Shown here: positions 1 to 64,000 of the stretch, in pieces
How the letters are laid out: each line of letters opens with the position of its first letter
Position numbering within the stretch: the stretch's first letter is position 1
From: an uncultured Clostridia bacterium
GTDB taxonomy: Bacteria > Bacillota > DTU014
Length of the DNA: 64,000 bases
Reading direction: 5' to 3'
Assembly (NCBI GenBank): GCA_900016865.1
Contig: FIZI01000016.1
Coordinates: forward strand, 45,304-109,303
Notes under the pieces: model-generated
The model's input: only the letters and a program-made list of their open reading frames with translations
Database searches by the model: none
Told to the model about the DNA's origin: nothing
Position numbers and translations under genes: made by a program

Positions 1-6
1 GGTGCT

Positions 7-972
7 GTGACATACGCTCTGAGCGGTTGGTGGTGGTTGTCTCTTGGATCAATGCTTGCGATAGGCCTCGGTGTAGGACTCCTCGATGTGGCTGCCAACG
101 CGGCGGTTGCCGATCTGAGCGATGAAAACCGTCAGTCTGACATAAGCCGCCTGCAGGCGTGGTTCGGCGTAGGCTCCGTAGTCGCACCTGTAGATACGGC
201 TGTCTGCATTTCGAGCGGGCTTGGGTGGGAGCCGATATACTTAGCAGCCGGATTGGGGTGCTTCGCGCTTCTTCTCCCATTGGCACTGTGTCCTGTCAAG
301 GAACAGCATCCTTCTCTTGATCAGCCGCAGCAAGCCCCTGTCTCCGGAGTTCTACCAGATGCAGAAAAGAAGTCGCTGAGAGCGGCACTCCAATCGCAGG
401 CATTCGTAGTCCTCATTGCCGTTTCTTTCTTGTATGGAGGGCTGTCCAGGACAGTTCTAGCTTGGACTAACACGTACCTAGCCGGTATGGACGTGTCACC
501 GCTTGCTTCGATGTACCCGATCATTCTCTACAACGTCGGTATAGCGATTGGCCGGTTTAGCTCTGGAAGCGTAATTCGGTGGTCATACAGGGGCGTATTT
601 ATCGTAGGGTCCATTGGAGCCATGATCTCAACTGTTGGGTCGGTCGTCTCAGACGATGTTGTGCTTACGGCACTTAGTCTGGCACTGGCAGGCCTGGCTC
701 ACGCAGCGCTTTTTCCGACAGCAGTTGCGTGGGGGAGCGAGCTGTTGCCTGACAATATAGGTACGTCAACCGGGTTGCTGTCTATGGCGGTTGCAGCAGG
801 AAGTATGGTGATTCCATGGCTTACCGGCGCTGTCTCGGACATCGTGGGCCTGCGTCTCGGCATTCTGAGTGTGGGGATTGTTAGCGCCGCTGCCATGGTC
901 CTATCGGTGCTCTTGGCTGGCGTTCGCCAGTCTGGCGCAGAGCACTCCGATGAGCGCGCTCTAGGCGCCTGA
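7..972 (+). CDS. MFS-type transporter (multi-TM permease), probably 5'-truncated by the window edge
   Basis: 321-aa ORF reaching the window start. The product is hydrophobic throughout, with G/A/L/V/I-rich predicted TM helices and short charged loops as in MFS permeases. No N-terminal context is visible. Confidence 0.6.
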   Translation: MTYALSGWWWLSLGSMLAIGLGVGLLDVAANAAVADLSDENRQSDISRLQAWFGVGSVVAPVDTAVCISSGLGWEPIYLAAGLGCFALLLPLALCPVKEQHPSLDQPQQAPVSGVLPDAEKKSLRAALQSQAFVVLIAVSFLYGGLSRTVLAWTNTYLAGMDVSPLASMYPIILYNVGIAIGRFSSGSVIRWSYRGVFIVGSIGAMISTVGSVVSDDVVLTALSLALAGLAHAALFPTAVAWGSELLPDNIGTSTGLLSMAVAAGSMVIPWLTGAVSDIVGLRLGILSVGIVSAAAMVLSVLLAGVRQSGAEHSDERALGA

Positions 973-1430
973 CCTTCATGGTAGAGAAGTTCCGGATTTG
1001 GATAGACGTGAGGGTCCTGCCAGAACCTTAATATAGGGGTTTAGCAGGACTTTTGTTGATCCTAGAGAACTTGTTAAGCGACAAGCAGAGAGGGGTCGGC
1101 TTCCCACTGGAGCATCAGTGAGCACTCGGTGAGACAGCCGCCTAACCTGCTTCAGAGTCAAACGTGTTATCCGGCTATGCGGTGAGAAAGGAGGTGCCCC
1201 ACACTGGTTGACGCAGGCCGGCAGGCACGGGAGACAGCAGCAACCAAACAGACGTAGCCGGGGATCATCAACCGTGAGGTAACAAGGAGACTTACGTTGC
1301 GTGACCCCCTGATGCACCAGGAGATGTACCAGCGTCTACATTGATTTGTAGATGGATTGGAGTTGCTGCAGAAACGACGCAAGAATCGCAGTACAATTCA
1401 CAACACTGATCCAACCAAGGGGGATAACTA

Positions 1431-2774
1431 ATGAAGAAGCTAGTGATTGCAACAGTGGTCGCCGCAATGGTCATGGCACTGGCCCTGCCCGCGATGGCAG
1501 CCCCACAGCTCACTACCGGCGGTTCGATCGAGACGAATCTCAATTATACCAAGGACTCAGGAATGACCTCCGAGTCTGAGATCAAGTTCAACGTGAACTT
1601 GGCATTGGACGAGGGTGCTGGCAATGCGAAGCTCCACATCGAGTTCGCGCCCATCAACAGAGAGAAGAAGGATTCGTTCGGCAGCTTGACTCCGTTCGGG
1701 TCCGCACTCGACCTGTCTATCAGCAAGGCTTACCTCCAGACGAGCGGAGCTCTCTGGCACAATGGGCCGGAGATGGACATCACGCTTGGGGACGTTGACG
1801 TCAATTACTCGGACTGGATTGCAGTAATCAATGGCGTCGAAGGCATTAAGGTTGATCAAATCGACATCGCCAACAACACCATCGACGTCTTCCACATTTG
1901 GGACGCAGCTAGTGACGTTGACGCAGACCAGTCGGCCGACAAGGTCGTGGGTGTTAACGGCAAGACCAACTTGGCTGGCTTGGACCTCTCAGGTGCCATT
2001 GTCAAGAGGCTGACCGACGGAAACACCACCTATGTGGCGAACGCCAAGGTAAGCCCTGTGGACAATGTCACTGTAGACGGCACCATTGCCTACGACAACG
2101 CAAACTCGGCCAGAGCAGTTGTCGTGGAGTCTACTGTGACCAGCATTCCTAACTACACCATCAAGGCCGGTTATCGCAACCTCGATGAGGACTTTGCACC
2201 GCCGTATGCTGCACAGGAAGACCCGGACAAGGGTAGGAACGAGCAGCCCGACGTGGTAAGGTTCGCCGGCCAGACCGGTTACAACGCTGAGGTCAGCACC
2301 ACGATAGCCAACTTCGACATCACAGGCAAGCTGGATAGGTACAACACTTCCAGCGAGCAGATGAGGACTGTTGGCCTGGCTCTCGGTACAACAATAGAGG
2401 GCTTTGACCTGAGCCTTGAGCACAACATCAACACCGACCTGGCAGCCAATGCGAGCACGACTGACTCGACTTTGGTCGCTCAGAGAGGGTTCGTTGTCGC
2501 AGACCACGAAATCCAGGGCAAGTACACCTACAAGACCAATCCCAACGCCGTGGATGGCGAGAGGAAGCACACTGTTGAGGCCTCAACGAGGACAGACGTC
2601 GCAGCTCTCAAGGACGTCGAGCTTGCAGCCAAGCTGCAGTCCAACGGAGGACTCGACAGTCTGAACTACAACGTCAAGGCTTCCTACGATGCGCCGAACG
2701 GTATGTCTTTCGGTGCGGAGTACGACGGCGAAGCCGGATTCTCTGCGAATGCCGGCATGAAGGTAACGTTCTAA
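1431..2774 (+). CDS. Secreted beta-rich surface protein; candidate outer-membrane beta-barrel porin or S-layer-like protein
   Basis: The N-terminal signal peptide (MKKLVIATVVAAMVMALALPAMA|AP) is followed by an N/T/D/G/Y-rich sequence with alternating hydrophobic residues. The C-terminus ends ...GMKVTF, a terminal Phe typical of OM beta-barrels. A long (about 450 nt) 5' leader precedes the gene and a clear intrinsic terminator follows it. No catalytic motifs are present. Confidence 0.55.
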   Translation: MKKLVIATVVAAMVMALALPAMAAPQLTTGGSIETNLNYTKDSGMTSESEIKFNVNLALDEGAGNAKLHIEFAPINREKKDSFGSLTPFGSALDLSISKAYLQTSGALWHNGPEMDITLGDVDVNYSDWIAVINGVEGIKVDQIDIANNTIDVFHIWDAASDVDADQSADKVVGVNGKTNLAGLDLSGAIVKRLTDGNTTYVANAKVSPVDNVTVDGTIAYDNANSARAVVVESTVTSIPNYTIKAGYRNLDEDFAPPYAAQEDPDKGRNEQPDVVRFAGQTGYNAEVSTTIANFDITGKLDRYNTSSEQMRTVGLALGTTIEGFDLSLEHNINTDLAANASTTDSTLVAQRGFVVADHEIQGKYTYKTNPNAVDGERKHTVEASTRTDVAALKDVELAAKLQSNGGLDSLNYNVKASYDAPNGMSFGAEYDGEAGFSANAGMKVTF

Positions 2775-2876
2775 GTTGCCAATCAGACACGAAGCCGACT
2801 AAGGCTTATTACCTCGCCAATCTATCGATTTAGCCACCACAGAATGCTCCTGCACTGTGTAGGGGCGATCCCAACA

Positions 2877-2935
2877 GGAGCGAGTCTCGGTCTCTGAGTC
2901 CGAGACTCGCTCACCTGTACTTCAGTTTCTTTGTA
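2877..2935 (+). terminator. Rho-independent terminator after the porin-like gene
   Basis: The GC-rich inverted repeat ggagcgagtctcgg-tctctga-gtccgagactcgctc is followed by a T-rich run (acctgtacttcagtttctttg), directly downstream of the stop at 2774. Confidence 0.7.
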
Positions 2936-3032
2936 AGTTTCCTTGATGTGAAAGAAGGATATTACAAAAGTGTGTTGAATAACAGTATACACATGGAGAG
3001 GTCCATAGCTTGATTGAGGAGGTACATCGGCA

Positions 3033-4136
3033 ATGGCGAAAGTGGTACTCGACCACGTCACTAAACGTTTTGGCAATGTGATCGCGGTCAACGACGCATG
3101 CCTGGAGATCAAAGACAAGGAGTTCCTAGTGCTGGTCGGACCATCGGGGTGCGGAAAGTCTACGACACTCCGAATGGTGGCGGGATTGGAGGAGATCACC
3201 GAGGGTAACATCTATATTGGGGATACCTTGGTCAACGACATCCCGCCCAAGGATAGAGACATAGCGATGGTGTTCCAGAACTATGCTCTGTATCCTCACA
3301 TGGACGTCTATAACAACATGGCGTTTGGACTCAAGCTTCGGAAGTACCCGAAGGCGGAGATTGACAGACTGGTCAAGCAGGCAGCTCAGATCTTGGGTAT
3401 AGAAAACTTGCTGGACAGAAAGCCAAAGGCTCTTTCGGGTGGTCAGAGACAGAGAGTTGCTCTCGGCCGAGCTATCGTGCGTGAGCCAAAGGTCTTCCTT
3501 ATGGACGAGCCGCTGTCCAACCTCGACGCCAAGCTGAGGGTCGTGATGAGAGCCGAGCTCTCCAAGCTGCACATGAGGTTGCAGACGACAGTTATCTATG
3601 TTACTCACGACCAGACAGAGGCTATGACCATGGGCGATCGCATTGTCGTCATGAAGGACGGGTTGATCCAGCAGGTCGGCGCACCTCTGGAGATTTACGA
3701 CAATCCTGACAACATGTTCGTAGCCGGATTTATTGGTACACCTCCGATGAACTTCATAGACGCTGTGCTGGTCAAGGAGGGTGACGACCTCTATGTCAAG
3801 GGTCCCGGCTTCAAGCTGAAGGTACCATCAGGACGTTTCAAGGACCTTGGCCCATACATCGACAAGGAAGTTGTCTTCGGCATTAGGCCTGAGGACATCA
3901 TTGACGCAGAGTTCTATCCTGGCGAGGTCACAGATGACAACTCTATCGTTGCAATGGTGGATGTCACTGAGCCGCTCGGATCTGAGGTTCTCGTCTACTT
4001 GTCGTTTGGCGAGTCGATGGTCACAGCCAAACTAGATCCTCATACCAGAGCCGAGGATGGCGAAAACCTCAAGGTGGTATTCGCCATGCACAAGATGCAT
4101 CTGTTCGACAAAGACACCGAGATGGTGATCAGGTAG
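3033..4136 (+). CDS. ABC sugar-transporter ATP-binding protein (MsmX/MalK/UgpC family), orphan (no adjacent permeases)
   Basis: Walker A GPSGCGKST, ABC signature LSGGQRQR, Walker B FLMDEPLSNLD and H-loop VTHDQ are all present. A C-terminal MalK-like regulatory/TOBE region gives a 367-aa product typical of MalK/MsmX. Confidence 0.9.
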   Translation: MAKVVLDHVTKRFGNVIAVNDACLEIKDKEFLVLVGPSGCGKSTTLRMVAGLEEITEGNIYIGDTLVNDIPPKDRDIAMVFQNYALYPHMDVYNNMAFGLKLRKYPKAEIDRLVKQAAQILGIENLLDRKPKALSGGQRQRVALGRAIVREPKVFLMDEPLSNLDAKLRVVMRAELSKLHMRLQTTVIYVTHDQTEAMTMGDRIVVMKDGLIQQVGAPLEIYDNPDNMFVAGFIGTPPMNFIDAVLVKEGDDLYVKGPGFKLKVPSGRFKDLGPYIDKEVVFGIRPEDIIDAEFYPGEVTDDNSIVAMVDVTEPLGSEVLVYLSFGESMVTAKLDPHTRAEDGENLKVVFAMHKMHLFDKDTEMVIR

Positions 4137-4280
4137 GTCACACTCGCGTGTGAATAGATAGGCTGGCGGGGCTGCCCGCGTGGGTGCCTGTCACAGACCT
4201 TGTGGGTTGATTAAGGGATGGTACTCGGGATCTGGGTACCATCCTTTTTCGATAAGTGAAGCAAGAGGGGAGAACGCACT

Positions 4281-5354
4281 ATGCAGTTCAATTTGGATGA
4301 CATAGCTGCAATGGAACAGCTTGACCCAGGGGGAATGACCGGTCTAATCGTCGGCTTGCCCGATCAGTTGAAAGAGGCCCACGAGATAGGCCTAAAGGCG
4401 GAAGTCCCCGAGGATTACTCCAATGTCAAGAACGTCGTGATCTCAGGGCTCGGGGGATCTGCGATTGGCGGTGACCTGCTGAGGTCGTTGGCCACGGGCA
4501 AGTCGAGAGTTCCTATTTCGGTCAACCGTGACTACGACATACCGGCGTACGTAGGGCCTGATACTCTCTTTGTAGCTTCTAGCTACTCCGGCAACACAGA
4601 GGAGACACTCGCGGCATTTGACAGTGCAGTAGCTGCCAATGCCCGCGTGCTTTGCATCTCGTCTGGGGGTGAACTCACCAAGCGAGCGACGGATCAAGGG
4701 ATTCCTGTAATCAAGATCCCCGGCGGCCCTGCTCCGCGTGCGGCTTTAGGCTATTCTTTCCTTCCACTCTTGATTGTGATGCGAAGGCTGGGCTTGGTAG
4801 AGGATGACATCGGCGATGTTGATGAGATGTTGTCAATCATGGTTGGACTGAGGGAGGTCTTGGCTCCTCAGTCACCTGAGAGCGTCAACCAAGCAAAGCA
4901 GTTGGCTCGCAGAATCCACGGCAAGCTCCCCATTATCTATGGCGCCGAAGGTTACCGAGCTGTGGTTGCCCAGCGCTGGAAGGGCCAGGTCAATGAGAAC
5001 AGCAAGGCCCCTGCCTACTGGAACGTGTACCCGGAGCTCAACCACAATGAGATAGTCGGATGGAAGGCTTATCCCGAGCTCTTGTCTCGCATGTACGTGA
5101 TCAACCTGAGGGACAAGACTGAGTCCCCCAAGATGCAGAGGCGCATCGAAGTCACTTCTGAAATCATCAAGAAGCTGGCTGCCGGTGTAGAGGACGTCTG
5201 GGCTGTTGGCAAGTCCGATCTTGCCAAGCTCTTCTCTCTGGTGTATATAGGAGACTTCGTCTCGCTCTACCTAGCTTTCCTCAACAACGAAGATCCGCTT
5301 CCAGTTGAATCTATCGCATACTTAAAGAGCCAATTGGCACAGGTAGAGGAATAA
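4281..5354 (+). CDS. Bifunctional phosphoglucose/phosphomannose isomerase (SIS-domain PGI/PMI family)
   Basis: A 357-aa product with a SIS-type fold signature (ISGLGGSAIGGDLL ... SYSGNTEETL). The length and layout resemble the archaeal/bacterial bifunctional PGI/PMI family, and the neighbouring genes are sugar-phosphate enzymes. Confidence 0.7.
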   Translation: MQFNLDDIAAMEQLDPGGMTGLIVGLPDQLKEAHEIGLKAEVPEDYSNVKNVVISGLGGSAIGGDLLRSLATGKSRVPISVNRDYDIPAYVGPDTLFVASSYSGNTEETLAAFDSAVAANARVLCISSGGELTKRATDQGIPVIKIPGGPAPRAALGYSFLPLLIVMRRLGLVEDDIGDVDEMLSIMVGLREVLAPQSPESVNQAKQLARRIHGKLPIIYGAEGYRAVVAQRWKGQVNENSKAPAYWNVYPELNHNEIVGWKAYPELLSRMYVINLRDKTESPKMQRRIEVTSEIIKKLAAGVEDVWAVGKSDLAKLFSLVYIGDFVSLYLAFLNNEDPLPVESIAYLKSQLAQVEE

Positions 5355-5369
5355 GGAGGGAGATGGCGG

Positions 5370-6320
5370 TTGCGGGCTTGCTACATTGGAGTTGACTTGG
5401 GAGGCACGAAGATAGCTACCGGAGCCGGAGATCAGACCGGAGCAATTCTGGTCCGGGATGTCCGGCCGACTGAGGCTCACAAGGGCACAGAAGCCACGAT
5501 CAACAACATCAAGGCAAGTATTCGCCAAGTGCTTGAGCAGCTCGGGCCTGATCTGCAGGTCTGCGGGATTGGAGTTGGCAGCCCAGGGCCCTTGAGCGTC
5601 AGTGAGGGTGTCGTGTACAGCGCACCCAATCTAGGCTGGGACCATGTACCCATCCGCCAGATCCTCAAGGATGAGTTCGGGGTCAGGGTCGAGGTAGGCA
5701 ATGACGCAAATGTTGCAGGCCTGGCCGAATGGCGATTTGGTGCGGGAGAACAATGCCGCAACATGATCTATGTGACTGTCAGCACAGGGATCGGAGGGGG
5801 AATCATTGTCGATGGGAAGCTCCTCCTCGGGTCGCACGATTTCGCAGGAGAGATCGGGCATATGATCATGGTGGAGAATGGCCCTCTGTGCGGGTGCGGA
5901 AGGCGAGGCTGCTTTGAAACGCTCGCCTCAGGCACTGCGATTGCCAGGCGAGCGCAAGAAGCGGTGCGCCTCGGAGTGCCAACTGCTATGTTGGAACTAG
6001 TAGACGGCGACATCGACCGGATCGACTCCGCTGTTGTTGCGCGGGCTGATGCAGCCGGCGACGCTCTCGCGTCTGAGATCCTCGACGAGGCTATCAGATA
6101 TCTGAGCATTGGCCTGGGCAACCTGGTAACAATATTCAACCCCGATCGCATAGTGATCGGCGGAGGGGTCTCGAACATAGGCGACAGGCTGTTTAGACCT
6201 CTTCGTCGGATGATTCTGTCAAGAGCTATGAGGGAATCAGTTAGCCGCGTTGAGATACACAGAGCCAAGCTGGGTTCAGATGTCGGAGTGGTTGGTGCTA
6301 TGTGTCTGGTCATGGACTAA
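5370..6320 (+). CDS. ROK-family glucokinase
   Basis: An ATP-binding N-terminus GVDLGGTKIA is followed by the ROK zinc motif CGCGRRGCFET. The size (316 aa) is typical for GlcK. Confidence 0.85.
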   Translation: MRACYIGVDLGGTKIATGAGDQTGAILVRDVRPTEAHKGTEATINNIKASIRQVLEQLGPDLQVCGIGVGSPGPLSVSEGVVYSAPNLGWDHVPIRQILKDEFGVRVEVGNDANVAGLAEWRFGAGEQCRNMIYVTVSTGIGGGIIVDGKLLLGSHDFAGEIGHMIMVENGPLCGCGRRGCFETLASGTAIARRAQEAVRLGVPTAMLELVDGDIDRIDSAVVARADAAGDALASEILDEAIRYLSIGLGNLVTIFNPDRIVIGGGVSNIGDRLFRPLRRMILSRAMRESVSRVEIHRAKLGSDVGVVGAMCLVMD

Positions 6321-6452
6321 GCCCTCCCGGCTGAGCCGGGCAAGTCAGAGGCTCCAAAGCATATGGCAGAGGGGGAGAGAATACTATTCAGATGATAGTG
6401 CTCTCTCCCTTTTCTTTTTGACGCCCGCAACTGATCGCTGATCCGAGGAGCG

Positions 6453-7394
6453 TTGCGAAGGAGGATGCCAATGCACCGATTGGCTCTGATTGCCCTGGTA
6501 GCGGTGACAGTCGGACTGTTCGTGCAACTTGTCGCCTGCAGTAGCTCAGGCGCGGATGCAAGCCGCATGTTGTTCAGCATGGAGGACCCTCCCGATGATG
6601 ACTACGGGCCGGGGACCTATATCTACCCAACACATCACGCATTTAGCCCACACCGGGGGATCTTGGACTTGAGGCGTTTTGAGGTATTTGACACTCACGA
6701 GACCGTCGATTTCTACTTCTCCTTTGCAGTGGTCACAAATCCATGGCACGCCCCTGAAGGGTTTAGCCACCAGTTAATCGACCTCTATATCGATTGCATC
6801 GAGCGCGCAGGCCGCGACCGCCCATTGCGTGATGGGCCTAGGGTCCGGTTTCCTTCGGAATCAGGTTGGGACTACCTCATCAGAGTCGTTGCATGGGATG
6901 GGTGCCGACTGTTTCGTGCGGATGACCCCTCAAACGCCAAAGGGACAAAGGACGGAGTCTCAGCAGTTCTCCTGCAGGACGGCAAGACTATCAAGGTGTC
7001 TGTCAGGCGCGATCATTTCGAGGTGGAGCCTAGCCCAAGATGGCAGTACTTCTGCCTCATAGGTTCGCAGGACGTCTTTGGAGAGGATGAATACAGGCCT
7101 GTCATGAGGGAGGCGGGGCTGTGGCACTTCGGGGGTGCAGAAGACGAGAGATTGGCTCCGTATGTGATAGACTTGCTTGCACCCGCCAAAGGGCATCGGA
7201 GCCAGCAATCACAGCTTCTCTCATACGATAGTGGCCGAGGTACTCATGCGCTGCTCTATCCGGTTGGCGGGCAGTCGTTTAGCGTAGCGACTCTGGTCCT
7301 GTCAGTTGTCATCGCCGTGCTCCTCTTGGGTGTCGGGATAGGGCTTGCAGTCATAAGGCGAATGGCAAACCGGACTCCGCCAAACGGACGATAG
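6453..7394 (+). CDS. Membrane-anchored lipoprotein with possible glucodextranase-like carbohydrate-binding domain
   Basis: The lipobox LVAC follows the signal sequence, and there is a C-terminal TM helix (VATLVLSVVIAVLLLGVGIGLAVI). The motif PPDDDYGPGTYIYPT resembles glucodextranase-like C-terminal (S-layer-associated) domains as recalled from memory, without database confirmation. Confidence 0.45.
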   Translation: MRRRMPMHRLALIALVAVTVGLFVQLVACSSSGADASRMLFSMEDPPDDDYGPGTYIYPTHHAFSPHRGILDLRRFEVFDTHETVDFYFSFAVVTNPWHAPEGFSHQLIDLYIDCIERAGRDRPLRDGPRVRFPSESGWDYLIRVVAWDGCRLFRADDPSNAKGTKDGVSAVLLQDGKTIKVSVRRDHFEVEPSPRWQYFCLIGSQDVFGEDEYRPVMREAGLWHFGGAEDERLAPYVIDLLAPAKGHRSQQSQLLSYDSGRGTHALLYPVGGQSFSVATLVLSVVIAVLLLGVGIGLAVIRRMANRTPPNGR

Positions 7395-7507
7395 CTACGT
7401 CAATGTGTAGCCCGTGCGGTTCTTGGGTACACTAACTGCGAGATGCGCACTGCCCGTGCGATTTGTCGTTGTTGAAGGGCATTACCGCACACGACTGGGG
7501 CGAACAC

Positions 7508-8863
7508 ATGAAGATCGTAATGCTCACATGGGAGTATCCTCCCAGGTCGGTTGGGGGGATCGCACCGCACGCACAGCAGTTGTCCAGGGCACTAGTTCAG
7601 CGAGGCCACGATGTGCAAGTCGTGACTCATCTCGAAGGCGACGCCAAGAGATTGGAAGACGACAAAGGCGTGACCGTGCATAGGGCTCCAATGGCTAGTC
7701 CCGCTCCCTTGGACTTCCTCACTTGGGTCATGCAGATGAACCTAAACCTCATTGAGACTGTCGTTAAGATCACGCGCAGGTCAGGGCCGCCTGACATCAT
7801 CCACGCGCACGATTGGCTGGTGGCGTACGCCGCCAAGTCGCTCAAGCATTCCTTAACAGTCCCTCTGGTTGCCACGATCCATGCCACTGAGGCAGGGCGT
7901 AACTCCGGATTGCACAATGCTCTCCAGAGATACATCGGAGATGTAGAATGGTGGTTGGGTTTTGAGGCCTGGAGGGTGATCTGTTGCAGCACATATATGC
8001 TGGATGAGGTCATGAGAGTATTCCAGCTACCTATGGACAAGATCGATGTCATTCCCAACGGAGTCAATGCCGGGGAGTTTGCCTCAGATGCGGACATCGC
8101 CGAGTTTCGGCGAAGGTACGCGGCAGACGACGAAAAGCTGGTTTTCTTCGTGGGCAGGCTCGTGCACGAGAAGGGTGTCCATGTCCTGATACAGGCTATG
8201 CCAAAGGTGCTGGCTCACTATGGAAAAGCCAAACTTGTCGTCTCGGGTAAAGGGCCGGCAATGGACTACCTCAAGTCTCTCGCATCGCAGCTTGGTGTCT
8301 GGGACCGAGTATACTTCACCGGATATATCGATGACGATACTCGCAACAAGCTGTACAAGGCCGCTGATCTGGCGGTCGTGCCGAGCTTGTACGAGCCGTT
8401 TGGCATTACGGCCTTGGAAGCCATGGCCGCCCGCTGTCCGGTCGCAGTCAGCGACGTGGGCGGCCTGGATTCCACTGTTCAAATCGGAGTCAACGGGTAC
8501 AAATTCTACGCAGGCAATCCCAACTCCCTTGCTGATACCATCCTACACGTCTTCTTTTGCCCGGACGATGCCGAGCGCGTGAGCAGGCGAGCATATGAAG
8601 AAGTGATCACGAAATACTCCTGGGGACGAATCGCCACGCTAACAGAGCAGACATACAGCAGAGTACTTCATGAGTTCAAAAACAGCGACTGGGCGCTGAC
8701 ATCTACGGAGTTGGTGACACGTGAAAGCAGTTATCATGGCAGGCGGAAAAGGCACGAGATTGAGGCCCTTGACATGCGACCGCCCCAAACCGATGGTCCC
8801 GATCTTGGGCAAGCCTATCATGGAATATATCCTAAGACTCCTTCTGAAGCACGGCATTCGTGA
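7508..8863 (+). CDS. GT4-family glycosyltransferase (retaining; NDP-sugar dependent)
   Basis: The start MKIVMLTWEYPP and the EPFG...E motif (YEPFGITALEAMAARCPV) are typical of GT4 GT-B enzymes. The ORF extends about 60 aa beyond the usual GT4 C-terminus and overlaps the next gene by 143 nt. An upstream in-frame ATG at 7463 is a less likely start. Confidence 0.85.
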   Translation: MKIVMLTWEYPPRSVGGIAPHAQQLSRALVQRGHDVQVVTHLEGDAKRLEDDKGVTVHRAPMASPAPLDFLTWVMQMNLNLIETVVKITRRSGPPDIIHAHDWLVAYAAKSLKHSLTVPLVATIHATEAGRNSGLHNALQRYIGDVEWWLGFEAWRVICCSTYMLDEVMRVFQLPMDKIDVIPNGVNAGEFASDADIAEFRRRYAADDEKLVFFVGRLVHEKGVHVLIQAMPKVLAHYGKAKLVVSGKGPAMDYLKSLASQLGVWDRVYFTGYIDDDTRNKLYKAADLAVVPSLYEPFGITALEAMAARCPVAVSDVGGLDSTVQIGVNGYKFYAGNPNSLADTILHVFFCPDDAERVSRRAYEEVITKYSWGRIATLTEQTYSRVLHEFKNSDWALTSTELVTRESSYHGRRKRHEIEALDMRPPQTDGPDLGQAYHGIYPKTPSEARHS

Positions 8864-11252
8864 CGTACTGGTGACTCTTCAATACAAGCCTGAAATGATA
8901 ATGGAGTACTTCGGAAACGGCAGTGCTCTCGGCATGCACATCCGCTATTTCATTGAAGACCAGCCTCTCGGCACGGCAGGCAGTGTCAAGAGCGTGGAGG
9001 GATATCTAAATGAGCCGTTTCTGGTCGTAAGCGGCGACGCCATGACTGACATCGACTTGACGTCTGCCCTTGACTACCATCGCAGCAAAGGGTCAACTGC
9101 TACCATTGTCTTGACTCGTGTACCTACGCCGCTGGAATACGGTGTAGTAATCATTGATGAGACCGGCCGAATCCGGCGGTTCCTAGAGAAGCCCAGCTGG
9201 AGTGAAGTCTTCAGCGATATGGTGAACACCGGCATATACGTCCTCCAGCCGGAGGTCTTGAGCTGGATTCCCGCAGGGCAGCCGTTTGATTTCAGCAAGG
9301 ACCTATTCCCCAAGCTCCTTGAGTCAGGAGAGCCGATGTACGGATATGAGGCAAAGGGGTATTGGTGCGACGTAGGCAACATAGAGGCGTACGCAGCGAC
9401 ACACATCGACATTCTCGCAGGCAAGCTGGATGTTCCGATCCCGGGCAAGCAGATTCGCACAGGAGTCTGGGTCGAGGATGGAACTCAGATACACCCTACA
9501 GCCGTCCTAAACGCTCCCGCTTACATAGGCAGCCATTGCAAGATCGGTGCTAACGCAGAGATAGGTGCATACTCGGTGCTCGGCGAGCAGATCCTCGTCG
9601 GTGCGAACAGCTCGCTCAAAAGGTCGGTGATCTGGGACAATGTCTACTTGGGCAACGAGGTAGAGATACGGGGAGCCATCCTCTGCGACAGAGTTAGCGT
9701 CAAGGACAGGTGTGCGGTATTTGAAGGCGCCGTGATCGGCCCTGATTCAACAATAGGCCAGAGGGTGATCGTCAAGCCCGGTGTCAAGATCTGGCCTGAC
9801 AAGTTCGTCAGCCCGGGCACGACATTGAGTTCGAGCGTCATATGGGGTTCGACCGCGTTTAGCAGGCTCTTTTGCACTCTGGGAGTGTCCGGTGCCTTCA
9901 ACGTGGAGATCACCTCAGAATTTGCAGCCAAACTCGGGGCGGCGTATGGTTCTCGTTTGAAGGCCGAAGCCCCGGTTATCGTCGCGTCAGACGGGGCGAA
10001 GGCGTCGGACGTGGTGAAGCAGGCCATTTCTGCAGGCATCCTCTCCTCCGGGCGAGACGTGAGGGACATCAAGACCGCGACTATGCCTCTGACTCGCTTC
10101 GCAGTAGCGAAGCTGGGCTCTGTTGGAGGAGTGTACGTATGTCGCTCACCCGGCGATCAGAACGGCATACTCATGCGCTTCATGGACGAGCAGGCACTTG
10201 ATATAGATAGCTCCACACAGAGGGGTATCGAGCGCGACTTCTTTAGCGGTGACTTCTCGAGAGCCCCTGCTTCTGCTTGTGGCAGCATCACAACTGTCCG
10301 AGACATTGGAACTCATTATCTCAAAGAGCTCTTGGCTACGGTCGATCGCGAGGCTGTTAGACGAAGCGGGTTCAAGGCCGTGCTCCAGGTAAACCGCTTG
10401 ACAACATCGCCGTTGGTCCAAAGGCTGATGAGTGAACTCGGTGTTGACGCGGTCATCCTCGATGAGGCCCCTGAGTTCGGCGACTCGTCCGGTGTAGAGA
10501 CCGACGGAGATCGGGTGCTGGAGGGCCTTGTGAGGATCTCGCAGCAGGTGGTGTCATCCGGGGCGGATATAGGCGCTCTGGTGGATTCGAGCGGCGAGCA
10601 CGTCATGCTTGTCGACGAGCTCGGGTCGTCTCTATCGAGCGAGAGCTTCCTCGCACTCCTGTCCCTGATGACACTCAGACAGCGCACAGGCGCCAGAGTA
10701 GTTGCGCCAGTAACTGCCCCAAGAGTCATTGACCGATTGGCCGAGAGGTTCAACGGCGCGGTAGTTCGGACGAAAGCCAATGTGCGGTCAATGATGGAGA
10801 TGATGGTCAGGCAAAAGGTCTCAATCGGAGGTTCTGACCTGCCAAGCTTCCAGCCAGCTTTTGACGCAGTGGCCGCGCTCGCTAGGCTTCTCGAGTTTAT
10901 GGCCAAGGAGGGCGTGTCCCTCTCCAGTATAATGACCCGAGTGCCGCCCATTCACATGGACCGGGCAACCGTAGCATGCCCATGGGACAGGAAGGGGCAA
11001 GTAATGCGCACTCTCATAGAGACCGAGCCAAAGGACAAGATGGAACTCCTCGACGGCATAAAGGTCTACCACGGTTCGGGATGGGCGTTGGTGCTGCCGG
11101 ACTCGGATGAACCCGTATTTCACGTGTACTGCGAAGCCGCGTCAATGGAAAGCGCGATCGAGCTCAAGGAATTGTACGTCTCGAAGATCAACAAGATCAG
11201 CAGCGCTGACGATCCTATGGGCCGGTCTGGAGACAGGACACATGAGCTCTAG
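8721..11252 (+). CDS. Fused sugar-1-phosphate nucleotidyltransferase (with left-handed beta-helix) / phosphomannomutase-phosphoglucomutase
   Basis: A GTG start gives the NTP-transferase N-terminus MKAVIMAGGKGTRLRPLT, followed by hexapeptide-repeat LbH regions. The C-terminal roughly 450 aa have a phosphohexomutase layout. 843 aa. Confidence 0.85.
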   Translation: MKAVIMAGGKGTRLRPLTCDRPKPMVPILGKPIMEYILRLLLKHGIRDVLVTLQYKPEMIMEYFGNGSALGMHIRYFIEDQPLGTAGSVKSVEGYLNEPFLVVSGDAMTDIDLTSALDYHRSKGSTATIVLTRVPTPLEYGVVIIDETGRIRRFLEKPSWSEVFSDMVNTGIYVLQPEVLSWIPAGQPFDFSKDLFPKLLESGEPMYGYEAKGYWCDVGNIEAYAATHIDILAGKLDVPIPGKQIRTGVWVEDGTQIHPTAVLNAPAYIGSHCKIGANAEIGAYSVLGEQILVGANSSLKRSVIWDNVYLGNEVEIRGAILCDRVSVKDRCAVFEGAVIGPDSTIGQRVIVKPGVKIWPDKFVSPGTTLSSSVIWGSTAFSRLFCTLGVSGAFNVEITSEFAAKLGAAYGSRLKAEAPVIVASDGAKASDVVKQAISAGILSSGRDVRDIKTATMPLTRFAVAKLGSVGGVYVCRSPGDQNGILMRFMDEQALDIDSSTQRGIERDFFSGDFSRAPASACGSITTVRDIGTHYLKELLATVDREAVRRSGFKAVLQVNRLTTSPLVQRLMSELGVDAVILDEAPEFGDSSGVETDGDRVLEGLVRISQQVVSSGADIGALVDSSGEHVMLVDELGSSLSSESFLALLSLMTLRQRTGARVVAPVTAPRVIDRLAERFNGAVVRTKANVRSMMEMMVRQKVSIGGSDLPSFQPAFDAVAALARLLEFMAKEGVSLSSIMTRVPPIHMDRATVACPWDRKGQVMRTLIETEPKDKMELLDGIKVYHGSGWALVLPDSDEPVFHVYCEAASMESAIELKELYVSKINKISSADDPMGRSGDRTHEL

Positions 11253-11293
11253 CGAACACCGGAGCTAGTGAACCCGATAGAGCTCTAGTGGCG

Positions 11294-12895
11294 TTAGCTG
11301 ACCATGTGTGACGCATAGATGGAGTAGTCGATTTCTGGGAATATGTTGTCCTTCCACTCAAGGTGTGACAGGTAGTCCGGGTCAATGCGGTCCTGCGTTA
11401 TCTGGTCAAACAGCTCCGCAAATCGTCCAACATGGTTCTTGGTTCTCCTTATGGCGTAGTCCACCATGGTCCCGGTCTTCATGATGAACGCCCAGTCGCT
11501 GCTTTGAGCGAGCAGGAGTTCACGGGCTGCCTGGTTGAGGGCGCGTCGAAGTATGCCTTCAGCCTTGGGGTACCTGTTTGCGAGTTCAACCATTTGCCGA
11601 GAGGCTCGGTGCAAGTGTCGGTAGATCCAATCGTTGGTTTCGTTGAGCCATACCTCGCAGTAGCCTTTGAACCCCCAGCTCGACATAGTCGGTGTCGACA
11701 CCTGGTTGTGAGAGTACGACGTGAGGTAATCCGACGGAGTGACAAGGCGGTAAATGTCCTGTTCGTAAGCTGACTTGCGGATCAAGAAATCCAGCCATTC
11801 CGGCCCCTCAAACCACCAGTGCCCAAACAGCTCTGCATCGTACGGCGCAACGACAATGGGTTGCCGATCTAGCAGCGATGCGAGAAACTCCAACTGACGT
11901 TCTCTGTTGAACATGAAGTTGCCCGCATGCAGTGCAGCTTTGTTCAGAGCAGCTTGACGGTTGTATATGGCCTTCTCGTCGGTCTTGCCGGTTATTCTGT
12001 GATACTTTATCCCAGTGTGCCCTCGTATGCCGTTTCGCAGATAGGGGCAGATGTAGTCGTAATCCAGGTCAAATCCTATGTCTCTGTAAAAGTCCCTGTA
12101 GTCGAAGTCTCCCGGGTAGCCTTCGTCTGCACTCCAGACCTGCTTTGATGATTCGGGATCGCGGCCAAAGACTGCTACCCCTGATTGACAGTATATGGGC
12201 GCGTAGACTCCGTACTTCGGCCTGGGGCTCGCGAAGAGAACTCCATGCGTGTCTGCAAACGTATACCTAATCCCATGGCGGGCAAGCGCGGAGTCAACTC
12301 CCGGGTAGAACCCACATTCAGGCAACCAAAACCCAAAGGGGCTGAAGCCGAAATGACGCCTGAAGTGGCTGACGCCTACGGATATCTGAGCTTCGACGGA
12401 TTGGGCTACTTCATCCATGAGCGGCAGAAAACCGTGAGTAGCAGCGCTCGTAATAAGCTCGACTGCACCCACATCGTGCAGGCGTTTGAACCCTGAGAGG
12501 AGATTCCGGTTGTACTTGTTCTCAAAAACCTCCCGGACATGATAGGCCCTCTCTCTGTACATCAAGGCAAGCGAATGGAGCTCTGGGTTAAGAACCGTCC
12601 GCTTGACCTCTTTCTCACATAGATCGATGAGACGATTGACATAATCGACATATCTTTGTTGTAGGAGCGGATCAGTGAGCATCTCCATTAGGGGAGGTGA
12701 CAGTGATACCGTTATCCTGAACTCAACGCCGTCTTCCACTAATCCGTTGAACACATCTAGCAGCGGAATGTACGTTTCAGTGATCGCTTCGTTGAGCCAG
12801 TTGCCTTCCAGGAAGCCATCTGTGTCCGGGTGCTTTACATATGGAAGGTGGGCGTGCAACACGATTGCCACATAGCCCTTAGGTGATTTCTTCAT
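11294..12895 (-). CDS. GH57-family glycoside hydrolase (alpha-glucan branching/amylase-like)
   Basis: The N-terminus VAIVLHAHLPYV is the GH57 hallmark, and the 533-aa length matches GH57 branching-enzyme-like proteins. It is translationally coupled to the upstream DUF4912 gene by a 17-nt overlap. Confidence 0.85.
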   Translation of the reverse strand: MKKSPKGYVAIVLHAHLPYVKHPDTDGFLEGNWLNEAITETYIPLLDVFNGLVEDGVEFRITVSLSPPLMEMLTDPLLQQRYVDYVNRLIDLCEKEVKRTVLNPELHSLALMYRERAYHVREVFENKYNRNLLSGFKRLHDVGAVELITSAATHGFLPLMDEVAQSVEAQISVGVSHFRRHFGFSPFGFWLPECGFYPGVDSALARHGIRYTFADTHGVLFASPRPKYGVYAPIYCQSGVAVFGRDPESSKQVWSADEGYPGDFDYRDFYRDIGFDLDYDYICPYLRNGIRGHTGIKYHRITGKTDEKAIYNRQAALNKAALHAGNFMFNRERQLEFLASLLDRQPIVVAPYDAELFGHWWFEGPEWLDFLIRKSAYEQDIYRLVTPSDYLTSYSHNQVSTPTMSSWGFKGYCEVWLNETNDWIYRHLHRASRQMVELANRYPKAEGILRRALNQAARELLLAQSSDWAFIMKTGTMVDYAIRRTKNHVGRFAELFDQITQDRIDPDYLSHLEWKDNIFPEIDYSIYASHMVS

Positions 12896-13802
12896 CGCAG
12901 CGACCTCGTTCCATCGTCCATTTGACGCCGTGTACGTGCGTGCTCTTGCCCTCGAGCGAACTCAAAGCCCCCCACGGGCCAGATGGACTAAACCCGCGGA
13001 CAAGGGCTTCTGAACCCATTAACAGCCTGCGACGGGCTAACCGCGACACGAACCGCTGTTGAAATTCTGGTGAGCTCGGCCCAAAGCCCGCTGACATCCA
13101 ATAAAGCTTGTCAAATCCGCTGAGGACCATCCATTCCTCGTCAGTGACGTCTGAGATCCGGTCTCTCGGAGTTGACACCAGGCCGGACCTGGCGAGAACG
13201 AGCTCGCGGCCAGTCGGAGTTATGATTGCTATGTCTGCGCAGTATGTTCGGTTCGCAGCCGGGACATTGATGTACCAGCTGGTTGCTTCGTCGCCTATTC
13301 CTATGTCCATCCTGCTTCGTATATCGCCAAGAACACCGTCTGTGACATCGTAGACCCGAAGGAGCTTTATGCTCTTGGACCATGCATCACGGCCGTAATC
13401 CCTGCATACGCGTTGCTTGTCCTGCTCCGATACGCTCCAGTAAGCATAGATCCAATAGGGATCGCGAACCATCAGAGTCAGAATGGTCTCGTTGTACCTC
13501 TGAGGAATACGGTATTCCGGAGGGTCCTCCGGAATCGGCGACGTGATTTCAGTGCGGCCCCTAAACTCAGCCGGCGTCGGACTGCTTGGGCTTTGGCGGT
13601 CGAGTTCTGGAGACTTGTGCAAGTACATGCTGGATTGAGAATCACCCACTCGAGTGGAGGAGGGATCGTCATCAGCGCCTATACCTGCGCCTATGTGGTT
13701 GTGCCGAGCCCTGCCGGCATTGCCAGCTGAGTCCTGCATTGGGCGGCGATATCCTCCTCGTGTAAAGTGGTACTGGAAGCCGATCTCGTGACTTGGGATC
13801 AA
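12879..13802 (-). CDS. DUF4912-family protein (GH57-associated, function unknown)
   Basis: The conserved core LTLMVRDPYWIYAYWSVSEQ is characteristic of DUF4912. The first roughly 100 aa are low-complexity and the true start may be internal. The gene lies upstream of, and overlaps, the GH57 gene. Confidence 0.65.
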   Translation of the reverse strand: MIPSHEIGFQYHFTRGGYRRPMQDSAGNAGRARHNHIGAGIGADDDPSSTRVGDSQSSMYLHKSPELDRQSPSSPTPAEFRGRTEITSPIPEDPPEYRIPQRYNETILTLMVRDPYWIYAYWSVSEQDKQRVCRDYGRDAWSKSIKLLRVYDVTDGVLGDIRSRMDIGIGDEATSWYINVPAANRTYCADIAIITPTGRELVLARSGLVSTPRDRISDVTDEEWMVLSGFDKLYWMSAGFGPSSPEFQQRFVSRLARRRLLMGSEALVRGFSPSGPWGALSSLEGKSTHVHGVKWTMERGRCDEEIT

Positions 13803-14018
13803 TCTGTGAGAGCCATCTAAGCGACGACTGCGTCCATTGCTTAATATCGCCGTTCCTGTATGAGTTTATACTGTAAAACGTCCGGCTGTGGAACACTGCC
13901 GAATATCCGGGAGAGAGCTGGAGATAATAAGCAGTAAGGCGCGTTCGAATGCAGAGATGCATTCATGTCTTGACGCGTCAATCTCTTGACCCGGCAGAAC
14001 GCGCTTGGGAGCAACACG

Positions 14019-15677
14019 ATGACGCTAGGGTATTTCTGTTTGGTCCTTCACAGTCATATCCCTTACACAAAGAAAGCTGGCAAATGGCCATTCGGAGAGG
14101 AATGGCTCTACGAAGCAATGGCCGAGACATACATACCTATCCTAGATATACTTGCAGGACTCAACGAGTCGGCCCGGGTGTGTGTAAGCATATCTCCAGT
14201 GCTCATGGAGCAGCTGAGAGATCCGTACATGAATGAGGGTTTCGAGGAATACCTAGGGCAACGTCTGGCTGCAGCATCTGCGGATGTGTCGAGGTTTGCA
14301 GCGACCTCAGACTACCGACTCAAGAAGCTGGCAGAGGGATATGTGGACTACTACGAAAAGGTCAAAGACGCGTATATCCGGGTATGGAATCGCGATCTCT
14401 TGGGGGCCTTTAAGAGTCTCCAGGACCAGGGACGCATTGAAGTCATTACGAGTGCAGCAACTCATGCATATCTGCCGCTCATGGGCGACGAGGCTTCCGT
14501 CAGGCTGCAGCTGCTTGTTGGACGCGAGACCTACAAGGCTTACATGGGCAGAGAGCCTGCAGGCATTTGGCTACCTGAATGCGGTTACAGGCCCAGAGGC
14601 GGAAAAGACCCGCATGGCGGGACTCTGCGGCCTGGAATCGAGCAACACCTAAAGGAGTTGGGAATACACTACTTCCTTGTCGATTCCCATGCGATAGAGG
14701 GCGGTGCGCCGCTTGGCATCTATAGTTCTAGGTTGGCTCACTCATTCCAACATGCCGATGCGGAGAACTCCGCTCATACAGGAAGGAGCACCTTTCGCCC
14801 ATACTACGTAGAGGATTCAGGTGTAGCTGTATTTGGCCGCGACCGGAGGACCGGCTCGCAGGTGTGGTCCAGCGAATGGGGGTATCCCGGAGACGGGAGC
14901 TATCGAGAGTTCCACAAGAGAGACGAGAAGTCAGGTTTTAGATATTGGCGCGTGACAAACAGATTGACCGGGCTTGACAGAAAGGAGCTGTACGACCCGG
15001 ATCAAGCAATGGCCCGCGTCTTTGAGCAATCCACTCACTTTGTCTGCCTGGTGAGAAACCTTCTATCAAGCTTTGCCGCTTCTTCCAAGACTCCCGGTAT
15101 CCTCGTTGCTCCCTATGATATTGAGTTCTTTGGGCACTGGTGGCATGAAGGCCCGCAGTGGCTGCGCCAGGTGTTGACCAAGCTCGCTGAGATTCCGGAA
15201 GTAGAAGTGAGCACTCCAAGCGCTTATCTGTCAAAATACCCGCCAACCGAGGCAGTAAGGCTGAGGGAGAGCTCATGGGGGGTAGGTGGCAAGCACTATG
15301 CCTGGATGAACGAAGCGACCGCTTCGTTGTGGCAGGAGTTGTTTGCTGCAGAGTCTCGGCTAGCCTGTGTGATTGAACAGTGTCGAAACTCATCGGCGTT
15401 CGATACACGAATGGCTAGGCTGATAAACCAAGGTATCAGGGAGCTCATGCTTATGCAGAGCAGTGACTGGCCGTTCCTAATCACGACCGGTCAGGCGGCC
15501 GACTACGCCAGGTCGCGCTTTGCAGAACACAAGGACAGACTCGAGAAGGTCTTGACGGCCGCGGAGGCCCTAGCAGGTGGGTGCTGCGATCAGCGAGTAG
15601 ATGAACTAGAGGAGATCGAGCAGATCGACTCCTTGTTTAGCGGCCTGGAACTGTCCAGTCTGGTCAACTGGAGCTAG
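14019..15677 (+). CDS. GH57-family glycoside hydrolase (second copy, divergent from the DUF4912-GH57 operon)
   Basis: N-terminus MTLGYFCLVLHSHIPY (GH57 hallmark). The chosen start is the internal ATG with a weak upstream GGGAG, whereas the ORF track starts at 13986. About 553 aa. Confidence 0.85.
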   Translation: MTLGYFCLVLHSHIPYTKKAGKWPFGEEWLYEAMAETYIPILDILAGLNESARVCVSISPVLMEQLRDPYMNEGFEEYLGQRLAAASADVSRFAATSDYRLKKLAEGYVDYYEKVKDAYIRVWNRDLLGAFKSLQDQGRIEVITSAATHAYLPLMGDEASVRLQLLVGRETYKAYMGREPAGIWLPECGYRPRGGKDPHGGTLRPGIEQHLKELGIHYFLVDSHAIEGGAPLGIYSSRLAHSFQHADAENSAHTGRSTFRPYYVEDSGVAVFGRDRRTGSQVWSSEWGYPGDGSYREFHKRDEKSGFRYWRVTNRLTGLDRKELYDPDQAMARVFEQSTHFVCLVRNLLSSFAASSKTPGILVAPYDIEFFGHWWHEGPQWLRQVLTKLAEIPEVEVSTPSAYLSKYPPTEAVRLRESSWGVGGKHYAWMNEATASLWQELFAAESRLACVIEQCRNSSAFDTRMARLINQGIRELMLMQSSDWPFLITTGQAADYARSRFAEHKDRLEKVLTAAEALAGGCCDQRVDELEEIEQIDSLFSGLELSSLVNWS

Positions 15678-15775
15678 AGGACAGTGTACGGCGTGCAGGA
15701 ATTGCGGCAATCATCTGAGAACTCTAACGAGGATCCAATGCAGCACAGATGTGTCAGCAGTGAGGAGGTTCGGCC

Positions 15776-16633
15776 ATGCGAGTAGTGGTCATCACCGGAC
15801 TGTCTGGAGCAGGCAAGAGCGAGGCGATCAAGTCACTTGAGGATATTGGATATTTTTGCATAGATAACCTTCCTCCGGAACTCATTCGCAAGCTGGCTGA
15901 GCTTTTTTCACAGTCGGATCGCACAGTGAATAGGATAGCCCTGGTGGTTGATGTTCGTGCCGGCGCGTCTCTCTCAGACGCTCTTGCAGACTTAGAGGAA
16001 CTCCGCAGGATAGCGGCTGACTTCACAATCTTGTTTCTCGACGCGTCGGATGAGACATTGCTGAGACGATTTAAGGAGACGAGACGCAGGCATCCTTTGG
16101 GTTCTGAGGGCGGTATTCTCGAGGGTATTCGGCGTGAGCGGCAGCTCCTGGCGGCCATTAAGTCAGCCTCGGACCAAGTGATAGATACATCGGGTATTAC
16201 ATCTCGCCAGCTGCGCAACAGACTTGTCGAGCTTTTCAGCGAGGACGCCAGATTTGATACGTTCTCCATTACAGTCGTCTCCTTTGGGTTTAAGTATGGC
16301 ATACCTCTGGACGCAGATCTCGTGTTTGATTGTAGGTTTTTGCCAAACCCATATTGGGTTGAATCGCTTAAACCAATGCAAGGGACAGACCCTGAAGTGC
16401 GGGAATACGTTCTGAAGTGGCCTGTAACAAAAGAGTACATCGAACGTCTCAAAGACCTGTTGGAGTTTCTCGTTCCGAACTACATCGAAGAGGGTAGGAG
16501 CCACCTGATCATCGGAATCGGATGTACGGGAGGGCGTCACAGGTCTGTAGTCCTTGCTGAGGAGATAGTATCTCACTTGACACACCTTGGGTACTCGGCA
16601 GGCTTGGAGCACAGGGACATGAGCGCTAACTGA
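15776..16633 (+). CDS. rapZ: RNase adapter protein RapZ (YvcJ)
   Basis: A P-loop N-terminus MRVVVITGLSGAGKS, followed by CIDNLPPEL and a conserved C-terminal domain. It sits immediately upstream of yvcK, as in Firmicutes. Confidence 0.9.
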   Translation: MRVVVITGLSGAGKSEAIKSLEDIGYFCIDNLPPELIRKLAELFSQSDRTVNRIALVVDVRAGASLSDALADLEELRRIAADFTILFLDASDETLLRRFKETRRRHPLGSEGGILEGIRRERQLLAAIKSASDQVIDTSGITSRQLRNRLVELFSEDARFDTFSITVVSFGFKYGIPLDADLVFDCRFLPNPYWVESLKPMQGTDPEVREYVLKWPVTKEYIERLKDLLEFLVPNYIEEGRSHLIIGIGCTGGRHRSVVLAEEIVSHLTHLGYSAGLEHRDMSAN

Positions 16634-16652
16634 TTGAGAGGGATCACGTCAA

Positions 16653-18008
16653 TTGGCATTCCTTAAGTGGCTATATCCGGGGATGGGTTTGAAACGGTGG
16701 TTCTTCTTGGCGGTCCTTGGAGGCCTTATGGCCGGGCTCGGACTTGACTGCCTGTTCGGTGAAAGCATCTTGTCATTTGCTGGCCGAGCGCTAGACCGAG
16801 TCGGTGTCCAGTTTACCACGGACACGGAGGTCAGGTGTTCAGTGGCGGCAGTGCTGTTGGTCACGGGGATTCTTTGCATCGCGTTTGGCCTGGCGATGGC
16901 TATCAAACGCGTTGTCTTGGCTGTGAGGCCTGGATATGGGGGCCGCATTGCAGATGCAGTGCTCAATGACAGCACACTCAGGAGAGGGCCTTCGGTAGTC
17001 GTGATTGGAGGCGGGACCGGACTCTCTACCTTACTGCGGGGCCTTAAGCAATACACCAGCAACATTACAGCTATCGTCACTGTCACTGACGACGGAGGAA
17101 GCTCGGGCCGCCTGAGAAATGAACTCGGAATCCTTCCTCCCGGCGACATACGCAATTGCCTCGTTGCACTTGCCGACACGGAGCCGCTGATGGAGCAGCT
17201 CTTGCAGTATCGGTTTAGGTGCGGTTCGGGACTGAACGGCCACAGTTTTGGCAACTTGTTGATCGCTGCATTGACTGAGCTTTCAGGCGATTTTGAGTTG
17301 GCAGTGAGGGAGTCTAGCAAGGTCTTGGCGGTCCGGGGCCGAGTGCTCCCCTCTACACTGAGTGATGTAACTATTTGCGCGGAGCTGATCGACGGATCCA
17401 TAGTTCGGGGCGAAACGACCCTTTCAGCACAAGACAAGCCGATACGCCGAGTCTTCATCGAGCCGCAGGACTGCACTCCTCTGGCTGATGCAGTAGAGGC
17501 TATAGGAGAGGCCGATGCAATCGTTCTGGGGCCCGGCAGCTTGTACACTAGTGTGATTCCCAATCTGTTGGTCAGGCAACTGACCGCAGAGATCGCCGCA
17601 TCTCGAGCTCCTAAGATCTACGTGTGCAACGTAATGACTCAAAAGGGTGAAACAGACAACTACGGCGTCTTCGATCATGTCAAGGCTATTCTAGACCATT
17701 CGGTTGACGGCCTATTAGACTATTGCGTAGTCAACGACGGCCGAGTCTCTGAGCCCCTCCTCAAGCGGTACAGCGAGATGTCTCAGCACGTAGTCAGAGA
17801 TGATTCGAAGCGGGTCGCCGCACTTGGAATCCGTGTCGTGAAGGCAAACGTGGTCAGTGAGACTGAAGTAGTGCGGCATGATCCCATAAAGCTGGCGTCT
17901 GTCCTTATGCAGCTCATTGCAGAGATCAGAGAGGCGCAAGAGCCGAAGCCCACTGTTCGCAGGTTCGTTTGCCGCATGTTCAGGCGGAGAGAGTACATCC
18001 GGTCGTAG
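16653..18008 (+). CDS. yvcK: YvcK/CofD-like gluconeogenesis factor with unusual N-terminal two-TM extension
   Basis: The core VVVIGGGTGLSTLLRGLK ... GPGSLYTSVIPNLLV matches UPF0052/YvcK. The first roughly 100 aa contain two hydrophobic helices not found in canonical 320-aa YvcK. 451 aa in total. Confidence 0.8.
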   Translation: MAFLKWLYPGMGLKRWFFLAVLGGLMAGLGLDCLFGESILSFAGRALDRVGVQFTTDTEVRCSVAAVLLVTGILCIAFGLAMAIKRVVLAVRPGYGGRIADAVLNDSTLRRGPSVVVIGGGTGLSTLLRGLKQYTSNITAIVTVTDDGGSSGRLRNELGILPPGDIRNCLVALADTEPLMEQLLQYRFRCGSGLNGHSFGNLLIAALTELSGDFELAVRESSKVLAVRGRVLPSTLSDVTICAELIDGSIVRGETTLSAQDKPIRRVFIEPQDCTPLADAVEAIGEADAIVLGPGSLYTSVIPNLLVRQLTAEIAASRAPKIYVCNVMTQKGETDNYGVFDHVKAILDHSVDGLLDYCVVNDGRVSEPLLKRYSEMSQHVVRDDSKRVAALGIRVVKANVVSETEVVRHDPIKLASVLMQLIAEIREAQEPKPTVRRFVCRMFRRREYIRS

Positions 18009-18044
18009 GGTCTCGATTGGAACGTAAGTCCGTTCGTGCCTATC

Positions 18045-18620
18045 CTATCCAAAGACTAACGTGCACACAATGATTGATGCCAAGAAACCGACTATATCGG
18101 CTATCAGGCCTGTCCAGACAGCATGTCTTACTCTGCGTATCCCGACTGCGCCGAAGTACACGGTGACAATGTAAAAGGTCGTGTCTGCACTTCCTTGGAT
18201 GGTGGACGCCATCCGTCCGATCATTGAATCAGGCCCATGGGTGGACAGCAGGTCTGCGAGAATGCCCAGCGAGCCGCTGCCTGACAATGGCCGCACTATG
18301 AGAAGCGGCACCACTTCGACGGGCACTCCTATGACATTCAGGACCGGAGACAGGACTGAGGCAGCCATATCGAGTGCGCCCGAAGCCCGCAGGATCCCAA
18401 GAGCCAGGAACATCGCGAGTAGAAACGGCAGGATCCTCAAGGCCACCGAAACGCCGTCCTTTGCTCCTTTTACGAACTCTTCGTAGACCGGCACCCTTTT
18501 GTAAGCACCCCAGACGAGAATTGCGATGATCAACAGTGGTACAGCAAGCGCCGAGGCGCTTTGGATGGTGCCGACCAGTCTCTCAAGCAGTACTGACTTT
18601 GCCAGCATTGGCACAGTCAC
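18045..18620 (-). CDS. spmB: Spore maturation protein B-like (nucleoside-recognition Gate-domain membrane protein)
   Basis: A 191-aa polytopic membrane protein, paired with and overlapping the spmA-like gene (4-nt overlap). The pair resembles spmA/spmB architecture. Confidence 0.7.
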   Translation of the reverse strand: MTVPMLAKSVLLERLVGTIQSASALAVPLLIIAILVWGAYKRVPVYEEFVKGAKDGVSVALRILPFLLAMFLALGILRASGALDMAASVLSPVLNVIGVPVEVVPLLIVRPLSGSGSLGILADLLSTHGPDSMIGRMASTIQGSADTTFYIVTVYFGAVGIRRVRHAVWTGLIADIVGFLASIIVCTLVFG

Positions 18621-19225
18621 CTCCCTCTGTTTGAGCGAGACTTGGCAGAGGCGCGACGAAAGAGGCTGTCAGCAATGAGAGCAGCAGCAGTCGAGCACGT
18701 GGTAGCTATGAGTGTAGTGATGAGGATGTCAGCTGGGTTTGCAGATCCCGTCAGGCCCCTCATGGCAATAACTGTTGTTGGGACTACTGTTATGCTCGAG
18801 GTTGTGATAGCCAGCAACGTACACATAGCATCGCTGGCTGTGTCTTTTCTCGGGTTGAGCTTTTGGAGCTCTTCTATAGCTTTGATGCCAAGCGGGGTAG
18901 ATGCATTGCCGAGCCCAAGTATGTTGGAGCTCATGGCAAGCGATATGTACGAGAGCGCTGGGTGCCTCCGAGGTATACTCGGAAACAGGAACCTTACGAT
19001 CGGAGATATGGCCTTGGCTATGGACTCAGTAAGCCCCGACGCAGAAGCAACTTGCATCAACCCCGACCAGAGCATCAGCAGGCCGGTCAGTCCAATCACG
19101 AACTCAACAGCAGACTTGCAGGACTGCACTATCTCACTAGAGACACTGTCAAGGGTCCCGTTTACCGCAGCTATTAAGATCCCCGATCCGACAAGCAGCA
19201 GCCAGACTATGTTGATCACACGCAA
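18617..19225 (-). CDS. spmA: Spore maturation protein A-like (nucleoside-recognition Gate-domain membrane protein)
   Basis: A 202-aa membrane protein upstream of and overlapping spmB. It is divergent from the DeoR gene. Confidence 0.7.
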   Translation of the reverse strand: MRVINIVWLLLVGSGILIAAVNGTLDSVSSEIVQSCKSAVEFVIGLTGLLMLWSGLMQVASASGLTESIAKAISPIVRFLFPSIPRRHPALSYISLAMSSNILGLGNASTPLGIKAIEELQKLNPRKDTASDAMCTLLAITTSSITVVPTTVIAMRGLTGSANPADILITTLIATTCSTAAALIADSLFRRASAKSRSNRGR

Positions 19226-19387
19226 TCCCTCCTCGGATATTCATGTGTATGCTCGGGCAAGTGTAGTGATGTTGCCGGCTGCTGGGCACCTGATCGGAAG
19301 TCCGCAGTTCATAGAAGGATAATGTTGATTTATGTGGAATAACAACTAACGCAAGGTCGATAACCACAAGAACTCACACTTGTCCAC

Positions 19388-20209
19388 ATGACAACAACGC
19401 GTTGTAAGGGAGATGCATTAGTGCTTGCAGCCGAGCGGCGTCGCCGTATTATACAGATATTAGAAAAAGAGCACAGTGTCCGGGTATCCGACCTTTGCGC
19501 TCGGTTTGATGTTGCAGACGAGACAATCCGCAGAGACCTGAAGCAACTCGAGGCAGAGGGACTCGTTGAGAGGACACACGGTGGCGCAGTACTGAGTGAC
19601 CGCGTCAGAGTGGCTTACCCTTACCACATGCGCAAGGTCCAGGCTCCAATCGAGAAACAGCGAGTCGGTAGAGCTGCCGCGCAACTGGTCGAAGACGGGT
19701 CTACGTTGATACTGGACAACGGCACGACCACACTTGAGGTAGCCAGGTGCTTGAGAGGCAAACGCAGATTGACCGTAGTGACCACGTCGCCTCTGATCGC
19801 TCTGGAGATGACCGGATATCCTGATGCGACTGTCATCTTGACAGGAGGGATCCTGGACCCGGACAGCCAGTCGCTGATAGGGCCTGACGCTGAGGAGTCT
19901 TTGCGCAAGTTGAGTGTAGATATAGCCTTCATTGGGACTAGCGGAGTGAGCGTTGAGCGGGGGTTCACCGCGTCCAACGTGTACGAAGCGCAGATCAAGT
20001 CCATTATGGTCAACGCGGCATCCAGACCCTATGTGGTCGCGGACGGCTCCAAGGTTGGCCAGAGTTCGCTGGTGTGCTTTTCGCCGCTGGGGGAAGTGTT
20101 TGGGCTGGTCACTGATTCGACAGCCAAACCGCACGAGCTCGACAAGCTGCGCGAATCGGGCTTGGATGTCGTGATAGCGGAAGAAATCTCGGGGGTGGTG
20201 CAATCGTGA
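19388..20209 (+). CDS. DeoR-family transcriptional regulator (HTH + DeoR C-terminal sugar-phosphate sensor)
   Basis: An N-terminal HTH (VRVSDLCARFDVADETIRRDLKQLE) and a C-terminal DeoR-C domain (273 aa). The gene lies first in the operon with the dehydrogenase, isomerase-aldolase and kinase genes. Confidence 0.85.
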   Translation: MTTTRCKGDALVLAAERRRRIIQILEKEHSVRVSDLCARFDVADETIRRDLKQLEAEGLVERTHGGAVLSDRVRVAYPYHMRKVQAPIEKQRVGRAAAQLVEDGSTLILDNGTTTLEVARCLRGKRRLTVVTTSPLIALEMTGYPDATVILTGGILDPDSQSLIGPDAEESLRKLSVDIAFIGTSGVSVERGFTASNVYEAQIKSIMVNAASRPYVVADGSKVGQSSLVCFSPLGEVFGLVTDSTAKPHELDKLRESGLDVVIAEEISGVVQS

Positions 20210-21180
20210 AACCAGTCGTGTTTGTCACTCGGAGGATCCCCGAATCAGGGATCGACATGCTTCGTGAGACCTGTGAGGTGGTAGTGAACGGGGAGGACCG
20301 TGTCCTATCTAAGGAAGAGCTGATCGAAGGGGTAAAGGGGAAGGATGCGCTGCTGTGCCTGCTTACGGACAAAATTGACGCAGAGGTTATGGACGCCGGC
20401 AAGAGCCTCAAGGTCATCGCCAACTACGCTGTCGGCTTTGACAACATCGATGTCGAGGCTGCAACAAGCCGCAAGATCCCCGTCACCAATACTCCCGGCG
20501 TGCTGACTGAGACTACGGCTGATCTCGCTTGGGCCCTTCTCATGTCTGCGGCTAGACGGATCGTTGAGGGCGATAGGTTCACTCGAGAAGGCAAGTACAA
20601 GGGTTGGTCTCCCATGCTCTTGCTGGGCCGTGACGTATATGGAAAGACTCTTGGCATAGTCGGCTTTGGCAGGATTGGCGAGGCGATGGCCAGGAGAGCA
20701 AATGGGTTCTCTATGCAGGTCATCTACTATGACGAGAATAGGCGTTCGCCGGAGGAAGAGGAACGGCTTGGCGTCAGATATGTGTCCTTTCCTGAGCTCC
20801 TGGCACAGTCGGATTTCATATCAGTTCATGTGCCTTTGATGGAGAAGACTTACCACATGTTCGGCCCTGCTGAATTTGCAGCAATGAAGAAAACAGCCAT
20901 ACTGATCAATACGGCTCGCGGGCCGGTGATCGATGAGGCTGCGCTGGTAGAAGCGTTGAGAAAGGGCGATATCGCCGGTGCCGGGCTCGACGTCTACGAA
21001 GATGAGCCGCTGTTGAAACCTGGATTGGCTGATCTCGACAACGTTGTCTTGGCGCCTCACATAGGAAGCGCATCGGTTGAGACGAGGACCAAGATGGCAA
21101 CTATGGCAGCACAGAACGTGCTGGCGGTACTCAGAGGAGAAGTCCCGCCCAACATACTCAACCGAGAGGTATTCGATTAG
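20206..21180 (+). CDS. D-isomer-specific 2-hydroxyacid dehydrogenase (glyoxylate/hydroxypyruvate reductase-like)
   Basis: NAD-binding GIVGFGRIGEAMARR, catalytic-region motifs (NTARG, HIGSAS), 324 aa, and a GTG start overlapping the deoR stop. Confidence 0.85.
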   Translation: MKPVVFVTRRIPESGIDMLRETCEVVVNGEDRVLSKEELIEGVKGKDALLCLLTDKIDAEVMDAGKSLKVIANYAVGFDNIDVEAATSRKIPVTNTPGVLTETTADLAWALLMSAARRIVEGDRFTREGKYKGWSPMLLLGRDVYGKTLGIVGFGRIGEAMARRANGFSMQVIYYDENRRSPEEEERLGVRYVSFPELLAQSDFISVHVPLMEKTYHMFGPAEFAAMKKTAILINTARGPVIDEAALVEALRKGDIAGAGLDVYEDEPLLKPGLADLDNVVLAPHIGSASVETRTKMATMAAQNVLAVLRGEVPPNILNREVFD

Positions 21181-21221
21181 TCAGAGCGCTATCAATCTGA
21201 TTCTCACTGGAGGGATCTAAG

Positions 21222-23249
21222 ATGGCCCTAGAAAAAAACGTGATAAGCATTGTGCACTCCATGGCGTACCCCGGCCCGGGAAAGACAAACGCGGTAGCCA
21301 GGGGTGAAGCACCTGAGACTTACTTAATCACTACAGTTAAGAAGATAGCGGATGACCCTTACTTCGGTGGTATAGAGGTCACTCGAATCAAAAACAGAGA
21401 CCACCGCAAGAAAGTTGCGAAGATTTTGAAAGACGCCAACATGGTGGTCACCTACAGCGCCCAACCCGTGCAGTTGATCAACGAAGACGCCCTGATAGAC
21501 GAAGGGGATATCTCGTCTATCGATGAGACTAGCCGGATCAATGCAGTCGCACGGATCAAGGAATGCATTGAGGAGGCTTTTGAGCTAGGGGCTTCCAACT
21601 TCGCATTGGTCAGCGGAAAGGACCCCGGCACCTCCAACGGGCTTAAGGCGCGAAGGGAGGCAATGCGTTCCCTCGTCAGGTCGCTCGATGAGATTTGTCA
21701 GTATGCGAGCGAGAGAGCAGCCGAAATCGGAGTAGGCGAGCTGAATATCTTCCTAGAGATGTTCGATCGCCTAGACGAACCCGGCTGCAAGAACATGCTC
21801 ATCGGGCCGACAACCGACGCTATCGAGGTCATCCAAGAGCTGAGGAATGTCTATCGGCGCAACAATCTGTGGCTCATGTATGACCTGAGCCATATGCTGC
21901 TCATGAAGGATTCATCGTTTGACGGCGAGGACCCGTTTGTCCTGAGAAAGCTCGCTCCGTACCTTGGTCATATCCACATTGGCACTTGTGTGCTCGATAA
22001 AGAGGACCCGCTCTACGGAGACACACACCCTCGTCTTGACTACCCGAACTCGGCAGTCACCAAGGAGCTGTTGGCTGAATTTGTCAAGGAGCTTCAGGCC
22101 ATACGCTATTCTAAGGGCATAGGCTTTGAAATCGCCCCTTACGGCGATGACCAGAGCGACGCGATTGTTCGAACAGCCAAGAGTTACCTCGATGAAGCGA
22201 GGGACAGATACGATGTCAACTACGCTCTTGGCAGGTACTTCTTTCGACCCAGGACGTTTTTCCCGGAGAACCTGTTTGCAGCGATAACAGATGCCAGGGT
22301 ACAGCGGCCGGAGATCATAACAGAAGAGGCCGCTGCACGAAAACGCAGGGACAAGTTGACCAAGAACGGACGTCTCATGATCCTTGCCTGCGACCATCCA
22401 GCAAGATATGTGACAAATGTTGGTGACGACCCGATTGGCATGGGCGATCGGATGGACTACCTTGGCAGAATTACCCGAGTGTTGATTCATGACGAAGTGG
22501 ATGGGGTTATGGGGACTCCCGACATCGTAGAAGACCTGCTCATAGTCAGCGCCATGTTGAGGGAGAAGACCGGGAAAGGCCTTCTCGACGACAAGGTGAT
22601 TCTCGGGTGTATGAACAGAGCGGGCTTAGCAGGCGCGAGGTATGAAATGGACGACCGGATGACTGCGTTCACTGCAGAGAGCATGCACAGATTGAGGCTG
22701 GATGGAGCAAAGATCATGTTTAGACTTGATCTCAACGACAAGTACTCCTTGCGGACTCTCACATACTGTGCAAAGGCTATAACCGAGTGCAACGCGCTTG
22801 GACTGCCAACATTCCTTGAGCCCCTGCCTGTCCAAAAGACCGACAGAGGCTATGAGGTCAAGCTCAACTACATCGACATGATACGTGTAATCGGAGTGGC
22901 GTCGGCTCTAGGGGACTCATCTCAGAACCTCTGGCTCAAAATACCATATGTAGACAAGTATGATCAGGTGGCTAAAGCCACGTCGCTTCCAATACTCATG
23001 CTGGGAGGCGCTTCAAAGGGCACTCCTATAGACACAATCGAGAACTTCGAAAGAGGCATGGGAGCAGGCACCAATGTCCGGGGTGCACTTGTCGGGCGCA
23101 ATGTCCTCTATCCGGGTGTAGACGACCCGATGGCTGTTGCAGGGGCTATCAGCAAAGTCATACACTCTGAATACTCAACGCTGGCAGCCATCAAGTACCT
23201 GGCAAGCATCAGGGGTACTGATATGGATGCCTTGGCGCCGATATGCTGA
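21222..23249 (+). CDS. Fusion protein: N-terminal xylose-isomerase-like TIM-barrel sugar(-phosphate) isomerase/epimerase + C-terminal DhnA/LacD/DeoC-type class I aldolase (Cgl0159-like)
   Basis: The N-terminal half (about 340 aa) carries AP-endo2/xylose-isomerase-like TIM motifs (FLEMFDRLDEP ... LGHIHIGTCVLD). The C-terminal half (about 335 aa) has LMILACDH (the LDH motif of DhnA-type aldolases), a candidate Schiff-base Lys region (KIMFRLDL) and the phosphate-binding LGGASKG. 675 aa. Confidence 0.7.
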   Translation: MALEKNVISIVHSMAYPGPGKTNAVARGEAPETYLITTVKKIADDPYFGGIEVTRIKNRDHRKKVAKILKDANMVVTYSAQPVQLINEDALIDEGDISSIDETSRINAVARIKECIEEAFELGASNFALVSGKDPGTSNGLKARREAMRSLVRSLDEICQYASERAAEIGVGELNIFLEMFDRLDEPGCKNMLIGPTTDAIEVIQELRNVYRRNNLWLMYDLSHMLLMKDSSFDGEDPFVLRKLAPYLGHIHIGTCVLDKEDPLYGDTHPRLDYPNSAVTKELLAEFVKELQAIRYSKGIGFEIAPYGDDQSDAIVRTAKSYLDEARDRYDVNYALGRYFFRPRTFFPENLFAAITDARVQRPEIITEEAAARKRRDKLTKNGRLMILACDHPARYVTNVGDDPIGMGDRMDYLGRITRVLIHDEVDGVMGTPDIVEDLLIVSAMLREKTGKGLLDDKVILGCMNRAGLAGARYEMDDRMTAFTAESMHRLRLDGAKIMFRLDLNDKYSLRTLTYCAKAITECNALGLPTFLEPLPVQKTDRGYEVKLNYIDMIRVIGVASALGDSSQNLWLKIPYVDKYDQVAKATSLPILMLGGASKGTPIDTIENFERGMGAGTNVRGALVGRNVLYPGVDDPMAVAGAISKVIHSEYSTLAAIKYLASIRGTDMDALAPIC

Positions 23250-23280
23250 TGACGGCCGGATTGGCGAGTAGGACTGTGAG

Positions 23281-24813
23281 GTGAGTTCGTTGGACCTGAT
23301 TTTGACCTATGACATCGGGACCACAGCCTGCAAGAGCGTGTTGTTTAGCGTCGACGGGACAGTTGTTGCAATGGCCGAGCAGGAGTTTCCGACCAGGCAT
23401 CCCGAGCCGATGTGGGCGGAACAAGACCCTGATGACTGGTGGCAGGCAGTTGTGTCCACCACCCGGTCACTCATGGAAGGCAGAGAGAACGCCAGGATCT
23501 TGAGCATAGGCCTCTCCAGCCAGAGGGAGACGATAGTCCCTGTTGACAAACAGGGAAACAAGCTCTGCGACGCGATACTGTGGATGGACAGACGTACCGC
23601 CAAGGAAGCCGAGGACCTTGCATCGTACTTCGGCAGGGAAAACCTGCACAGTGTCACGGGAATGATCCCTGATGCGACGTTTAGTGCGACTAAATTGATG
23701 TGGCTTAAGCGTCACATGCCCGAGGTGGTCGACGCTGCGCACTGCTTCCTCCAGCCAAAGGAGTATGTCTGCTTGAAGTTGACAGGGGCGTTCACAACCG
23801 ACTACTCCCTTGCTTCGCGGACAATGATGCTCGACGTGAGGAAGCTGTCTTGGTGTGACGATGTATTCGCTGCGGTCGGGATTTCAAAGGAGAAAATGCC
23901 TCGGATATACTACTCCGATGAAGTGGTCGGCACGGTAACCACGGAGGCTGCAGCACTGCTGGGCATCCCCTCTGGAATACCCGTGGTGGCCGGGGGAGGC
24001 GACCGCCAGTGCGAGGCGGTAGGTGCCGGGATCTTTGGAGACAGGGCAATGGAGTCTACAGGGACGACTTCAAACATCTCCTGTGCTTCTGACCACGTCA
24101 TTGACAACCTGGATATCCGCGTTGTATGTTCGGTGCATGCTCTCCGTGGGCATTGGCTGATTGAACAAGGGCTTACCACCAGCGGCTCCATACTGAGGTG
24201 GTTTCGTGACACCTTTTGCCAAGAAGAGCAGGCCGACGCAGCCGCTCGCGGCATCAGCGCTTATGCAATCATCGATGAAATGGTAGCCAACGCGCAGCCT
24301 GGATCACACAAGCTCTTGATGCTGCCGTTCTTTATGGGCGCCAAGGCAACACGGTGGAATCCCGCGGCACGTGGAGCGTTCCTGGGAGTGACGCTTGGAC
24401 ATGGCAAGGCTGAGTTTGCTCGGGCAATCATGGAAGGCGTAGCCTTTGAACTTCGAGCCTGTCTTGATATACTCAAGGGGATCGGGCTTGAACCGTCACA
24501 GATTGTCTCTATGGGCGGAGGCTCCCGCGGAGATGTCTGGAATCAGATAAGGGCGGATGTCACCGGCAGGCCTGTCAGTGTGCCGAGGGTGACTGACGCG
24601 GCGTCTCTTGGAGCCATGATCTTGGCAGCCAAGGGCGTTGGAGTCATCAGTGATGTTGCGGAAGCCTCGGTGACGCTAAATCCACCGCAGAAACGCTATA
24701 GCCCTACCGCAAGTTCGCAGGCAGTGTATGATCAACTCTACCCGATCTACGATGACTTCTACGCTGCAGTCGAGGGCTTGTTTGACCGGTTGGATGCGGT
24801 CAAGGCCCAGTGA
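23281..24813 (+). CDS. FGGY-family carbohydrate kinase (xylulokinase/glycerol-kinase-like)
   Basis: N-terminus LTYDIGTTACKSV (FGGY N-domain), a middle GGGDRQCEAVGAG region and C-terminal GGGSR (FGGY C-domain). 510 aa. Confidence 0.85.
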   Translation: MSSLDLILTYDIGTTACKSVLFSVDGTVVAMAEQEFPTRHPEPMWAEQDPDDWWQAVVSTTRSLMEGRENARILSIGLSSQRETIVPVDKQGNKLCDAILWMDRRTAKEAEDLASYFGRENLHSVTGMIPDATFSATKLMWLKRHMPEVVDAAHCFLQPKEYVCLKLTGAFTTDYSLASRTMMLDVRKLSWCDDVFAAVGISKEKMPRIYYSDEVVGTVTTEAAALLGIPSGIPVVAGGGDRQCEAVGAGIFGDRAMESTGTTSNISCASDHVIDNLDIRVVCSVHALRGHWLIEQGLTTSGSILRWFRDTFCQEEQADAAARGISAYAIIDEMVANAQPGSHKLLMLPFFMGAKATRWNPAARGAFLGVTLGHGKAEFARAIMEGVAFELRACLDILKGIGLEPSQIVSMGGGSRGDVWNQIRADVTGRPVSVPRVTDAASLGAMILAAKGVGVISDVAEASVTLNPPQKRYSPTASSQAVYDQLYPIYDDFYAAVEGLFDRLDAVKAQ

Positions 24814-24832
24814 GACCTAGAGGGCGAGTGCA

Positions 24833-25822
24833 GTGACCTTTTCTGAAAGGGTAAAGAATGAACTAGTCAGGCGCAAGAAGGACGAATGCCCCGAGTGCGC
24901 GTATGCCGAACTCGGGGGATTCGTCCATACTGCTGGCTCTATTTCAATCCTAGGACGCCAAAGGCTGAGCGTTACCGTAGAGGTAGACAGGCCTGCGATA
25001 GCTCGTCGCGTCTTCACCCTGGTGAAGAGGCTCTTCGGCGTTCATTCTGTCATCGCAGTCAGACGCTCCTCTCGCTTGGGAAGGCATAATACGTACGTAG
25101 TGAACATCCCCCCGTCCGCACAAGTGACAGAAGTCGTTCGGCGGCTTCACGTACTTGACGACGACAGCAGCCTGACTCGAGGCATTCCGTGGAGACTTGT
25201 GGGAGATAAATGCTGCCAGCGTGCCTATCTTCGCGGTGCGTTTGTCGTTCGCGGCTATGTGAACGATCCTGTAAAGGGCTACCACTTGGAGGTGACAAGC
25301 AACAGCTTTGATCACGCTTCGGACCTGGTGAAGCTGACAACCAAGTGGGATATCAAGGCCAAGACGACCGAGCACAAGCAAAGGCACATATTGTACGTGA
25401 AGGGCGCAGACGATGTTTCCCGATTTCTGCAGGTGATAGGCGCAGATATGGCTCTCTTGGAATTTGAGAACGTTCGAGCCATGAAGGATGTGCGCAATCA
25501 GGTCAATAGGGAAGTCAACTGTGAGACGGCAAACGTGAACAAGACCGTGGAGGCTGCGGCTCGGCAGATAGACGACATTCGCCTCATAGACAGAGAGATC
25601 GGAATAAGGTCGCTCAAGAAGAGCTTGCAGGACGTTGCTGTGTTGCGCCTTGAGATGCCTTCGGCTACTATGGAGGAGCTTGGCCAGGCACTGACACCCG
25701 CAGTGTCCAAGTCAACGGTGAGCTATAGATTCAAGAGAATAGCTGCGATTGCGGACGAGATACGCAAACAACAACGAGGGCATCCGCTTGTCTCTGATCG
25801 CAGGACTGCCAAGCCCCGTTAG
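24833..25822 (+). CDS. whiA: Sporulation/cell-division transcription regulator WhiA
   Basis: A GTG start gives the N-terminus TFSERVKNELVRRKKDECPECAYAELGGFVHTAGS, characteristic of WhiA (LAGLIDADG-like plus C-terminal HTH). 329 aa. Confidence 0.9.
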   Translation: MTFSERVKNELVRRKKDECPECAYAELGGFVHTAGSISILGRQRLSVTVEVDRPAIARRVFTLVKRLFGVHSVIAVRRSSRLGRHNTYVVNIPPSAQVTEVVRRLHVLDDDSSLTRGIPWRLVGDKCCQRAYLRGAFVVRGYVNDPVKGYHLEVTSNSFDHASDLVKLTTKWDIKAKTTEHKQRHILYVKGADDVSRFLQVIGADMALLEFENVRAMKDVRNQVNREVNCETANVNKTVEAAARQIDDIRLIDREIGIRSLKKSLQDVAVLRLEMPSATMEELGQALTPAVSKSTVSYRFKRIAAIADEIRKQQRGHPLVSDRRTAKPR

Positions 25823-25904
25823 TGTTTACCTTGGCAAGGAGTTGTAGTAGAGTAGAGAGGTTAGAAGTTTGGTGAGCAGCTCGGAGCCACGAGGAGGGAG
25901 TACT

Positions 25905-27176
25905 ATGTTTGAGGAGTTGAGGCAAGTAGACCCAGAGGTCGCTGACGCCATACTCAAGGAGACAAGACGCCAAGGTCAGAAGATCGAACTCATAGCATCC
26001 GAGAACTTCGTTAGCCAGGCAGTACTGGAAGCCCAAGGATCAGTGCTAACAAACAAGTATGCAGAAGGCTACCCGGGCAGGAGATACTACGGCGGGTGCG
26101 AGTTCGTTGACATAGTCGAGACTCTCGCTATTGAGCGAGCCAAGAAGCTGTTTGGCGCCGAGCATGTCAACGTCCAACCCCATTCGGGTGCTCAGGCCAA
26201 CACAGCTGTGTACTTCGCCTTACTTGAGCCAGGGGACGTCGTCATGGGTATGAACTTGGCTCATGGAGGGCATTTGACCCACGGACATCCCATGAACTTC
26301 TCAGGCAGGTTCTACAAGATAGTTCCTTACGGCGTAAGCCGGGAGACGGAGACTATTGACTATGACGAGGTCGCAGAGATCGCCAAAGCGAATTCGCCAA
26401 AGCTGATAGTGGCAGGTGCAAGTGCATATCCGCGGATCATCGACTTCGCCAGGTTGCGTGAGATAGCGGATTCTGTCGGTGCGATGCTGATGGTCGATAT
26501 GGCTCATATTGCCGGGCTTGTGGCAGCAGGGTTGCATCCGAGTCCTGTGCCGTACGCCGACTTTGTGACTACTACGACCCACAAAACCCTCCGCGGCCCA
26601 CGAGGGGGGATGATTCTCTGCAAGAAGGAGTATGCCAAGCGGATAGACTCGGCGGTGTTCCCCGGAACGCAGGGCGGGCCACTGATGCACGTCATAGCAG
26701 CCAAAGCAGTAGCCCTCAAGTTGGCCTTGCAGCCAGAGTTTGCAGAGTATCAGCGCCAGACAGTAGCCAATGCCAAGGCTCTGGCAGCCGCCTTGGTTGC
26801 AGAGGGCTTTGACCTTGTCTCGGGCGGCACAGACAACCACCTGATGCTCGTTAACCTGATCAACAAGGGCTTGACCGGAAAGGATGCAGAGAAGGCTCTT
26901 GACGAAGTGGGCATCACTGTCAACAAGAACGCCATCCCGTTTGACCCGCAGAAGCCGTTCATAAGCAGCGGGATAAGGCTGGGCACTCCCGCTGTCACAA
27001 GCCGCGGGATGAAAGAGCCGGAGATGAAAGAGATCGCATCAATGATCGCCGAAGTGCTCAACGGGATGAAGTCCGGCACACTCGACAAGCAGGCGGTGGC
27101 AGCACAGGTTCAAACGCTTTGTGCTCGCTTCCCGCTTTATCAAAGGCAACTCGAATCGCTGCGAACGGATCAGTGA
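25905..27176 (+). CDS. glyA: Serine hydroxymethyltransferase
   Basis: Start [12 protein letters not shown] with the RBS GAGGAGGGA upstream, the PLP-lysine region [13 protein letters not shown] and the SENF motif. The longer ORF start at 25869 is unlikely. Confidence 0.95.
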
Positions 27177-27188
27177 GGTACAGTAGCT

Positions 27189-27749
27189 GTGTTGAACCGT
27201 AAAGGGTCCGGAGAGGATGCATTGGAGAACAGAAGTCAGTCGGCCGGGGCACCTAAGCGCGAGGCGATGGCCGTTACCCGTCATTTCACTGTTGCGGTGT
27301 TCGTCGTTTCGGGATGCAGGACTCTACTGCTCTACCACAGATCGCACAACATGTGGCTGCCCCCGGGAGGGCATATTGAGCCGGACGAGACTCCGGACGA
27401 CGCCGCGGTTCGTGAGGTATTCGAGGAGACAGGGCTTGAGGTAGTCCTCGTTGGCGAACGAGGACTGCCCCTGGATCAGCCTGCGCAGCTCATCACTCCT
27501 GAAGGCGTACAGCTTGAGATCATCGGTTCTCCATCAGACAATCATCAGCACATAGACCTGATATATTTCGCAGCTCTGCGGCCTGGACAATATGCGGATC
27601 GCTTGGAGCTGGATCTTGATTCGCATGAGGTTGTTGAGGCGGGATGGTACTCGTCAAGCGATGTGATGCGCATGGACCTTGCGGAGGACGTGCGAATGTG
27701 GGCGTTGCGCGCGCTCCAGGTCGTTCCTAAGCGCCTCTCAAAGCCTTAG
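27189..27749 (+). CDS. NUDIX hydrolase
   Basis: Nudix box GGHIEPDETPDDAAVREVFEETGLEV. The exact start is uncertain. Confidence 0.75.
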   Translation: MLNRKGSGEDALENRSQSAGAPKREAMAVTRHFTVAVFVVSGCRTLLLYHRSHNMWLPPGGHIEPDETPDDAAVREVFEETGLEVVLVGERGLPLDQPAQLITPEGVQLEIIGSPSDNHQHIDLIYFAALRPGQYADRLELDLDSHEVVEAGWYSSSDVMRMDLAEDVRMWALRALQVVPKRLSKP

Positions 27750-27807
27750 CGGGCTTGGACTGATGCATTTCCTGCAATAATTCCCACCAGCTGACGTCTG
27801 TATAGGT

Positions 27808-28128
27808 ATGGAGAGAGAACAGCACCCGGTAGTCCGGGCAATCATTGCCGAATACCGATTTCTGCTCAGATACGCCGAGCGGCTCGTGTCCGGCCTTGTC
27901 CACTGCGACGCAGAGGACGTGGTTCAGGATGTGATGGTCCGGCTGCTTTCCTTGCCTGTCAACGGTATACCGATCGAGCGTTTGGCTTCGTACTTGCGAG
28001 CCTCTGTAAGGAACAGGATGAGCAGCCGCAGGAACAGGATGTCGATGATACGAAGACAGCCGAGTTCGAGCGATATTGGAGGGAAGAAGGCCGCGAGGCC
28101 TACGAGCGCTGGCTGGAGCGTGTGCTAG
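27808..28128 (+). pseudogene. Truncated ECF sigma-factor fragment (region 2 only)
   Basis: AEDVVQDVMVRLL and the following basic stretch match sigma-70 region 2 of ECF sigmas. The ORF ends after 106 aa with no region 4, and contains a 12-nt direct repeat (aggaacaggatg x2, encoding the repeated RNRMS). Confidence 0.35.
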
Positions 28129-28180
28129 AGGAGAAAAAGAGCATAGAGAAATGCGATTCGGCAGGTGAAAGCGATTCGCG

Positions 28181-28209
28181 TTGACACATCGGATAGCCTG
28201 TGTTATACT
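28181..28209 (+). promoter_or_regulatory. Sigma-A-type promoter for the tRNA-Ser pair
   Basis: TTGACA-N17-TATACT, about 50 nt upstream of tRNA-Ser(TGA). Confidence 0.6.
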
Positions 28210-28258
28210 TCATTTGTGTCAGCCGTCGGCTGACTGAGATTCCAGCTCTTCTGGACTT

Positions 28259-28349
28259 GGAGGGGTGTCCGAGTGGTTTAAGGAGCTGGTCTTGAAAACC
28301 AGTGACTCACGTAAGTGGGCCGTGGGTTCGAATCCCACCCCCTCCGCCA
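28259..28349 (+). tRNA. tRNA-Ser (anticodon TGA)
   Basis: A manual cloverleaf gives acceptor ggagggg/cccctcc, a 3-bp D stem, anticodon stem ctggt/accag with loop cuUGAaa, a long variable arm, T-loop ttcgaat and an encoded CCA. Confidence 0.85.
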
Positions 28350-28388
28350 CGGTCAATATCTGGTGAGTCTGTCTATAGGTTCGATTGC

Positions 28389-28479
28389 GGAGAGATACCC
28401 AAGTGGTCGAAGGGGTCGGTTTGCTAAACCGATAGTAGGAGCAATCCTAGCGAGGGTTCAAATCCCTCTCTCTCCGCCA
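28389..28479 (+). tRNA. tRNA-Ser (anticodon GCT)
   Basis: Acceptor ggagaga/tctctcc, anticodon stem tcggt/accga with loop uuGCUaa, a long variable arm, T-loop ttcaaat and CCA. Confidence 0.85.
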
Positions 28480-28660
28480 TTTCATTCCGAGTGTTAGGGA
28501 CCGGTGAGAAGCCGGTCGTTTTTTGTGTACCCGATGATTTTGGCTACGGGAGATTGTGCCTAGAGATCCCGTGGTGGGAAATACCAGCCCTTCTGAAGGA
28601 ACCTGCATCCGAGTAGTCCGTCTGTACTGAGTGAGAAACAAGTGGCGCAGTTCCTGCTAA

Positions 28661-29290
28661 ATGGGAGGCTTCATTGTGAGAACACTTTTTTGGTTGGTCC
28701 TAGTCTGCTTAATCGTAGCTGGAGTCGTAGTCGGCCAAGATCAGGCCAATCACGACTACGCGGGTTTGGAACTCGATGCGGCTGGCCAGACAGAGTTTGT
28801 GTCTGATCTGAGGATAGATGCGCCGAGCCTCCTTAGTGACGAAGAGCTGGGGAGGGCAGCGGATCAGGCTGCGGTAAGTATGCTCAAGGACCTCTCTGGT
28901 AAGGCCGACAGCGTCGAGGGTAAGGAGATCCGCTATTCGGTAGTAGATACGCACAACGTGCCTCCGCACATATTGAGGGTTGTTGAAGAGACCAAGACGC
29001 ATCCGACAACTATGGTGTTCGAGGGTGATTCAGGAACTCAATATGTGTACATCGCATTGGGCGAGCGAATGACCGGAGGTTACCTGATAAGCGTAGAAAG
29101 CGTCGAACAAGTGGGTGAGAGGGTTATAGTCCGCTACAACGAGATTAGCCCGGGCGAGGACGACATCGTGACTCTGGCGATAACCTATCCGTGGATTGTG
29201 CTAAAGGTTCAGTCCGATTTGCCAATCGATGTGGTCACACCAGATGCAAGCCTTGGTAATGCCTCGAGCGGGGAGGCTCCTCACAATTGA
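28661..29290 (+). CDS. Secreted/membrane-anchored hypothetical protein, possible PrcB_C-like domain
   Basis: A hydrophobic N-terminal anchor precedes a C-terminal region (GGYLISVESVEQVGERVIVRYNEISPGEDDIVTLAITYPWIVLKV) that is reminiscent of protease-complex PrcB C-terminal domains as recalled from memory. No catalytic motifs are present. Confidence 0.4.
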   Translation: MGGFIVRTLFWLVLVCLIVAGVVVGQDQANHDYAGLELDAAGQTEFVSDLRIDAPSLLSDEELGRAADQAAVSMLKDLSGKADSVEGKEIRYSVVDTHNVPPHILRVVEETKTHPTTMVFEGDSGTQYVYIALGERMTGGYLISVESVEQVGERVIVRYNEISPGEDDIVTLAITYPWIVLKVQSDLPIDVVTPDASLGNASSGEAPHN

Positions 29291-29518
29291 GACAGCGCCT
29301 ACTGAGGAGTCGGCGCTGTCTCTGAGGATGCTCCCTAGACTCTGCTACTCGTTCAGAAAATACGGCCTCTTTCGTCCGAAATTTGCACCATCCAACCATA
29401 GGTTTAGTTGAGGTGGAAGAATCAACCGGCGGTTTATACACCGAAGTGGTTTTCGCTTGCACGCAGAGCGTTTCTCTGATATACTGTCTCAGGACAGCGA
29501 TGAGTCAGTCGTCCTGGA

Positions 29519-29547
29519 TTGAGGAGACTGGCATTCATCTCTACAAT
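29519..29547 (+). promoter_or_regulatory. Sigma-A-type promoter for tRNA-Arg(ACG)
   Basis: TTGAGG-N17-TACAAT, ending 5 nt before the tRNA 5' end. Confidence 0.55.
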
Positions 29548-29551
29548 ATAG

Positions 29552-29628
29552 GCGCCCGTAGCTCAGTGGATTAGAGCGTCTGACTACGGATCAGAAGGCC
29601 GCAGGTTCGAGTCCTGCCGGGCGTACCA
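29552..29628 (+). tRNA. tRNA-Arg (anticodon ACG)
   Basis: Acceptor gcgcccg/cgggcgu, D stem gctc/gagc, anticodon stem tctga/tcaga with loop cuACGga, T-loop ttcgagt and CCA. Confidence 0.8.
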
Positions 29629-29633
29629 GCTAG

Positions 29634-29685
29634 AGCGGGGTTTGGTGACACACCAAGCCCCGCTTTTTTTGTTTATAAATCCAGC
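29634..29685 (+). terminator. Rho-independent terminator after tRNA-Arg
   Basis: The 14-bp stem agcggggtttggtg/caccaagccccgct is followed by TTTTTTTGTTT. Confidence 0.8.
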
Positions 29686-30252
29686 ACTCAACTCAGCCGT
29701 GAAATACGTTTTAGAACCGATTCGTACCCAGCCAAAAAATGCGAGATTAAGAAGGTTGTACTGACGCCAGTGACAACCATTCATGGTGGGGCTTACGCCT
29801 GATCGTCCGCGGCCTATGAAGAAACCGCTGGACCGATGTAGGCCGAGTACTGCAATGCTGGTGTCAAAAACGCTTCTACGGATTTCCTGCCAGGTGTATA
29901 GCAAGACTTGACTTCCTGTTGGTCGCCAGTTCCACAAGAAACGCTTAGAGCAGCGAGAGAACAGTCAGCAGCATAAACTGACGGTAGCATTCCGATCTTC
30001 TAATCCAGCAGTCTTTCCACCAGGCGGCCTGGTTATCACGTCATAATCGCAAAAAGCTTCTGTTTAGCTCGAACGGTGCGTATCTATTTAACAGATTAAC
30101 AGCCAATAGGTTGGTAGAGGCAGCCCAGTTAATATCTTGGAAAAAACAGAAAGGGGAGAGTATTGGGGTCAGATGACGAGACTTGGAAGGTGATTTTCTA
30201 AAGGTCAGATGGGTTACCTCGATTCAGTCCAAGAATAGGAGGAGGTTTAGCG

Positions 30253-31242
30253 ATGAAAAGGTTGCTGAAAGCGGGAACATTGCTGTTGGTGGCTATTTTG
30301 GTTTTGTCGTGCGGGTCTGGATTAGCAGCTTCAGAAGATCTGATTAGGGTTGGGATTGTGAATCTGCCTCCGGAAGAATCCGGCTACCGTCAGGCCAATG
30401 TGGAAGACATGAACAAGGTCTTCTCCAGGGAAAACGGCTATGACACCAGACAGACCAACACCGCCGATGTCAACGAGCAGATGGCGGCGGCCATGGGGTA
30501 TATTCGCGATGGCGTCGATTATCTTCTGATCTCCGCAGCCCACGCCTCCGGATGGGACGACGTTCTGCTGGCAGCAAGAAGAGCGGGGGTTAGGGTCATC
30601 CTCTTTGACCGGCTGATTGATACGGATCCTTCGAACTATGAGGCCGCACTTGTTTCCGACATGTACTACGAGGGCCAATTGGCAACTGACTGGATTCTAA
30701 ACAACGTGCCGGAACCGCGCAATGTAATCCTGATTCGCGGGCAGATGGGGAGCGCCGCGGAAATCGGACGCAGCGCCCCGGTGCTCAAGGCGGCAGAAGA
30801 AGGTAAGCTCAACATCGTGTGGGATGGCACAGGCGGCGACACTTGGAGCCTTGAGGAAGCTCGTAGAGTAGTCGAGGCTGCGATCGCCGCAGGAAAGGAC
30901 TTCAACGTCATCTATGCCCAGAACGACGGGATGGCGCAAGGTGCTTGTCAGGCTCTCGAGGCAGCCGGGATCAGCTTTGGGAAGGACGGGAAGGTCAAAA
31001 TCATTGGTTTTGACTTTAACCGTTTTGCCCTTAGAAACGTACAGGCCGGTTACTGGAACGCCGATGTGCAGTGTAATCCCCGTATGGCAAGCCAGATTGA
31101 TCAGTGGATCAAGAGTGGTAATATCCCCGAAGGCATCGTTTATCAGGAAGAGATAATCTTGGACACGGACACGATCACCGACGAACATATCGAAAAATAC
31201 GGGATCAACCCCGACCCGGGCAAGGGTGCGATTACACGATAA
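30253..31242 (+). CDS. CUT2-type sugar ABC transporter substrate-binding protein (YtfQ/RbsB-like periplasmic binding protein)
   Basis: A lipoprotein-type signal (LVLSCGSG), a type-I PBP fold pattern, a strong RBS AGGAGGAGG, and first position in a four-gene transporter operon. Confidence 0.8.
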   Translation: MKRLLKAGTLLLVAILVLSCGSGLAASEDLIRVGIVNLPPEESGYRQANVEDMNKVFSRENGYDTRQTNTADVNEQMAAAMGYIRDGVDYLLISAAHASGWDDVLLAARRAGVRVILFDRLIDTDPSNYEAALVSDMYYEGQLATDWILNNVPEPRNVILIRGQMGSAAEIGRSAPVLKAAEEGKLNIVWDGTGGDTWSLEEARRVVEAAIAAGKDFNVIYAQNDGMAQGACQALEAAGISFGKDGKVKIIGFDFNRFALRNVQAGYWNADVQCNPRMASQIDQWIKSGNIPEGIVYQEEIILDTDTITDEHIEKYGINPDPGKGAITR

Positions 31243-31336
31243 TTCTTTGCAATAGCCCTGGCAGTGCGGTGTCCGGATTCTCTCCCGTCAACCGCACTGC
31301 CGTTGATTTATACGATACCCGTAAGGAGGGCTTTAC

Positions 31337-32842
31337 TTGCAGCCTGAAATCATCCTCAAGATGGAGGGGATCTGCAAATCCTTTCCCGGGGTCAAGGCTC
31401 TGCACAACGTTGATTTTGTGCTCCGCAGAGGTGAAATCCATGCCCTGATGGGCGAAAACGGAGCGGGCAAGTCCACCCTGATCAAGATCTTAACTGGTGT
31501 TTACCAAAAGGATGCTGGCCAGGTTTACCTAGAGGGAAGGCTAGTTCACTTTAAATCGCCGCAGGATGCGCAGAATATGGGGATAGGCACGGTTTTTCAG
31601 GAGATCGCGCTCTGCCCCAACCTGACCGTGGCCGAAAACATGTTTATCGGCCGGAGCCGGGGCGCTTTCGTTAACTGGAAGCAAATGAACGAAAGTGCGG
31701 CTAAGATGCTCAATTCCCTTGGTATCCCCGCGAGCCCGACCCAAGAACTCGCCAGCTGCTCAATTGCTGTCCAGCAGATGATAGCGATTGCCCGCGCAGT
31801 CGATATGGACTGCAAGATCCTCATCCTGGACGAGCCGACATCCTCCCTAGACGAAGATGAGACGAAAAAACTCTTCGCGCTCATGCATGAACTGAAAGCC
31901 CGAGGTGTAGGGATCATCTTTATTACCCATTTTATCGATCAGGTCTACGAGATCAGCGACAGGATTACCGTACTGCGCAACGGCGAGTTGATCGGCGAAT
32001 ACCTAACAGCCGAACTTCCCCAAATCGAGCTTGTCTCGAAGATGATGGGAAAGGCGCTGAGCGATGTTTCGGCCATAAAAAAACACGAACCGCCTAAGTC
32101 CGACGACAGTGTGCCGGTGTTCGAGGCGAGGGGCCTTTCGAGCGCCACCGGGGTAAGGCCGTTCGATTTTTCGGTCCACAAAGGAGAGGTAAATGGGTTT
32201 GCTGGGCTGCTTGGCTCGGGGCGCAGCGAGAGTGTGCGCGCAATCTTCGCCGCTGACAAGGTGACGGGCGGTGAAGTCAAAATAAACGGCAAGGTGGTGA
32301 AGATCAGGACGCCCCTGGACGCCATGAAACAGGGAATCGGCTATCTGCCGGAGGACCGCAAGAGCGACGGGATCATCGACGAGCTTTCGGTGCGTGACAA
32401 CATCATCCTCGCCTTGCAGGTGATGAAAGGCTTTTTCAGGCCGCTTTCGCGAAAACAGGCTGAGGAATTTGCCAACCAGTACATACAATTACTGGAGATC
32501 AAGACACCGTCCCTCGACACGTCAGTTAAATCGCTTTCCGGCGGCAACCAGCAGAAGGCGATTCTGGCCCGCTGGCTGCTGACTCATCCTATGTACCTGA
32601 TCCTCGATGAACCCACCCGGGGAATCGATGTTGGAACCAAGGTGGAGATTCAAAAACTTGTGCTCAAGCTTGCAGCAGAGGGGATGAGTCTGACTTTCAT
32701 TTCCTCGGAAATCGACGAAATGCTTCGCGTCTGCTCGCGGCTGATCGTGATGAGGGACCGGGAAATCGTCGGCGAACTCAGTGGAGTAGACCTGACGGAA
32801 CAGAATGTTATGCAGATGATCGCACAGGGAGGGGGTGAATAA
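31337..32842 (+). CDS. CUT2 sugar ABC transporter ATP-binding protein with duplicated ATPase domains (YtfR/RbsA-like)
   Basis: Two nucleotide-binding domains: Walker A GENGAGKST plus a second degenerate GLLGSGRSE, signatures LSGGNQQK and others, and Walker B ILDEPT x2. A TTG start with RBS AAGGAGGG. 501 aa. Confidence 0.9.
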   Translation: MQPEIILKMEGICKSFPGVKALHNVDFVLRRGEIHALMGENGAGKSTLIKILTGVYQKDAGQVYLEGRLVHFKSPQDAQNMGIGTVFQEIALCPNLTVAENMFIGRSRGAFVNWKQMNESAAKMLNSLGIPASPTQELASCSIAVQQMIAIARAVDMDCKILILDEPTSSLDEDETKKLFALMHELKARGVGIIFITHFIDQVYEISDRITVLRNGELIGEYLTAELPQIELVSKMMGKALSDVSAIKKHEPPKSDDSVPVFEARGLSSATGVRPFDFSVHKGEVNGFAGLLGSGRSESVRAIFAADKVTGGEVKINGKVVKIRTPLDAMKQGIGYLPEDRKSDGIIDELSVRDNIILALQVMKGFFRPLSRKQAEEFANQYIQLLEIKTPSLDTSVKSLSGGNQQKAILARWLLTHPMYLILDEPTRGIDVGTKVEIQKLVLKLAAEGMSLTFISSEIDEMLRVCSRLIVMRDREIVGELSGVDLTEQNVMQMIAQGGGE

Positions 32843-33956
32843 GGTGACGAGTCTAAGAAGACAGTTCGATCGCTTGTCCCATCTCTTCCTTCCCCTCTCT
32901 GTCTTGGTGGCACTCCTGACTATTAACCTGGTCAAGGGTGCCGACTATTTCAAGATCACCATGATCAACGGGGTCTTTTACGGGAACATTCCGAATATCC
33001 TCTTCGGCGCCTCGGAGTTGGTTATCCTGTCAATCGGGATGACCCTGGTAACTGCGGCCTCCCGGGGGCAGGACATCAGCATCGGTGAAAGCGGCGCGAT
33101 TAGTTCCGCCATCTTCGTCCAGTATGTCTTGAATGCCGGCGAGGTCACCATCTGGACCATCCTAGCGGGTTTTCTTATCAGTTGCGTTGCCGGGCTGGTG
33201 ATTGGCGCCTTCAACGGCACCCTGGTTTCATTCTTCAATGTTCAGCCAATGGTTGCGACCCTCATCTTGTTCTTGGGCGGCAGGTCGATCGCGTTTATCA
33301 TTGACGGCAAAGTATCGCCCATCCTGGCGAACCCGATCTCGAACCAAATCGGCACCGTCATACCGGGTGTGCCGATCCAGACACCAATCATCCTGACCGC
33401 TGTCTTCATCGTCATCGTGGCGGTGGCCATTAAGACCACCAATCTGCGACTCTATGTGGAGGCGGTGGGGGTCAACCCGAGCGCGGCGCGGCTGAACGGG
33501 ATCAATCCGAAAAAGGTCATTTTCTTGACCTTCTTGATCATGGGGGTTTGCAGCGCGGTCGCGGGTTTCATTGCGGTTAACAAAGCGGGCCGCCACGACA
33601 GTGTCAACCTGCTCAAGTTCATCATGATGGACGCGATTCTTGCCGTTGCCTTGGGCGGAAACTCGCTGGCAGGCGGGAAGTTCAGTATCACCGGCTCGAT
33701 CATAGGCGCATACACCATCGAGGTACTCAACAGGACCCTGCTTCGGTTGGAAGTAAATCCCGAAGCCATTAAGGCCTTCAAGTCGGTCTTTATCATCGTC
33801 CTCATGGTTATTGCTTCGCCGGTAGTCAGAGCCCTTGCCAGGGAGCTACTTGATAAGGCAAGAGCCATCGTCACCGGCTACTCCGCACGTCAGACAGGAG
33901 GACTAAACAAGGCGGCTGTTTCCATCACGGACAGTTCTGCGAAGAAGGAGGGGTAG
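32835..33956 (+). CDS. CUT2 sugar ABC transporter permease (YtfT-like)
   Basis: A 373-aa polytopic membrane protein whose GTG start overlaps the ATPase stop. Confidence 0.8.
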   Translation: MNKVTSLRRQFDRLSHLFLPLSVLVALLTINLVKGADYFKITMINGVFYGNIPNILFGASELVILSIGMTLVTAASRGQDISIGESGAISSAIFVQYVLNAGEVTIWTILAGFLISCVAGLVIGAFNGTLVSFFNVQPMVATLILFLGGRSIAFIIDGKVSPILANPISNQIGTVIPGVPIQTPIILTAVFIVIVAVAIKTTNLRLYVEAVGVNPSAARLNGINPKKVIFLTFLIMGVCSAVAGFIAVNKAGRHDSVNLLKFIMMDAILAVALGGNSLAGGKFSITGSIIGAYTIEVLNRTLLRLEVNPEAIKAFKSVFIIVLMVIASPVVRALARELLDKARAIVTGYSARQTGGLNKAAVSITDSSAKKEG

Positions 33957-33957
33957 G

Positions 33958-35028
33958 ATGAGACTCCTGAACAGAGGCAAACCAAGGACAAGACTGTCGA
34001 ATTCGACGCTTCTCTTTATCATCGCAGGGATTATCTTCCTTCTGATGTACGGGATTGCCATAGTAAGTTTCCCTGTTAGCTTCCGGCAGTTTCAGACCTT
34101 CTTTGACTTCTTCAACCTGAACGCAGCGCTCTTCATCACTACCCTTGGGATGTGCATCGTCATAATCGGAGGCGGCATCGATATCTCTGTCGGCGCCGTC
34201 TGCGGCCTGGTCACCATGGCTTGCGCTTTGTTGCTCCAATCGGGAGCGGGGAACGTTTGGGGAGCCTTGTTTCTGGCGCTGGGAATCGGGCTCGCCTTTG
34301 GGCTTATGCATGGATTTCTCATTGCCTACCTTGAAATCCAGCCGTTCATCATAACGCTGGCCGGAATGTTCTTGGCGCAGGGGCTGCTGACGACTCTCCA
34401 CAAAGAGCCGCTCAACGTGACCAATCCTGATTTTGTCGCCCTGCGAAGGTTTACAATCGAGATCCCCTGGCTAGGTACCGTAAACCGGCTGGGCGTTTTC
34501 ATTCCGTGCGAAATCAAACCAGGCGTCATTGTGGTGGTGGCACTTGTTGTTCTCTACGCCGTCCTGATGAAGTGGTCGAGTTTCGGGCGCAATCTCTACG
34601 CGGTTGGCGGCAATCGCCACAGTGCCCGGATGCTTGGGATTAACGTCAAGAAAACGATCTTCCTATCCTACGTGCTCTGCGGGTTGACCGCCGGGATCTC
34701 CGGCTTTGTCTTTCTCATGACAACAGGAGCTGGCAATATCGGAAACGGAGCGTTGTACGAGATAAAGGCCATAGCCGCGAATGTCATGGGCGGCATTATG
34801 CTGAGCGGCGGCGTGGGGAACCTGCTAGGTGCGCCCATCGGAACTCTGACCCTCCTGACGATCAACGAGTTGATCCGGGCCGCGGGCGTTCAGTCAAACC
34901 TACAAGCGATCGTCGCCGGGCTCTTGCTGTATCTCTTCATCGTGCTGCAGAGCATCATTATGGCGTTGCGGGACAGGAGAGAATTCAGACTTGCTCTCCC
35001 TCCATGGCTGAAACCGCACCGGTCGTAG
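33958..35028 (+). CDS. CUT2 sugar ABC transporter permease (YjfF-like, second permease)
   Basis: A 356-aa polytopic membrane protein starting 2 nt after the previous permease. Confidence 0.8.
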   Translation: MRLLNRGKPRTRLSNSTLLFIIAGIIFLLMYGIAIVSFPVSFRQFQTFFDFFNLNAALFITTLGMCIVIIGGGIDISVGAVCGLVTMACALLLQSGAGNVWGALFLALGIGLAFGLMHGFLIAYLEIQPFIITLAGMFLAQGLLTTLHKEPLNVTNPDFVALRRFTIEIPWLGTVNRLGVFIPCEIKPGVIVVVALVVLYAVLMKWSSFGRNLYAVGGNRHSARMLGINVKKTIFLSYVLCGLTAGISGFVFLMTTGAGNIGNGALYEIKAIAANVMGGIMLSGGVGNLLGAPIGTLTLLTINELIRAAGVQSNLQAIVAGLLLYLFIVLQSIIMALRDRREFRLALPPWLKPHRS

Positions 35029-35176
35029 GACAAGGAAAACGCAGAGAACCAATGATGGCCGCCCAAAGACCAAGAGCGCCTGATGTGTTCTTGGTGCGCC
35101 TGGTGTGGCTCCCTTAGAGCATCCAGTAGGGCTCTTGCTGTGTCGAGAGTTTTTTCAGGCAGGGCGAAAACACGCA

Positions 35177-35232
35177 TTGACAAGACCTCTCTTGCGTTAT
35201 ATTATGCAATTGCGCAATTACGTAATTGCATA
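35177..35232 (+). promoter_or_regulatory. Near-consensus promoter (TTGACA-N17-TATTAT) overlapping a 30-bp palindromic operator (TATGCAATTGCGCAATTACGTAATTGCATA)
   Basis: The -35 is at 35177-35182 and the -10 at 35200-35205. The imperfect palindrome TATGCAATT-N12-AATTGCATA at 35203-35232 overlaps the -10/+1 region, 22 nt upstream of the ArsR-like gene's RBS AAGGAGAGG. Confidence 0.65.
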
Positions 35233-35253
35233 TCGCCAAGGAGAGGTGTTATC

Positions 35254-35889
35254 ATGGAAAGGGACTATGGTGCTGAAATCGATGCTCTGAGAGAGGAGCT
35301 CAAAGAGATTCGCAGACTCCTGCAGCCCAGAGCAGAAGCTCATTCGAAGACTCCGGCCGCCGAGATGCCGGAGAAGGTGGGACATGTCTACAAGGTCCGC
35401 ACCGTGGAGGCGGACGAGAACTTGATCAGAGTACTCGATCGCCTAGAGAACTCCTGCGGAGAAAGCGGCAGCAGCGGTAGGGTAGCCTATGCGGGCGTTT
35501 TCTCGTCGGGCGGGAGGCAATCTACATGGGTGCGAGAGAATGTCAACGCAGACGAGCTCCTGTCTCTGATTGAGAGTGGAGAAGCAGTGAAGGTACTTAG
35601 GTGCATAGGAAACAACGATCGCCTGAGGATGCTGCTGACGATACTCAAGAAGCCGATGACTGTTGCGCGGCTTGTTGAGGAGTGCGGGTACAACTCTACG
35701 GGTCAGGTCTATCACCACCTCAAGCCTTTGATCGCTGCTGATCTCGTGGTGGAGGACAGCGAAAACGAGGGCAGGGGAGTGTATGTGATCCAGCCCCATA
35801 GAGTTCAGGGGATAATCATGCTACTTGCAGGCATAAGCGACATGCTTGACTCGAGGTACACAAGAGGGGATTGGGAGGCTATTGAGTAG
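35254..35889 (+). CDS. ArsR-like winged-helix transcriptional regulator with N-terminal coiled-coil region
   Basis: A C-terminal wHTH (LRMLLTILKKPMTVARLVEECGYNSTGQVYHHLKPLIAADLV) is ArsR/SmtB-like. The start is an ATG with a good RBS; the ORF-track start at 35083 runs through the promoter and is rejected. Confidence 0.65.
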   Translation: MERDYGAEIDALREELKEIRRLLQPRAEAHSKTPAAEMPEKVGHVYKVRTVEADENLIRVLDRLENSCGESGSSGRVAYAGVFSSGGRQSTWVRENVNADELLSLIESGEAVKVLRCIGNNDRLRMLLTILKKPMTVARLVEECGYNSTGQVYHHLKPLIAADLVVEDSENEGRGVYVIQPHRVQGIIMLLAGISDMLDSRYTRGDWEAIE

Positions 35890-35987
35890 GCTGCGAATGC
35901 AGAAATCAGACCTTTTCGCAGTGACTCCGAGCCGAGCAAACCGTGTGGACGGAGAACGCCCCAGGTTGCTGGGACGTTCTCCGTCTT

Positions 35988-36731
35988 TTACAGAATCCAT
36001 TTTCTACTGATACTGTATTGGCAGAACTCAAACAGCAAAATGGCGAACACGAGCAGTACGGCAATGCACAACACGGGCGGCATTGCGCTAGCACCAAGGA
36101 TCGAACTGTTGAGCAGATCTGTTCCATAGGTGAGTGGGAGCATATAGGATATGGGCCGCAGGCAGACCGGCAGGCTGCTGATAGGCAAGAACAACCCGCA
36201 CAGAAACAACATGGGGAAGCGGAAGAAGTTGGAGAGTGTCTGCGCCTCGAACACCTCCTTTGCGGAAACAGCGATCACGAGTCCCATGAGCGCAGACGTC
36301 AACGCAGTGAGAAATACCGCCAGAAGCACACTGACCCAGTTGACTTCCGATAGGTCGACAAACCACGCAGCGAGGATCACAGGCACAAAAGCGTTGAGGG
36401 CTCCAAACAGGACCGCACCGGACAGCTTGGCAGTAACCATGGCTCTCAGGGAGATGGGCGCCAGCAACAGCCTGTCAAACGAACGGCCTCTTCTCTCAAA
36501 GGTAATAGTGACGGCCAGCATTGAAGTAGTGCCGAACAGCACGCTCATAGCTATGAGGCCCGGGAGCATCTCTCGTATGCTTGAGAGGTCTACGCTGCCG
36601 GAAGAACGGATCATCTGCATAAGGGTCCAGGAAAGAGGGAAGACGATTCCCCAGCTGATGTTCGGCGGCTTGAGATAGTAGGTCCGGACGTCTTTTTTCA
36701 TGATATTCCAAAAGGCGATCCATGTTTTCAT
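35988..36731 (-). CDS. ABC-2-type exporter permease
   Basis: A 247-aa six-TM membrane protein, translationally coupled by a 4-nt overlap to the upstream ABC ATPase. Confidence 0.75.
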   Translation of the reverse strand: MKTWIAFWNIMKKDVRTYYLKPPNISWGIVFPLSWTLMQMIRSSGSVDLSSIREMLPGLIAMSVLFGTTSMLAVTITFERRGRSFDRLLLAPISLRAMVTAKLSGAVLFGALNAFVPVILAAWFVDLSEVNWVSVLLAVFLTALTSALMGLVIAVSAKEVFEAQTLSNFFRFPMLFLCGLFLPISSLPVCLRPISYMLPLTYGTDLLNSSILGASAMPPVLCIAVLLVFAILLFEFCQYSISRKWIL

Positions 36732-37708
36732 CTGCCTATTCCCACCTTCCTGGCTTCCTTTCTTGACTCTGCTGCCTCTATTCCAGTGATCTTCACAAAA
36801 ACGTCCTCTAAGGTCGGAGTTAGCTCCTTGGCCTCAAACACTGACACCCCTTGCTCGTCGAGGTATTGCAGAATAGGGTAAAGCGGGATACGTTCCTTGG
36901 AGACAACAGTTGCTGCGTGTCCTGGCTCGGCTCTAACAGTGCAGCCGGGAACACGCGCCTGCAGTTCACAGACAAACGGTTCAAGGGCGGCATCAGCAGT
37001 CAGCCGAATTGCATGTCCGTGGCCGGTGCTTCCCAAGAGCTTTGACACAGAGCCTTCCGCAACGATTCTACCTTCGACGATAAAGGCCACTCGATCGCAG
37101 ATACGTTCAGCCTCCTCGATATAATGGGTGGTGAGAAATATGGTGGTTCCCCGGAGTCTGAGGTTCAACAGGAGATTGCGAATCTGTCGAGCGCTCTCCA
37201 CATCAATTCCAGTAGTGGGCTCGTCCAAGAACAGTATCTTAGGTTCGTGAATGAGAGCGGCTGCAATCGTCAGCTTTCTGCGCATTCCTTTGGAGTAGGC
37301 TTTGAACGGGCGGTTTCCGGCTTTTAGCAAGTCGAACTGCTCCAGCAACTCTCTGGCTCGACTTTCCCTCGCCGCTCTTGGCATGCCGTAGAGAGCGCCA
37401 CAGAAACACAGGTTGTCAAAACCGTCCATTTCATCGTACAGGTTGCTCTCGTCTGGGACTATGCCCATAATTGATTGCGCTTTCTTGATGTTCCGCACTG
37501 CGTCAATGCCGTCTATGATTATAGAGCCTGCGGTGGGCCTGGCAAGGCCGGTCATCATGTTTATCGTAGTTGTCTTTCCTGCGCCATTGGGCCCGAGGAA
37601 ACCGAAGATCTCTCCACTGCAGATGGAAAAGGAGATCCTATCAACTGCTGTAATGCTGCCATACCGTTTGCTGAGATTAGTGACAGTGACGATGTCGGTC
37701 TTACTCAC
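36728..37708 (-). CDS. ABC transporter ATP-binding protein (DrrA/ABC-2 exporter family)
   Basis: Walker A GPNGAGKTT, signature YSKGMRRK, Walker B LFLDEPTTGID, and an about 100-aa C-terminal extension. 326 aa. Confidence 0.9.
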   Translation of the reverse strand: MSKTDIVTVTNLSKRYGSITAVDRISFSICSGEIFGFLGPNGAGKTTTINMMTGLARPTAGSIIIDGIDAVRNIKKAQSIMGIVPDESNLYDEMDGFDNLCFCGALYGMPRAARESRARELLEQFDLLKAGNRPFKAYSKGMRRKLTIAAALIHEPKILFLDEPTTGIDVESARQIRNLLLNLRLRGTTIFLTTHYIEEAERICDRVAFIVEGRIVAEGSVSKLLGSTGHGHAIRLTADAALEPFVCELQARVPGCTVRAEPGHAATVVSKERIPLYPILQYLDEQGVSVFEAKELTPTLEDVFVKITGIEAAESRKEARKVGIGR

Positions 37709-37945
37709 GCCAGTTTCTTCCCTCCTCTGTATCTGATCCGGCGTCTGCCAACTAGATTCTACACCAAGCTGGGGTCATCTTCATGCCCGGCTCCCTCATT
37801 AGTTACGTGCAGGGATACGAGTCCCCGCGGCGAAGACCAACGGAGTAGGACCTACCTGAGAGGCTGGCAGGCCTGGCTACAAGCCTATGCGCATCGCAGC
37901 AGAGCAGTAGGTTTACACTACACGAAGTGCGGCAGGTGGTAGGCT

Positions 37946-38740
37946 GTGATAAGGCTGTGGGATGGAGAGATCCCGGGATACGACCCTAATCTTTCAGACC
38001 AGGTCCCGGGACTGAGACCCTTCATTATTGATTCGGGAGAGATGCGTGGAGCCGTCATTGTATGTCCAGGCGGAGGCTATCAAGTCTTGGCTGAGCACGA
38101 GGGCGAACCCATTGCCAGGTGGCTCAATAGCGTTGGTGTGCATGCATTCGTCCTCAACTACAGAGTCGCTCCTTACAGGCATCCTTACCCGCTGATTGAT
38201 GCACAAAGAGCGATTCGATACGTTAGATACCACGCGAGTGGATGGAATATTGATCCTGACCGTATCGGCATTCTGGGCTTCTCGGCAGGCGGCCATCTCG
38301 TATCGACTGCAGGTACCCACTGGGACAGAGGCCTCGACTCTAGTGACTCCATAGATGCAGTGTCATGCAGGCCCGATGCTATGATCCTGTGCTATCCGGT
38401 TATCAGCTTCGGCGAGTTCGGTCACATAGGCTCTATGCACAACCTGCTTGGCCCATCACCAGATCAGGCGCTCATAAGCCTGCTGTCCAACGAGACTCAG
38501 GTTGCGGAAGACACTCCACCAGCGTTCTTGTGGCACACTGCTGACGATGAGGCTGTCAGTGTTGAAAACAGTCTTGCGTTTGCCGCTGCTCTCTCGAGAA
38601 ATCGAGTGCCCTTTGAGCTGCACGTGTTTGAAACAGGGCGGCATGGGCTAGGTCTCGCTCCTGACAACCCTGACGTAGCAGTCTGGACAGATCTGTGCGC
38701 AGACTGGCTTAGGCGGCTGGGGTTTTGTGGTTCCAAGTGA
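37946..38740 (+). CDS. Alpha/beta-hydrolase fold esterase (acetyl-esterase/lipase HSL-like)
   Basis: The oxyanion motif CPGGGY (HGGG type), the nucleophile elbow GFSAGGH and a downstream His. 264 aa. Confidence 0.8.
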   Translation: MIRLWDGEIPGYDPNLSDQVPGLRPFIIDSGEMRGAVIVCPGGGYQVLAEHEGEPIARWLNSVGVHAFVLNYRVAPYRHPYPLIDAQRAIRYVRYHASGWNIDPDRIGILGFSAGGHLVSTAGTHWDRGLDSSDSIDAVSCRPDAMILCYPVISFGEFGHIGSMHNLLGPSPDQALISLLSNETQVAEDTPPAFLWHTADDEAVSVENSLAFAAALSRNRVPFELHVFETGRHGLGLAPDNPDVAVWTDLCADWLRRLGFCGSK

Positions 38741-38859
38741 TGTAGCAGCGTAGAAACTGTGTAGCAAACGAGGTCGGTGAGGATGGGTAGGCAGGCTGGC
38801 GCGTTTGTCGGCCCGCCCGCTTTACCAGCCTCATCTCTTGAAAGCAGAAGTGAGCACTG

Positions 38860-39075
38860 TCAATCCTTCTCTGGATCTTCGATGAAGTCGAACAGTTCCT
38901 CGATCGATGCGTCCAGGGCCTTGGCAATGCGATAGGCGAGCGCGAGTGAGGGGTTGTACCTGCCGCCCTCAAGGTAGATTATGGTCTCCCTCCTCACGCC
39001 CACGATATCTGCTAGTTGCTTCTGGGTCAGGCCCTTCTTTGCCCTGTACTCACGCATTCGCGTTACCAGCTTCAT
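38860..39075 (-). CDS. XRE-family HTH transcriptional regulator (small, 71 aa)
   Basis: HTH_3 pattern [39 protein letters not shown]. Together with the upstream small membrane protein it forms a two-gene unit with a 4-nt overlap. Confidence 0.8.
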
Positions 39076-39407
39076 CTTTGCCCACCGCCTCGCTCGTAGA
39101 TCGTAAGGCTGATCACGAACACGACGATCTGAAGGGCAAAGCTGATCGGAAATCCGTAGGCATATGCGCGCTCAAACGAGGAGAAGGCTGCCCAGACGAC
39201 TGATGCGCCGTATACGAGTAAACCAGTGAAAAAGGCGTTAGTTGCAGCTTTCTCCAGGTTTGCAACAAACAACTCATCTGCGACAACATTGGCATACCGG
39301 AAGAACGCAAAAAAGCCGAAGAAGCCCCAGAAACCTGGGTTGTCTACCACAAACCCTAAGATGCCAAGCAGTCCGAGAAACCCGAGAAGCCATACTTTGT
39401 TCTTCAT
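39072..39407 (-). CDS. Small integral membrane protein co-transcribed with XRE regulator
   Basis: 111 aa with three predicted TM helices; it overlaps the start of the XRE gene. Confidence 0.55.
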
Positions 39408-39627
39408 ATGAGCCCCTCCTGTTAAGTATTTATAACTTTATGTGACAAATATATCACATGGCGCTTAGTAGATCAATAGTCTCTCGTCTGCCTATCTCAA
39501 GTTGCAGAACGGCCTGCGTTTGACAGCTTGGGGCGGCGCACAGTACAATTGCTGTAGACGCTTAGCCGGGTTTGTACGCTATAGCCCTGTCGGCTATGTT
39601 CAGGAGACTTCTATAGGAGTTGTCTAG

Positions 39628-39996
39628 ATGGCGAGACCACCGAAGACTCGGAGGGTAGGGTTCATTCCAGACATAACTTACTTCAAGCCCGCAGGCGTGC
39701 CGATGAGGCAGCTCGACGAGGTTGTACTCACTGTAGAGGAGCTTGAGGCGATCAGGCTAAAGGACCTTGAGGATCTCGAGCAGGCAGACGCTGCAGAGTT
39801 GATGCAGGTCTCCAGGCCGACATTCCGGAGGATTCTTGTTTCTGCCCGCGCCAAGATTGCCGATGCTCTTACCAGTGGCAAGGCTATCCGGATTGAAGGC
39901 GGAGTGTATAAACTCAGCGAGGAAGCTGCTCGGAGATGCGAGGCACCCGGCCGCGGTATGCGCCGACGACACAGGCACGGCATGCCACCCTATTGA
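39628..39996 (+). CDS. DUF134 (UPF0251) family predicted DNA-binding protein
   Basis: The N-terminal [16 protein letters not shown]... and sigma-70 region-4-like HTH ([15 protein letters not shown]) match the DUF134 family seen in Clostridia/Archaea, as recalled from memory. Confidence 0.55.
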
Positions 39997-40054
39997 AGGG
40001 TAGGGCCCTGAGACCGATTGGCGTCCGGCTGCGCATCGGGTGCCTGTTGTCTGC

Positions 40055-41752
40055 TTACATCAAGTCGGCAAGCTCGTCTTCTACAAATCTCATCAGTTCG
40101 CCAATCGTTTGCTCTGAAAAATCAAACCTGATGCCTGCCGTTGCATACACCTTCGACAGAGGTGCAGAACTGCCCAGAGCCAAAGCTCGCTTGTAGCCTT
40201 CAACTGCGTTCGCCTTGTCATTCTTGTAGTTCTTGTACAGCTGCAGCGCGCCTATCTGTGCGATCGCGTACTCGATGTAGTAGAAAGGATATGCGAAGAT
40301 GTGCAGCTGGGCTTTCCATCTGTGCATCAGCTCTTCCTCGTATCCGGACCAGTCGACGGGGTGATATGCCAAGGACCGAGCTATGTTTGCAAATTTTTGG
40401 TTGCGTGCATCTGCGTCGGCGGATGAGTTCAGATAGATCCAGTGCTGAAAGCTGTCTACGGTAAGCGCCCATGGCAAGAACTCAATGATTCCTTCAAGTT
40501 GCTCTCTCTGTGCACGCTTCAGGTCGTCAGGATCAGGGTAGAACTCATCCCAAGCAGGCATTGTGAACAGCTCCATGGACATGCTCGCCAGCTCGGCCGA
40601 CTCTGCAGGCACTGATCTGTAGTCGGACGGCTGAAGCGGACTGGTCATTAGGTTGTGCACCGCGTGCCCGGTTTCGTGTAGGATTGTTCTGACACTGTCC
40701 TGTGACTTGGAGCCGTTCATGAAGATGAAGGACGTCTCAGAAACTGGCAGCCTTGAACAGAACCCACCGGGCCTCTTGCCTTTTCGGGTCTCAAGGTCCA
40801 GGCAGCCCCGATCGGACATGTCCTGTAGCAGCTTCCCGAATTGGGGATCGACTCGATTGAGCACTCTCACGGACTTGCTCACCAGTTGATCAAAGGTCTC
40901 AAACGGCCTGAGCGCGCCTTGCCCACTCGGAGTGCCTTTCATGTCCCAAGGCCTGTAAGATTCGACCTGGAGACGCCTCTTGTGCTCTCTTGCAATCTTG
41001 TCGTACAGCGGTACTGCGTGCTTTTCGACTGCGTCACAGAAACGATAGCAATCATCGGGAGTGTACTCAAACCTATTGAGTCTCTTGAACATGTAGTCGC
41101 GGTAGTTTTCAAAACCCGCATTCAGCGCGATCTTATGTCGCAAGCTTACGAGTTGGTCCATTATCCTATCGAGTGCGTCTTTATCCTGGAGCCTGCGGCT
41201 TTGGATGAGTTTCCAGGCACGCTCTCGTTCGTTGCGGTCCGAACTTCGAAGGTATTGGTTCATCTGTTGTAGCGTCTTTTCTTCACCGTTCCAGAGAACC
41301 GTCATTTTGCCCTGCATGATGAAGTACTCATTGACCAGGCCTCTAGTCTCGGTCTCTATAGGGATGTTCTCGTCTCTATGGGTCTCGATCGCCGTCACAG
41401 TGCGCTTCACCAGCTCAGAGTAGAAATCCGATAAGCTGTCCCTGTAGGGGCTGTTGTAAAGGCGTTCTTTAAGTTTCGCACTGTACTTCGTAGCTAGCGG
41501 GATGAGTTGCTTTTGGTCGAACTCACGACGTTTCTTGGCTTCCTCGTCTTCGGTATCGCATGAGAAAGCGATGTTGTTGCGGCTTACCCATTCGGCCATG
41601 GCGTCCGAGAATCTACCGCACTCAATCAGCCAAGTGACGAGAGCGTCCACACTGTCGATTTCGTAGCTCATGAGGTAGTCCAGGTGTTTTTCAACTCGGT
41701 CTAAGTCGTCAAAGGAGATGCTGACTGGGTCCTTGAGGTTCACAGGCTTCAC
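40055..41752 (-). CDS. pepF: Oligoendopeptidase F (M3B metallopeptidase)
   Basis: Zinc motif HETGHAVH (HEXXH) with a downstream E, and 565 aa, typical of PepF. Confidence 0.9.
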   Translation of the reverse strand: MKPVNLKDPVSISFDDLDRVEKHLDYLMSYEIDSVDALVTWLIECGRFSDAMAEWVSRNNIAFSCDTEDEEAKKRREFDQKQLIPLATKYSAKLKERLYNSPYRDSLSDFYSELVKRTVTAIETHRDENIPIETETRGLVNEYFIMQGKMTVLWNGEEKTLQQMNQYLRSSDRNERERAWKLIQSRRLQDKDALDRIMDQLVSLRHKIALNAGFENYRDYMFKRLNRFEYTPDDCYRFCDAVEKHAVPLYDKIAREHKRRLQVESYRPWDMKGTPSGQGALRPFETFDQLVSKSVRVLNRVDPQFGKLLQDMSDRGCLDLETRKGKRPGGFCSRLPVSETSFIFMNGSKSQDSVRTILHETGHAVHNLMTSPLQPSDYRSVPAESAELASMSMELFTMPAWDEFYPDPDDLKRAQREQLEGIIEFLPWALTVDSFQHWIYLNSSADADARNQKFANIARSLAYHPVDWSGYEEELMHRWKAQLHIFAYPFYYIEYAIAQIGALQLYKNYKNDKANAVEGYKRALALGSSAPLSKVYATAGIRFDFSEQTIGELMRFVEDELADLM

Positions 41753-41968
41753 CTTGCCTTCCTTCGGTCGGTAAGTATTAGGAATACGACTGGTGACATT
41801 CAGAGTCTACGACGTGTAGGTGCAAAAACCCTCTGTCAAGGGCCATGCCTGTATGGGCATTAACACCTTTGTTTGGTATATCATAGGATAGTGGACTAGC
41901 CCAATGCGTTTTGTTACAGTGAACATGAGGGGCGGAGCAAGTGCTATCTCTGGCGTGTTTGGGGGTGG

Positions 41969-42610
41969 ATGTCTGTGGATGCGGTAAGAATGGTGCAGGA
42001 GCAGCTTGTGCCTCGCGGCATAACAGACCTCAGGGTCCTGACAGCAATGGCTGCAGTGAAGAGAGAACGCTTTGTGCCAAAGGAACTGCAGTCCGATTCC
42101 TACTACGACGGCCCGTTGCCCATTGGGCATGGCCAGACCATATCTCAGCCGTACATAGTAGCGCTCATGACTCAGCTCTTGGAGACCGAACCCAATCAGA
42201 CAGTCCTTGAGATCGGCACCGGTTCTGGATATCAGGCTGCTGTGCTGTCCCTCCTGGTGAAGCACGTGTACACAGTAGAAATCGTCCAGGAGCTGGCTGA
42301 CAGAGCACGCTCAGTCCTGGAACAGGAGGGCTACAGGAACGTTTCCGTTTATTGCGGTGACGGTTCGTATGGGCTGCCCGAACACGCTCCGTACGACAGA
42401 ATAATCGTCACTGCGGCTGCCGCAAAGGTACCTCGCCCTCTTGAACTGCAGCTTCGTGATGAGGGCACTATGGTAATCCCCATCGGTCCGATGCATGGAT
42501 TCCAGGTGCTTAGGCAGGTGAGAAAACGCGGCGACAAGCTTGAGTGGACTGACCACGACTATGTGCGCTTTGTCCCGTTCACCGGCAGCGCGTTCTCAGA
42601 ACCTGATTGA
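41969..42610 (+). CDS. pcm: Protein-L-isoaspartate O-methyltransferase
   Basis: SAM-binding motif VLEIGTGSGYQAA, the upstream GQTISQP and post-I regions typical of PIMT. 213 aa. Confidence 0.85.
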   Translation: MSVDAVRMVQEQLVPRGITDLRVLTAMAAVKRERFVPKELQSDSYYDGPLPIGHGQTISQPYIVALMTQLLETEPNQTVLEIGTGSGYQAAVLSLLVKHVYTVEIVQELADRARSVLEQEGYRNVSVYCGDGSYGLPEHAPYDRIIVTAAAAKVPRPLELQLRDEGTMVIPIGPMHGFQVLRQVRKRGDKLEWTDHDYVRFVPFTGSAFSEPD

Positions 42611-42766
42611 GCGCCTGCTCTTGCGAGTGTCCGGCCGAGAGCGTTTACGTTGAACGTGAATGCTTACCAGCCTTGCTGATTTTGCACTGATTTTGCCTTG
42701 AGCACATAGAATGAAATGCCCGCTCCACCCGATTTGCTATAGTTCGGGCGTTCACTACTCTGACTA

Positions 42767-43189
42767 GTGCTGAGCAGGAAGGTGAAGTCAGTGACCATTG
42801 ACGAGGCTGTACGCAAGTATGTAGGAATACCCTACAAGCACAACGGCCGCGATCTAGACGGGCTTGATTGCCTCGGACTGATATGGAGGTTTTACAAGGA
42901 TGTCGGAATAGACGTACCTGACTCTGATGGAAAACCGATAGCTGTAGACTGGTACAGGGATGACCCTGATCGCTATATCCGAGGATTGCTAAAGGTAGGC
43001 AAGCCGGTCGAAGGTCCGCCCAAGCCTCTCGACCTTGTCTATTTTCAGCTAGACGGAATCGTCCGCCACGCGGGGATAGTAGTGTCACCGGGTGTGTTTA
43101 TTCATGTCAGAGAGAACCGTCCAGTGATGCTGAGCCGGCTTAGCGGGCCTTGGCGCCGCGCATATGTCGGGGCGAGGCGGTTTGTCTGA
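42767..43189 (+). CDS. NlpC/P60 (C40) family cysteine peptidase, small single-domain
   Basis: The catalytic Cys context DGLDCLGLIWRFY with a downstream His (RHAGIVV). 140 aa. Confidence 0.6.
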   Translation: MLSRKVKSVTIDEAVRKYVGIPYKHNGRDLDGLDCLGLIWRFYKDVGIDVPDSDGKPIAVDWYRDDPDRYIRGLLKVGKPVEGPPKPLDLVYFQLDGIVRHAGIVVSPGVFIHVRENRPVMLSRLSGPWRRAYVGARRFV

Positions 43190-43430
43190 TTAGGGGAAGT
43201 CTCTTTGGTTATAGGCACGGTGATGTCCAGTGCAATTTGGACACTTCATACTAGCAATTCTTGTTGACGCATTCACAGTCTATGGTATAATGAAAGCGAT
43301 GTCTCGATACCCAGGGTCGCCAGGGAAGCACTTGAAGCTAGCATCTGGCCTCATTGCCTCCTTATTGTAGCCCTGTGGTGGACGGCACAATTCCGGTCCG
43401 TTAGGGCTGCAAGGTTCAGGAGGTTCATTA

Positions 43431-43727
43431 ATGTACGAAGACAAGGTATTGGTCTGTAAGGAGTGCGGCGAGGAGTTTGTCTTTACCGCCGGCGAGCAGG
43501 AGTTCTACGCAGAAAAGGGGTTTGAGAACGAGCCGGGGCGTTGCCCAGCGTGCAGAGCTGCACGTAAGCAGCGTAGAGGTGCTGAGATGGGCGAGAGGCA
43601 GATGTACGACGCCGTGTGTGCAGATTGCGGAGCGGAGTGTCAGGTACCGTTCAGACCGAGCGGAGACAGGCCGGTCTACTGTAGGGAGTGTTTCCAGGCG
43701 AGAAGGGCAAATGCTATCAACTGGTAA
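43431..43727 (+). CDS. Tandem zinc-ribbon protein (two CxxC...CxxC modules)
   Basis: VCKECGEEFVFTAGEQEFYAEKGF...RCPACR and VCADCGAECQVPF...YCRECF make two probable zinc ribbons. RBS present. 98 aa. Confidence 0.6.
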   Translation: MYEDKVLVCKECGEEFVFTAGEQEFYAEKGFENEPGRCPACRAARKQRRGAEMGERQMYDAVCADCGAECQVPFRPSGDRPVYCRECFQARRANAINW

Positions 43728-43950
43728 TTGATAGCACAAGATGTTGAACGCTACAGCGGGGCGACAGGTTCAGTCGCCTCGCTTTTTCGTACTGGCGGTG
43801 TTTTGCGCATCATTACAGAGCATCTGGACACCTGTGCCCTTCTTGCAGACAATCTAGAGCTGAGTTATATGCAGTGAGCCACAGGTCTTGGAGGATAACA
43901 GCCTGTCCTGTAGAAGAAAACTTAGGTAGTAACTGGAGGTCTGCCTAGGC

Positions 43951-44988
43951 ATGGGAAGAGGCTTTGCCAAACTCCTCAAAAAAGCTCGGCGCAATCGCAT
44001 AACCATCATTGCTGTGAACTCATCAGGCGGATCTACACGCAGCGTGACACTGCCTGTGTTGGCTGCTGCTGTTGTTATTCTGGTGAGTGTGGGACTCTTC
44101 GCGTCTATGATTGGATCCTACGCGGTTATGCGGTCGTCGCTGATCCAGTCGACTGCTTCGCATGAGATCAAAGATACCAGGATTGAGCGCTTAGTGTCTG
44201 AGAACACCGAGCTCAGAATGATCGTAAGCGCTCAGCAGCTGCAGCTCGAGTTCCAGGAAGATCAGATCCACGCCATGGCGCAGAAGGTGCAGTCTATAAC
44301 GGATCTTGGCCAAGAGATCATCGATACTCTCGGAAGTGAGATCGAACTGCCGTCCAACGTTGAGCTTACGATCGAGGGGCTGTCGTCAGGGTTTCGCAGT
44401 GACGCAGTGGTGTCTATTATGGGAGCAGGCGGAGTTGATCGGGCTGCGCCGCCTCGTTTACTAGCCGACACACTTAGGACGTTCAAGGTCTCAAGTGTGA
44501 CGAGTTCAATTATTGCAGCACTGGATGAGAAGCTCGCCAGTGATCTGGAGGTTTTTAAGTCACTGAGAGACGAGTCAGTCAGTTATGTCCATAGACTGCG
44601 CCACACTCCCATGGGGTGGCCGGTAGTTGGGCCGGTCTCCTCTCGCTATGGCTGGAGGGCGCATCCTGTCTACAAAGACACCCGATTTCACAACGGGATA
44701 GACATAGCCGTATCAGTTGGAACTCCTGTGAAAGCAACTGCAGATGGGGTAGTGATATTGTCAGGCACAAGCGGAGGGTACGGATTGACCGTCATCATTG
44801 ACCACGGGTACGGAGTGCAGACTCTCTATGCGCACAACTCCAGGCTGCTCGTTAAGGCCGGTGAAGTGGTGACAAGAGGGCAAGTGATATCCTACTCCGG
44901 GAACACAGGCGTCTCAACTGGGCCTCATCTTCACTATGAGGTCAGGGTTGGCGGCAAGGCCGTTGATCCTTCGATTTATATGGACTAA
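43951..44988 (+). CDS. M23-family metallopeptidase (LytM-like) with N-terminal TM anchor and coiled coil
   Basis: HNGIDIAV ... GNTGVSTGPHLHYEV (the HxxxD and HxH motifs of M23), an N-terminal TM and a central coiled-coil region. Confidence 0.85.
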   Translation: MGRGFAKLLKKARRNRITIIAVNSSGGSTRSVTLPVLAAAVVILVSVGLFASMIGSYAVMRSSLIQSTASHEIKDTRIERLVSENTELRMIVSAQQLQLEFQEDQIHAMAQKVQSITDLGQEIIDTLGSEIELPSNVELTIEGLSSGFRSDAVVSIMGAGGVDRAAPPRLLADTLRTFKVSSVTSSIIAALDEKLASDLEVFKSLRDESVSYVHRLRHTPMGWPVVGPVSSRYGWRAHPVYKDTRFHNGIDIAVSVGTPVKATADGVVILSGTSGGYGLTVIIDHGYGVQTLYAHNSRLLVKAGEVVTRGQVISYSGNTGVSTGPHLHYEVRVGGKAVDPSIYMD

Positions 44989-45081
44989 ATGCTCACTCTG
45001 AAGTCTGCCTTGTCAGCGCCTATGATAGAAGTGGACCGTTATGGTGAGCGTGAAGCTCCAGCTGTGTTGGGAGGGTAAGCC

Positions 45082-45519
45082 ATGTTTGGTAGAAAGGCCT
45101 TGTCCGGCCATCAGAACCGTCGTATCACTACTATAATCGGCGATGATACACAGATTAGTGGTTCTATAACCTCCTCCGGAGTAGTGCGTATCGACGGGCG
45201 GTTTGAAGGAGACATACATACAGAGACCGACGTCGTTGTAGGAGAGAGAGGTTATCTAAAGGCAAGAGTGGAAGCAGCAGGGATGTCTGTGGCTGGCGAA
45301 GTGCATGGTGACCTGCACCTAAGCGGCAGACTCGAGATACTGGCTACAGGCAAGGTCTTTGGAGAAATACGCGTTTCTGCACTGGCAATCGAAGAAGGAG
45401 GAGTGTTTAAGGGCAAGTGCGACATGGGCAAACCCGACGGCGAGAATGATGAGCCAGTCTATCGCCAAATCGAAGTTGGCACTGACGACCAGGTAACGCT
45501 CAACGACACTGCCGAGTAG
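45082..45519 (+). CDS. Bactofilin (DUF583) cytoskeletal protein
   Basis: A right-handed beta-helix repeat pattern ISGSITSSGVVRIDGRFEGDIHTETDVVVGERGYLKARVEAAGMSVAGEVHGDLHLSGRLEI typical of bactofilins. 145 aa, immediately downstream of the M23 peptidase. Confidence 0.8.
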   Translation: MFGRKALSGHQNRRITTIIGDDTQISGSITSSGVVRIDGRFEGDIHTETDVVVGERGYLKARVEAAGMSVAGEVHGDLHLSGRLEILATGKVFGEIRVSALAIEEGGVFKGKCDMGKPDGENDEPVYRQIEVGTDDQVTLNDTAE

Positions 45520-45666
45520 AGGTGCCCGTTTGTACCCGTAGACACTCCCGAACCACAACGGCGCCGTGTCCCGGTTGACATCAGAGTGGGTATGTGGTAT
45601 TCTTACTCTTGCCGATCAAGCACATTGATTTAGTCGCTTGTTTGGTGCTTGGTAGATCGTGTTTTT

Positions 45667-45742
45667 GGCCCTGTAGCTCAGGGGATAGAGCAGCGGTTTC
45701 CTAAACCGCGTGTCGGGCGTTCGAGTCGCTCCAGGGCCGCCA
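45667..45742 (+). tRNA. tRNA-Arg (anticodon CCT)
   Basis: Acceptor ggccctg/cagggcc, D arm gctc-aggggata-gagc, anticodon stem gcggt/accgc with loop uuCCUaa, T-loop ttcgagt and CCA. Confidence 0.8.
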
Positions 45743-45951
45743 CAATCATGACAACAGCGAGAATAGAGAGTATGATAGAGCACCCCGGAAACAAACGTGC
45801 GTGGTTTCCGGGGTTTTTCTTTGTCTTGGAGGTTCTTCGCCTCGCTGTCAGCTCGCTTTGGCTGCAAAATCACTCGGTGCGGGTGATTGAGATAAGTGGC
45901 ACATGTACCCTAAAATATGGATGGAGGGTTTCGTATCTAGGGGGGAGGATC

Positions 45952-46188
45952 ATGGCAGGGTTCTGGGACAGCGAGTCGATCCTCGCTGATATCGCCAAGG
46001 GACGCGAGAGGATTCGCGTTCGAGAGGTGAGGCGGCGCAATGCCACGATGATCGACATTAGGGTGTTTTGGCAGGATAGGAACAACCAATGGCAGCCTAG
46101 CAAGCGGGGGCTGTCGATACCGCTCGAGAGCGTAGGTGCGCTGGCAGACGTCCTTGGGAAAGTGTCTGCGAACGCACCTGCGAGCTAG
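45952..46188 (+). CDS. Small PC4/YdbC-like (transcriptional coactivator p15-like) ssDNA-binding protein
   Basis: A 78-aa product with RERIRVREVRRRNATMIDIRVFWQD...KRGLSIPLESVGALADVL, resembling bacterial PC4-like YdbC proteins as recalled from memory. The long ORF at 45649 that runs through the tRNA is rejected. Confidence 0.45.
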   Translation: MAGFWDSESILADIAKGRERIRVREVRRRNATMIDIRVFWQDRNNQWQPSKRGLSIPLESVGALADVLGKVSANAPAS

Positions 46189-46203
46189 CTTTGACTATAG
46201 CTG

Positions 46204-47199
46204 TCATCCTCTGCCGAACTGGACGGCAGTGTACGCAATATAGGCGGCGAGGAAGACGATTCCTTGCCATCTGGTGAGTTTGCGGCCAATAGATGCGAAG
46301 AGGGTCAGGGCTGCAATCAGTGCGAGCATCACAGGGAAGTCGAGCAGTAGCGATGAACCTGCGATAGGCACTCGGTTTACTAATGAGGAAAATCCAAGCA
46401 CTGCAGTCATGTTTAGAAAGTTAGCACCAACGACGTTGCCTGCGGACAGGGATTGGTGACCTTTGGCCAGGGCAGTTATGGCAGTCGCCAGCTCAGGCAT
46501 TGAGGTTCCGATAGCCACGATCGTCAACCCTATGACTATCTCCGGGACTCCGAGCATCTCGGCGATTGTCGTAGCGGCAGACACAGTGAATCTGCTGCCT
46601 ATGGCTACTGCCAATGCGCCTGCTATGAATTGAAGCACTTGGCCGGGTGTAGTGGAGGGGAAGATATGCCCCGGCTTGTCACTAGATGAGCTAGGAGGGG
46701 CTGCATCCTGTGCTTCTTGTGCACTCGTATCCTGCTCATCGGTGACTGAGCGCTGCGACCTCACTAAGTATATGATGTACGCGGCCAGACCGGCGAGTAG
46801 TATCACGCCGTCGATCCTCTCCAGGTCTCCGTCGATCGAGAGCACTGTAGCTAGCACAGCAGCTGCGAGCATTATCAAGGCCCGTGTGCTAAACAGCTTG
46901 CCTTCTATCTCTAGAGGCCTGATCGCTATGCTCAGGCCGAGGATTACTGCGATGTTAAATATGCATGAGCCCACTGCATTGCCAAGAGCGACATCGGGGT
47001 AGCCGGTGAATGATGAAAAGGTGCTAACTGCCAGCTCTGGCAGAGTAGTACCCACACTGACGATGGTCGCACCAACTAAGACCTCGGGCATACCGGTCTT
47101 TTTGGCCATCCAAACTGCCGCTTCGACAAACCAGTCGGCACCTTTGATCACGAGGACGAGGCCTACGATAAACATCAAATAGGCCGTTGGATTACTCAT
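46204..47199 (-). CDS. Ca2+/Na+ antiporter (CaCA family, YrbG-like)
   Basis: Two alpha-repeat regions (GNAVGSCIFNIAVILG and GNVVGANFLNMTAVLG) with 10 or more predicted TM segments. 331 aa. Confidence 0.85.
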   Translation of the reverse strand: MSNPTAYLMFIVGLVLVIKGADWFVEAAVWMAKKTGMPEVLVGATIVSVGTTLPELAVSTFSSFTGYPDVALGNAVGSCIFNIAVILGLSIAIRPLEIEGKLFSTRALIMLAAAVLATVLSIDGDLERIDGVILLAGLAAYIIYLVRSQRSVTDEQDTSAQEAQDAAPPSSSSDKPGHIFPSTTPGQVLQFIAGALAVAIGSRFTVSAATTIAEMLGVPEIVIGLTIVAIGTSMPELATAITALAKGHQSLSAGNVVGANFLNMTAVLGFSSLVNRVPIAGSSLLLDFPVMLALIAALTLFASIGRKLTRWQGIVFLAAYIAYTAVQFGRG

Positions 47200-47495
47200 C
47201 GTGCATCTCTCCTATCGTTCTTGCCTTCTTGTAGTGCTCCAGAGCTGCAGAGTCTTCGCGGCAAGCAAAAAGACCTCTGCCAGCGGATGAGCAACTGGCA
47301 AAGGTCTCGCAGACCAAGAGCAGGTATCAGCTCCGAGCCCTCAAGGAGCCGTGATGACGGACACTGATGCAACCGTAGTTGCCTGCTACTCCCCTTTGCA
47401 AGATCAGGCGTTTCCAGGATAGGTTTTTCTCCATCGCCTGTGTCTACTCCTTCCGTACTCCTATGATTCCACCAACTAGTCTCGGTTTGCATCTC

Positions 47496-48359
47496 TCACA
47501 TTGTTGTCGCGCCCTGTGCACTTGGTTCTTGAGCAGAGGAAGTGGTAGTGAAGTAGTTGATCACGCCACGCGCCAGGGCTTCTGCTAGACGATAACGAAA
47601 AGCTTCGTCCTTCATCCTAGCCTTATCCGTGGGGTTGGACAGAAAACCTACCTCAACCAGTATCGTGGGCACCTGGGTCGCGTTGAGGACCAGCAGGTTT
47701 GACCGCGGCACGGGCTTTGAGTGGTTGAGGTCTGTAACAAGCGCAAGCTGGGAGATGATTTCGTCAGCCAGGGCTCTACCGGGATCTGACCCGGCTGCGT
47801 AGAGAACCATGGCTCCCTTTTGGTTTGGGTCGGAGCTAGAATTGACGTGGATACTTATGCCGATTTTTCCTTTGTTGGTCATACGCGCTCTCTGGTTGAG
47901 GTCAGCTAGGTGCCTGCCAGGTCTCAGCTGGCTCCATCCACTGCAATCCGTGTCAGTGCTGCGGGTCAGCCCAACCGAAATCCCATATCGAACAAGCATA
48001 TCTCGCACTTGCAGCGCGATCTGAAGCGTGATGTCCTTCTCCATAGTGTCGTGGTCATTGGCGCCTGGGTCCACTCCGCCGTGACCGGGATCAATTACTA
48101 CATCTACAGGAGTCCGAAGAATATGCCAACTCAAGACTGTCATTAGGCTGACTGTCTTTGGCAGGATTAGCAGGAGAGTCAATAGCAGTAATGAAAGGAT
48201 GGCTAGGCGTCTGCGGATGACCACTACCACTAAGCGCACAGGGTTCACCCCTCGGGTGATAGATCTCCTCGGCCAATATGTATTCCTTGCCGGGTACGTC
48301 CAATGCTGTTGGTCAACTGAACGGAAGCCGGATCTAATGGAAGCACATAGCTCGGTCAT
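47496..48359 (-). CDS. N-acetylmuramoyl-L-alanine amidase (Amidase_3; CwlD-like) with N-terminal TM
   Basis: VVIDPGHGGVDPGA, and an E in the NSSDPNQKGAMVLY region as in zinc amidase_3. An N-terminal membrane anchor is present. 287 aa. Confidence 0.8.
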   Translation of the reverse strand: MTELCASIRSGFRSVDQQHWTYPARNTYWPRRSITRGVNPVRLVVVVIRRRLAILSLLLLTLLLILPKTVSLMTVLSWHILRTPVDVVIDPGHGGVDPGANDHDTMEKDITLQIALQVRDMLVRYGISVGLTRSTDTDCSGWSQLRPGRHLADLNQRARMTNKGKIGISIHVNSSSDPNQKGAMVLYAAGSDPGRALADEIISQLALVTDLNHSKPVPRSNLLVLNATQVPTILVEVGFLSNPTDKARMKDEAFRYRLAEALARGVINYFTTTSSAQEPSAQGATTM

Positions 48360-48484
48360 GAAAGGGCGCGATCTTGTGGGAAAGATCGTATCAGACAGAT
48401 CTGCCGTATTGATCAGTGCATATCGGCTGTGGTAGCCTATTGACGGCGACAGTCACCCTGCAGTGACGTCGGAGGTGCCTACAC

Positions 48485-50251
48485 ATGCGGGTAATCGCTC
48501 GTGTCTATTCGGACTATGTCAGACGCTCGTGGCCGCTTCTTGCCATCGCCGTCTTGCTCGTTGTATGTGAGACGGTCATGAACGTGTACATGCCGCAGCT
48601 GTCCAAGGCCATGGTCGATGCCGCAGTCGGCACAGATGGGGTCGAGGCTGCCAGCCGGGTCTTGCTGTGGAAATCTTTGGTGTATACAGTGCTTGGCCTG
48701 ATCCGGTCTGTTGTCATCTTTTTTGAGATCTACCTCTTTGAGAGAGTCGCAGAGAACGTCTCGCTGAATGTCAGGCATGATCTTTACGACAAAGTCCAGA
48801 ATCTGAGTTTCGCTTTTCACAACAGATCACGCACAGGCGACTTAATGTCAAGGATGACAAGTGATGTGTACGCAGTGCGAGACATGTGTGGTTTTGGCGT
48901 CTCGATGCTGGCTTATGATGTGTTCATCATTGTTTCTGTTGTTGGCTGGATGATAGCGTACAACCCTGTTTATGCCTTGGCATCTCTGTTCTCCATGCCT
49001 CTCTTGGCGGTGTTCGCCATTAGGTACTCGGGCCGCTCAGGCCCGGTGTTTCGGTCTATCCAGGACCAGGTTGCGAGCATGACAGCTGCTGTACAGGAGA
49101 GTGTGTCCGGTATTCGTGTAGTGAAGGCGTTTGCTCAGGAGGATCAGGAGCGCGACAGGTTTGGCAAAGCGAACGACGCCGTGCTAAGAGACAATCTCAA
49201 GGCCGCGAAGATCAATGCGTTCTACCACCCGGCGATGGATTTCTGCGCCTCTCTGGGAACTGTGGGAGTCATATGGTGTGGAGGGCGCCTCTACGCTCAA
49301 GGAGCACTGACCGCCGGCGACATCACTGCCTTCTTGAGCTATTTGTGGATGTTGATTTGGCCTGTCCGTCAGATTGCAGCGATCATAAGGATTGCACAGC
49401 GCGGAATAGCAGGCGGGCAAAGGGTGTTTGAGATTCTCGATGCACGCGATCAGATAGCAAACAGGTCAGATGCAGAGCAGATCGCAGAAGTTGCCGGGCA
49501 TGTGCAGTTTTGCGATGTCGATTTCAGTTACGACTCAGAAGAAAAGGTGCTCGACGGCTTCTCTCTAGATATTCCGCCTGGATCTACAGTAGGGATCTTG
49601 GGTACAACGGGATCTGGCAAGAGCACAATCGGAGCACTGATACCAAGGTTTCACGACGTAGACTCCGGAGCAATACTCATTGACGGCAAGGACATCCGAG
49701 ACCTGGACATCCACTCGCTGCGCAGGCAAGTCGGGATCGTGCCCCAGGATACGTTTTTGTTCTCCACTTCGATACGTGAGAACATAGCTTACTATCAGCC
49801 TGACATAGAACTGGAGAGGGTGATCGCCGCTGCCAAGGCCGCCCAGATCCACGACTTTATCGAGTCGCTTCCTCAAGGCTACGATACAGTTGTTGGAGAG
49901 CGTGGCGTGGGCCTTTCTGGAGGACAGCGGCAGCGGGTAGCCATAGCCAGAGCTCTCGTCATGGACCCAAAGATACTCATTCTCGATGATTCTACTGCGA
50001 GTGTAGACGCTGAGACTGAGAGTATGATTCAGGAGTCTCTCAGAGAGATCGCGAAAGGCAGGACCACGATAATCATATCCCAGAAGGTATCCAGCGTCAG
50101 GTATGCCGACAGAATAGTGGTCTTGCGCAACGGGAAGATCATCGAACAGGGCACGCACGCAGAGCTCTACGCACTCGGCGGGTTTTACCGGCAGCTCTGT
50201 GATGCACAGGCGATGCCTTTGCAGCCTGCCCGCGAGGGGGTGGAGATCTAG
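48485..50251 (+). CDS. ABC exporter, fused permease/ATPase (type I, heterodimer subunit A)
   Basis: A six-TM N-domain plus an NBD (Walker A GTTGSGKST, signature LSGGQRQR, Walker B ILILDDSTASVD). 588 aa. Confidence 0.9.
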   Translation: MRVIARVYSDYVRRSWPLLAIAVLLVVCETVMNVYMPQLSKAMVDAAVGTDGVEAASRVLLWKSLVYTVLGLIRSVVIFFEIYLFERVAENVSLNVRHDLYDKVQNLSFAFHNRSRTGDLMSRMTSDVYAVRDMCGFGVSMLAYDVFIIVSVVGWMIAYNPVYALASLFSMPLLAVFAIRYSGRSGPVFRSIQDQVASMTAAVQESVSGIRVVKAFAQEDQERDRFGKANDAVLRDNLKAAKINAFYHPAMDFCASLGTVGVIWCGGRLYAQGALTAGDITAFLSYLWMLIWPVRQIAAIIRIAQRGIAGGQRVFEILDARDQIANRSDAEQIAEVAGHVQFCDVDFSYDSEEKVLDGFSLDIPPGSTVGILGTTGSGKSTIGALIPRFHDVDSGAILIDGKDIRDLDIHSLRRQVGIVPQDTFLFSTSIRENIAYYQPDIELERVIAAAKAAQIHDFIESLPQGYDTVVGERGVGLSGGQRQRVAIARALVMDPKILILDDSTASVDAETESMIQESLREIAKGRTTIIISQKVSSVRYADRIVVLRNGKIIEQGTHAELYALGGFYRQLCDAQAMPLQPAREGVEI

Positions 50252-52035
50252 TGGCTTATCAGCAGGAAGAAACAACTGAGAAAAGATTCGATCCGCAGAT
50301 TGCCCGCAGGATACTCAGCTATCTAAGGCCGTGTGTCAAACAGCTGGCCCTCTCAGTCGTCCTGGTGCTCGTTGGATCTCTGATCTCACTGATAGGGCCT
50401 CTAGTGACGCGCTCGGCAGTCGATGATTACATAATGGTAGGAGATATGACGGGCCTCAACATCCTTGTACTCGCGTGGCTCGGCATACTGTGTGCCAACT
50501 GGTTCGTCTCGTATTGGCGCATGTACACGATGTCGTGGATAGGCCAGACTGTGGTTCATTCGATAAGGAAAGAGCTGTTTGACCATCTCATGAAGCTTTC
50601 GTTCGACTACTACGACAAAGTGCCTGTTGGAAAGACTATCACCAGGTTCACTAGCGACGTCGATTCACTAAACGAACTACTGACCGGCGGTGTAGTCACA
50701 CTGGTCAGTGAGAGTGCAGTCTTGATTGGAATCATGGGCATCATGCTGAGCCTGGACACTAGACTAGCATTGCTCTGCTTTACGGTAATCCCTGTGCTGG
50801 TCTATCTGACGACCGGCTTCAGAGCCAAGATAGTCAGTGCAGAGAGGGATGAGAGAAGCAAGACTTCAGAAATGAACGCCTATCTGCAGGAGAATATCTC
50901 AGGTGTTCGGGTAGTCCAGGCGTTTTGTAGAGAGGGACTGAATCTCAAGCGGTTTGATAAAATCAGCAGGGCGGTCTTTGACGCTGCGATGAGGGTAGTG
51001 TATCTGTTCTCGTATTTCTGGCCCTTTGTCGATATGACGGCAGTGGTTGGGACTGTTGTGGTGTTGTGGTACGGCGGACTCCAGGTGGCACACGGGACAC
51101 TGTCCTTGGGCACCCTAGTTGCTTTTATCGCGTACGTCGGCCAGTTTTTCGGCCCCATACGAAATCTCAGTCAGATATACCGCATGGTGCAGCGGGCGAT
51201 GGCTGGAGGAGAACGCATATTCCGCTTGCTTGATACTGAGATATCGATCAAAGACAAGCCTGATGCCATAGAGTTGCCGCCAATCAAGGGTGCTGTCGAG
51301 TTTAAGGATGTGTACTTCGCGTACGAGGGCGATGATCATGTGATCAAGGGACTTAACCTCAGTGTGAGGCCCGGAGAGACAATAGCTATTGTCGGCCAGA
51401 CTGGTGCAGGAAAGACATCGATCATCAACCTGCTCTCGCGTCTCTATGACGTGAATGCGGGTAGCATTCTTGTAGACGGCTACGATATAAGGAACGTGAC
51501 CTTGGCGTCACTCAGAAGGCAGGTCGCCGTAGTGCTGCAAGAACCCTTCTTGTTCGCAGGCAGCATCAAGGATAACCTCCGATACGGAAGGCCCGAGGCC
51601 ACAGACGGTGAGATATATGAGGTTTGCAGGCAACTGGGAATAGACGATTTCATACGGAAGCTTCCGAAAGGATACGACACCGAGGTGGGAGAACGCGGCT
51701 CGAAGCTGTCGTCTGGGCAACGCCAGTTGGTGTCGTTCGCCCGGGCTTTGCTCGCTAGGCCGGCGATTCTGGTGTTGGATGAGGCTACTGCCAGTGTTGA
51801 TACGTACACCGAGCGACTGATACAGGAGGCTCTTCGCGAGCTTCTAAAGGGAAGAACATCCTTTGTCATAGCTCACAGGCTTTCGACCATACAGGAAGCA
51901 AACCGTATAATAGTGATCGACGACGGAAACGTTGTCGAAGAGGGAACTCACGAGCAGCTCATTCGAGCAAGGGGCAGGTACTATCATCTATACATGATGC
52001 AGTTCTCTAGCATGGCAAGCAGGGAGGTATCCTAA
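50251..52035 (+). CDS. ABC exporter, fused permease/ATPase (heterodimer subunit B)
   Basis: A six-TM domain plus an NBD (GQTGAGKTS, LSSGQRQL, LVLDEATASVD). The start overlaps the previous stop (ATGTGA-type coupling). 594 aa. Confidence 0.9.
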   Translation: MAYQQEETTEKRFDPQIARRILSYLRPCVKQLALSVVLVLVGSLISLIGPLVTRSAVDDYIMVGDMTGLNILVLAWLGILCANWFVSYWRMYTMSWIGQTVVHSIRKELFDHLMKLSFDYYDKVPVGKTITRFTSDVDSLNELLTGGVVTLVSESAVLIGIMGIMLSLDTRLALLCFTVIPVLVYLTTGFRAKIVSAERDERSKTSEMNAYLQENISGVRVVQAFCREGLNLKRFDKISRAVFDAAMRVVYLFSYFWPFVDMTAVVGTVVVLWYGGLQVAHGTLSLGTLVAFIAYVGQFFGPIRNLSQIYRMVQRAMAGGERIFRLLDTEISIKDKPDAIELPPIKGAVEFKDVYFAYEGDDHVIKGLNLSVRPGETIAIVGQTGAGKTSIINLLSRLYDVNAGSILVDGYDIRNVTLASLRRQVAVVLQEPFLFAGSIKDNLRYGRPEATDGEIYEVCRQLGIDDFIRKLPKGYDTEVGERGSKLSSGQRQLVSFARALLARPAILVLDEATASVDTYTERLIQEALRELLKGRTSFVIAHRLSTIQEANRIIVIDDGNVVEEGTHEQLIRARGRYYHLYMMQFSSMASREVS

Positions 52036-52056
52036 CGTCAACGACACATCTATGGA

Positions 52057-53766
52057 TTGGGACTGGGAGGTGTTGGAGTGGACAAGCGGGCTTCAGTAAC
52101 AGTGCGATTTAACGACGGAAGGACCCGAGTGGTCGAGGTCGGGTCCGCTTTGATGGATGTGGTGAAGGACGCACATACAGTCTCGGGGCTGACACCTCTG
52201 GCTGCGAGGTTGGACAATACAATCCGCAGTCTGCATGCGACCGTCGAGTCCGACGCGCTGGTTGAGCCTATAGACCTCTCTTCTGAAGACGGAGAACGCG
52301 TCTATTGGCGCAGCCTCACTGTTGTGATGGCCAGGGCTGTCCGTCAGTTGAGGCCTGAGGCAGACTTAAGAGTTGAGCACTCACTCAACCACGGCATATA
52401 TTGTGAGCTCGTCGATAGAGAGGGGGCTGTTCTGTCTGTTACCGACAGGGATGTTCGTTCTATCGCCTCTGCGATGAGAGAGCTGATCGAAGCGGACGAA
52501 CCGTTCACCCCTCTAGAGACTACTGCATCAGAGGCAGCTAGGTTGCTGCGCCAACATGGCCACGCAGACAAGGCCGACTTGATTGCATCCGGCCTTAAAC
52601 CTTCTGCCAAGGTTCGCCTGTTCCAATACGGCGGCGATGTAGACTGCTATTATGGGGACTTAGTACCGTCTACCGGCTATCTCAAGCAGTTCTCGCTCAG
52701 ATACTACCTGCCAGGGATGATCTTGCTATATCCCCGGAGGTATGATCCACATCACCTGCCCAAGTTCGAAGAGCAAAGAAAGCTGTCCAGGGTTTTCTAC
52801 AGATCGAGTGTGTTGGGACGCACGATGGGCGTCACAGACATAAGGTCGTTGAACAGGGCGATAGAAGAGGGACGAATCTGTGACTTGGTTGCTCTCAACG
52901 AGGCGGTCCATGAGCGCGACATCGCCCGGATAGCGGATGAGATAGCAGCAAATCGAGATCAGATTGGGTTGGTGCTCATAGCAGGACCTTCCTCCTCGGG
53001 CAAGACGACGTTTGCACAGCGGCTGTCCCTGCACCTCAGGTTGAACGGCATCGCACCTCATCCTATCTCGATGGACGACTACTTCGTTGAGAGAAGCCAG
53101 ACGCCAAAGGATGAGAGCGGCCAGCCGGATTTTGAGTCTATCTATGCAATCGACCTCGATTTGTTCAACGAGCAGCTGTCCAGGCTGATGACAGGTGATG
53201 AGGTGTCACTGCCGACGTTCAACTTCCAGACCGGCGAGCGCGAGTACAGGGGGCGTAAGCTCAGGCTCACCGAAAACAGCCTGCTCGTTGTTGAGGGGAT
53301 ACACGGCCTCAATGATGAGTTGACTTCTGCGATCCCCAGAGAGCGCAAGTACAGGATATATGTCAGCGCATTGACTCAACTCAATGTGGATGTCAACACC
53401 AGGATCCAGACGACTGACACGAGGCTGATCCGTAGGATCGTGCGCGATAGCGTCTCACGCGGTCACTCCGCCAGTCGCACCCTGGAACTCTGGGACGCGG
53501 TTAGGAGAGGGGAGCAGAGGAATATATTCCCGTATCAGGAGCAGGCAGACGTGATGTTTGACTCGGCTCTTGCTTACGAGCTCGCAGTACTGAGGCCGTT
53601 GATTGAGCCTCTTCTCAAGGCGATTCCTCGTGAAGACAGAGGGTATGCCCAGGCAGAACGCCTTCTTTCGTTCATACAGCTGGTCAGGCCAATGACGGAT
53701 ACGTCGTCCATACCCCCGACGTCAATACTCAGAGAGTTCGTCGGAGGCAGTTGCTTTGCCGTCTGA
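52057..53766 (+). CDS. Uridine-kinase/PRK-family P-loop nucleoside kinase with N-terminal ThrRS-like (TGS-type) extension
   Basis: The C-terminal half has the P-loop IAGPSSSGKTTFAQRL and a Udk-like fold. The N-terminal roughly 270 aa resemble the threonyl-tRNA-synthetase N-terminal domains found fused to Udk-like kinases in Clostridia. 569 aa. Confidence 0.65.
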   Translation: MGLGGVGVDKRASVTVRFNDGRTRVVEVGSALMDVVKDAHTVSGLTPLAARLDNTIRSLHATVESDALVEPIDLSSEDGERVYWRSLTVVMARAVRQLRPEADLRVEHSLNHGIYCELVDREGAVLSVTDRDVRSIASAMRELIEADEPFTPLETTASEAARLLRQHGHADKADLIASGLKPSAKVRLFQYGGDVDCYYGDLVPSTGYLKQFSLRYYLPGMILLYPRRYDPHHLPKFEEQRKLSRVFYRSSVLGRTMGVTDIRSLNRAIEEGRICDLVALNEAVHERDIARIADEIAANRDQIGLVLIAGPSSSGKTTFAQRLSLHLRLNGIAPHPISMDDYFVERSQTPKDESGQPDFESIYAIDLDLFNEQLSRLMTGDEVSLPTFNFQTGEREYRGRKLRLTENSLLVVEGIHGLNDELTSAIPRERKYRIYVSALTQLNVDVNTRIQTTDTRLIRRIVRDSVSRGHSASRTLELWDAVRRGEQRNIFPYQEQADVMFDSALAYELAVLRPLIEPLLKAIPREDRGYAQAERLLSFIQLVRPMTDTSSIPPTSILREFVGGSCFAV

Positions 53767-53804
53767 CCTGTGCTATATTGTATTGCGCAGCTCTCGACTG
53801 AGGG

Positions 53805-54272
53805 ATGGATATGGCACTGCAATCAGATATGGATGAGACCTTTATGCTCAGCGCACTTGAGCAAGCTGAAAGATCGGCTGCAATGGGAGAGGTTCCGGTA
53901 GGGGCAGTGATAGTCAAAGACGGGAGAATCATTGCCGTCGGGTGCAACATGAAGGAGACAACCAACGATCCAACGGCTCATGCAGAGATCCAGGCGATTC
54001 GGGCTGCTGCAAAAGCGCTGCAGAGCTGGCGGTTGCTCGATACGACGATGTATGTTACACTAGAGCCGTGCGTGATGTGTTGCGGAGCCCTGGTCCATGC
54101 CAGAGTCAGGCGGCTTGTGTATGGAGCACCGGACCCCAAGTCAGGCGCAGTGGATTCGTTGTTTAACATCGTCACAGACGAGAGACTGAACCACAGGCTC
54201 GAGGTTAGGGGAGGGGTCCTAGCGCAGCGGTGTGGAGACTTGCTGAGAGAGTTTTTCCGCAACAAGAGATAG
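53805..54272 (+). CDS. tadA: tRNA-specific adenosine deaminase
   Basis: CDA zinc motifs HAEIQAIR and PCVMCCGA. 155 aa. Confidence 0.9.
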   Translation: MDMALQSDMDETFMLSALEQAERSAAMGEVPVGAVIVKDGRIIAVGCNMKETTNDPTAHAEIQAIRAAAKALQSWRLLDTTMYVTLEPCVMCCGALVHARVRRLVYGAPDPKSGAVDSLFNIVTDERLNHRLEVRGGVLAQRCGDLLREFFRNKR

Positions 54273-54293
54273 GCAAGCCGCAAGAGCGGCTGG

Positions 54294-54322
54294 TTGAACA
54301 CGCGAAAACACAGCCATATATG
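54294..54322 (+). promoter_or_regulatory. Candidate promoter for tRNA-Ser(CGA)
   Basis: TTGAAC-N17-TATATG, about 12 nt upstream of the tRNA. Confidence 0.4.
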
Positions 54323-54334
54323 GCGTGTATATAC

Positions 54335-54424
54335 GGAGAGATGGCTGAGTTGGTCGAAAGCGCTCGACTCGAAATCGAGTAGGCGGTTCCCGCCTCCTGG
54401 GTTCGAATCCCAGTCTCTCCGCCA
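54335..54424 (+). tRNA. tRNA-Ser (anticodon CGA)
   Basis: Acceptor ggagaga/tctctcc, anticodon stem ctcga/tcgag with loop cuCGAaa, a long variable arm, T arm ctggg-ttcgaat-cccag and CCA. Confidence 0.85.
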
Positions 54425-54428
54425 GATA

Positions 54429-54466
54429 GAGCAGGGGTTCTGTCGATGACGACAGAACCCCTGCTT
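54429..54466 (+). repeat. Hairpin repeat copy 1 (14-bp stem gcaggggttctgtc / gacagaacccctgc, 6-nt loop); possible tRNA terminator
   Basis: A perfect 14-bp inverted repeat immediately after tRNA-Ser, followed by a weak ttcgttt tract. Confidence 0.6.
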
Positions 54467-54816
54467 CGTTTCGCGTAGCCGGCGCTTCTTTGGCGCGTCA
54501 TTAACTGTGTTTGCAACAAGGACCAGCTCCCCTTTAGAGAGAATATGCCAGCAGGACATATGCTAGTTCGTGTAACCCACTAGCATCGTGCTAAAGGAGG
54601 CCGATATCGGCATGATAGCACTCTTGGGCATAGGTAGGTGACGGAAAGAGGGGCTGCTGAGGACGACACTGCTGTGGCTGGCAGTGTCAGCTGCGTTGCT
54701 ATGCGCCATTCCGCCGGTGCGAGCTCTGGGTGCCGTTTCCTTTTGTGGTCTATACCGGATGGGACGTGAGGCATGTGACGGCGGTGGCGGGGCAGTAGGC
54801 GGACTAGCTAGGTTGA

Positions 54817-54850
54817 GCAGGGGCTTTGTCAATAGCGACAGAGCCCCTGC
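54817..54850 (+). repeat. Hairpin repeat copy 2 (gcaggggctttgtc / gacagagcccctgc, 6-nt loop)
   Basis: A near-identical hairpin 386 nt downstream of copy 1. One stem position differs and carries a compensatory change that preserves pairing (U-A becomes U-G/C-G covariation). Confidence 0.6.
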
Positions 54851-54992
54851 GTAGCGTCTGCCTGTAGTGCGACTCAATTGGTTGAGGCGAAAGGGCGGGA
54901 GCCACAAATCGATTCGCGGAGTTCGAATCCGGCCAAGCGAATCCCGCATCTAGGGCTCGAAGTATAGACTCATTCTGTCTCTGAGTAGAAGG

Positions 54993-55415
54993 CTATTGGA
55001 TGTCGATGGGTGTTTGATACTCACCCTCGCTATCTTGTGGCTGGGCAGGGACGTACTTCAGTACTCCAACCACAAGGCCAATGGACGCGATTAAGAACAG
55101 GTAGGCGCCGCTTGCGGCCATGTTGACCGTCTCACCGAAGAGCTCCACTGACTTGTCGGCTATGTAGGCGAACGTAAACACGACCGATGCGATTGCGCAT
55201 GCCAAGCCCCAACCTCGCCTGATTTGCCTGTTTTGAAGTAGCATAAGCACCGGGTAGATCCATAACACCAGAAGCAAGAAGGCCTGCTGAGTAAGGCCGC
55301 TCTGCGAAGCTATGCCTATGTCCACCCAATCCATGAACATAGATATAACCGCTGCGCACGCCGACGCGAATATGATCTTTCCTCCACTGTTCCAATAGTT
55401 CCAATCGATTTTCAC
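54993..55415 (-). CDS. Hypothetical integral membrane protein
   Basis: 140 aa, four predicted TM helices, no motifs. Confidence 0.5.
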   Translation of the reverse strand: MKIDWNYWNSGGKIIFASACAAVISMFMDWVDIGIASQSGLTQQAFLLLVLWIYPVLMLLQNRQIRRGWGLACAIASVVFTFAYIADKSVELFGETVNMAASGAYLFLIASIGLVVGVLKYVPAQPQDSEGEYQTPIDIQ

Positions 55416-55758
55416 TGCTCATCCTCCCCTATGTCTGGATGCATGTAGGCGGTTAGGCAAGTGCTGCGCTCGCTCAGGCAGTTGCCAACCGACTTCACGT
55501 ATTCTGAGGGGAGCAACTGAAATCCTGCCGTAACTATTTTCGTTCAGCAATGAATCGGTCGTCTCTGAGCACAGGCAGCAGAGACACATCCATGCATGAA
55601 GGAAAGAACTTGATCTAGAACGGGCTAAGTAGGATAATCAAACAGGACCAATTGAACAGCCGAGTCACGGACCCTGTTTGCAGACTACTTGCGAAAACCG
55701 CACCTGACTGGTAGCGACTTGGGCCGGTACGACGCTGATCGACGAAAGGGGTGCCAAC

Positions 55759-56832
55759 ATGTGCATGACCATCTGGCGTAAGACAGCAAGCCCGGCTCTG
55801 CTGATGTTGATCTGTCTGGCGTTCTTGTTTGCCACCTCAGAGGCCGTGACACTAGCCGACGAACAGCAGATTGAGAGCAATCGATTGGCTTACGATGCCC
55901 TGCGAAGGGCGGTGCTAGAGTCCTACTCTTACCGCGACAGGCTGGAGCTGGATTGGGAGGCCTTGTTTGACGCTCATCGAGACTCCTTGCTGTCGGCTTC
56001 GTCCAATCGAGCTTTCGCAATCCAAGCGGCCAAGCTGCTCTCTAATGCCAAAGATCCACATATGTGGCTCGTTGTAGATGGCAATGTCGTGGCAACCTAC
56101 AGCAGGCCTGCTCATGTCAACGTTGCATTGCCAACGCTCGTGAAGATCCTTGGGCCGGGTCAAATCGTTCAGTGGTCAGGCGGTGTAATCAGTAGCCGGA
56201 TTGGAGACGTAGGGTACATCCTCATCGCATCATGGGTTGATAACCCTACAACCGATCCTTTGAAGGCGATAGACGCGCTCAGGTCGCTATCCGGTTTGCC
56301 TGCGTTGATCATTGATGTCAGAGTCAACTCCGGTGGCAATGAGTTCTTGGCCCAACAGTTCGCTGGGTGCTTCGCAGACACAGCTGTACCATACGCGCAG
56401 GCGGCAATCAACGACCCCGCTGACCCGAAGACAGGATGGTTTGGCAAGATCGTCACTAGGACCCTGGAGCCAAATACCTCAGGCCCGGCGTACAGAGGCA
56501 AGGTGTTCGTGTTGACCGGAAACGGTGTTATGAGCAGTTGCGAAGGGTTTCTCCTGATGATGCGGGCGACAGGAGCGACGCTTGTAGGTGATACCTCTGC
56601 TGGCAGCTCGGGAAACCCACAGCCATACCCTCTTGGCAACGGGGTTGAAGTATACGTCCCCTCGTGGCAGGACATGGACATGAACGGTGTGGTGCTTGAA
56701 GGCAGGGGAATCGACCCGGATGTCTTCGTGTACACCGAACCAGGCGACTTCGCCGAAAGAGATCCTGTGTTGGAGGAAGCATTGCGCCTGGCCAAGGAAG
56801 CCATAAAGGGCTTGACCGATGGGGACAGTTAG
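55759..56832 (+). CDS. S41-family serine peptidase (C-terminal-processing/tricorn-core-like), secreted
   Basis: An N-terminal signal peptide and a tail-specific-protease-like core (VLTGNGVMSSCEGF region; K later). 357 aa. Confidence 0.65.
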   Translation: MCMTIWRKTASPALLMLICLAFLFATSEAVTLADEQQIESNRLAYDALRRAVLESYSYRDRLELDWEALFDAHRDSLLSASSNRAFAIQAAKLLSNAKDPHMWLVVDGNVVATYSRPAHVNVALPTLVKILGPGQIVQWSGGVISSRIGDVGYILIASWVDNPTTDPLKAIDALRSLSGLPALIIDVRVNSGGNEFLAQQFAGCFADTAVPYAQAAINDPADPKTGWFGKIVTRTLEPNTSGPAYRGKVFVLTGNGVMSSCEGFLLMMRATGATLVGDTSAGSSGNPQPYPLGNGVEVYVPSWQDMDMNGVVLEGRGIDPDVFVYTEPGDFAERDPVLEEALRLAKEAIKGLTDGDS

Positions 56833-56937
56833 GGACATTGACGCCACCAGTTCGGTTGTGATCTTGGATGAACTTCTGTATGATTAAGAGTGAGACTGAT
56901 CTAGGATACAGAGGCATACCGAAGGGATAAGCGTGCA

Positions 56938-57477
56938 ATGAGGCTGTTTTACGCGATCGGGCTGTGGGGGTTGCTAGATCTTACCCACTTAAGGGAAACC
57001 TTAGACGATCTCCCGCAGCTCAGATGGGTGGCTCCGGAGAGAGTCCACATCACCCTCAGTTTCCTGGGGGAAGTCAGCGCAGATGTGTGCAAGGACGCTG
57101 CTGAAACACTTAAGGACGTAGCTGCCAATTACGCTCCCTTTACGCTCAAGTGGCAAGGAGTGGGTTCATTCCCGCTTGGCAGGCCGCCTCGCGTGCTCTG
57201 GGTGGGACTTGATGACTTGTCAGCTCGACAAGTCATTCGTATGTCCAAAGATCTCGGCAATAGACGGCCAGCACCGCATGTGACAGTAGCCAGAGTGAAA
57301 GGAGTTCTCCCTGACGAGGCTGTAGAGCGTTGGCAGACGGTCGAGTGTGCTTGGCCGCAAGTGCGAGTTACCCAGATACAGCTAGTAGAGAGCAAGCTTA
57401 CTCCCACTGGCCCTATTTACACTATCGTTGCATCAGAGAAGCTGAGGGCAAGAGGATCATGCCCACATACTTACTAG
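56938..57477 (+). CDS. thpR: RNA 2',3'-cyclic phosphodiesterase (2H phosphoesterase, ThpR/LigT)
   Basis: Two H-x-T/S-x motifs (HITLSF and HVTVAR). 179 aa. Confidence 0.8.
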   Translation: MRLFYAIGLWGLLDLTHLRETLDDLPQLRWVAPERVHITLSFLGEVSADVCKDAAETLKDVAANYAPFTLKWQGVGSFPLGRPPRVLWVGLDDLSARQVIRMSKDLGNRRPAPHVTVARVKGVLPDEAVERWQTVECAWPQVRVTQIQLVESKLTPTGPIYTIVASEKLRARGSCPHTY

Positions 57478-57506
57478 ATTAACCCGAATCTGAGAGGAGA
57501 CTAGTA

Positions 57507-59180
57507 GTGGAGATATATCGGCAAGCAATCGCAGAAGCAGTGAAGCAGCTCATACCTGTAGACGAGATAACCCTGGAAGTGCCGCCAGATCCCAAGCTGG
57601 GCGACTTGGCTCTTCCGTGCTTCCCTTTCGCAGCGATACTGCGTAAGAATCCCGCAGCTATAGCTGCTGATTTGAAGGACAAGATCGGAGGCCTCGACTT
57701 CGTTGACCGGATAGACGTGGTTGGAGCTTATCTTAACTTCTTCCTTGATAGAGAGACTGTAATCCGCGATACGATTGAAGCGATACGCAGTAAGGGAGGG
57801 GCTTACGGTTCCTCTGGTAGAGGCAGAGGAAAGAAGGCCTTGATTGAGCACACGAGTATAAACCCCAATGCCTCTCCACACGTGGGCAGAGCGCGAAATG
57901 CTCTGATCGGCGACTCTATTGTTCGTCTTATGCGATTTGAGGGATACGACGTCTGCGTTCACTATTTCGTCAACGACATAGGCAAGCAGATCGCAATGCT
58001 CGTGCTGGGTGCAGAAGGCAGAGACGATGTGACGTTTGGCGATCTCCTCGACATTTATGTCGATGTCAACAACAGAATCAAGGATGATCCACGACTGGAG
58101 GCCGAAGTGTTTGAGCTGCTGCATCGGCTTGAGAGAGGCGACAAAGATGCGCTCGAGCGCTTCCGCAGGGTTGTTGACATCTGTATAGAGGGGCAGACTC
58201 GCATCTTTAGTGAACTCGGGATATATTACGATGTGTTCAAGCACGAATCTGACTACGTTGCAAGCGGTGCCACTGACGAGATACTGCAGCGGCTTGAAGC
58301 GACCGGTCGGCTCGAGCGCGATGTTGAAGGCAGATTTGTTCTCAATCTGGATGGTTACAACCTGCCATCCAGGGCGCCGTATGTGGTTTTGACCCGGGCG
58401 GACGGCACCTCTCTTTATCCGCTGCGGGACATAGCCTACACGATAGACAAGGTGAAGACCGAGTCGGAAGTCAACATCGTAGTGCTGGGCGAAGATCAGA
58501 AACTGTATCACCAGCAGGTCAGTGCGGCTTTGGACATACTCGGATACAAGGCACCTGTGTCTGTCCACTACTCATTCGTCCTGCTGCCGGACGGAAAGAT
58601 GTCCACCCGTCAGGGAACAGTCGTGTTGCTCGAGGACTTCATGCGCGAGGCTGTCGCCAAGGCGACAGAAGAGATGGCAAAGCGCCATGGAGAGGCAGAC
58701 CCCGACACAGCAAAGGCTGTTGCCTATGGTGCAGTGAAGTACGCCATTCTCAAGGTTGCCAATGAGCGAAATGTGACGTTTGACTGGTCGAGCGCCCTGA
58801 GCTTCGAAGGCGACACGGGTCCATACTTGCAGTATTGCCACGCAAGGATCAATTCGATCATGAGGCGCGCAGGCGGGGAACTCCCCTCAAGTGCCGACTT
58901 CTCTAGACTTACCGAGGATATAGAGTATGAGTTGGTGAAAGAGCTGGCGGGCTTTCCGACAGCAGTATCGAAGGCCGTCGACGAGTTTAGTCCTCACGTA
59001 GTGGCTAATAGCATCTATAGAGTGGCCAAGGCGTTCTCAACGTTTTACAACCAATGCCCGGTCTTGAACGCGGAGGATCCCGAAGTAAGGGACGCTCGGC
59101 TCTTGCTCTCTACAGCAGTCAAGCAGGTGCTGGCAAATGGGATGGCCCTACTAGGCATTGATCCCGTTGAGTCGATGTAA
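57507..59180 (+). CDS. argS: Arginine--tRNA ligase
   Basis: Class I HIGH-type motif (SPHVGRARN), the DALR anticodon-binding C-terminus and the KMS-like region GKMSTRQ. 557 aa. Confidence 0.95.
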   Translation: MEIYRQAIAEAVKQLIPVDEITLEVPPDPKLGDLALPCFPFAAILRKNPAAIAADLKDKIGGLDFVDRIDVVGAYLNFFLDRETVIRDTIEAIRSKGGAYGSSGRGRGKKALIEHTSINPNASPHVGRARNALIGDSIVRLMRFEGYDVCVHYFVNDIGKQIAMLVLGAEGRDDVTFGDLLDIYVDVNNRIKDDPRLEAEVFELLHRLERGDKDALERFRRVVDICIEGQTRIFSELGIYYDVFKHESDYVASGATDEILQRLEATGRLERDVEGRFVLNLDGYNLPSRAPYVVLTRADGTSLYPLRDIAYTIDKVKTESEVNIVVLGEDQKLYHQQVSAALDILGYKAPVSVHYSFVLLPDGKMSTRQGTVVLLEDFMREAVAKATEEMAKRHGEADPDTAKAVAYGAVKYAILKVANERNVTFDWSSALSFEGDTGPYLQYCHARINSIMRRAGGELPSSADFSRLTEDIEYELVKELAGFPTAVSKAVDEFSPHVVANSIYRVAKAFSTFYNQCPVLNAEDPEVRDARLLLSTAVKQVLANGMALLGIDPVESM

Positions 59181-59189
59181 GGCCATTGC

Positions 59190-60626
59190 TTGCTGGGAGA
59201 TGTTGTTGTCTTGACTAGACGTTCATTTGACAACGGCGCCGCACAAACGGCGCCTAATACGCTGTCTGCGCGTGTTGACCCTTCAGTTGAGGTCGATACA
59301 CGGCGGTTGAGGCGCAGGGTCATAGATCTATCAGGGCCAGCCCTGGTCGAGATGGTGCTTGTCAGCTTCGTCGGAGTCGTGGATATGATCATGGTAGGTC
59401 GCATTGGACCTGCAGCCATAGCTGCAGTAGGACTGACCAACCAACCGATGTTCATCGCAATGGCTGTCTTTCAGGCGCTGAATGTCGGGACCACCGCCCT
59501 TGTAGCTCGATTCATAGGTGCCCGCGACCCTGCAGAGGCAAGCCGCACTGCACAGCAGAGCCTGCTCATCACCGTGATTCTTGGCTTGATTCTGAGTATT
59601 TTGAGTTATTGGGCCAGTCCATGGGTGATAGCAGCTATGGGTGCCGAACCAGATACCCTGCCCTTGGGCATATCTTATTTCCAAATAGTCTCTCTCGGAA
59701 TCGCTTTTATGGCAGTCTCCTTGTGCGTGGCGTCAGTGCTAAGAGGCGTTGGAGACACAAAGACCCCGATGAAGGTCAATGTCGTTGCCAACCTTGTAAA
59801 CTGTGTAGGCAACTATATATTGATATACGGCAAGCTGGGGTTTCCTGCCTACGGCGTTGTCGGTGCTGCGGCCGCGACTACGATTTCTCGAGTTGTTGCT
59901 GCTGTATTGATGCTCGGTTCAGTATTGCGCAAGGATTCGATGATCAAACTCGGCCCGATTAGAGAATTCAGGTTAAGACTGGACCTGATAAAGAGAGTCG
60001 TCAACATCGGAATCCCGAGTGCTGTCGAGCAGTTTGTCTTTAGGGTCGGCCAGCTGGTTTATGTCAGGATTGTTGCCGGCCTCGGTACAGTTGTTTTTGC
60101 CGCTCATCAAATCGGGATGAACATACTGTCATTGTCGTTCATGCCCGGACAGGCTTTCAGCATGGCTGCCACCACTCTGGTGGGGCAGGCGCTAGGAGCA
60201 AGGAAACCGGAAGCAGCTGAGAAGTGTGCGCTGGAAACCCGGCGCCTTGGGATGATTATTTCCGGAGCTATGACCGTTGTTCTCTTTTTCTTCGGAGAGA
60301 GGATTGCCCGCCTGTACACGGCTGACCTGGAGGTTGCCAGACGGACAGCTATGGTCTTGCGGATTATCGGTTTGGTGCAACCTGCTCAGTCCACGCAGTT
60401 CATCCTGTCTGGTGCATTGCGGGGCGCGGGCGATACCAAATGGCCTCTCTACTCAAGTCTGGTAGGGATCTGGGGAGTCCGAGTCGTGTTCGGCTACACC
60501 TTCACGAGATTGCTCAATCTGGGGTTGTTTGGAGCGTGGCTCGCTATGGCGCTGGATCAGCTTGCGCGGTCTGTAGTGATTTTCACGAGGTTTAGAAGCG
60601 GAGGATGGAAAACGGCTAGAGTCTAA
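59190..60626 (+). CDS. MATE-family efflux transporter
   Basis: 12-TM duplicated six-helix architecture; the true start is probably an internal Met about 30-40 codons in. Confidence 0.85.
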   Translation: MLGDVVVLTRRSFDNGAAQTAPNTLSARVDPSVEVDTRRLRRRVIDLSGPALVEMVLVSFVGVVDMIMVGRIGPAAIAAVGLTNQPMFIAMAVFQALNVGTTALVARFIGARDPAEASRTAQQSLLITVILGLILSILSYWASPWVIAAMGAEPDTLPLGISYFQIVSLGIAFMAVSLCVASVLRGVGDTKTPMKVNVVANLVNCVGNYILIYGKLGFPAYGVVGAAAATTISRVVAAVLMLGSVLRKDSMIKLGPIREFRLRLDLIKRVVNIGIPSAVEQFVFRVGQLVYVRIVAGLGTVVFAAHQIGMNILSLSFMPGQAFSMAATTLVGQALGARKPEAAEKCALETRRLGMIISGAMTVVLFFFGERIARLYTADLEVARRTAMVLRIIGLVQPAQSTQFILSGALRGAGDTKWPLYSSLVGIWGVRVVFGYTFTRLLNLGLFGAWLAMALDQLARSVVIFTRFRSGGWKTARV

Positions 60627-60711
60627 GGCTTCTGAATCATGCGAATGATTAAGACGTGTCAGGTGCCGGACGCGATGCTGACCAGTCAAGGGGCATTTCG
60701 GTTTGCCATAG

Positions 60712-62430
60712 GTGGTGTTGACGGTGTCATACATCATAGGAGTTGACGTCGGCGGAACCAATACCAACGCCGTCCTTGTGAAGGACCACAGGGTGCTTGA
60801 GACTGCAATAGTCCCAACGAATCATGATGAGCTCTTGGACAGCATTGTGGGCGCGCTCGGCGCCATTATCGCCTGTTTGCCCAGGAATCTTTCTAGTCAG
60901 GTAGAACTGCATCTAAGCACAACGCTGGCTACGAATGCCATTATCGAGGGAAGAGGCGATGCTACAGCGGTCATTGTTGCCTCCGGACCCGGCATGAGAC
61001 TCGAGGACAACGAGTTCCCGTTTTCGGTGTTTCGTATACCCGGCTATGTCGACCACCGTGGGAGAATAGTGGCGCCGATTGACTGCAATGCCCTCAGGTC
61101 TGCTCTGGATACCATCAGGTCACAAGGATTCGCTAAGGTGGCGGTCGCAGGGAAGTTCAGTCCTCGCAATCCTAGACAGGAGTTGGAGATCGAGGAGCTG
61201 ATCAAGGAGGAGTATCCTGAGTTTCTTCCTGTGACCCTGGGGCACCGCTTGACTGGCCGCCTGAATTTCCCACGTAGAATCACTACGGCGTACTTGAACG
61301 CAATGGTGACAGGAGTGCAATCGGCCCTGGCATCCGCTGTTGAGCATCTGATAAAGAAGTTCGGGCTGCAAGGACACGTCTTTCTCCTCAAGGCGGATGG
61401 CGGAACCATGAGCCTACAAGAGTCACTTATGCGACCGGTGGAGAGCATTCTCTCCGGCCCAGCTGCGAGCACTATGGGCGCTATCGCTCTGGCCGAGGTC
61501 GACCACATAAACACGGTCGTCCTGGATATAGGGGGAACGACTACTGATTTGTCAGTCCTCGTCAAGGGAAGGCCGGTTGATGAGAGAGACGGGGTCGAGA
61601 TCGCAGGTTTCAAGACTATCGTCCCGGCCCTTTTCTCTCGATCAGTGGGACTCGGCGGTGACAGCGATGTATGGTGCGACGGAGAGCAGATCAGGATTGG
61701 GCCTCAGCGTGCAGGTCGGCCCGTGGCCTTAGGGGGCTCTCGAATCACTCCTACAGATGCAGCGGTCTGCATCGGGGGTGTGGCGATAGGCAGCAGAGAG
61801 CGGGCAATGGCTGGCATGGCTGAGCTAGGCAAAGAGTGGGGCATTCCTCCGCTTGAGCTGGCAAACAAGATCGTAGACGCTTTCTGTCAACAGGCCGTAG
61901 ACGCCATTGAGAGTGTTTTTAGCTACCTGAGTAGCCTACCAGTCTACACGGTCGCTGGAATAATGAGCCATGAAGATCCCAGGCCCGAGAAGGTAGTCGG
62001 GATGGGCGGGCCAGCGCAGTTTTTCATCCCCATGATTGCGAAACGCTTGGGAGTCGACTACGAGGTAACGGCGTATCATGGATCAGCTAATGCAGTGGGT
62101 GCTGCAGCGGCACGTCCGACTGCGTCAGTCACGCTTCGAGCCGATACTGCTTTGGGGGAAATCGTCGTCCCGGAACTCGACTACATGGATCGCATTGCTC
62201 GTCCGCTGTTCTTTGACATCAAGCGGGCGAGGGAGATCGTAGTCGAGAAGGCTGTTGATTACGCGGCGAGGCTGCGTATACCAGCTCAAAGAGAGGACGT
62301 AGAGATTGTCGAAGAGGAGTCTTACAACGTCGTTCGTAGTTTCCACACAGCCGGGCGGATAATCTCCATGAAGGCTCAGGTTTCTCCAGGAGTCCACAAG
62401 ATGCATCATCAGGCTGGATCAGGTGGCTAG
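60712..62430 (+). CDS. Hydantoinase-A/oxoprolinase-A-like ASKHA-superfamily protein
   Basis: The N-terminus IIGVDVGGTNTNAVLV and the second phosphate motif VLDIGGTTTDLSV are the sugar-kinase/Hsp70/actin fold. 572 aa with no partner B subunit. Confidence 0.7.
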   Translation: MVLTVSYIIGVDVGGTNTNAVLVKDHRVLETAIVPTNHDELLDSIVGALGAIIACLPRNLSSQVELHLSTTLATNAIIEGRGDATAVIVASGPGMRLEDNEFPFSVFRIPGYVDHRGRIVAPIDCNALRSALDTIRSQGFAKVAVAGKFSPRNPRQELEIEELIKEEYPEFLPVTLGHRLTGRLNFPRRITTAYLNAMVTGVQSALASAVEHLIKKFGLQGHVFLLKADGGTMSLQESLMRPVESILSGPAASTMGAIALAEVDHINTVVLDIGGTTTDLSVLVKGRPVDERDGVEIAGFKTIVPALFSRSVGLGGDSDVWCDGEQIRIGPQRAGRPVALGGSRITPTDAAVCIGGVAIGSRERAMAGMAELGKEWGIPPLELANKIVDAFCQQAVDAIESVFSYLSSLPVYTVAGIMSHEDPRPEKVVGMGGPAQFFIPMIAKRLGVDYEVTAYHGSANAVGAAAARPTASVTLRADTALGEIVVPELDYMDRIARPLFFDIKRAREIVVEKAVDYAARLRIPAQREDVEIVEEESYNVVRSFHTAGRIISMKAQVSPGVHKMHHQAGSGG

Positions 62431-62519
62431 GATCGCGTTAAGTGCATTCTTTCACTCCAACGAGATGCTTCTTTCCCAGTGGCTCATAGCTGCAGGTATG
62501 GCGGAAGGGGGTATGGACA

Positions 62520-63866
62520 GTGAAAGCTGCCAAGCACAGGACAGGACTCGTGTTTTTCCCCGCCTTTGACTGGGCAATCACTCCGGATCATCCGGAAAGG
62601 GAAGAGCGTCTGCTGTACACCAGAGACCAAATCAGAGAAGAGGGCCTGTTAGACGTGCCAGGCGTGGTAGAATACCGGCCGGAGCCTGCCTCCGAACTTG
62701 ACATAAAGAGAGCGCATATATGCGTGGGCTCGGTAAGTGCCGTAGCAGGTGTTCCTCACCTAATCGCTGCAGGTGGGACAATAACAGCAGGTGAAAAAGT
62801 GCTGTCAGGTGAAGTAGACAGGGCGTTTGCCTTGCTGAGACCCCCAGGCCACCATGCCATGCGGGTTGTCCATGGTGCGAGGGGCTTCTGTGCGATAAAC
62901 AACGAGGCTGTACTCGTTGAATACTTGAGAAAGAGAGCAGGCGGCAAGCTGCGCATAGCCGTCATTGATACTGACGCCCACCACGCAGATGGAACACAGG
63001 ATATATACTACAACGACCCTGAGGTCCTTCATATCTCCATTCACCAAGACGGAAGAACGCTGTTTCCTGGGAGCGGGCACTTGACCGAGCTGGGCGGCCC
63101 TGGAGCCTTTGCCTATACTCTCAACTTGCCTTTGCCGCCAGGGAGCGGTGACAGAGAGCTGCTGTTCGCCATTGAGGAGTTCGTCCTGCCGGTTCTTCGC
63201 GACTATCAGCCTGACATCGTTATCAACGGTGCCGGACAGGACAACCACTACTCTGATCCGCTCACAAACATGAACGTCTCTGCTCAGGGATATGCTCGTC
63301 TGACAGAACTGCTGGCTCCAGATATTGTTGTCTTGGAAGGGGGATACTCCATCGAAGGAGCCTTGCCGTATGTCAACGTGGGCATCATCTTGGCGTTGGC
63401 AGGCATGGACTACAGCGAGGTCAACGAACCAGATCGAAGCCCTGAAAGACGTGAGGCCGACTCAGCGGCTACGGTGAATGCGAACGTGCGGCGATATGTC
63501 GAACAGCTCCGAGAGATATGGGAGCAGCGAGACAGCATTGACGTGGAGCGTATGTTCGGTGGTGGAGACTTCTACAACAGGCAACGCCGGATTTTTTATG
63601 ACACGGACAACATAGTGGTATCTCAGGAAGAGAGCTTCCGCCTCTGCTCCAGGTGCAGCGGATACCAGAAGGTCTTGTCAGTCGCCCAGCCGTTGCATAG
63701 AGCTAGACCAACGAGAGTAGCAGCTGTGATAATCCCGTGGCACGCTTGCCGATCTTGCAGGAGTGAAGCTGAGGAAGCGTTCGATAGCACCTCTGTATCG
63801 GAGTTTGATTACGTGTACCTTCAGGATGTCGAGACAGACCGATACTTGACCAAGGAGCGCGCTTGA
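62520..63866 (+). CDS. Histone-deacetylase-family (arginase/deacetylase fold; AcuC/acetylpolyamine-amidohydrolase-like) protein with C-terminal CxxC-CxxC zinc ribbon
   Basis: The zinc-binding motif DTDAHHADGTQD, and a C-terminal CSRCSGY...CRSCRSE. 448 aa. Confidence 0.8.
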   Translation: MKAAKHRTGLVFFPAFDWAITPDHPEREERLLYTRDQIREEGLLDVPGVVEYRPEPASELDIKRAHICVGSVSAVAGVPHLIAAGGTITAGEKVLSGEVDRAFALLRPPGHHAMRVVHGARGFCAINNEAVLVEYLRKRAGGKLRIAVIDTDAHHADGTQDIYYNDPEVLHISIHQDGRTLFPGSGHLTELGGPGAFAYTLNLPLPPGSGDRELLFAIEEFVLPVLRDYQPDIVINGAGQDNHYSDPLTNMNVSAQGYARLTELLAPDIVVLEGGYSIEGALPYVNVGIILALAGMDYSEVNEPDRSPERREADSAATVNANVRRYVEQLREIWEQRDSIDVERMFGGGDFYNRQRRIFYDTDNIVVSQEESFRLCSRCSGYQKVLSVAQPLHRARPTRVAAVIIPWHACRSCRSEAEEAFDSTSVSEFDYVYLQDVETDRYLTKERA

Positions 63867-63964
63867 CTGACTAGACACGCGCTGTTCATTGACTTAACGC
63901 TTGCATAGTGGTATACTGATTTGCGCAACCGACAATTTGGCCTGATCGCCAATGTCGGCGGTGC

Positions 63965-64000
63965 GGAGAGGTGGCTGAGATGGTCTAAGGCGCTCGCCTG
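63965..64000 (+). tRNA. Partial tRNA (5' part only; Ser/Leu-type D arm) cut by window end
   Basis: ggagaggtggctgagatggtctaaggcgctcgcctg resembles the 5' acceptor/D-arm of class II tRNAs. The anticodon was not reached. Confidence 0.3.

Follow-up and report, generated by a model that had tools for sequence, protein, structure and literature searches.

The window, meaning the whole 64-kb stretch of DNA that was analysed, belongs to a Bacillota MAG of anaerobic-digester origin. The nine genes reported in the earlier note are present at or near the positions reported for them, as checked by open reading frames, Pfam, and NCBIfam. Among 21 contigs read that encode the same GH57 protein, the six shown have this locus with identical gene order; thus, the locus is not an assembly artefact. 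The features are as follows.

3033-4136, + strand: MalK/UgpC/MsmX-type ABC ATPase (NCBIfam NF008653; Pfam OB_MalK and TOBE_2)
4281-5354, + strand: bifunctional PGI/PMI (NCBIfam NF006426; Pfam bact-PGI_C domain)
5370-6320, + strand: ROK kinase, probable glucokinase subfamily (Pfam ROK; TIGR00744 below cut-off)
6453-7394, + strand: Glucodextran_C protein with lipobox and C-terminal transmembrane helix (PF09985)
7508-8863, + strand: GT4 retaining glycosyltransferase (Pfam Glycos_transf_1, Glyco_transf_4, Glyco_transf_5)
8721-11252, + strand: fusion of NTP_transferase, LbH, and PGM/PMM-like parts, 843 aa (Pfam)
8721-9842, + strand: N-terminal half of the fusion, nucleotidyltransferase and left-handed beta-helix (NTP_transferase, LbH_EIF2B)
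9843-11252, + strand: C-terminal half of the fusion, phosphohexomutase-like (homology to 9du5 and 1wqa)
11294-12895, - strand: GH57 with BE_C, 533 aa, loop-less AmyC-type (PDB 2b5d match)
12879-13739, - strand: DUF4912 protein, 286 aa (PF16258, 115 bits)
13740-14018, no strand: intergenic region from which the DUF4912-AmyC operon and the TK-type GH57 gene diverge (from coordinates)
14019-15677, + strand: GH57 with BE_C, 552 aa counted from the ATG used in MAG gene calls, Thermococcus/Pyrococcus/Thermus-type, referred to here as TK-type (PDB 5wu7, 3n8t, and 1ufa matches)

The intergenic region 13740-14018 presumably holds promoters; a sigma-70-type scan of it gave nothing above chance, and an Rfam search gave zero matches. 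No GT5 glgA, GH13 glgB, glgC, GT35, or GH77 gene was found anywhere within the 64-kb window, and the reported lack of classical glgA, glgB, and glgC is thus shown for these 64 kb only.

The ABC ATPase scores 481 bits with NF008653 (cut-off 432) and has no permease or binding protein beside it; its orthologues lie beside the downstream genes only in same-species contigs (L001-L006). This orphan ATPase is peripheral and not conserved with the downstream module. PGI/PMI (NF006426, 461 bits, cut-off 295) had no counterpart near the module in loci of other species and is a lineage-specific neighbour. The ROK gene starts 15 nt past PGI/PMI. Its product matches Pfam ROK at 7.9e-75 and TIGR00744 at 244.8 bits (cut-off 260.35), shows the zinc motif CGCGRRGC in translation, and is probably a glucokinase; it too is not conserved with the module beyond same-species contigs. 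For the Glucodextran_C protein (PF09985, 9.2e-60; lipobox LVAC, read in translation), no orthologue accompanies the module elsewhere. In the earlier note PGI/PMI and ROK were part of the locus, and this lipoprotein and the ATPase were said to fit its theme; all four accompany the module only in contigs of the same species.

Both GH57 proteins belong to the branching-enzyme subfamily, as proposed previously, with HxH[LI]P, the catalytic Glu and Asp, and a BE_C domain all present. An amylopullulanase or 4-alpha-glucanotransferase identity is rejected for both proteins. By sequence the two genes are of two different types. The protein of 11294-12895 matches T. maritima AmyC (PDB 2b5d) at 1.6e-163, shows 48% full-length identity to a sequence 99% identical to TmAmyC, and carries the motifs HAHLP, WLPECG, and APYDAELFGHWW. 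Compared with TK-type enzymes, it is missing 13 aa and ~10-21 aa at two beta-strands/flexible loop. The protein of 14019-15677, in contrast, keeps the flexible loop, with a tip Tyr aligned with T. kodakarensis Y233; it matches 5wu7 at 1.8e-138, 3n8t at 6.6e-138, and 1ufa at 3.8e-113, has a BE_C domain of 72.6 bits (Pfam), and carries HSHIP, WLPECGY, and APYDIEFFGHWW. Branching activities of 350-550 mU/mg have been reported for loop-bearing GH57 enzymes vs 9-14 mU/mg for the loop-less enzymes of Petrotoga and Kosmotoga (PMC9291813). AmyC itself, first described as an intracellular alpha-amylase, is a branching enzyme of high hydrolytic activity (PMC6616209).

The DUF4912 gene runs directly into the AmyC-type GH57 gene. 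Its real start is the ATG giving 286 aa, with the N-terminus MQDSAG shared with its closest homologues, and its stop (12879-12881) and the GH57 ATG (12895-12893) give the 17-nt overlap already described; because of this overlap the two genes are probably translationally coupled. The pairing proved far stronger than could be seen from the window. Among 80 species-level loci picked by DUF4912 similarity, DUF4912 is followed by an adjacent AmyC-type GH57 on the same strand in 75, at gaps of -4 to +210 nt, with a gap of 30 nt or less in 44 of the 73 loci having a gap estimate; the other five have a 2.1-3.6 kb insert (two) or are cut by contig ends (three). In the reverse direction, DUF4912 lies upstream in 8 of 8 independently picked AmyC-type genes, with sources including Brocadia, a Betaproteobacteria MAG, Nitrospiraceae, Kosmotoga pacifica, two Thermotoga-lineage contigs, and Petrotoga olearia, and thus taking in the published Thermotoga, Kosmotoga, and Petrotoga lineages. 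The two genes stay adjacent in eight or more phylum-level groups, whereas every other neighbour varies. DUF4912 is absent next to the TK-type GH57 genes that adjoin fusion genes. DUF4912 and AmyC-type GH57 are therefore a near-universal two-gene unit across bacterial phyla.

In an AF2 model the DUF4912 core (residues 45-160) is a beta-sandwich with pLDDT >90. Its Foldseek matches are generic FN3 domains (E ~1e-4), and no carbohydrate-binding module was identified. DUF4912 also occurs in 3-10 tandem copies within long proteins, behind a secreted-type PBP domain; no DUF4912::GH57 fusion was found among the best 150 family representatives. The FN3-like fold and the tandem repeats suggest that DUF4912 is probably a non-catalytic, beta-sandwich partner.

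On the opposite strand, the 3' end of the GT4 gene overlaps the true GTG start of the fusion by 143 nt. The GT4 N-terminus resembles a starch-synthase catalytic domain (Pfam Glyco_transf_5, 5e-20), and the protein falls well short of all curated family cut-offs, its best NCBIfam model being glgA_Coryne (148 bits vs a cut-off of 302). PDB matches at 1e-22 to 1e-24 are sucrose-phosphate synthase, P. abyssi GlgA, MshA, and GlgM. Since similarity is about equal to sucrose-phosphate synthase, MshA, BshA, GlgM, and archaeal GlgA, the acceptor is assigned by gene context alone; in that context GT4 is probably an NDP-glucose:alpha-1,4-glucan glucosyltransferase. Orthologues 47-59% identical adjoin GH57 in 16 other species-level genomes, which places GT4 in a GH57-linked clade; in 16 of the 80 DUF4912-picked loci they lie directly upstream of the fusion and beside the AmyC-type GH57. 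This arrangement resembles the mycobacterial precedent, in which Rv3032, a GT4 alpha-1,4-glucosyltransferase, adjoins Rv3031, a GH57 protein (PMC2674218). For GT4 genes within archaeal glycogen clusters, too, a role as uncharacterised synthases has been raised as a possibility (PMC11046441).

The N-terminal half of the fusion (NTP_transferase, 5.2e-59, plus LbH_EIF2B) has the catalytic loop GGxGTRLxPLT, K23, D106, and EKP156-158 invariant in 16 family members. Its closest solved relative is 8x7s (2e-66, 228 bits), named by its depositor as UTP-glucose-1-phosphate uridylyltransferase, vs 155-165 bits for GDP-mannose pyrophosphorylases (GMPPB-type, PDB). On the depositor's name of this one PDB entry and the difference in score, it is probably a UDP-glucose (NDP-glucose) pyrophosphorylase. 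For the C-terminal half, homologous PGM/PMM structures are 9du5 and 1wqa (6e-48). In this half TASHNP has become CRSPGD, DGDADR has become DSSGEH, RASGTEP has become LPDSDEP, and the GGEE sugar loop is deleted; phosphoserine, sugar, and phosphate loops are thus lost, and two of three metal-binding Asp are gone (D-S-S-G-E-H). All four catalytic motifs are degenerate in 24 of 24 aligned family members, and for this reason the half is likely a pseudo-mutase; L792, P793, and D794 are invariant in the family. A genuine PGM adjoins fusion genes in five loci. Taken with the degenerate mutase-like half, this does not agree with the previous statement that the locus encodes every step from hexose to NDP-hexose.

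Conservation of the neighbours differs with the gene used to pick loci. Of the 80 DUF4912-picked loci, 23 contain the fusion and 16 contain GT4; GH15 (12 loci), a GalT-like protein (9), and a long GH57 (7) are among the further recurrent neighbours. The fusion converges with the pair in Bacillota, whereas both run in the same direction in Margulisiibacteriota and Saganbacteria, the latter order being seen in four Margulisiibacteriota, Saganbacteria and WOR-1 loci. In a second sample of 80, selected on similarity to the fusion and independent of the first, each neighbour family is limited to seven loci or fewer; the annotated recurrent ones include TK-type GH57 (7), GH77 MalQ (6), intact PGM (5), GT4 (4), and GalE-like epimerase (4). 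Counting any gene of the kind nearby, GT4 is present in only ~5 and GH57 in ~8 of these 80, and the fusion is thus no obligate glucan-cluster gene. The annotated neighbours with sugar roles (GH57, GH77, PGM, GT4, and GalE-like epimerase) point to glucan/UDP-sugar metabolism.

On balance, the region from 7.5 to 15.7 kb would appear to be a cytoplasmic module for synthesis and remodelling of a glycogen-type alpha-glucan, built of non-classical parts. The N-terminal half of the fusion would convert glucose-1-phosphate to NDP-glucose, most likely UDP-glucose; the mutase-like half, having no working mutase, would probably serve as a sugar-phosphate-sensing or scaffolding domain. With this nucleotide sugar, GT4 may lengthen alpha-1,4-glucan chains in the manner of mycobacterial Rv3032, a role suggested by context and family resemblance, and by orthology to assayed enzymes the loop-bearing GH57 (14019-15677) would add alpha-1,6 branches. 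The loop-less AmyC-type GH57 would act jointly with the DUF4912 protein encoded just upstream, which most likely binds glucan and/or enzyme and so would set the balance of branching, hydrolysis, and chain-trimming. PGI/PMI and ROK, immediately upstream on the same strand and outside the conserved module, are a plausible glucose-6-phosphate supply in this species. The alpha-glucan theme of the earlier note is thereby kept, without its complete hexose to NDP-hexose route and without its parity for GDP-mannose.

An unlikely though possible alternative is breakdown, whereby the GH57 pair and DUF4912 process imported maltodextrins or break down glycogen, while the product of GT4 and the fusion is an unrelated glucoconjugate, e.g. 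glucosyl-diacylglycerol or another envelope glycan, so that adjacency to GH57 reflects only a shared sugar-gene regulon. The hydrolytic character of AmyC, the GH15 glucoamylase-like and long HQP-type GH57 genes near the DUF4912-AmyC pair, the match of GT4 to glycolipid synthases (alpha-monoglucosyl-DAG synthase, 1.5e-18), the majority of fusion genes lying away from glucan genes, and the MsmX-type ATPase and surface Glucodextran_C protein in the same block all fit such a role. However, the TK-type GH57 retains the loop and tyrosine linked to dominant branching activity, the GT4 N-terminus matches a starch-synthase catalytic domain, and GT4 and the fusion stand beside the pair in 16 genomes, and the fusion adjoins it in two different gene orders. 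Recurrent annotated sugar neighbours of fusion and GT4 are GH57 GBE, GH77, and PGM, and not lipid or envelope genes. That DUF4912 is instead a nucleoid- or RNA-associated protein merely sharing an ancient operon with GH57 is highly improbable. Some members do begin with a Rho_N or SAP-like region and have basic, disordered tails, and the cyanobacterial form is treated as a Rho-like protein of unknown role in a 2026 paper (PMC13613805); the window protein and many others are without Rho_N, and Rho_N-bearing forms have AmyC-type GH57 downstream in 2 of 2 cases. Against this explanation stand the adjacency kept across phyla and the genes often overlapping or lying a few nt apart, while tandem copies behind a secreted-type PBP domain fit a binding module and not a transcription factor.

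The GDP-mannose route had been held equally compatible with the locus, with the fusion making GDP-mannose, PMI supplying mannose-6-phosphate, and GT4 acting as a mannosyltransferase for a mannose glycan or compatible solute. The best NCBIfam model of the transferase half is a mycobacterial mannose-1-phosphate guanylyltransferase (294 bits), and GMPPB-type matches, the bifunctional PGI/PMI upstream, and a GT4 match to PimA (about 1e-16) agree with it. Yet 294 bits is below the model cut-off of 440, the UDP-glucose enzyme is clearly the nearer structural relative, PGI/PMI is not conserved with the module, and the mutase-like domain needed for mannose-1-phosphate is degenerate. No dedicated mannose-pathway gene is among the annotated recurrent neighbours in the 160 loci, where GH57, GH77, and PGM recur; parity with the glucan/UDP-sugar assignment is lost, and the route is highly unlikely. 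Likewise highly unlikely is a GlgM-like route, in which GT4 would use NDP-glucose and glucose-1-phosphate to produce maltose-1-phosphate, the latter serving a GlgE-type polymerase encoded elsewhere, as in actinomycetes. Although glgA_Coryne (the GlgM family) tops the NCBIfam list of GT4, the GlgM structure 6tvp aligns full length with it (6.7e-22), and GT4 "GlgA" proteins are GlgM wherever GlgE co-occurs (PMC11046441), the glgA_Coryne score is half of the family cut-off, GlgE/GH13 is absent in the window and among annotated recurrent neighbour families of the 160 related loci, and the partners observed are GH57 enzymes.

Within the favoured alpha-glucan module, the DUF4912-AmyC pairing is the most useful lead. 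As DUF4912 lies directly upstream of AmyC-type GH57 in nearly every genome checked, it is probably a partner omitted from all published assays of AmyC-type GH57 enzymes, whose role could be in glucan breakdown instead of synthesis.

The gene content that the earlier note read from this region was confirmed by ORF listing and profile searches, including the overlap of the DUF4912 gene with the GH57 gene that follows it.

Genes of the glucan locus
3033-4136, + strand, orphan MalK/UgpC/MsmX-type ABC ATPase (ORF listing, profile searches)
4281-5354, + strand, bifunctional PGI/PMI (NF006426, 461.3 bits, passing the cut-off of 295)
5370-6320, + strand, ROK kinase, glucokinase subfamily (TIGR00744, 244.8 bits, cut-off 260.35)
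6453-7394, + strand, Glucodextran_C protein with a lipobox and a C-terminal transmembrane helix
7508-8863, + strand, GT4 glycosyltransferase
8721-11252, + strand, fusion of NTP_transferase, LbH and PGM/PMM-like domains, 843 aa
11294-12895, - strand, GH57+BE_C protein, 533 aa, AmyC-type
12879-13739, - strand, DUF4912 protein, overlapping the 533-aa GH57 gene by 17 nt
14019-15677, + strand, second GH57+BE_C protein, 552 aa, TK-type, divergent from the DUF4912 and AmyC-type genes

The ROK kinase falls narrowly under the TIGR00744 cut-off; the ROK domain and zinc motif are present. Classical glgA, glgB and glgC are missing from the window, as had been noted: Pfam searches of the remaining large ORFs found no GT5 glgA, GH13 glgB, glgC, GT35 or GH77 within the 64 kb. 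The 533-aa GH57 sequence is present on many metagenomic and MAG contigs labelled "Bacillota bacterium", several from anaerobic digesters, and gene order is identical in all six places listed for it. A promoter and terminator scan gave nothing above shuffled expectation, and an Rfam scan of the window found no riboswitch or other RNA element near the glucan genes, its sole matches being five tRNA genes away from them (28259-28476, 29552-29625, 45667-45739 and 54335-54421).

Both GH57 proteins, which the earlier note had described as of branching-enzyme size, can be placed from their motifs in the branching-enzyme subfamily. The CSR I fingerprint HxH[L/I/M]P of the GH57 glycogen-branching-enzyme subfamily (PMC9291813) reads HAHLP in the AmyC-type protein and HSHIP in the TK-type protein. 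The predicted nucleophile Glu lies in WLPECGF (CSR III) and the acid/base Asp in APYDAELFGHWW (CSR IV) of the AmyC-type, with WLPECGY and APYDIEFFGHWW as their counterparts in the TK-type, and the WLPEC Glu and APYD Asp of both align with the catalytic positions of 2b5d, 3n8t and 5wu7. BE_C (DUF1957, PF09210) scores 144.6 and 72.6 bits in the two proteins (cut-off 25). The cut-offs of NF041133 and NF041566 (1000 and 920 bits), which are narrow Thermococcales and Thermus models, are not reached by the TK-type (535 and 485 bits) or the AmyC-type (331 and 322 bits).

Within the subfamily, the two are predicted to be different kinds of "branching enzyme". The TK-type, matching 5wu7 (1.8e-138), 3n8t (6.6e-138) and 1ufa (3.8e-113), aligns end to end with the enzymes of Thermococcus kodakarensis (3N8T), Pyrococcus horikoshii (5WU7) and Thermus thermophilus (1UFA/3P0B) and shares with them the catalytic residues, BE_C and the flexible loop between CSR III and IV, whose Tyr aligns with T. 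kodakarensis Y233. It differs from them in a loop about 11 residues longer and in its CSR IV sextet (ELF(Y)GHW), which is EFFGHW rather than ELFGHW (L to F at position 2), a variant absent from the sextets listed in PMC9291813. The AmyC-type, with the sextet ELFGHW, matches Thermotoga maritima AmyC (PDB 2b5d) at E 1.6e-163 and is 48% identical over its full length to a 99%-identical copy of that protein. It has no flexible loop: alignment leaves gaps of 13 and 10-21 aa where the beta-strands and the loop would be, and there it is 13 and 21 residues shorter than its TK-type paralogue. T. maritima AmyC (TM1438, 2B5D) and the Petrotoga and Kosmotoga enzymes likewise lack the loop and share its length, conserved regions and catalytic Glu and Asp. 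Nothing sets the window enzyme itself apart from these published enzymes, which were assayed alone.

The physiological role of loop-less GH57 "branching enzymes" is openly debated. GH57 GBE in which branching dominates are marked by the flexible loop, which bears a tyrosine at its tip and comes with two additional beta-strands. The loop is present in only about 200 of some 2,450 GH57 GBE homologues, loop-less forms making up roughly nine-tenths, and branching activities of 350-550 mU/mg for loop-bearing enzymes compare with 9-14 mU/mg for the loop-less Petrotoga and Kosmotoga enzymes (PMC9291813). AmyC has been described as a branching enzyme whose hydrolytic activity is high (PMC6616209).

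The surroundings of the loop-less enzyme are where the present data go beyond the earlier note, which had pointed to translational coupling of DUF4912 and GH57 in this one locus. An alignment of 26 DUF4912 proteins was used to fetch 80 loci, one per GTDB species, and these were searched by tblastn with the window proteins. In 75 of the 80 an AmyC-type GH57 gene (57-77% identical) lies directly downstream of DUF4912 on the same strand, with a gap of -4 to +210 nt; in two the genes are separated by an inserted stretch of 2.1-3.6 kb, and in three the contig ends immediately after DUF4912. The gap is 30 nt or less in 44 of the 73 loci where it can be estimated. The loci span Bacillota, Omnitrophota, Planctomycetia, Margulisiibacteriota/Saganbacteria, Armatimonadota, Poribacteria and Firestonebacteria, and AmyC-type proteins are 57-65% identical across distant phyla. 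In the reverse direction, AmyC-type proteins were picked by GH57 similarity and taxon name only, and the upstream gene was then searched with Pfam. PF16258 was counted directly upstream in eight of eight cases, one of them an upstream product cut by the contig end and counted without a Pfam search. Six of these are Candidatus Brocadia sinica, a Betaproteobacteria MAG, a Nitrospiraceae MAG, Kosmotoga pacifica (8-nt overlap), a Thermotogaceae contig and Petrotoga olearia. The other two are contigs whose GH57 protein shares 99% identity with T. maritima AmyC: on a JGI contig PF16258 is upstream, and on the second the upstream product is the one cut off. GH57+BE_C also follows DUF4912 in both of the forms examined with an N-terminal Rho_N domain, and no DUF4912 accompanies the TK-type GH57 genes at other loci in a second sample, picked by similarity to the fusion. 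DUF4912 and the loop-less GH57 thus form a near-universal operon, and since the remaining neighbours are unrelated from place to place the conserved unit is this two-gene pair.

In the open literature searched, DUF4912 comes up in two papers, neither of them on GH57. The gene upstream of GH57 is passed over in the AmyC and P. mobilis papers; the P. mobilis paper includes a promoter analysis of the 2 kb upstream of the GH57 gene, leaving the upstream gene unmentioned. The near-universal operon suggests that a partner was missing whenever AmyC-type enzymes were assayed in published work.

The DUF4912 protein of the window matches PF16258 at 115.4 bits (gathering cut-off 29.4), and the motifs RDPYW, LRVYDV, WYI and RSN..TP are conserved in the 26-protein alignment. 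AlphaFold2, run on that alignment, models residues 45-160 with confidence as a beta-sandwich (pLDDT >90) and the tails with low confidence, and a Foldseek search of the model against PDB returns only FN3/Ig-like domains (E ~1e-4). Aromatic and charged residues are prominent among the invariant positions (R55, D56, P57, W59, W64, R91, Y93, D94, W118, Y119, R147 and S148). At E <= 1e-10 the family counts 5,859 representatives (50%-identity clusters), and no DUF4912::GH57 fusion occurs among the best 150 of them. Some members have 3-10 copies of the domain in tandem, in several cases following a PstS-like PBP domain. Four long proteins (P0332, P0395, P0439 and P0445; 1,054-1,541 aa) carry 2-10 DUF4912 copies by Pfam, three of the four with an N-terminal PstS-like PBP_like_2 domain. 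In two-domain forms the C-terminal part is a beta-sandwich with weak similarity to glucodextranase domain B. No carbohydrate-binding-module family was matched when DUF4912 was scanned against Pfam with an E limit of 10. The beta-sandwich, the tandem copies and the domain contexts fit a non-catalytic binding module, and we infer that DUF4912 may bind the glucan, the AmyC-type enzyme or both, and so modulate the activity of the enzyme.

The multi-copy proteins occur in a context quite unlike the GH57 operon. DUF4912 N-termini vary among representatives (P0017 from Peptococcaceae, P0015, P0020, P0037, P0058 and others): a transmembrane helix is present in some, a helix hairpin of Rho_N or SAP-like type in others, and a disordered tail rich in lysine and arginine in others again. 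The tail of the window protein is acidic and rich in serine.

The 843-aa fusion, taken by the earlier note as supplying both the mutase and the nucleotidyltransferase steps, appears to have only the second. Its nucleotidyltransferase half is intact in its motifs: 16 family members share the GGxGTRLxPLT loop, K23, D106 and the EKP motif without exception. Homology to PGM/PMM (9du5, 6e-48) covers the C-terminal half, the four-domain fold of alpha-D-phosphohexomutases (9DU5, 1WQA) extending over 440 residues. Unlike those enzymes, the whole family shows degenerate versions of all four loops, together with a new LPD..EP motif that is invariant. In Pfam, PGM_PMM_II falls under its cut-off and PGM_PMM_IV has no match in the fusion.

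Catalytic loops of phosphohexomutases and their counterparts in the window fusion and in 24 family members
Phosphoserine loop TASHNP: CRSPGD in the window; in the family the Ser position is S, C or a gap, and His/Asn are never present
Metal loop DxDxDR (DGDADR): DSSGEH in the window; second Asp replaced in 23 of 24, kept in one, and Arg mostly lost
Sugar loop GEx(S)G (GGEE): deleted in the window and in most of the 24 members
Phosphate loop RxSGTEP (RASGTEP): LPDSDEP in the window; LPD[SPA]xEP in the family, LPD invariant

With its motifs degenerate in the window protein and the 24 members alike, the mutase-like half is best described as a family-wide pseudo-mutase domain, a point beyond the earlier note. 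Since every catalytic motif of this half is degenerate, the claim that the locus encodes every step from hexose to NDP-hexose finds no support at the mutase step, and the locus is, as judged from these motifs, not a self-sufficient pathway to NDP-hexose. The GT4 reading frame extends 143 nt into the fusion gene (8721-8863). The true GTG start of the fusion is needed for the GGKGTRLRPLT loop, which MAG gene calls of 810 or 827 aa remove.

The product of the nucleotidyltransferase half had been regarded as equally compatible with GDP-mannose. The fusion scores 294 bits with the GDP-mannose pyrophosphorylase model NF052502 and 131.9 bits with the classical GlgC model TIGR02091, reaching neither cut-off (440 and 424.9). 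Among structures, its N-terminal half aligns from residue 1 with 8x7s (2e-66, 228 bits), named UTP-glucose-1-phosphate uridylyltransferase by its depositors, as against 155-165 bits with GDP-mannose pyrophosphorylases and about 78 bits with GlgC. The alignment with 8X7S takes in the N-terminal 330 residues over their full length. By comparison with cyanobacterial sequences, 8x7s is probably a CugP-type (non-GalU) UDP-glucose pyrophosphorylase. The NTP_transferase and left-handed beta-helix architecture is common to the fusion and classical GlgC, and the extra 470-aa mutase-like domain separates the fusion from both 8X7S and GlgC.

Gene neighbourhoods bear on the same question. In the independent sample of 80 metagenome loci picked by similarity to the fusion, any one neighbour family is confined to seven loci or fewer. 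The annotated recurrent neighbours include a TK-type GH57 GBE (7 loci), GH77 MalQ (6), a true PGM that keeps its four motifs and lies a median of 107 nt downstream (5), a GT4 resembling starch synthase (4), a GalE-like epimerase (4) and, as one further family, a metallophosphoesterase. Annotation by Pfam covered part of the recurrent clusters, the others looking like housekeeping genes by sequence, and among the annotated families there is no dedicated mannose-pathway gene. This favours NDP-glucose over GDP-mannose, which together with the structural scores makes GDP-mannose an unlikely product; the neighbours, including the intact PGM, also fit a fusion that needs a separate mutase.

When all neighbours in the 80 DUF4912-picked loci were clustered, only the fusion (23 loci) and GT4 (16 loci) recurred widely, GT4 in every case as the gene immediately before the fusion. 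GH15 (12 loci), a GalT-like protein (9) and a long GH57 of HQP type (7) come next in frequency. The fusion and AmyC genes are convergent in Bacillota and co-directional in Margulisiibacteriota and Saganbacteria, which argues for functional linkage rather than inherited synteny. In the fusion-picked sample GT4 is nearby in 5 of 80 loci, directly upstream in four, and GH57 in 8 of 80; most fusion genes are near neither. By tblastn across the DUF4912-picked loci, it is only in same-species contigs that the ATPase, PGI/PMI, ROK and the Glucodextran_C protein lie near the module. These upstream sugar genes are lineage-specific neighbours. The four-gene module is also carried by an isolate, Desulfofundulus thermosubterraneus DSM 16057. 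A fuller glucan cluster on one strand is found in a Margulisiibacteriota locus (L086, 4188-14831), with a 725-aa HQP-type GH57, a GalT-like HIT-family transferase, DUF4912, an AmyC-type GH57 and a fusion that keeps the GE..GG.IFP sugar loop.

The GT4 protein, a retaining GT-B glycosyltransferase by its features, combines a Glyco_transf_4 N-domain with a Glycos_transf_1 C-domain (Pfam 1.4e-32 and 1.2e-43) and carries the motifs GRLxxxKG (as VGRLVHEKG) and ExFGxxxxE (as EPFGITALE). Its N-terminus also matches the starch-synthase catalytic domain, and its best curated model is TIGR02149 glgA_Coryne, at 148 bits full length (cut-off 302, not reached). PDB matches to sucrose-phosphate synthase, archaeal GlgA, MshA and GlgM are equivalent, at 1e-22 to 1e-24. 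The top match, 6kih, would make it a sucrose-phosphate synthase, a reading rejected because the match is partial and no better than those to GlgA, MshA and GlgM. Given equivalent PDB matches and a score of half the cut-off, it is gene context and two precedents that point to an alpha-1,4-glucan synthase. The context is that orthologues lie beside the fusion and the AmyC-type GH57 in 16 of the 80 DUF4912-picked loci, which places the GT4 in a GH57-linked clade. As to the precedents, Rv3032 is a GT4 alpha-1,4-glucosyltransferase encoded beside the GH57 gene Rv3031 (PMC2674218; PMC6686919), and archaeal GT4 genes within glycogen clusters have been flagged as possible uncharacterised synthases (PMC11046441).

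The Mycobacterium tuberculosis Rv3032/Rv3031 pair and the window are alike in domains and arrangement, with a Glyco_transf_4 and Glycos_transf_1 GT4 beside a branching-enzyme-type GH57, and in the window alpha-1,4-glucan elongation could likewise proceed independently of GT5 GlgA, as in the Rv3032 pathway (PMC2674218; PMC6686919). Unlike that pathway, the window, from a different phylum, has no methyltransferase or acyltransferase genes for MGLP, and it adds a dedicated pyrophosphorylase fusion along with a DUF4912 partner. Picrophilus torridus and Methanoculleus bourgensis also have a GT4 nested in an alpha-glucan cluster with GH57 or GH13, with partner genes that differ from those of the bacterial loci, neither DUF4912 nor the fusion being reported in the archaeal clusters (PMC11046441). 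By analogy, the GT4 of the window is a putative alpha-1,4-glucan synthase, and the reading that suits the locus best is an alpha-glucan module of the Rv3032/GH57 kind. The alpha-glucan part of the earlier interpretation is supported; the self-sufficient hexose-to-NDP-hexose pathway is not, and the GDP-mannose option is unlikely.

Other genes of the window may be mentioned. A 447-aa protein at 1431-2774 gives weak Porin_4 and SlpA beta-barrel matches, both under cut-off, in this Bacillota-labelled genome, and may point to a diderm Bacillota lineage, one with an outer membrane. The usual RapZ-YvcK-WhiA grouping is interrupted here (15776-25822): YvcK (16653-18008) and WhiA (24833-25822) are separated by genes for two SpmA/B-like Gate proteins, a DeoR regulator, a 2-hydroxyacid dehydrogenase, an FGGY sugar kinase and a 675-aa fusion of AP_endonuc_2 and Cgl0159. 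A 569-aa PRK-domain protein (52057-53766) is 45% identical to the 554-aa PRK protein of Kosmotoga pacifica (L090, 10553-12217), which sits about 3 kb downstream of the DUF4912-GH57 pair, and an S41 peptidase comes after the PRK protein both there and in the window (55759-56832). Because it is 36 kb away in the window, the PRK protein probably reflects unrelated housekeeping synteny.

That GT4 enzymes can take the place of GT5 GlgA in glycogen synthesis is an idea still unproven, to which the locus contributes a bacterial case. The predicted dead mutase domain would correct a "bifunctional enzyme" annotation that misleads pathway reconstruction in many MAGs. The pairing with GH57 is the first functional context for DUF4912, a family of nearly 6,000 cluster representatives (50% identity), and DUF4912 precedes the GH57 gene, often overlapping it, also in lineages whose enzymes were characterised. 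A bolder proposal, put forward tentatively and rather doubtful as it stands, is that DUF4912 is an obligate non-catalytic subunit of the AmyC-type GH57, supplying in trans the glucan-binding or lid function of the loop, and that the pyrophosphorylase::dead mutase fusion is a new allosteric control of NDP-glucose flux. Were the subunit reading true, the weak, hydrolysis-prone activities of AmyC and of the Petrotoga and Kosmotoga enzymes would be artefacts of assaying half of a two-protein enzyme. Loop-less enzymes being the majority of GH57 "branching enzymes", the question of the partner touches most of the family.

Follow-up and report, generated by a model that had tools for sequence, protein, structure and literature searches.

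What is degraded by a four-gene cassette in which a DeoR-family regulator, a D-2-hydroxyacid dehydrogenase, a two-domain TIM-barrel protein and an FGGY kinase follow one another on the same strand? The cassette lies within the window, the 64-kb stretch of DNA analysed here, and is real, widely conserved and unstudied. A preliminary description held that it matches no described pathway, and this view stands; a literature search found no publication describing such a route. The broader interpretation given there is borne out in part: as substrate, a keto-sugar acid is likelier than a neutral ketose or a deoxy ketose.

Organization of the cassette

The four co-directional ORFs were confirmed at the positions first given for them (Table 1). 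The DeoR and dehydrogenase ORFs overlap by 4 nt, and gaps of 41 nt and 31 nt separate the dehydrogenase from the fusion gene and the fusion gene from the kinase, respectively. The regulator possibly starts at GTG 19421 instead of ATG 19388, as in the gene call of locus L014. The whiA gene starts 19 nt after the FGGY kinase, and there is no terminator-like site between the genes. The module indeed lacks a transporter gene, as had been noted, and the tie to a downstream CUT2 ABC system (30253-35028) is weak; whiA, glyA, a NUDIX gene, a sigma fragment, three tRNAs and prcB lie between the two. Neither a uronate isomerase nor iol genes were found in the window.

Table 1. Features of the cassette (positions in the window)
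Feature	Position	Strand	Length and Pfam content
DeoR-family transcriptional regulator, probable module repressor	19388..20209	+	273 aa; HTH_DeoR + DeoRC
D-2-hydroxyacid dehydrogenase, GRHPR/GyaR type	20206..21180	+	324 aa; 2-Hacid_dh + 2-Hacid_dh_C
AP_endonuc_2::Cgl0159 fusion gene	21222-23249	+	675 aa
Fusion N-terminal half, xylose-isomerase-like divalent-metal TIM barrel, divergent clade	21222..22241	+	PF01261
Fusion C-terminal half, Cgl0159-family (DhnA-related) class I aldolase fold	22242..23249	+	PF22649
FGGY-family carbohydrate kinase, xylulokinase-like clade	23281..24813	+	510 aa; FGGY_N + FGGY_C

The fusion protein

Pfam agrees with the domains originally assigned to the four proteins (a TIM barrel joined to a DhnA-related Schiff-base aldolase fold, FGGY, D-2-hydroxyacid dehydrogenase and DeoR). 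In the fusion, AP_endonuc_2 matches residues 50-306 with 53.4 bits (cutoff 31.1) and Cgl0159 residues 383-638 with 248 bits (cutoff 27); the motifs LMILACDH and LGGASKG, reported earlier, are present at residues 385-392 and 594-600. That the ORF might be a sequencing-derived merge of two genes is excluded. The best 120 of 193 homologues, drawn from many independent assemblies, all contain both domains at full length (645-743 aa). Bacillota and Asgard archaea together contribute over 120 protein clusters with full-length homologues, so the fusion is no assembly artefact. The AF2 model is confident over both domains (pLDDT 89.8, pTM 0.86).

The C-terminal half is a clear member of the family of Corynebacterium glutamicum Cgl0159 (PDB 3FOK, PF22649), a standalone structural-genomics protein of ~300 aa that NCBI names 'Cgl0159 family (beta/alpha)8-fold protein'. 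Structure 3fok matches it with an E value of 3.6e-54 from the single sequence and 1e-95 from the profile, and with a Foldseek TMt of 0.87. The two proteins have in common the conserved D-H...R, K497, E533, K573 and GG...GR; in particular, D391, H392, R395, K497, E533, K573, G595, G596 and R626 are invariant, actinobacterial homologues included. Unlike Cgl0159, the window protein carries a fused TIM barrel and has a GRHPR-type dehydrogenase and an FGGY kinase as partners. The (beta/alpha)8 fold is also common to the DhnA superfamily, whose members E. coli LsrF thiolase, Methanocaldococcus jannaschii ADH synthase MJ0400 and archaeal class IA FBP aldolase use FBP/DKFP or phospho-HPD. These enzymes align with the C-terminal half at the Schiff-base lysine and in the C-terminal phosphate-binding loops: K573 in WLKIPY, the predicted Schiff-base lysine, falls on the lysine of LsrF 'iiKtyY', and ACDH on LsrF 'AFDH'. 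The relationship is remote (profile E 1e-11 to 1e-3), and the fusion scores far below the curated NCBIfam cutoffs for ADH synthase (40 versus 241) and LsrF (24.5 versus 297). Of the DhnA/LacD-type aldolase first described, the DhnA-related fold is retained, but the family is Cgl0159 rather than LacD, DeoC/LacD matches being faint. The DhnA fold is not always that of an aldolase, as LsrF is a thiolase and ADH synthase a transaldolase, which counts against reading it as one.

Like ketose 3-epimerases and hydroxypyruvate isomerase (Hyi/OtnI) of the AP_endonuc_2 superfamily, the N-terminal half is a metal-dependent TIM barrel that keeps E/D/H/E-type residues (E179, D182, D221, H224, H252, D267, H269 and E303 all occur in it, most of them conserved). 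It differs from them in an N-terminal extension and inserts, shares 16-18% identity with characterised members, and forms its own clade with standalone homologues of ~305-325 aa. Ketose 3-epimerases and TM0416/IolO are its nearest profile matches (E 2e-10 to 7e-8, the latter value for TM0416/IolO), and Foldseek places it close to D-psicose/D-tagatose 3-epimerases (~1e-11, TMt ~0.73). None of the curated NCBIfam models is reached (IolO gives 17 bits and IolE no match), and Hyi matches it in neither NCBIfam nor PDB. By sequence and fold, hydroxypyruvate isomerase is thus a more distant relative than ketose 3-epimerases and IolO, and the case for an isomerase role comes from gene context.

The dehydrogenase, the kinase and the regulator

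The dehydrogenase scores 441.7 bits with the glyoxylate reductase model NF009714, below the cutoff of 455, and among solved structures the Pyrococcus GRHPRs 6bii, 5aov and 2dbq come nearest (360-368 bits). Pyrococcus enzymes of this kind, among them 5aov and that of P. horikoshii, have been characterised as hydroxypyruvate reductases (PMC4749974). Of the three acceptors initially offered, hydroxypyruvate is favoured over glycolaldehyde and lactaldehyde. Orthologues (54-77% identical) adjoin the aldolase in fusion-type and standalone loci; the dehydrogenases neighbouring standalone aldolases are 54-65% identical to the window enzyme, a conservation similar to that of the aldolase itself.

The kinase scores 377.5 with the XylB model TIGR01312 (cutoff 380.25) and 252 with LsrK (cutoff 528), and its best PDB match is E. 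coli xylulokinase. Homologues 47-81% identical adjoin fusion genes in L001/L022, L102, L103, L104 and L105. With a score so near that of xylulokinases, the enzyme may place its phosphate at the far end of a neutral ketose, which counts against the pathway favoured below. The regulator matches HTH_DeoR (66 bits) and DeoRC (167 bits) but reaches no NCBIfam equivalog cutoff, the top model being GlpR (219 versus 300); homologues (33-67% identical) adjoin the fusion in 9 of 45 fusion-type loci.

Gene neighbourhoods in related loci

Neighbourhoods were compared across 99 related loci, 45 of them fusion-type and 54 with a standalone aldolase. The same functions co-occur in many unrelated loci, which bears out the view that the four genes form a functional unit. 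The order DeoR-DH-fusion-FGGY is kept in an 80%-identical relative (L001/L022); a 55%-identical lineage (L102/L103) has the rearranged order IolB-like-fusion-DeoR-DH-FGGY, and FGGY and fusion are paired divergently in L104 and L105. Standalone aldolases are accompanied by a PFK-family kinase (32/54), a separate TIM barrel resembling the N-terminal half (13/54; ~305-325 aa, 26-36% identical) or an orthologous dehydrogenase (11/54; 54-61% identical), with the order APendo-DH-ALD-PFK in L090, L076 and L086. The fusion halves therefore do occur as separate adjacent genes, a comparison that the preliminary description had proposed. The kinase family differs among loci (FGGY, PPi-PFK type or PfkB), and where the aldolase stands alone, the adjacent kinase scores above the cutoff of the PPi-PFK subfamily model PRK14072 (496 versus 273).

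In roughly half of the fusion loci (Limnochordia, Asgard), housekeeping genes surround the fusion and a kinase is absent from its vicinity, which counts against the pathway favoured below. An AspAT-like aminotransferase is the gene most often found beside the fusion (20/45); it and a ComB-type 2-phosphosulfolactate phosphatase (13/45) are flanking genes in Limnochordia-type loci. Other neighbours are a transketolase subunit in 5 loci and a MOFRL glycerate kinase in L053. Hydroxypyruvate is a substrate of aminotransferases and transketolase, and the aminotransferase, transketolase-subunit and glycerate kinase neighbours fit hydroxypyruvate/glycerate as the three-carbon product.

Links to inositol and uronate catabolism

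Bona fide IolG, IolM, IolN and IolO genes flank the aldolase module in at least nine related loci; in L090, iolG-iolM-iolN-iolO-APendo-DH-ALD-PFK form a row of eight genes in one direction. The partners score above their cutoffs (in brackets): IolM 526 (450), IolN 525 (245), IolG 476 (355), IolO 366 and 399 (300), UxaC 603 (387) and IolB-like proteins 234-263 (205). The IolB-like genes pass TIGR04378; they lie beside the fusion in L102/L103 and beside the split module in L060/L076. All of these upstream partners would make 5-keto-aldonates (2-keto-uronates), which argues against the neutral ketose or deoxy-ketose first suggested as substrate.

Moreover, actinobacterial Cgl0159 homologues (38-39% identical) lie in iol clusters between iolC and iolB/iolD. 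The order is IolC-ALD-IolB-IolD-IolA in Aeromicrobium and IolB-IolC-ALD-IolD in L098, and these aldolases are 38-52% identical to the C-terminal half. In canonical iol clusters, a Cgl0159-family aldolase holds the IolJ slot, the expected DKGP-aldolase position. Inositol catabolism had been listed among the pathways from which the fusion was not recognised, yet it is the closest known context. In the IolC/IolJ step, too, the CH2OH beside the keto group of a 5-keto-aldonate is phosphorylated, and retro-aldol cleavage gives DHAP and a C3 acid aldehyde. IolJ of B. subtilis belongs to the class II (metal) aldolases and works with a PfkB-type kinase, whereas the window module has a class I aldolase and an FGGY kinase; its TIM barrel and hydroxypyruvate-reductase-type dehydrogenase would be in keeping with tartronate semialdehyde, a 2-hydroxylated product.

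D-Tagaturonate in Thermotoga is presumed to feed a UxaB/UxaA/KdgK/KdgA route. The N-terminal half is a distant relative of IolO/TM0416 of the inositol pathway there, whose intermediates are cited in PMC5931981. In contrast to the Thermotoga-type route, a kinase, a class I aldolase, a TIM barrel and a dehydrogenase follow IolG/M/N/O in the related loci, and the window is devoid of iol genes.

A possible pathway and its alternatives

We tentatively propose, with confidence somewhat short of even, that the cassette serves DeoR-controlled catabolism of a 2-keto-hexuronate (= 5-keto-aldonate) via DHAP and tartronate semialdehyde; substrates and products are inferred from the gene content, families, catalytic residues and neighbourhoods described above. 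Candidate substrates are D-tagaturonate, D-fructuronate and 5-keto-gluconate isomers. The FGGY kinase would phosphorylate the primary hydroxyl beside the keto group to yield a keto-uronate 1-phosphate, an analogue of fructose 1,6-bisphosphate with a carboxylate in place of the distal phosphate and the 2-hydroxy analogue of 2-deoxy-5-keto-gluconate 6-phosphate (DKGP) of the inositol pathway. The Cgl0159-type half, via a Schiff base on Lys573, would cleave this ester to DHAP and tartronate semialdehyde. The metal-dependent TIM-barrel half may then isomerise tartronate semialdehyde to hydroxypyruvate, which the GRHPR-type dehydrogenase would reduce to D-glycerate. Alternatively, hydroxypyruvate may be transaminated, as the aminotransferase is the commonest fusion neighbour. 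In other lineages, the core would be supplied by IolG-IolM-IolN-IolO of the Thermotoga-type inositol route, by UxaC or by an IolB-like uronate isomerase, with a PPi-PFK-type or PfkB kinase in place of FGGY.

The same route could also run with the TIM-barrel half as a 3-epimerase that acts on the keto-uronate or its 1-phosphate and sets the C3 configuration for the aldolase, tartronate semialdehyde reaching the dehydrogenase by spontaneous tautomerisation or through another enzyme. This is unlikely but deserves weight: profile and fold are nearest to D-tagatose/D-psicose 3-epimerases, L-ribulose 3-epimerase, UlaE and TM0416/IolO, and both Glu residues typical of two-base epimerases are present (E179, E303). 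However, loci with a true IolO (L048, L047 and L090) additionally carry a gene resembling the N-terminal half, which therefore has a different job from IolO. Fusions, moreover, usually join consecutive steps, and the kinase intervenes here unless the phosphate ester is epimerised; the tight co-evolution with a hydroxypyruvate-reductase-type dehydrogenase is also left unexplained.

There is a rather small chance that the cassette corresponds to the lower branch of canonical myo-inositol catabolism in a variant form, comprising a DKG kinase, a DKGP aldolase that yields DHAP and malonate semialdehyde, and an IolE/IolH-like TIM barrel. The IolJ-slot aldolases beside IolC, IolB and IolD (Aeromicrobium, L098) agree with it, and the IolB-like neighbours pass the 5-deoxy-glucuronate isomerase model TIGR04378, which would indicate a deoxy substrate (DKG to malonate semialdehyde). 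However, IolA, IolD, IolE and IolC were not detected within ~8 kb of the aldolase in the window and the TIM-barrel-plus-dehydrogenase loci by similarity to reference proteins, with IolD, IolA and IolC scored in L012 and L098 only. Furthermore, 2-hydroxyacid dehydrogenases do not use malonate semialdehyde, the N-terminal half resembles IolO faintly (17 bits) and gives no IolE match, and the association with IolM/IolN/IolO and UxaC indicates fully hydroxylated keto-acids.

It is improbable that a neutral ketose or deoxy-ketose is degraded by a phosphorylative route. The kinase would form a ketose 1-phosphate for the TIM barrel to isomerise or epimerise, and the aldehyde that the aldolase releases with DHAP (glycolaldehyde or lactaldehyde) would be reduced by the dehydrogenase; the near-threshold XylB score, the xylulokinase structure match and the likeness to ketose 3-epimerases are in keeping with this. 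GRHPR-type dehydrogenases, however, use 2-oxo acids instead of such aldehydes, every recurrent upstream partner makes sugar acids, and iol clusters tie the aldolase family to an acidic substrate.

A sulfo-EMP-like route is very improbable. Here, the aldolase would cleave 6-deoxy-6-sulfofructose-1-phosphate, likewise an FBP analogue with an anionic tail, and the dehydrogenase, aminotransferase and ComB phosphatase would process sulfolactate, sulfopyruvate and cysteate, as the ComB and aminotransferase neighbours might suggest. No sulfoquinovosidase, SQ isomerase or sulfite exporter was seen among the neighbour clusters common to at least three loci, most low-frequency neighbours being without annotation; the window has no ComB, and the IolM/N/O, UxaC and IolB-like partners would be unexplained. 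Two further readings are equally doubtful. In one, the aldolase half and its standalone relatives would be glycolytic/gluconeogenic class I FBP aldolases; the PPi-PFK-type kinase beside the standalone genes points to it, but in Caldanaerobius a class II FBP aldolase is encoded three genes away from the fusion. The other is Lsr-like AI-2 (phospho-DPD) processing, in which FGGY kinase, DhnA-fold enzyme and nearby CUT2 ABC recall lsrK/lsrF/lsrACDB but LsrK and LsrF scores are far below cutoff and LsrG is absent. Both leave the iol/uronate partners unaccounted for, as well as the co-evolution of TIM barrel and dehydrogenase.

If the keto-uronate reading is true, DHAP and a three-carbon acid would be obtained from a phosphorylated keto-sugar acid by a route not yet described.

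Module Genes and Genomic Setting

An ORF check confirmed that the four genes of the sugar module are co-directional and lie exactly where the preliminary description had placed them (see the table). The ORFs of the regulator and the dehydrogenase overlap by 4 nt, the subsequent gaps are 41 and 31 nt, and whiA starts 19 nt past the end of the kinase gene. The regulator belongs to the DeoR family, as both the helix-turn-helix and the DeoRC sensor domain are present. A scan revealed no promoter- or terminator-like sites above chance inside the module, and an Rfam scan yielded tRNAs only and no riboswitch.

Features of the window discussed in the text (domain assignments from Pfam unless stated otherwise)
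Feature	Position	Strand	Remarks
Alpha-glucan metabolism cluster	8721-15677		annotation via identical contig L014
yvcK/CofD	16653-18008		one side of the cassette region
Gate-domain gene	18045-18620	-	between yvcK/CofD and whiA
Unannotated ORF	18642-19322		226 aa; between yvcK/CofD and whiA
DeoR-family regulator	19388-20209	+	273 aa; HTH_DeoR 66 bits, DeoRC 167 bits
D-2-hydroxyacid dehydrogenase	20206-21180	+	324 aa; both 2-Hacid_dh domains
Fusion protein	21222-23249	+	675 aa; AP_endonuc_2 residues 50-306, then Cgl0159 residues 383-638
FGGY kinase	23281-24813	+	510 aa; FGGY_N and FGGY_C
whiA	24833-25822		other side of the cassette region
Sigma-70 region 2 ORF	27808-28128		106 aa
tRNA-Ser(TGA), tRNA-Ser(GCT), tRNA-Arg(ACG)	28259-29628		
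PrcB-C-domain gene	28661-29290		

The rapZ-yvcK-whiA trio, usually contiguous in Bacillota, is split in the window (15776-25822) by the cassette, the Gate-domain gene, and the 226-aa ORF, and the same split is found in L001, the locus of an 80%-identical relative. The cassette region looks like an old insertion in a housekeeping cluster. Among the ORFs scanned or compared, the window has no uronate or inositol genes or feeder enzymes, and none of the canonical iol operon genes (IolD/IolE/IolB/IolA, PfkB IolC) lies beside the aldolase; approx. 10 ORFs beyond 50 kb were compared only by BLAST with the neighbours found in related loci. There is also no dedicated transporter for the module in the window. 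The CUT2 ABC system noticed earlier downstream is an improbable candidate for this role: its homology to the ABC genes of a related iol operon (L047) is weak, and housekeeping genes and tRNAs intervene.

Other features of the window include an ORF that contains sigma-70 region 2 alone, a truncated ECF-type sigma factor, which is followed by three tRNA genes flanking the PrcB-C-domain gene. In the alpha-glucan cluster, a gene for a fusion of NTP_transferase and phosphoglucomutase (843 aa) is accompanied by a DUF4912 gene and by two genes for GH57 branching-enzyme-like proteins, which lie on opposite strands.

The Two-Domain Fusion Protein

The preliminary description had allowed that the 675-aa ORF might be a sequencing-derived merge of two genes. 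The protein is genuine: an artefact is ruled out by at least 120 full-length homologue clusters, by their origin in independent assemblies, and by a confident two-domain model. A search of a 5.8-billion-protein collection returned 193 homologues, and every one of the best 120 is a two-domain protein (645-743 aa) with both Pfam domains. The sources among these best 120 include Bacillota (Limnochordia, Caldanaerobius fijiensis), many Asgard archaea such as Lokiarchaeum ossiferum, and one Bathyarchaeota MAG. The AlphaFold2 model, built with 30 diverse homologues, is confident across both domains (pLDDT 89.8, pTM 0.86). Neither half of the fusion, nor the kinase, nor the dehydrogenase reaches the cutoff of a curated functional model (NCBIfam).

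The C-terminal half is a member of the Cgl0159 family and has a DhnA-related class I aldolase fold. It scores 248.3 bits against PF22649 (cutoff 27; residues 383-638), and its AlphaFold2 model superposes on the (β/α)8 structure of Cgl0159, 3FOK (Foldseek E 4.4e-25, TMt 0.87, 34% identity); Foldseek also matches ADH synthase of M. jannaschii. The motifs LMILACDH and LGGASKG, reported earlier from the sequence, are indeed present. Profile alignment places K573 (WLKIPY) on the 'iiKtyY' lysine of LsrF, presumably its catalytic Schiff-base Lys203, and ACDH on LsrF 'AFDH'; neither K573 nor the ACDH motif varies across 30 fusion and 20 C-half sequences. The features expected of the family, a predicted Schiff-base lysine on strand β6 and an N-terminal D-H motif, are found by both alignment and conservation. 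D391, H392, R395, K497, E533, K573, G595, G596, and R626 are invariant, even in actinobacterial homologues that are 38% identical. Fold and lysine are common to the C-terminal half and the DhnA/LsrF/ADH-synthase superfamily.

The N-terminal half matches PF01261 (53.4 bits vs. a cutoff of 31.1) in both sequence and fold and sits in the superfamily of ketose 3-epimerases and hydroxypyruvate isomerase (Hyi), Hyi being a member of the AP_endonuc_2 superfamily. Its Foldseek matches are D-psicose, D-tagatose, and L-ribulose 3-epimerases, YcjR, and UlaE (approx. 1e-11, TMt 0.70-0.75). Residues E179, D182, D221, H224, H252, D267, H269, and E303 are present, mostly conserved, and common to separately encoded homologues; D182 never varies, conservation of D221, H252, and H269 is 90% or higher, and E179 is replaced in a few homologues. 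A divergent fusion subgroup (L045:8001-9020, L046:2132-3151, L094:8001-9020; approx. 30% N-half identity) lacks the D221/H224 and E303 positions while its aldolase half is normal; its N-domain may be catalytically dead. This TIM barrel is not simply equivalent to IolO, as some related loci have an N-half-like gene in addition to a true IolO gene (366 and 399 bits); against the IolO model NF041099 (cutoff 300) the fusion scores 17.1 bits and the N-half alone gives no match. The Hyi models (TIGR03234/NF007444) match neither the fusion nor the N-half at E <= 0.01, and no Hyi-type chain is found among PDB profile matches of the N-half at E <= 0.1. The hydroxypyruvate isomerase activity proposed below for this half is meant as a similarity of action, not as Hyi membership.

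Recurrence of the Module in Related Loci

Related loci (106) were gathered from genomes (13), from metagenomes (80), and by exact look-up (13); neighbouring genes were scored by ORF calling and clustering and by tblastn with reference proteins, and dereplication left 45 fusion-type and 54 standalone-aldolase loci. The 13 genome loci gave the impression that the module is confined to close relatives, which was overturned by the metagenome scan and an FGGY search. The gene order of the window is retained in the 80%-identical relative (L001/L022). In a 55%-identical lineage (L102/L103), the order is IolB-like, fusion, DeoR, dehydrogenase, FGGY, and two further loci (L104, L105) carry the FGGY kinase and fusion genes as a divergent pair. 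In L102 (12025-13833), the DeoR and 2-hydroxyacid dehydrogenase genes are each split into two or three short ORFs, by either sequencing frameshifts or pseudogenisation; both are intact in the sister contig L103.

The standalone aldolases are approx. 345 aa long and mostly 50-58% identical to the C-terminal half (38-39% for two Aeromicrobium homologues). The fusion halves occur elsewhere as separate neighbouring genes: 13 of the 54 standalone loci encode a TIM barrel of approx. 305-325 aa that aligns end to end with the N-terminal half (26-36% identity). A dehydrogenase 54-61% identical to that of the window is found in 11 of the 54, and a PFK-family kinase, scoring above the cutoff of the PPi-PFK subfamily model (496 vs. 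273), in 32; in Lokiarchaeum, the kinase is a PfkB. Orders such as TIM barrel-dehydrogenase-aldolase-PFK recur (L090, L086, L076, L048, L053/55, L078), which defines a core of TIM barrel, GRHPR-type dehydrogenase, Cgl0159-type aldolase, and kinase, the kinase family being interchangeable (FGGY, PFK, or PfkB). The module is very likely a real functional unit.

Other gene contexts were also observed. An AspAT-like class I/II aminotransferase gene lies directly upstream of the fusion gene in 20 of the 45 fusion loci, on Bacillota and Asgard-type contigs (L002-L011, L017, L021, and L025, within 2 kb of the fusion; also L029, L030, L032, L037, and L106). In Limnochordia, the region downstream of the fusion, next to tsaD and groES/EL, encodes a cyclophilin-like protein as well as a 2-phosphosulfolactate phosphatase of the ComB type. 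In L059 (7789-10191), L063 (11519-13828), and the equivalent position of L070, a block of aldolase, PPi-PFK-type kinase, TIM barrel, and transketolase N-subunit is followed by an approx. 800-aa ORF that, by its motifs alone, looks like a membrane H+-pyrophosphatase; no transketolase C-subunit adjoins the block in these three loci.

Putative Feeder Enzymes and Links to Inositol Catabolism

Genes related to inositol or uronate breakdown accompany many of these loci. NCBIfam models were exceeded by IolM (526 vs. a cutoff of 450), IolN (525 vs. 245), IolG (476 vs. 355), IolO (366 and 399 vs. 300), UxaC (603 vs. 387), and IolB-like proteins (234-263 vs. 205), and at least one such gene lies nearby in 24 of the 54 standalone loci. 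Enzymes of the UxaC and IolB cupin types turn uronates into their 2-keto-uronate counterparts. The gene content shows upstream partners whose predicted products would converge on one class. In L090, eight co-directional genes run iolG-iolM-iolN-iolO-TIM barrel-dehydrogenase-aldolase-PFK, and in L047, an iol operon (DeoR, IolO, ABC transporter, IolN, IolG, IolM, by cluster membership) is divergent from a fusion gene. The Thermotoga IolGMNO route would act as a feeder in such loci. In the most complete Iol-type locus (L053:535-5553), the pair of dehydrogenase and TIM-barrel genes is preceded upstream by further genes, for a MOFRL/DUF4147 glycerate kinase, an MR_MLE protein of the enolase superfamily, and an aminotransferase of the DegT type; the first of these is in keeping with the end product proposed below.

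The standalone aldolase is also found in canonical iol clusters, namely in Aeromicrobium (L012:8976-15250; IolC-aldolase-IolB-IolD-IolA) and in L098 (2806-7391; IolB-IolC-aldolase-IolD), both without TIM-barrel and dehydrogenase partners. There, the Cgl0159-family genes occupy the IolJ slot, where the 2-deoxy-5-keto-gluconate-6-phosphate (DKGP) aldolase is expected, and in many bacteria this family probably provides a class I DKGP aldolase. The closest known systems to the cassette are the IolC/IolJ step of inositol breakdown, whose chemistry is of the same class as that of the proposed route, the Thermotoga IolGMNO route, and the superfamilies described above for the two halves of the fusion.

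Proposed Pathway and Alternatives

A family-level function that would fit all contexts is the cleavage of a 6-phospho-5-keto-aldonate to DHAP and a C3 acid aldehyde. The 2-deoxy substrate of canonical iol clusters would yield malonate semialdehyde, to be handled by IolA, and, where the feeders make fully hydroxylated keto-acids, cleavage would yield tartronate semialdehyde; it is these loci in which TIM-barrel and dehydrogenase genes are found. That the aldolase half acts on such a substrate with release of DHAP appears fairly likely, although non-aldolases exist among DhnA-fold enzymes. The phosphorylated intermediate would be an analogue of FBP in which a carboxylate replaces the 6-phosphate, which would make the recruitment of PFK-family kinases plausible.

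The closest solved structures to the dehydrogenase are the Pyrococcus GRHPRs 6bii, 5aov, and 2dbq (360-368 bits); its score against GyaR NF009714 is just under the cutoff (441.7 vs. 455 bits). A study of Pyrococcus GRHPRs, among them 5aov and that of P. horikoshii, found them to be 'unambiguously' hydroxypyruvate reductases (PMC4749974). As enzymes of this type reduce a 2-oxo acid and not a 3-aldehyde, tartronate semialdehyde would have to be isomerised to hydroxypyruvate, an aldose-ketose isomerisation that is assigned here to the TIM barrel. Such an isomerase would account for the fusion to the aldolase (consecutive steps handing on a reactive aldehyde), for the coexistence with true IolO, for co-evolution with the dehydrogenase, and for the alternative neighbours (the AspAT-like aminotransferase of the 20 fusion loci, a transketolase subunit in 5 loci, and the MOFRL glycerate kinase of L053), all of which are compatible with hydroxypyruvate or glycerate. 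The TIM-barrel half may instead be an epimerase: its sequence and fold resemble those of ketose 3-epimerases and IolO more closely than those of Hyi, which gave no match at all.

The complete series of steps, with the TIM barrel as isomerase, is put forward tentatively, with doubt slightly outweighing confidence, and its substrates are predicted from gene context. Some observations weaken parts of it. The kinase, an FGGY protein by Pfam, is nearly a xylulokinase by score (377.5 bits, marginally under the XylB TIGR01312 cutoff of 380.25) and may act on a neutral ketose. The IolB-like neighbours pass a 5-deoxy-glucuronate isomerase model, which would point to the deoxy substrate. A kinase gene is missing from the surroundings of about half the fusion loci (Limnochordia, Asgard), where the fusion lies between aminotransferase and ComB-type phosphatase genes, next to tsaD and groES/EL, and this context hints at a different, possibly constitutive role. 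An Lsr-type AI-2 processing system is very unlikely, as the scores fall far below the LsrK (NF008187, 251.8 vs. 528) and LsrF (NF006081, 24.5 vs. 297) cutoffs and the module has no LsrG-like gene.

Novelty and Biological Meaning

The searchable literature has no paper that mentions 'Cgl0159', and 'cg0198' appears in it solely as a conserved hypothetical protein. It likewise contains no mention of a tagaturonate, fructuronate, or 5-ketogluconate kinase or of their phosphates, nor a description of an aldolase route to DHAP and tartronate semialdehyde; among the uronate papers retrieved, no phosphorylative route is described in any title or abstract. The published L-glucose pathway is a classical altronate/KDG route, unlike that of the cassette.

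There is good support for the cassette as a functional unit, and its gene content suggests that a keto-sugar acid is phosphorylated by a kinase and then split by an aldolase. It is possible, if rather doubtful, that the cassette constitutes a previously undescribed 'phosphorylative keto-uronate' pathway with three new activities: a keto-uronate 1-kinase, a Cgl0159-family aldolase for keto-uronate 1-phosphate, and an isomerase from a new AP_endonuc_2 clade that interconverts tartronate semialdehyde and hydroxypyruvate. Such a pathway would be spread across Bacillota, Asgard archaea, and many unclassified environmental metagenome contigs. With the model, candidate substrates of four enzymes and a candidate effector of DeoR can be tested directly.

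If true, a function would be assigned to the Cgl0159 family, whose structure has been solved since 2009 and which is still named by its fold alone; as a corollary, many canonical iol clusters would have in it their missing class I 'IolJ'. Hexuronates are known to be degraded by isomerase, oxidative, and reductive routes. For these sugar acids and for keto-acids derived from inositol, the pathway would be a fourth fate, an EMP-like kinase/aldolase split into DHAP and a C3 hydroxy-acid. Through it, inositol degradation of the Thermotoga type and hexuronate isomerases would lead directly to DHAP and hydroxypyruvate, and onward to glycerate or serine, and the pathway would explain the downstream genes of many Thermotoga-type iol clusters that lack UxaB/UxaA. 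The annotations of xylulokinase, PPi-PFK, and glyoxylate reductase in such clusters would then be misleading, and metabolic reconstruction would be improved for anaerobic-digester Bacillota and Asgard archaea, in which the fusion is common.
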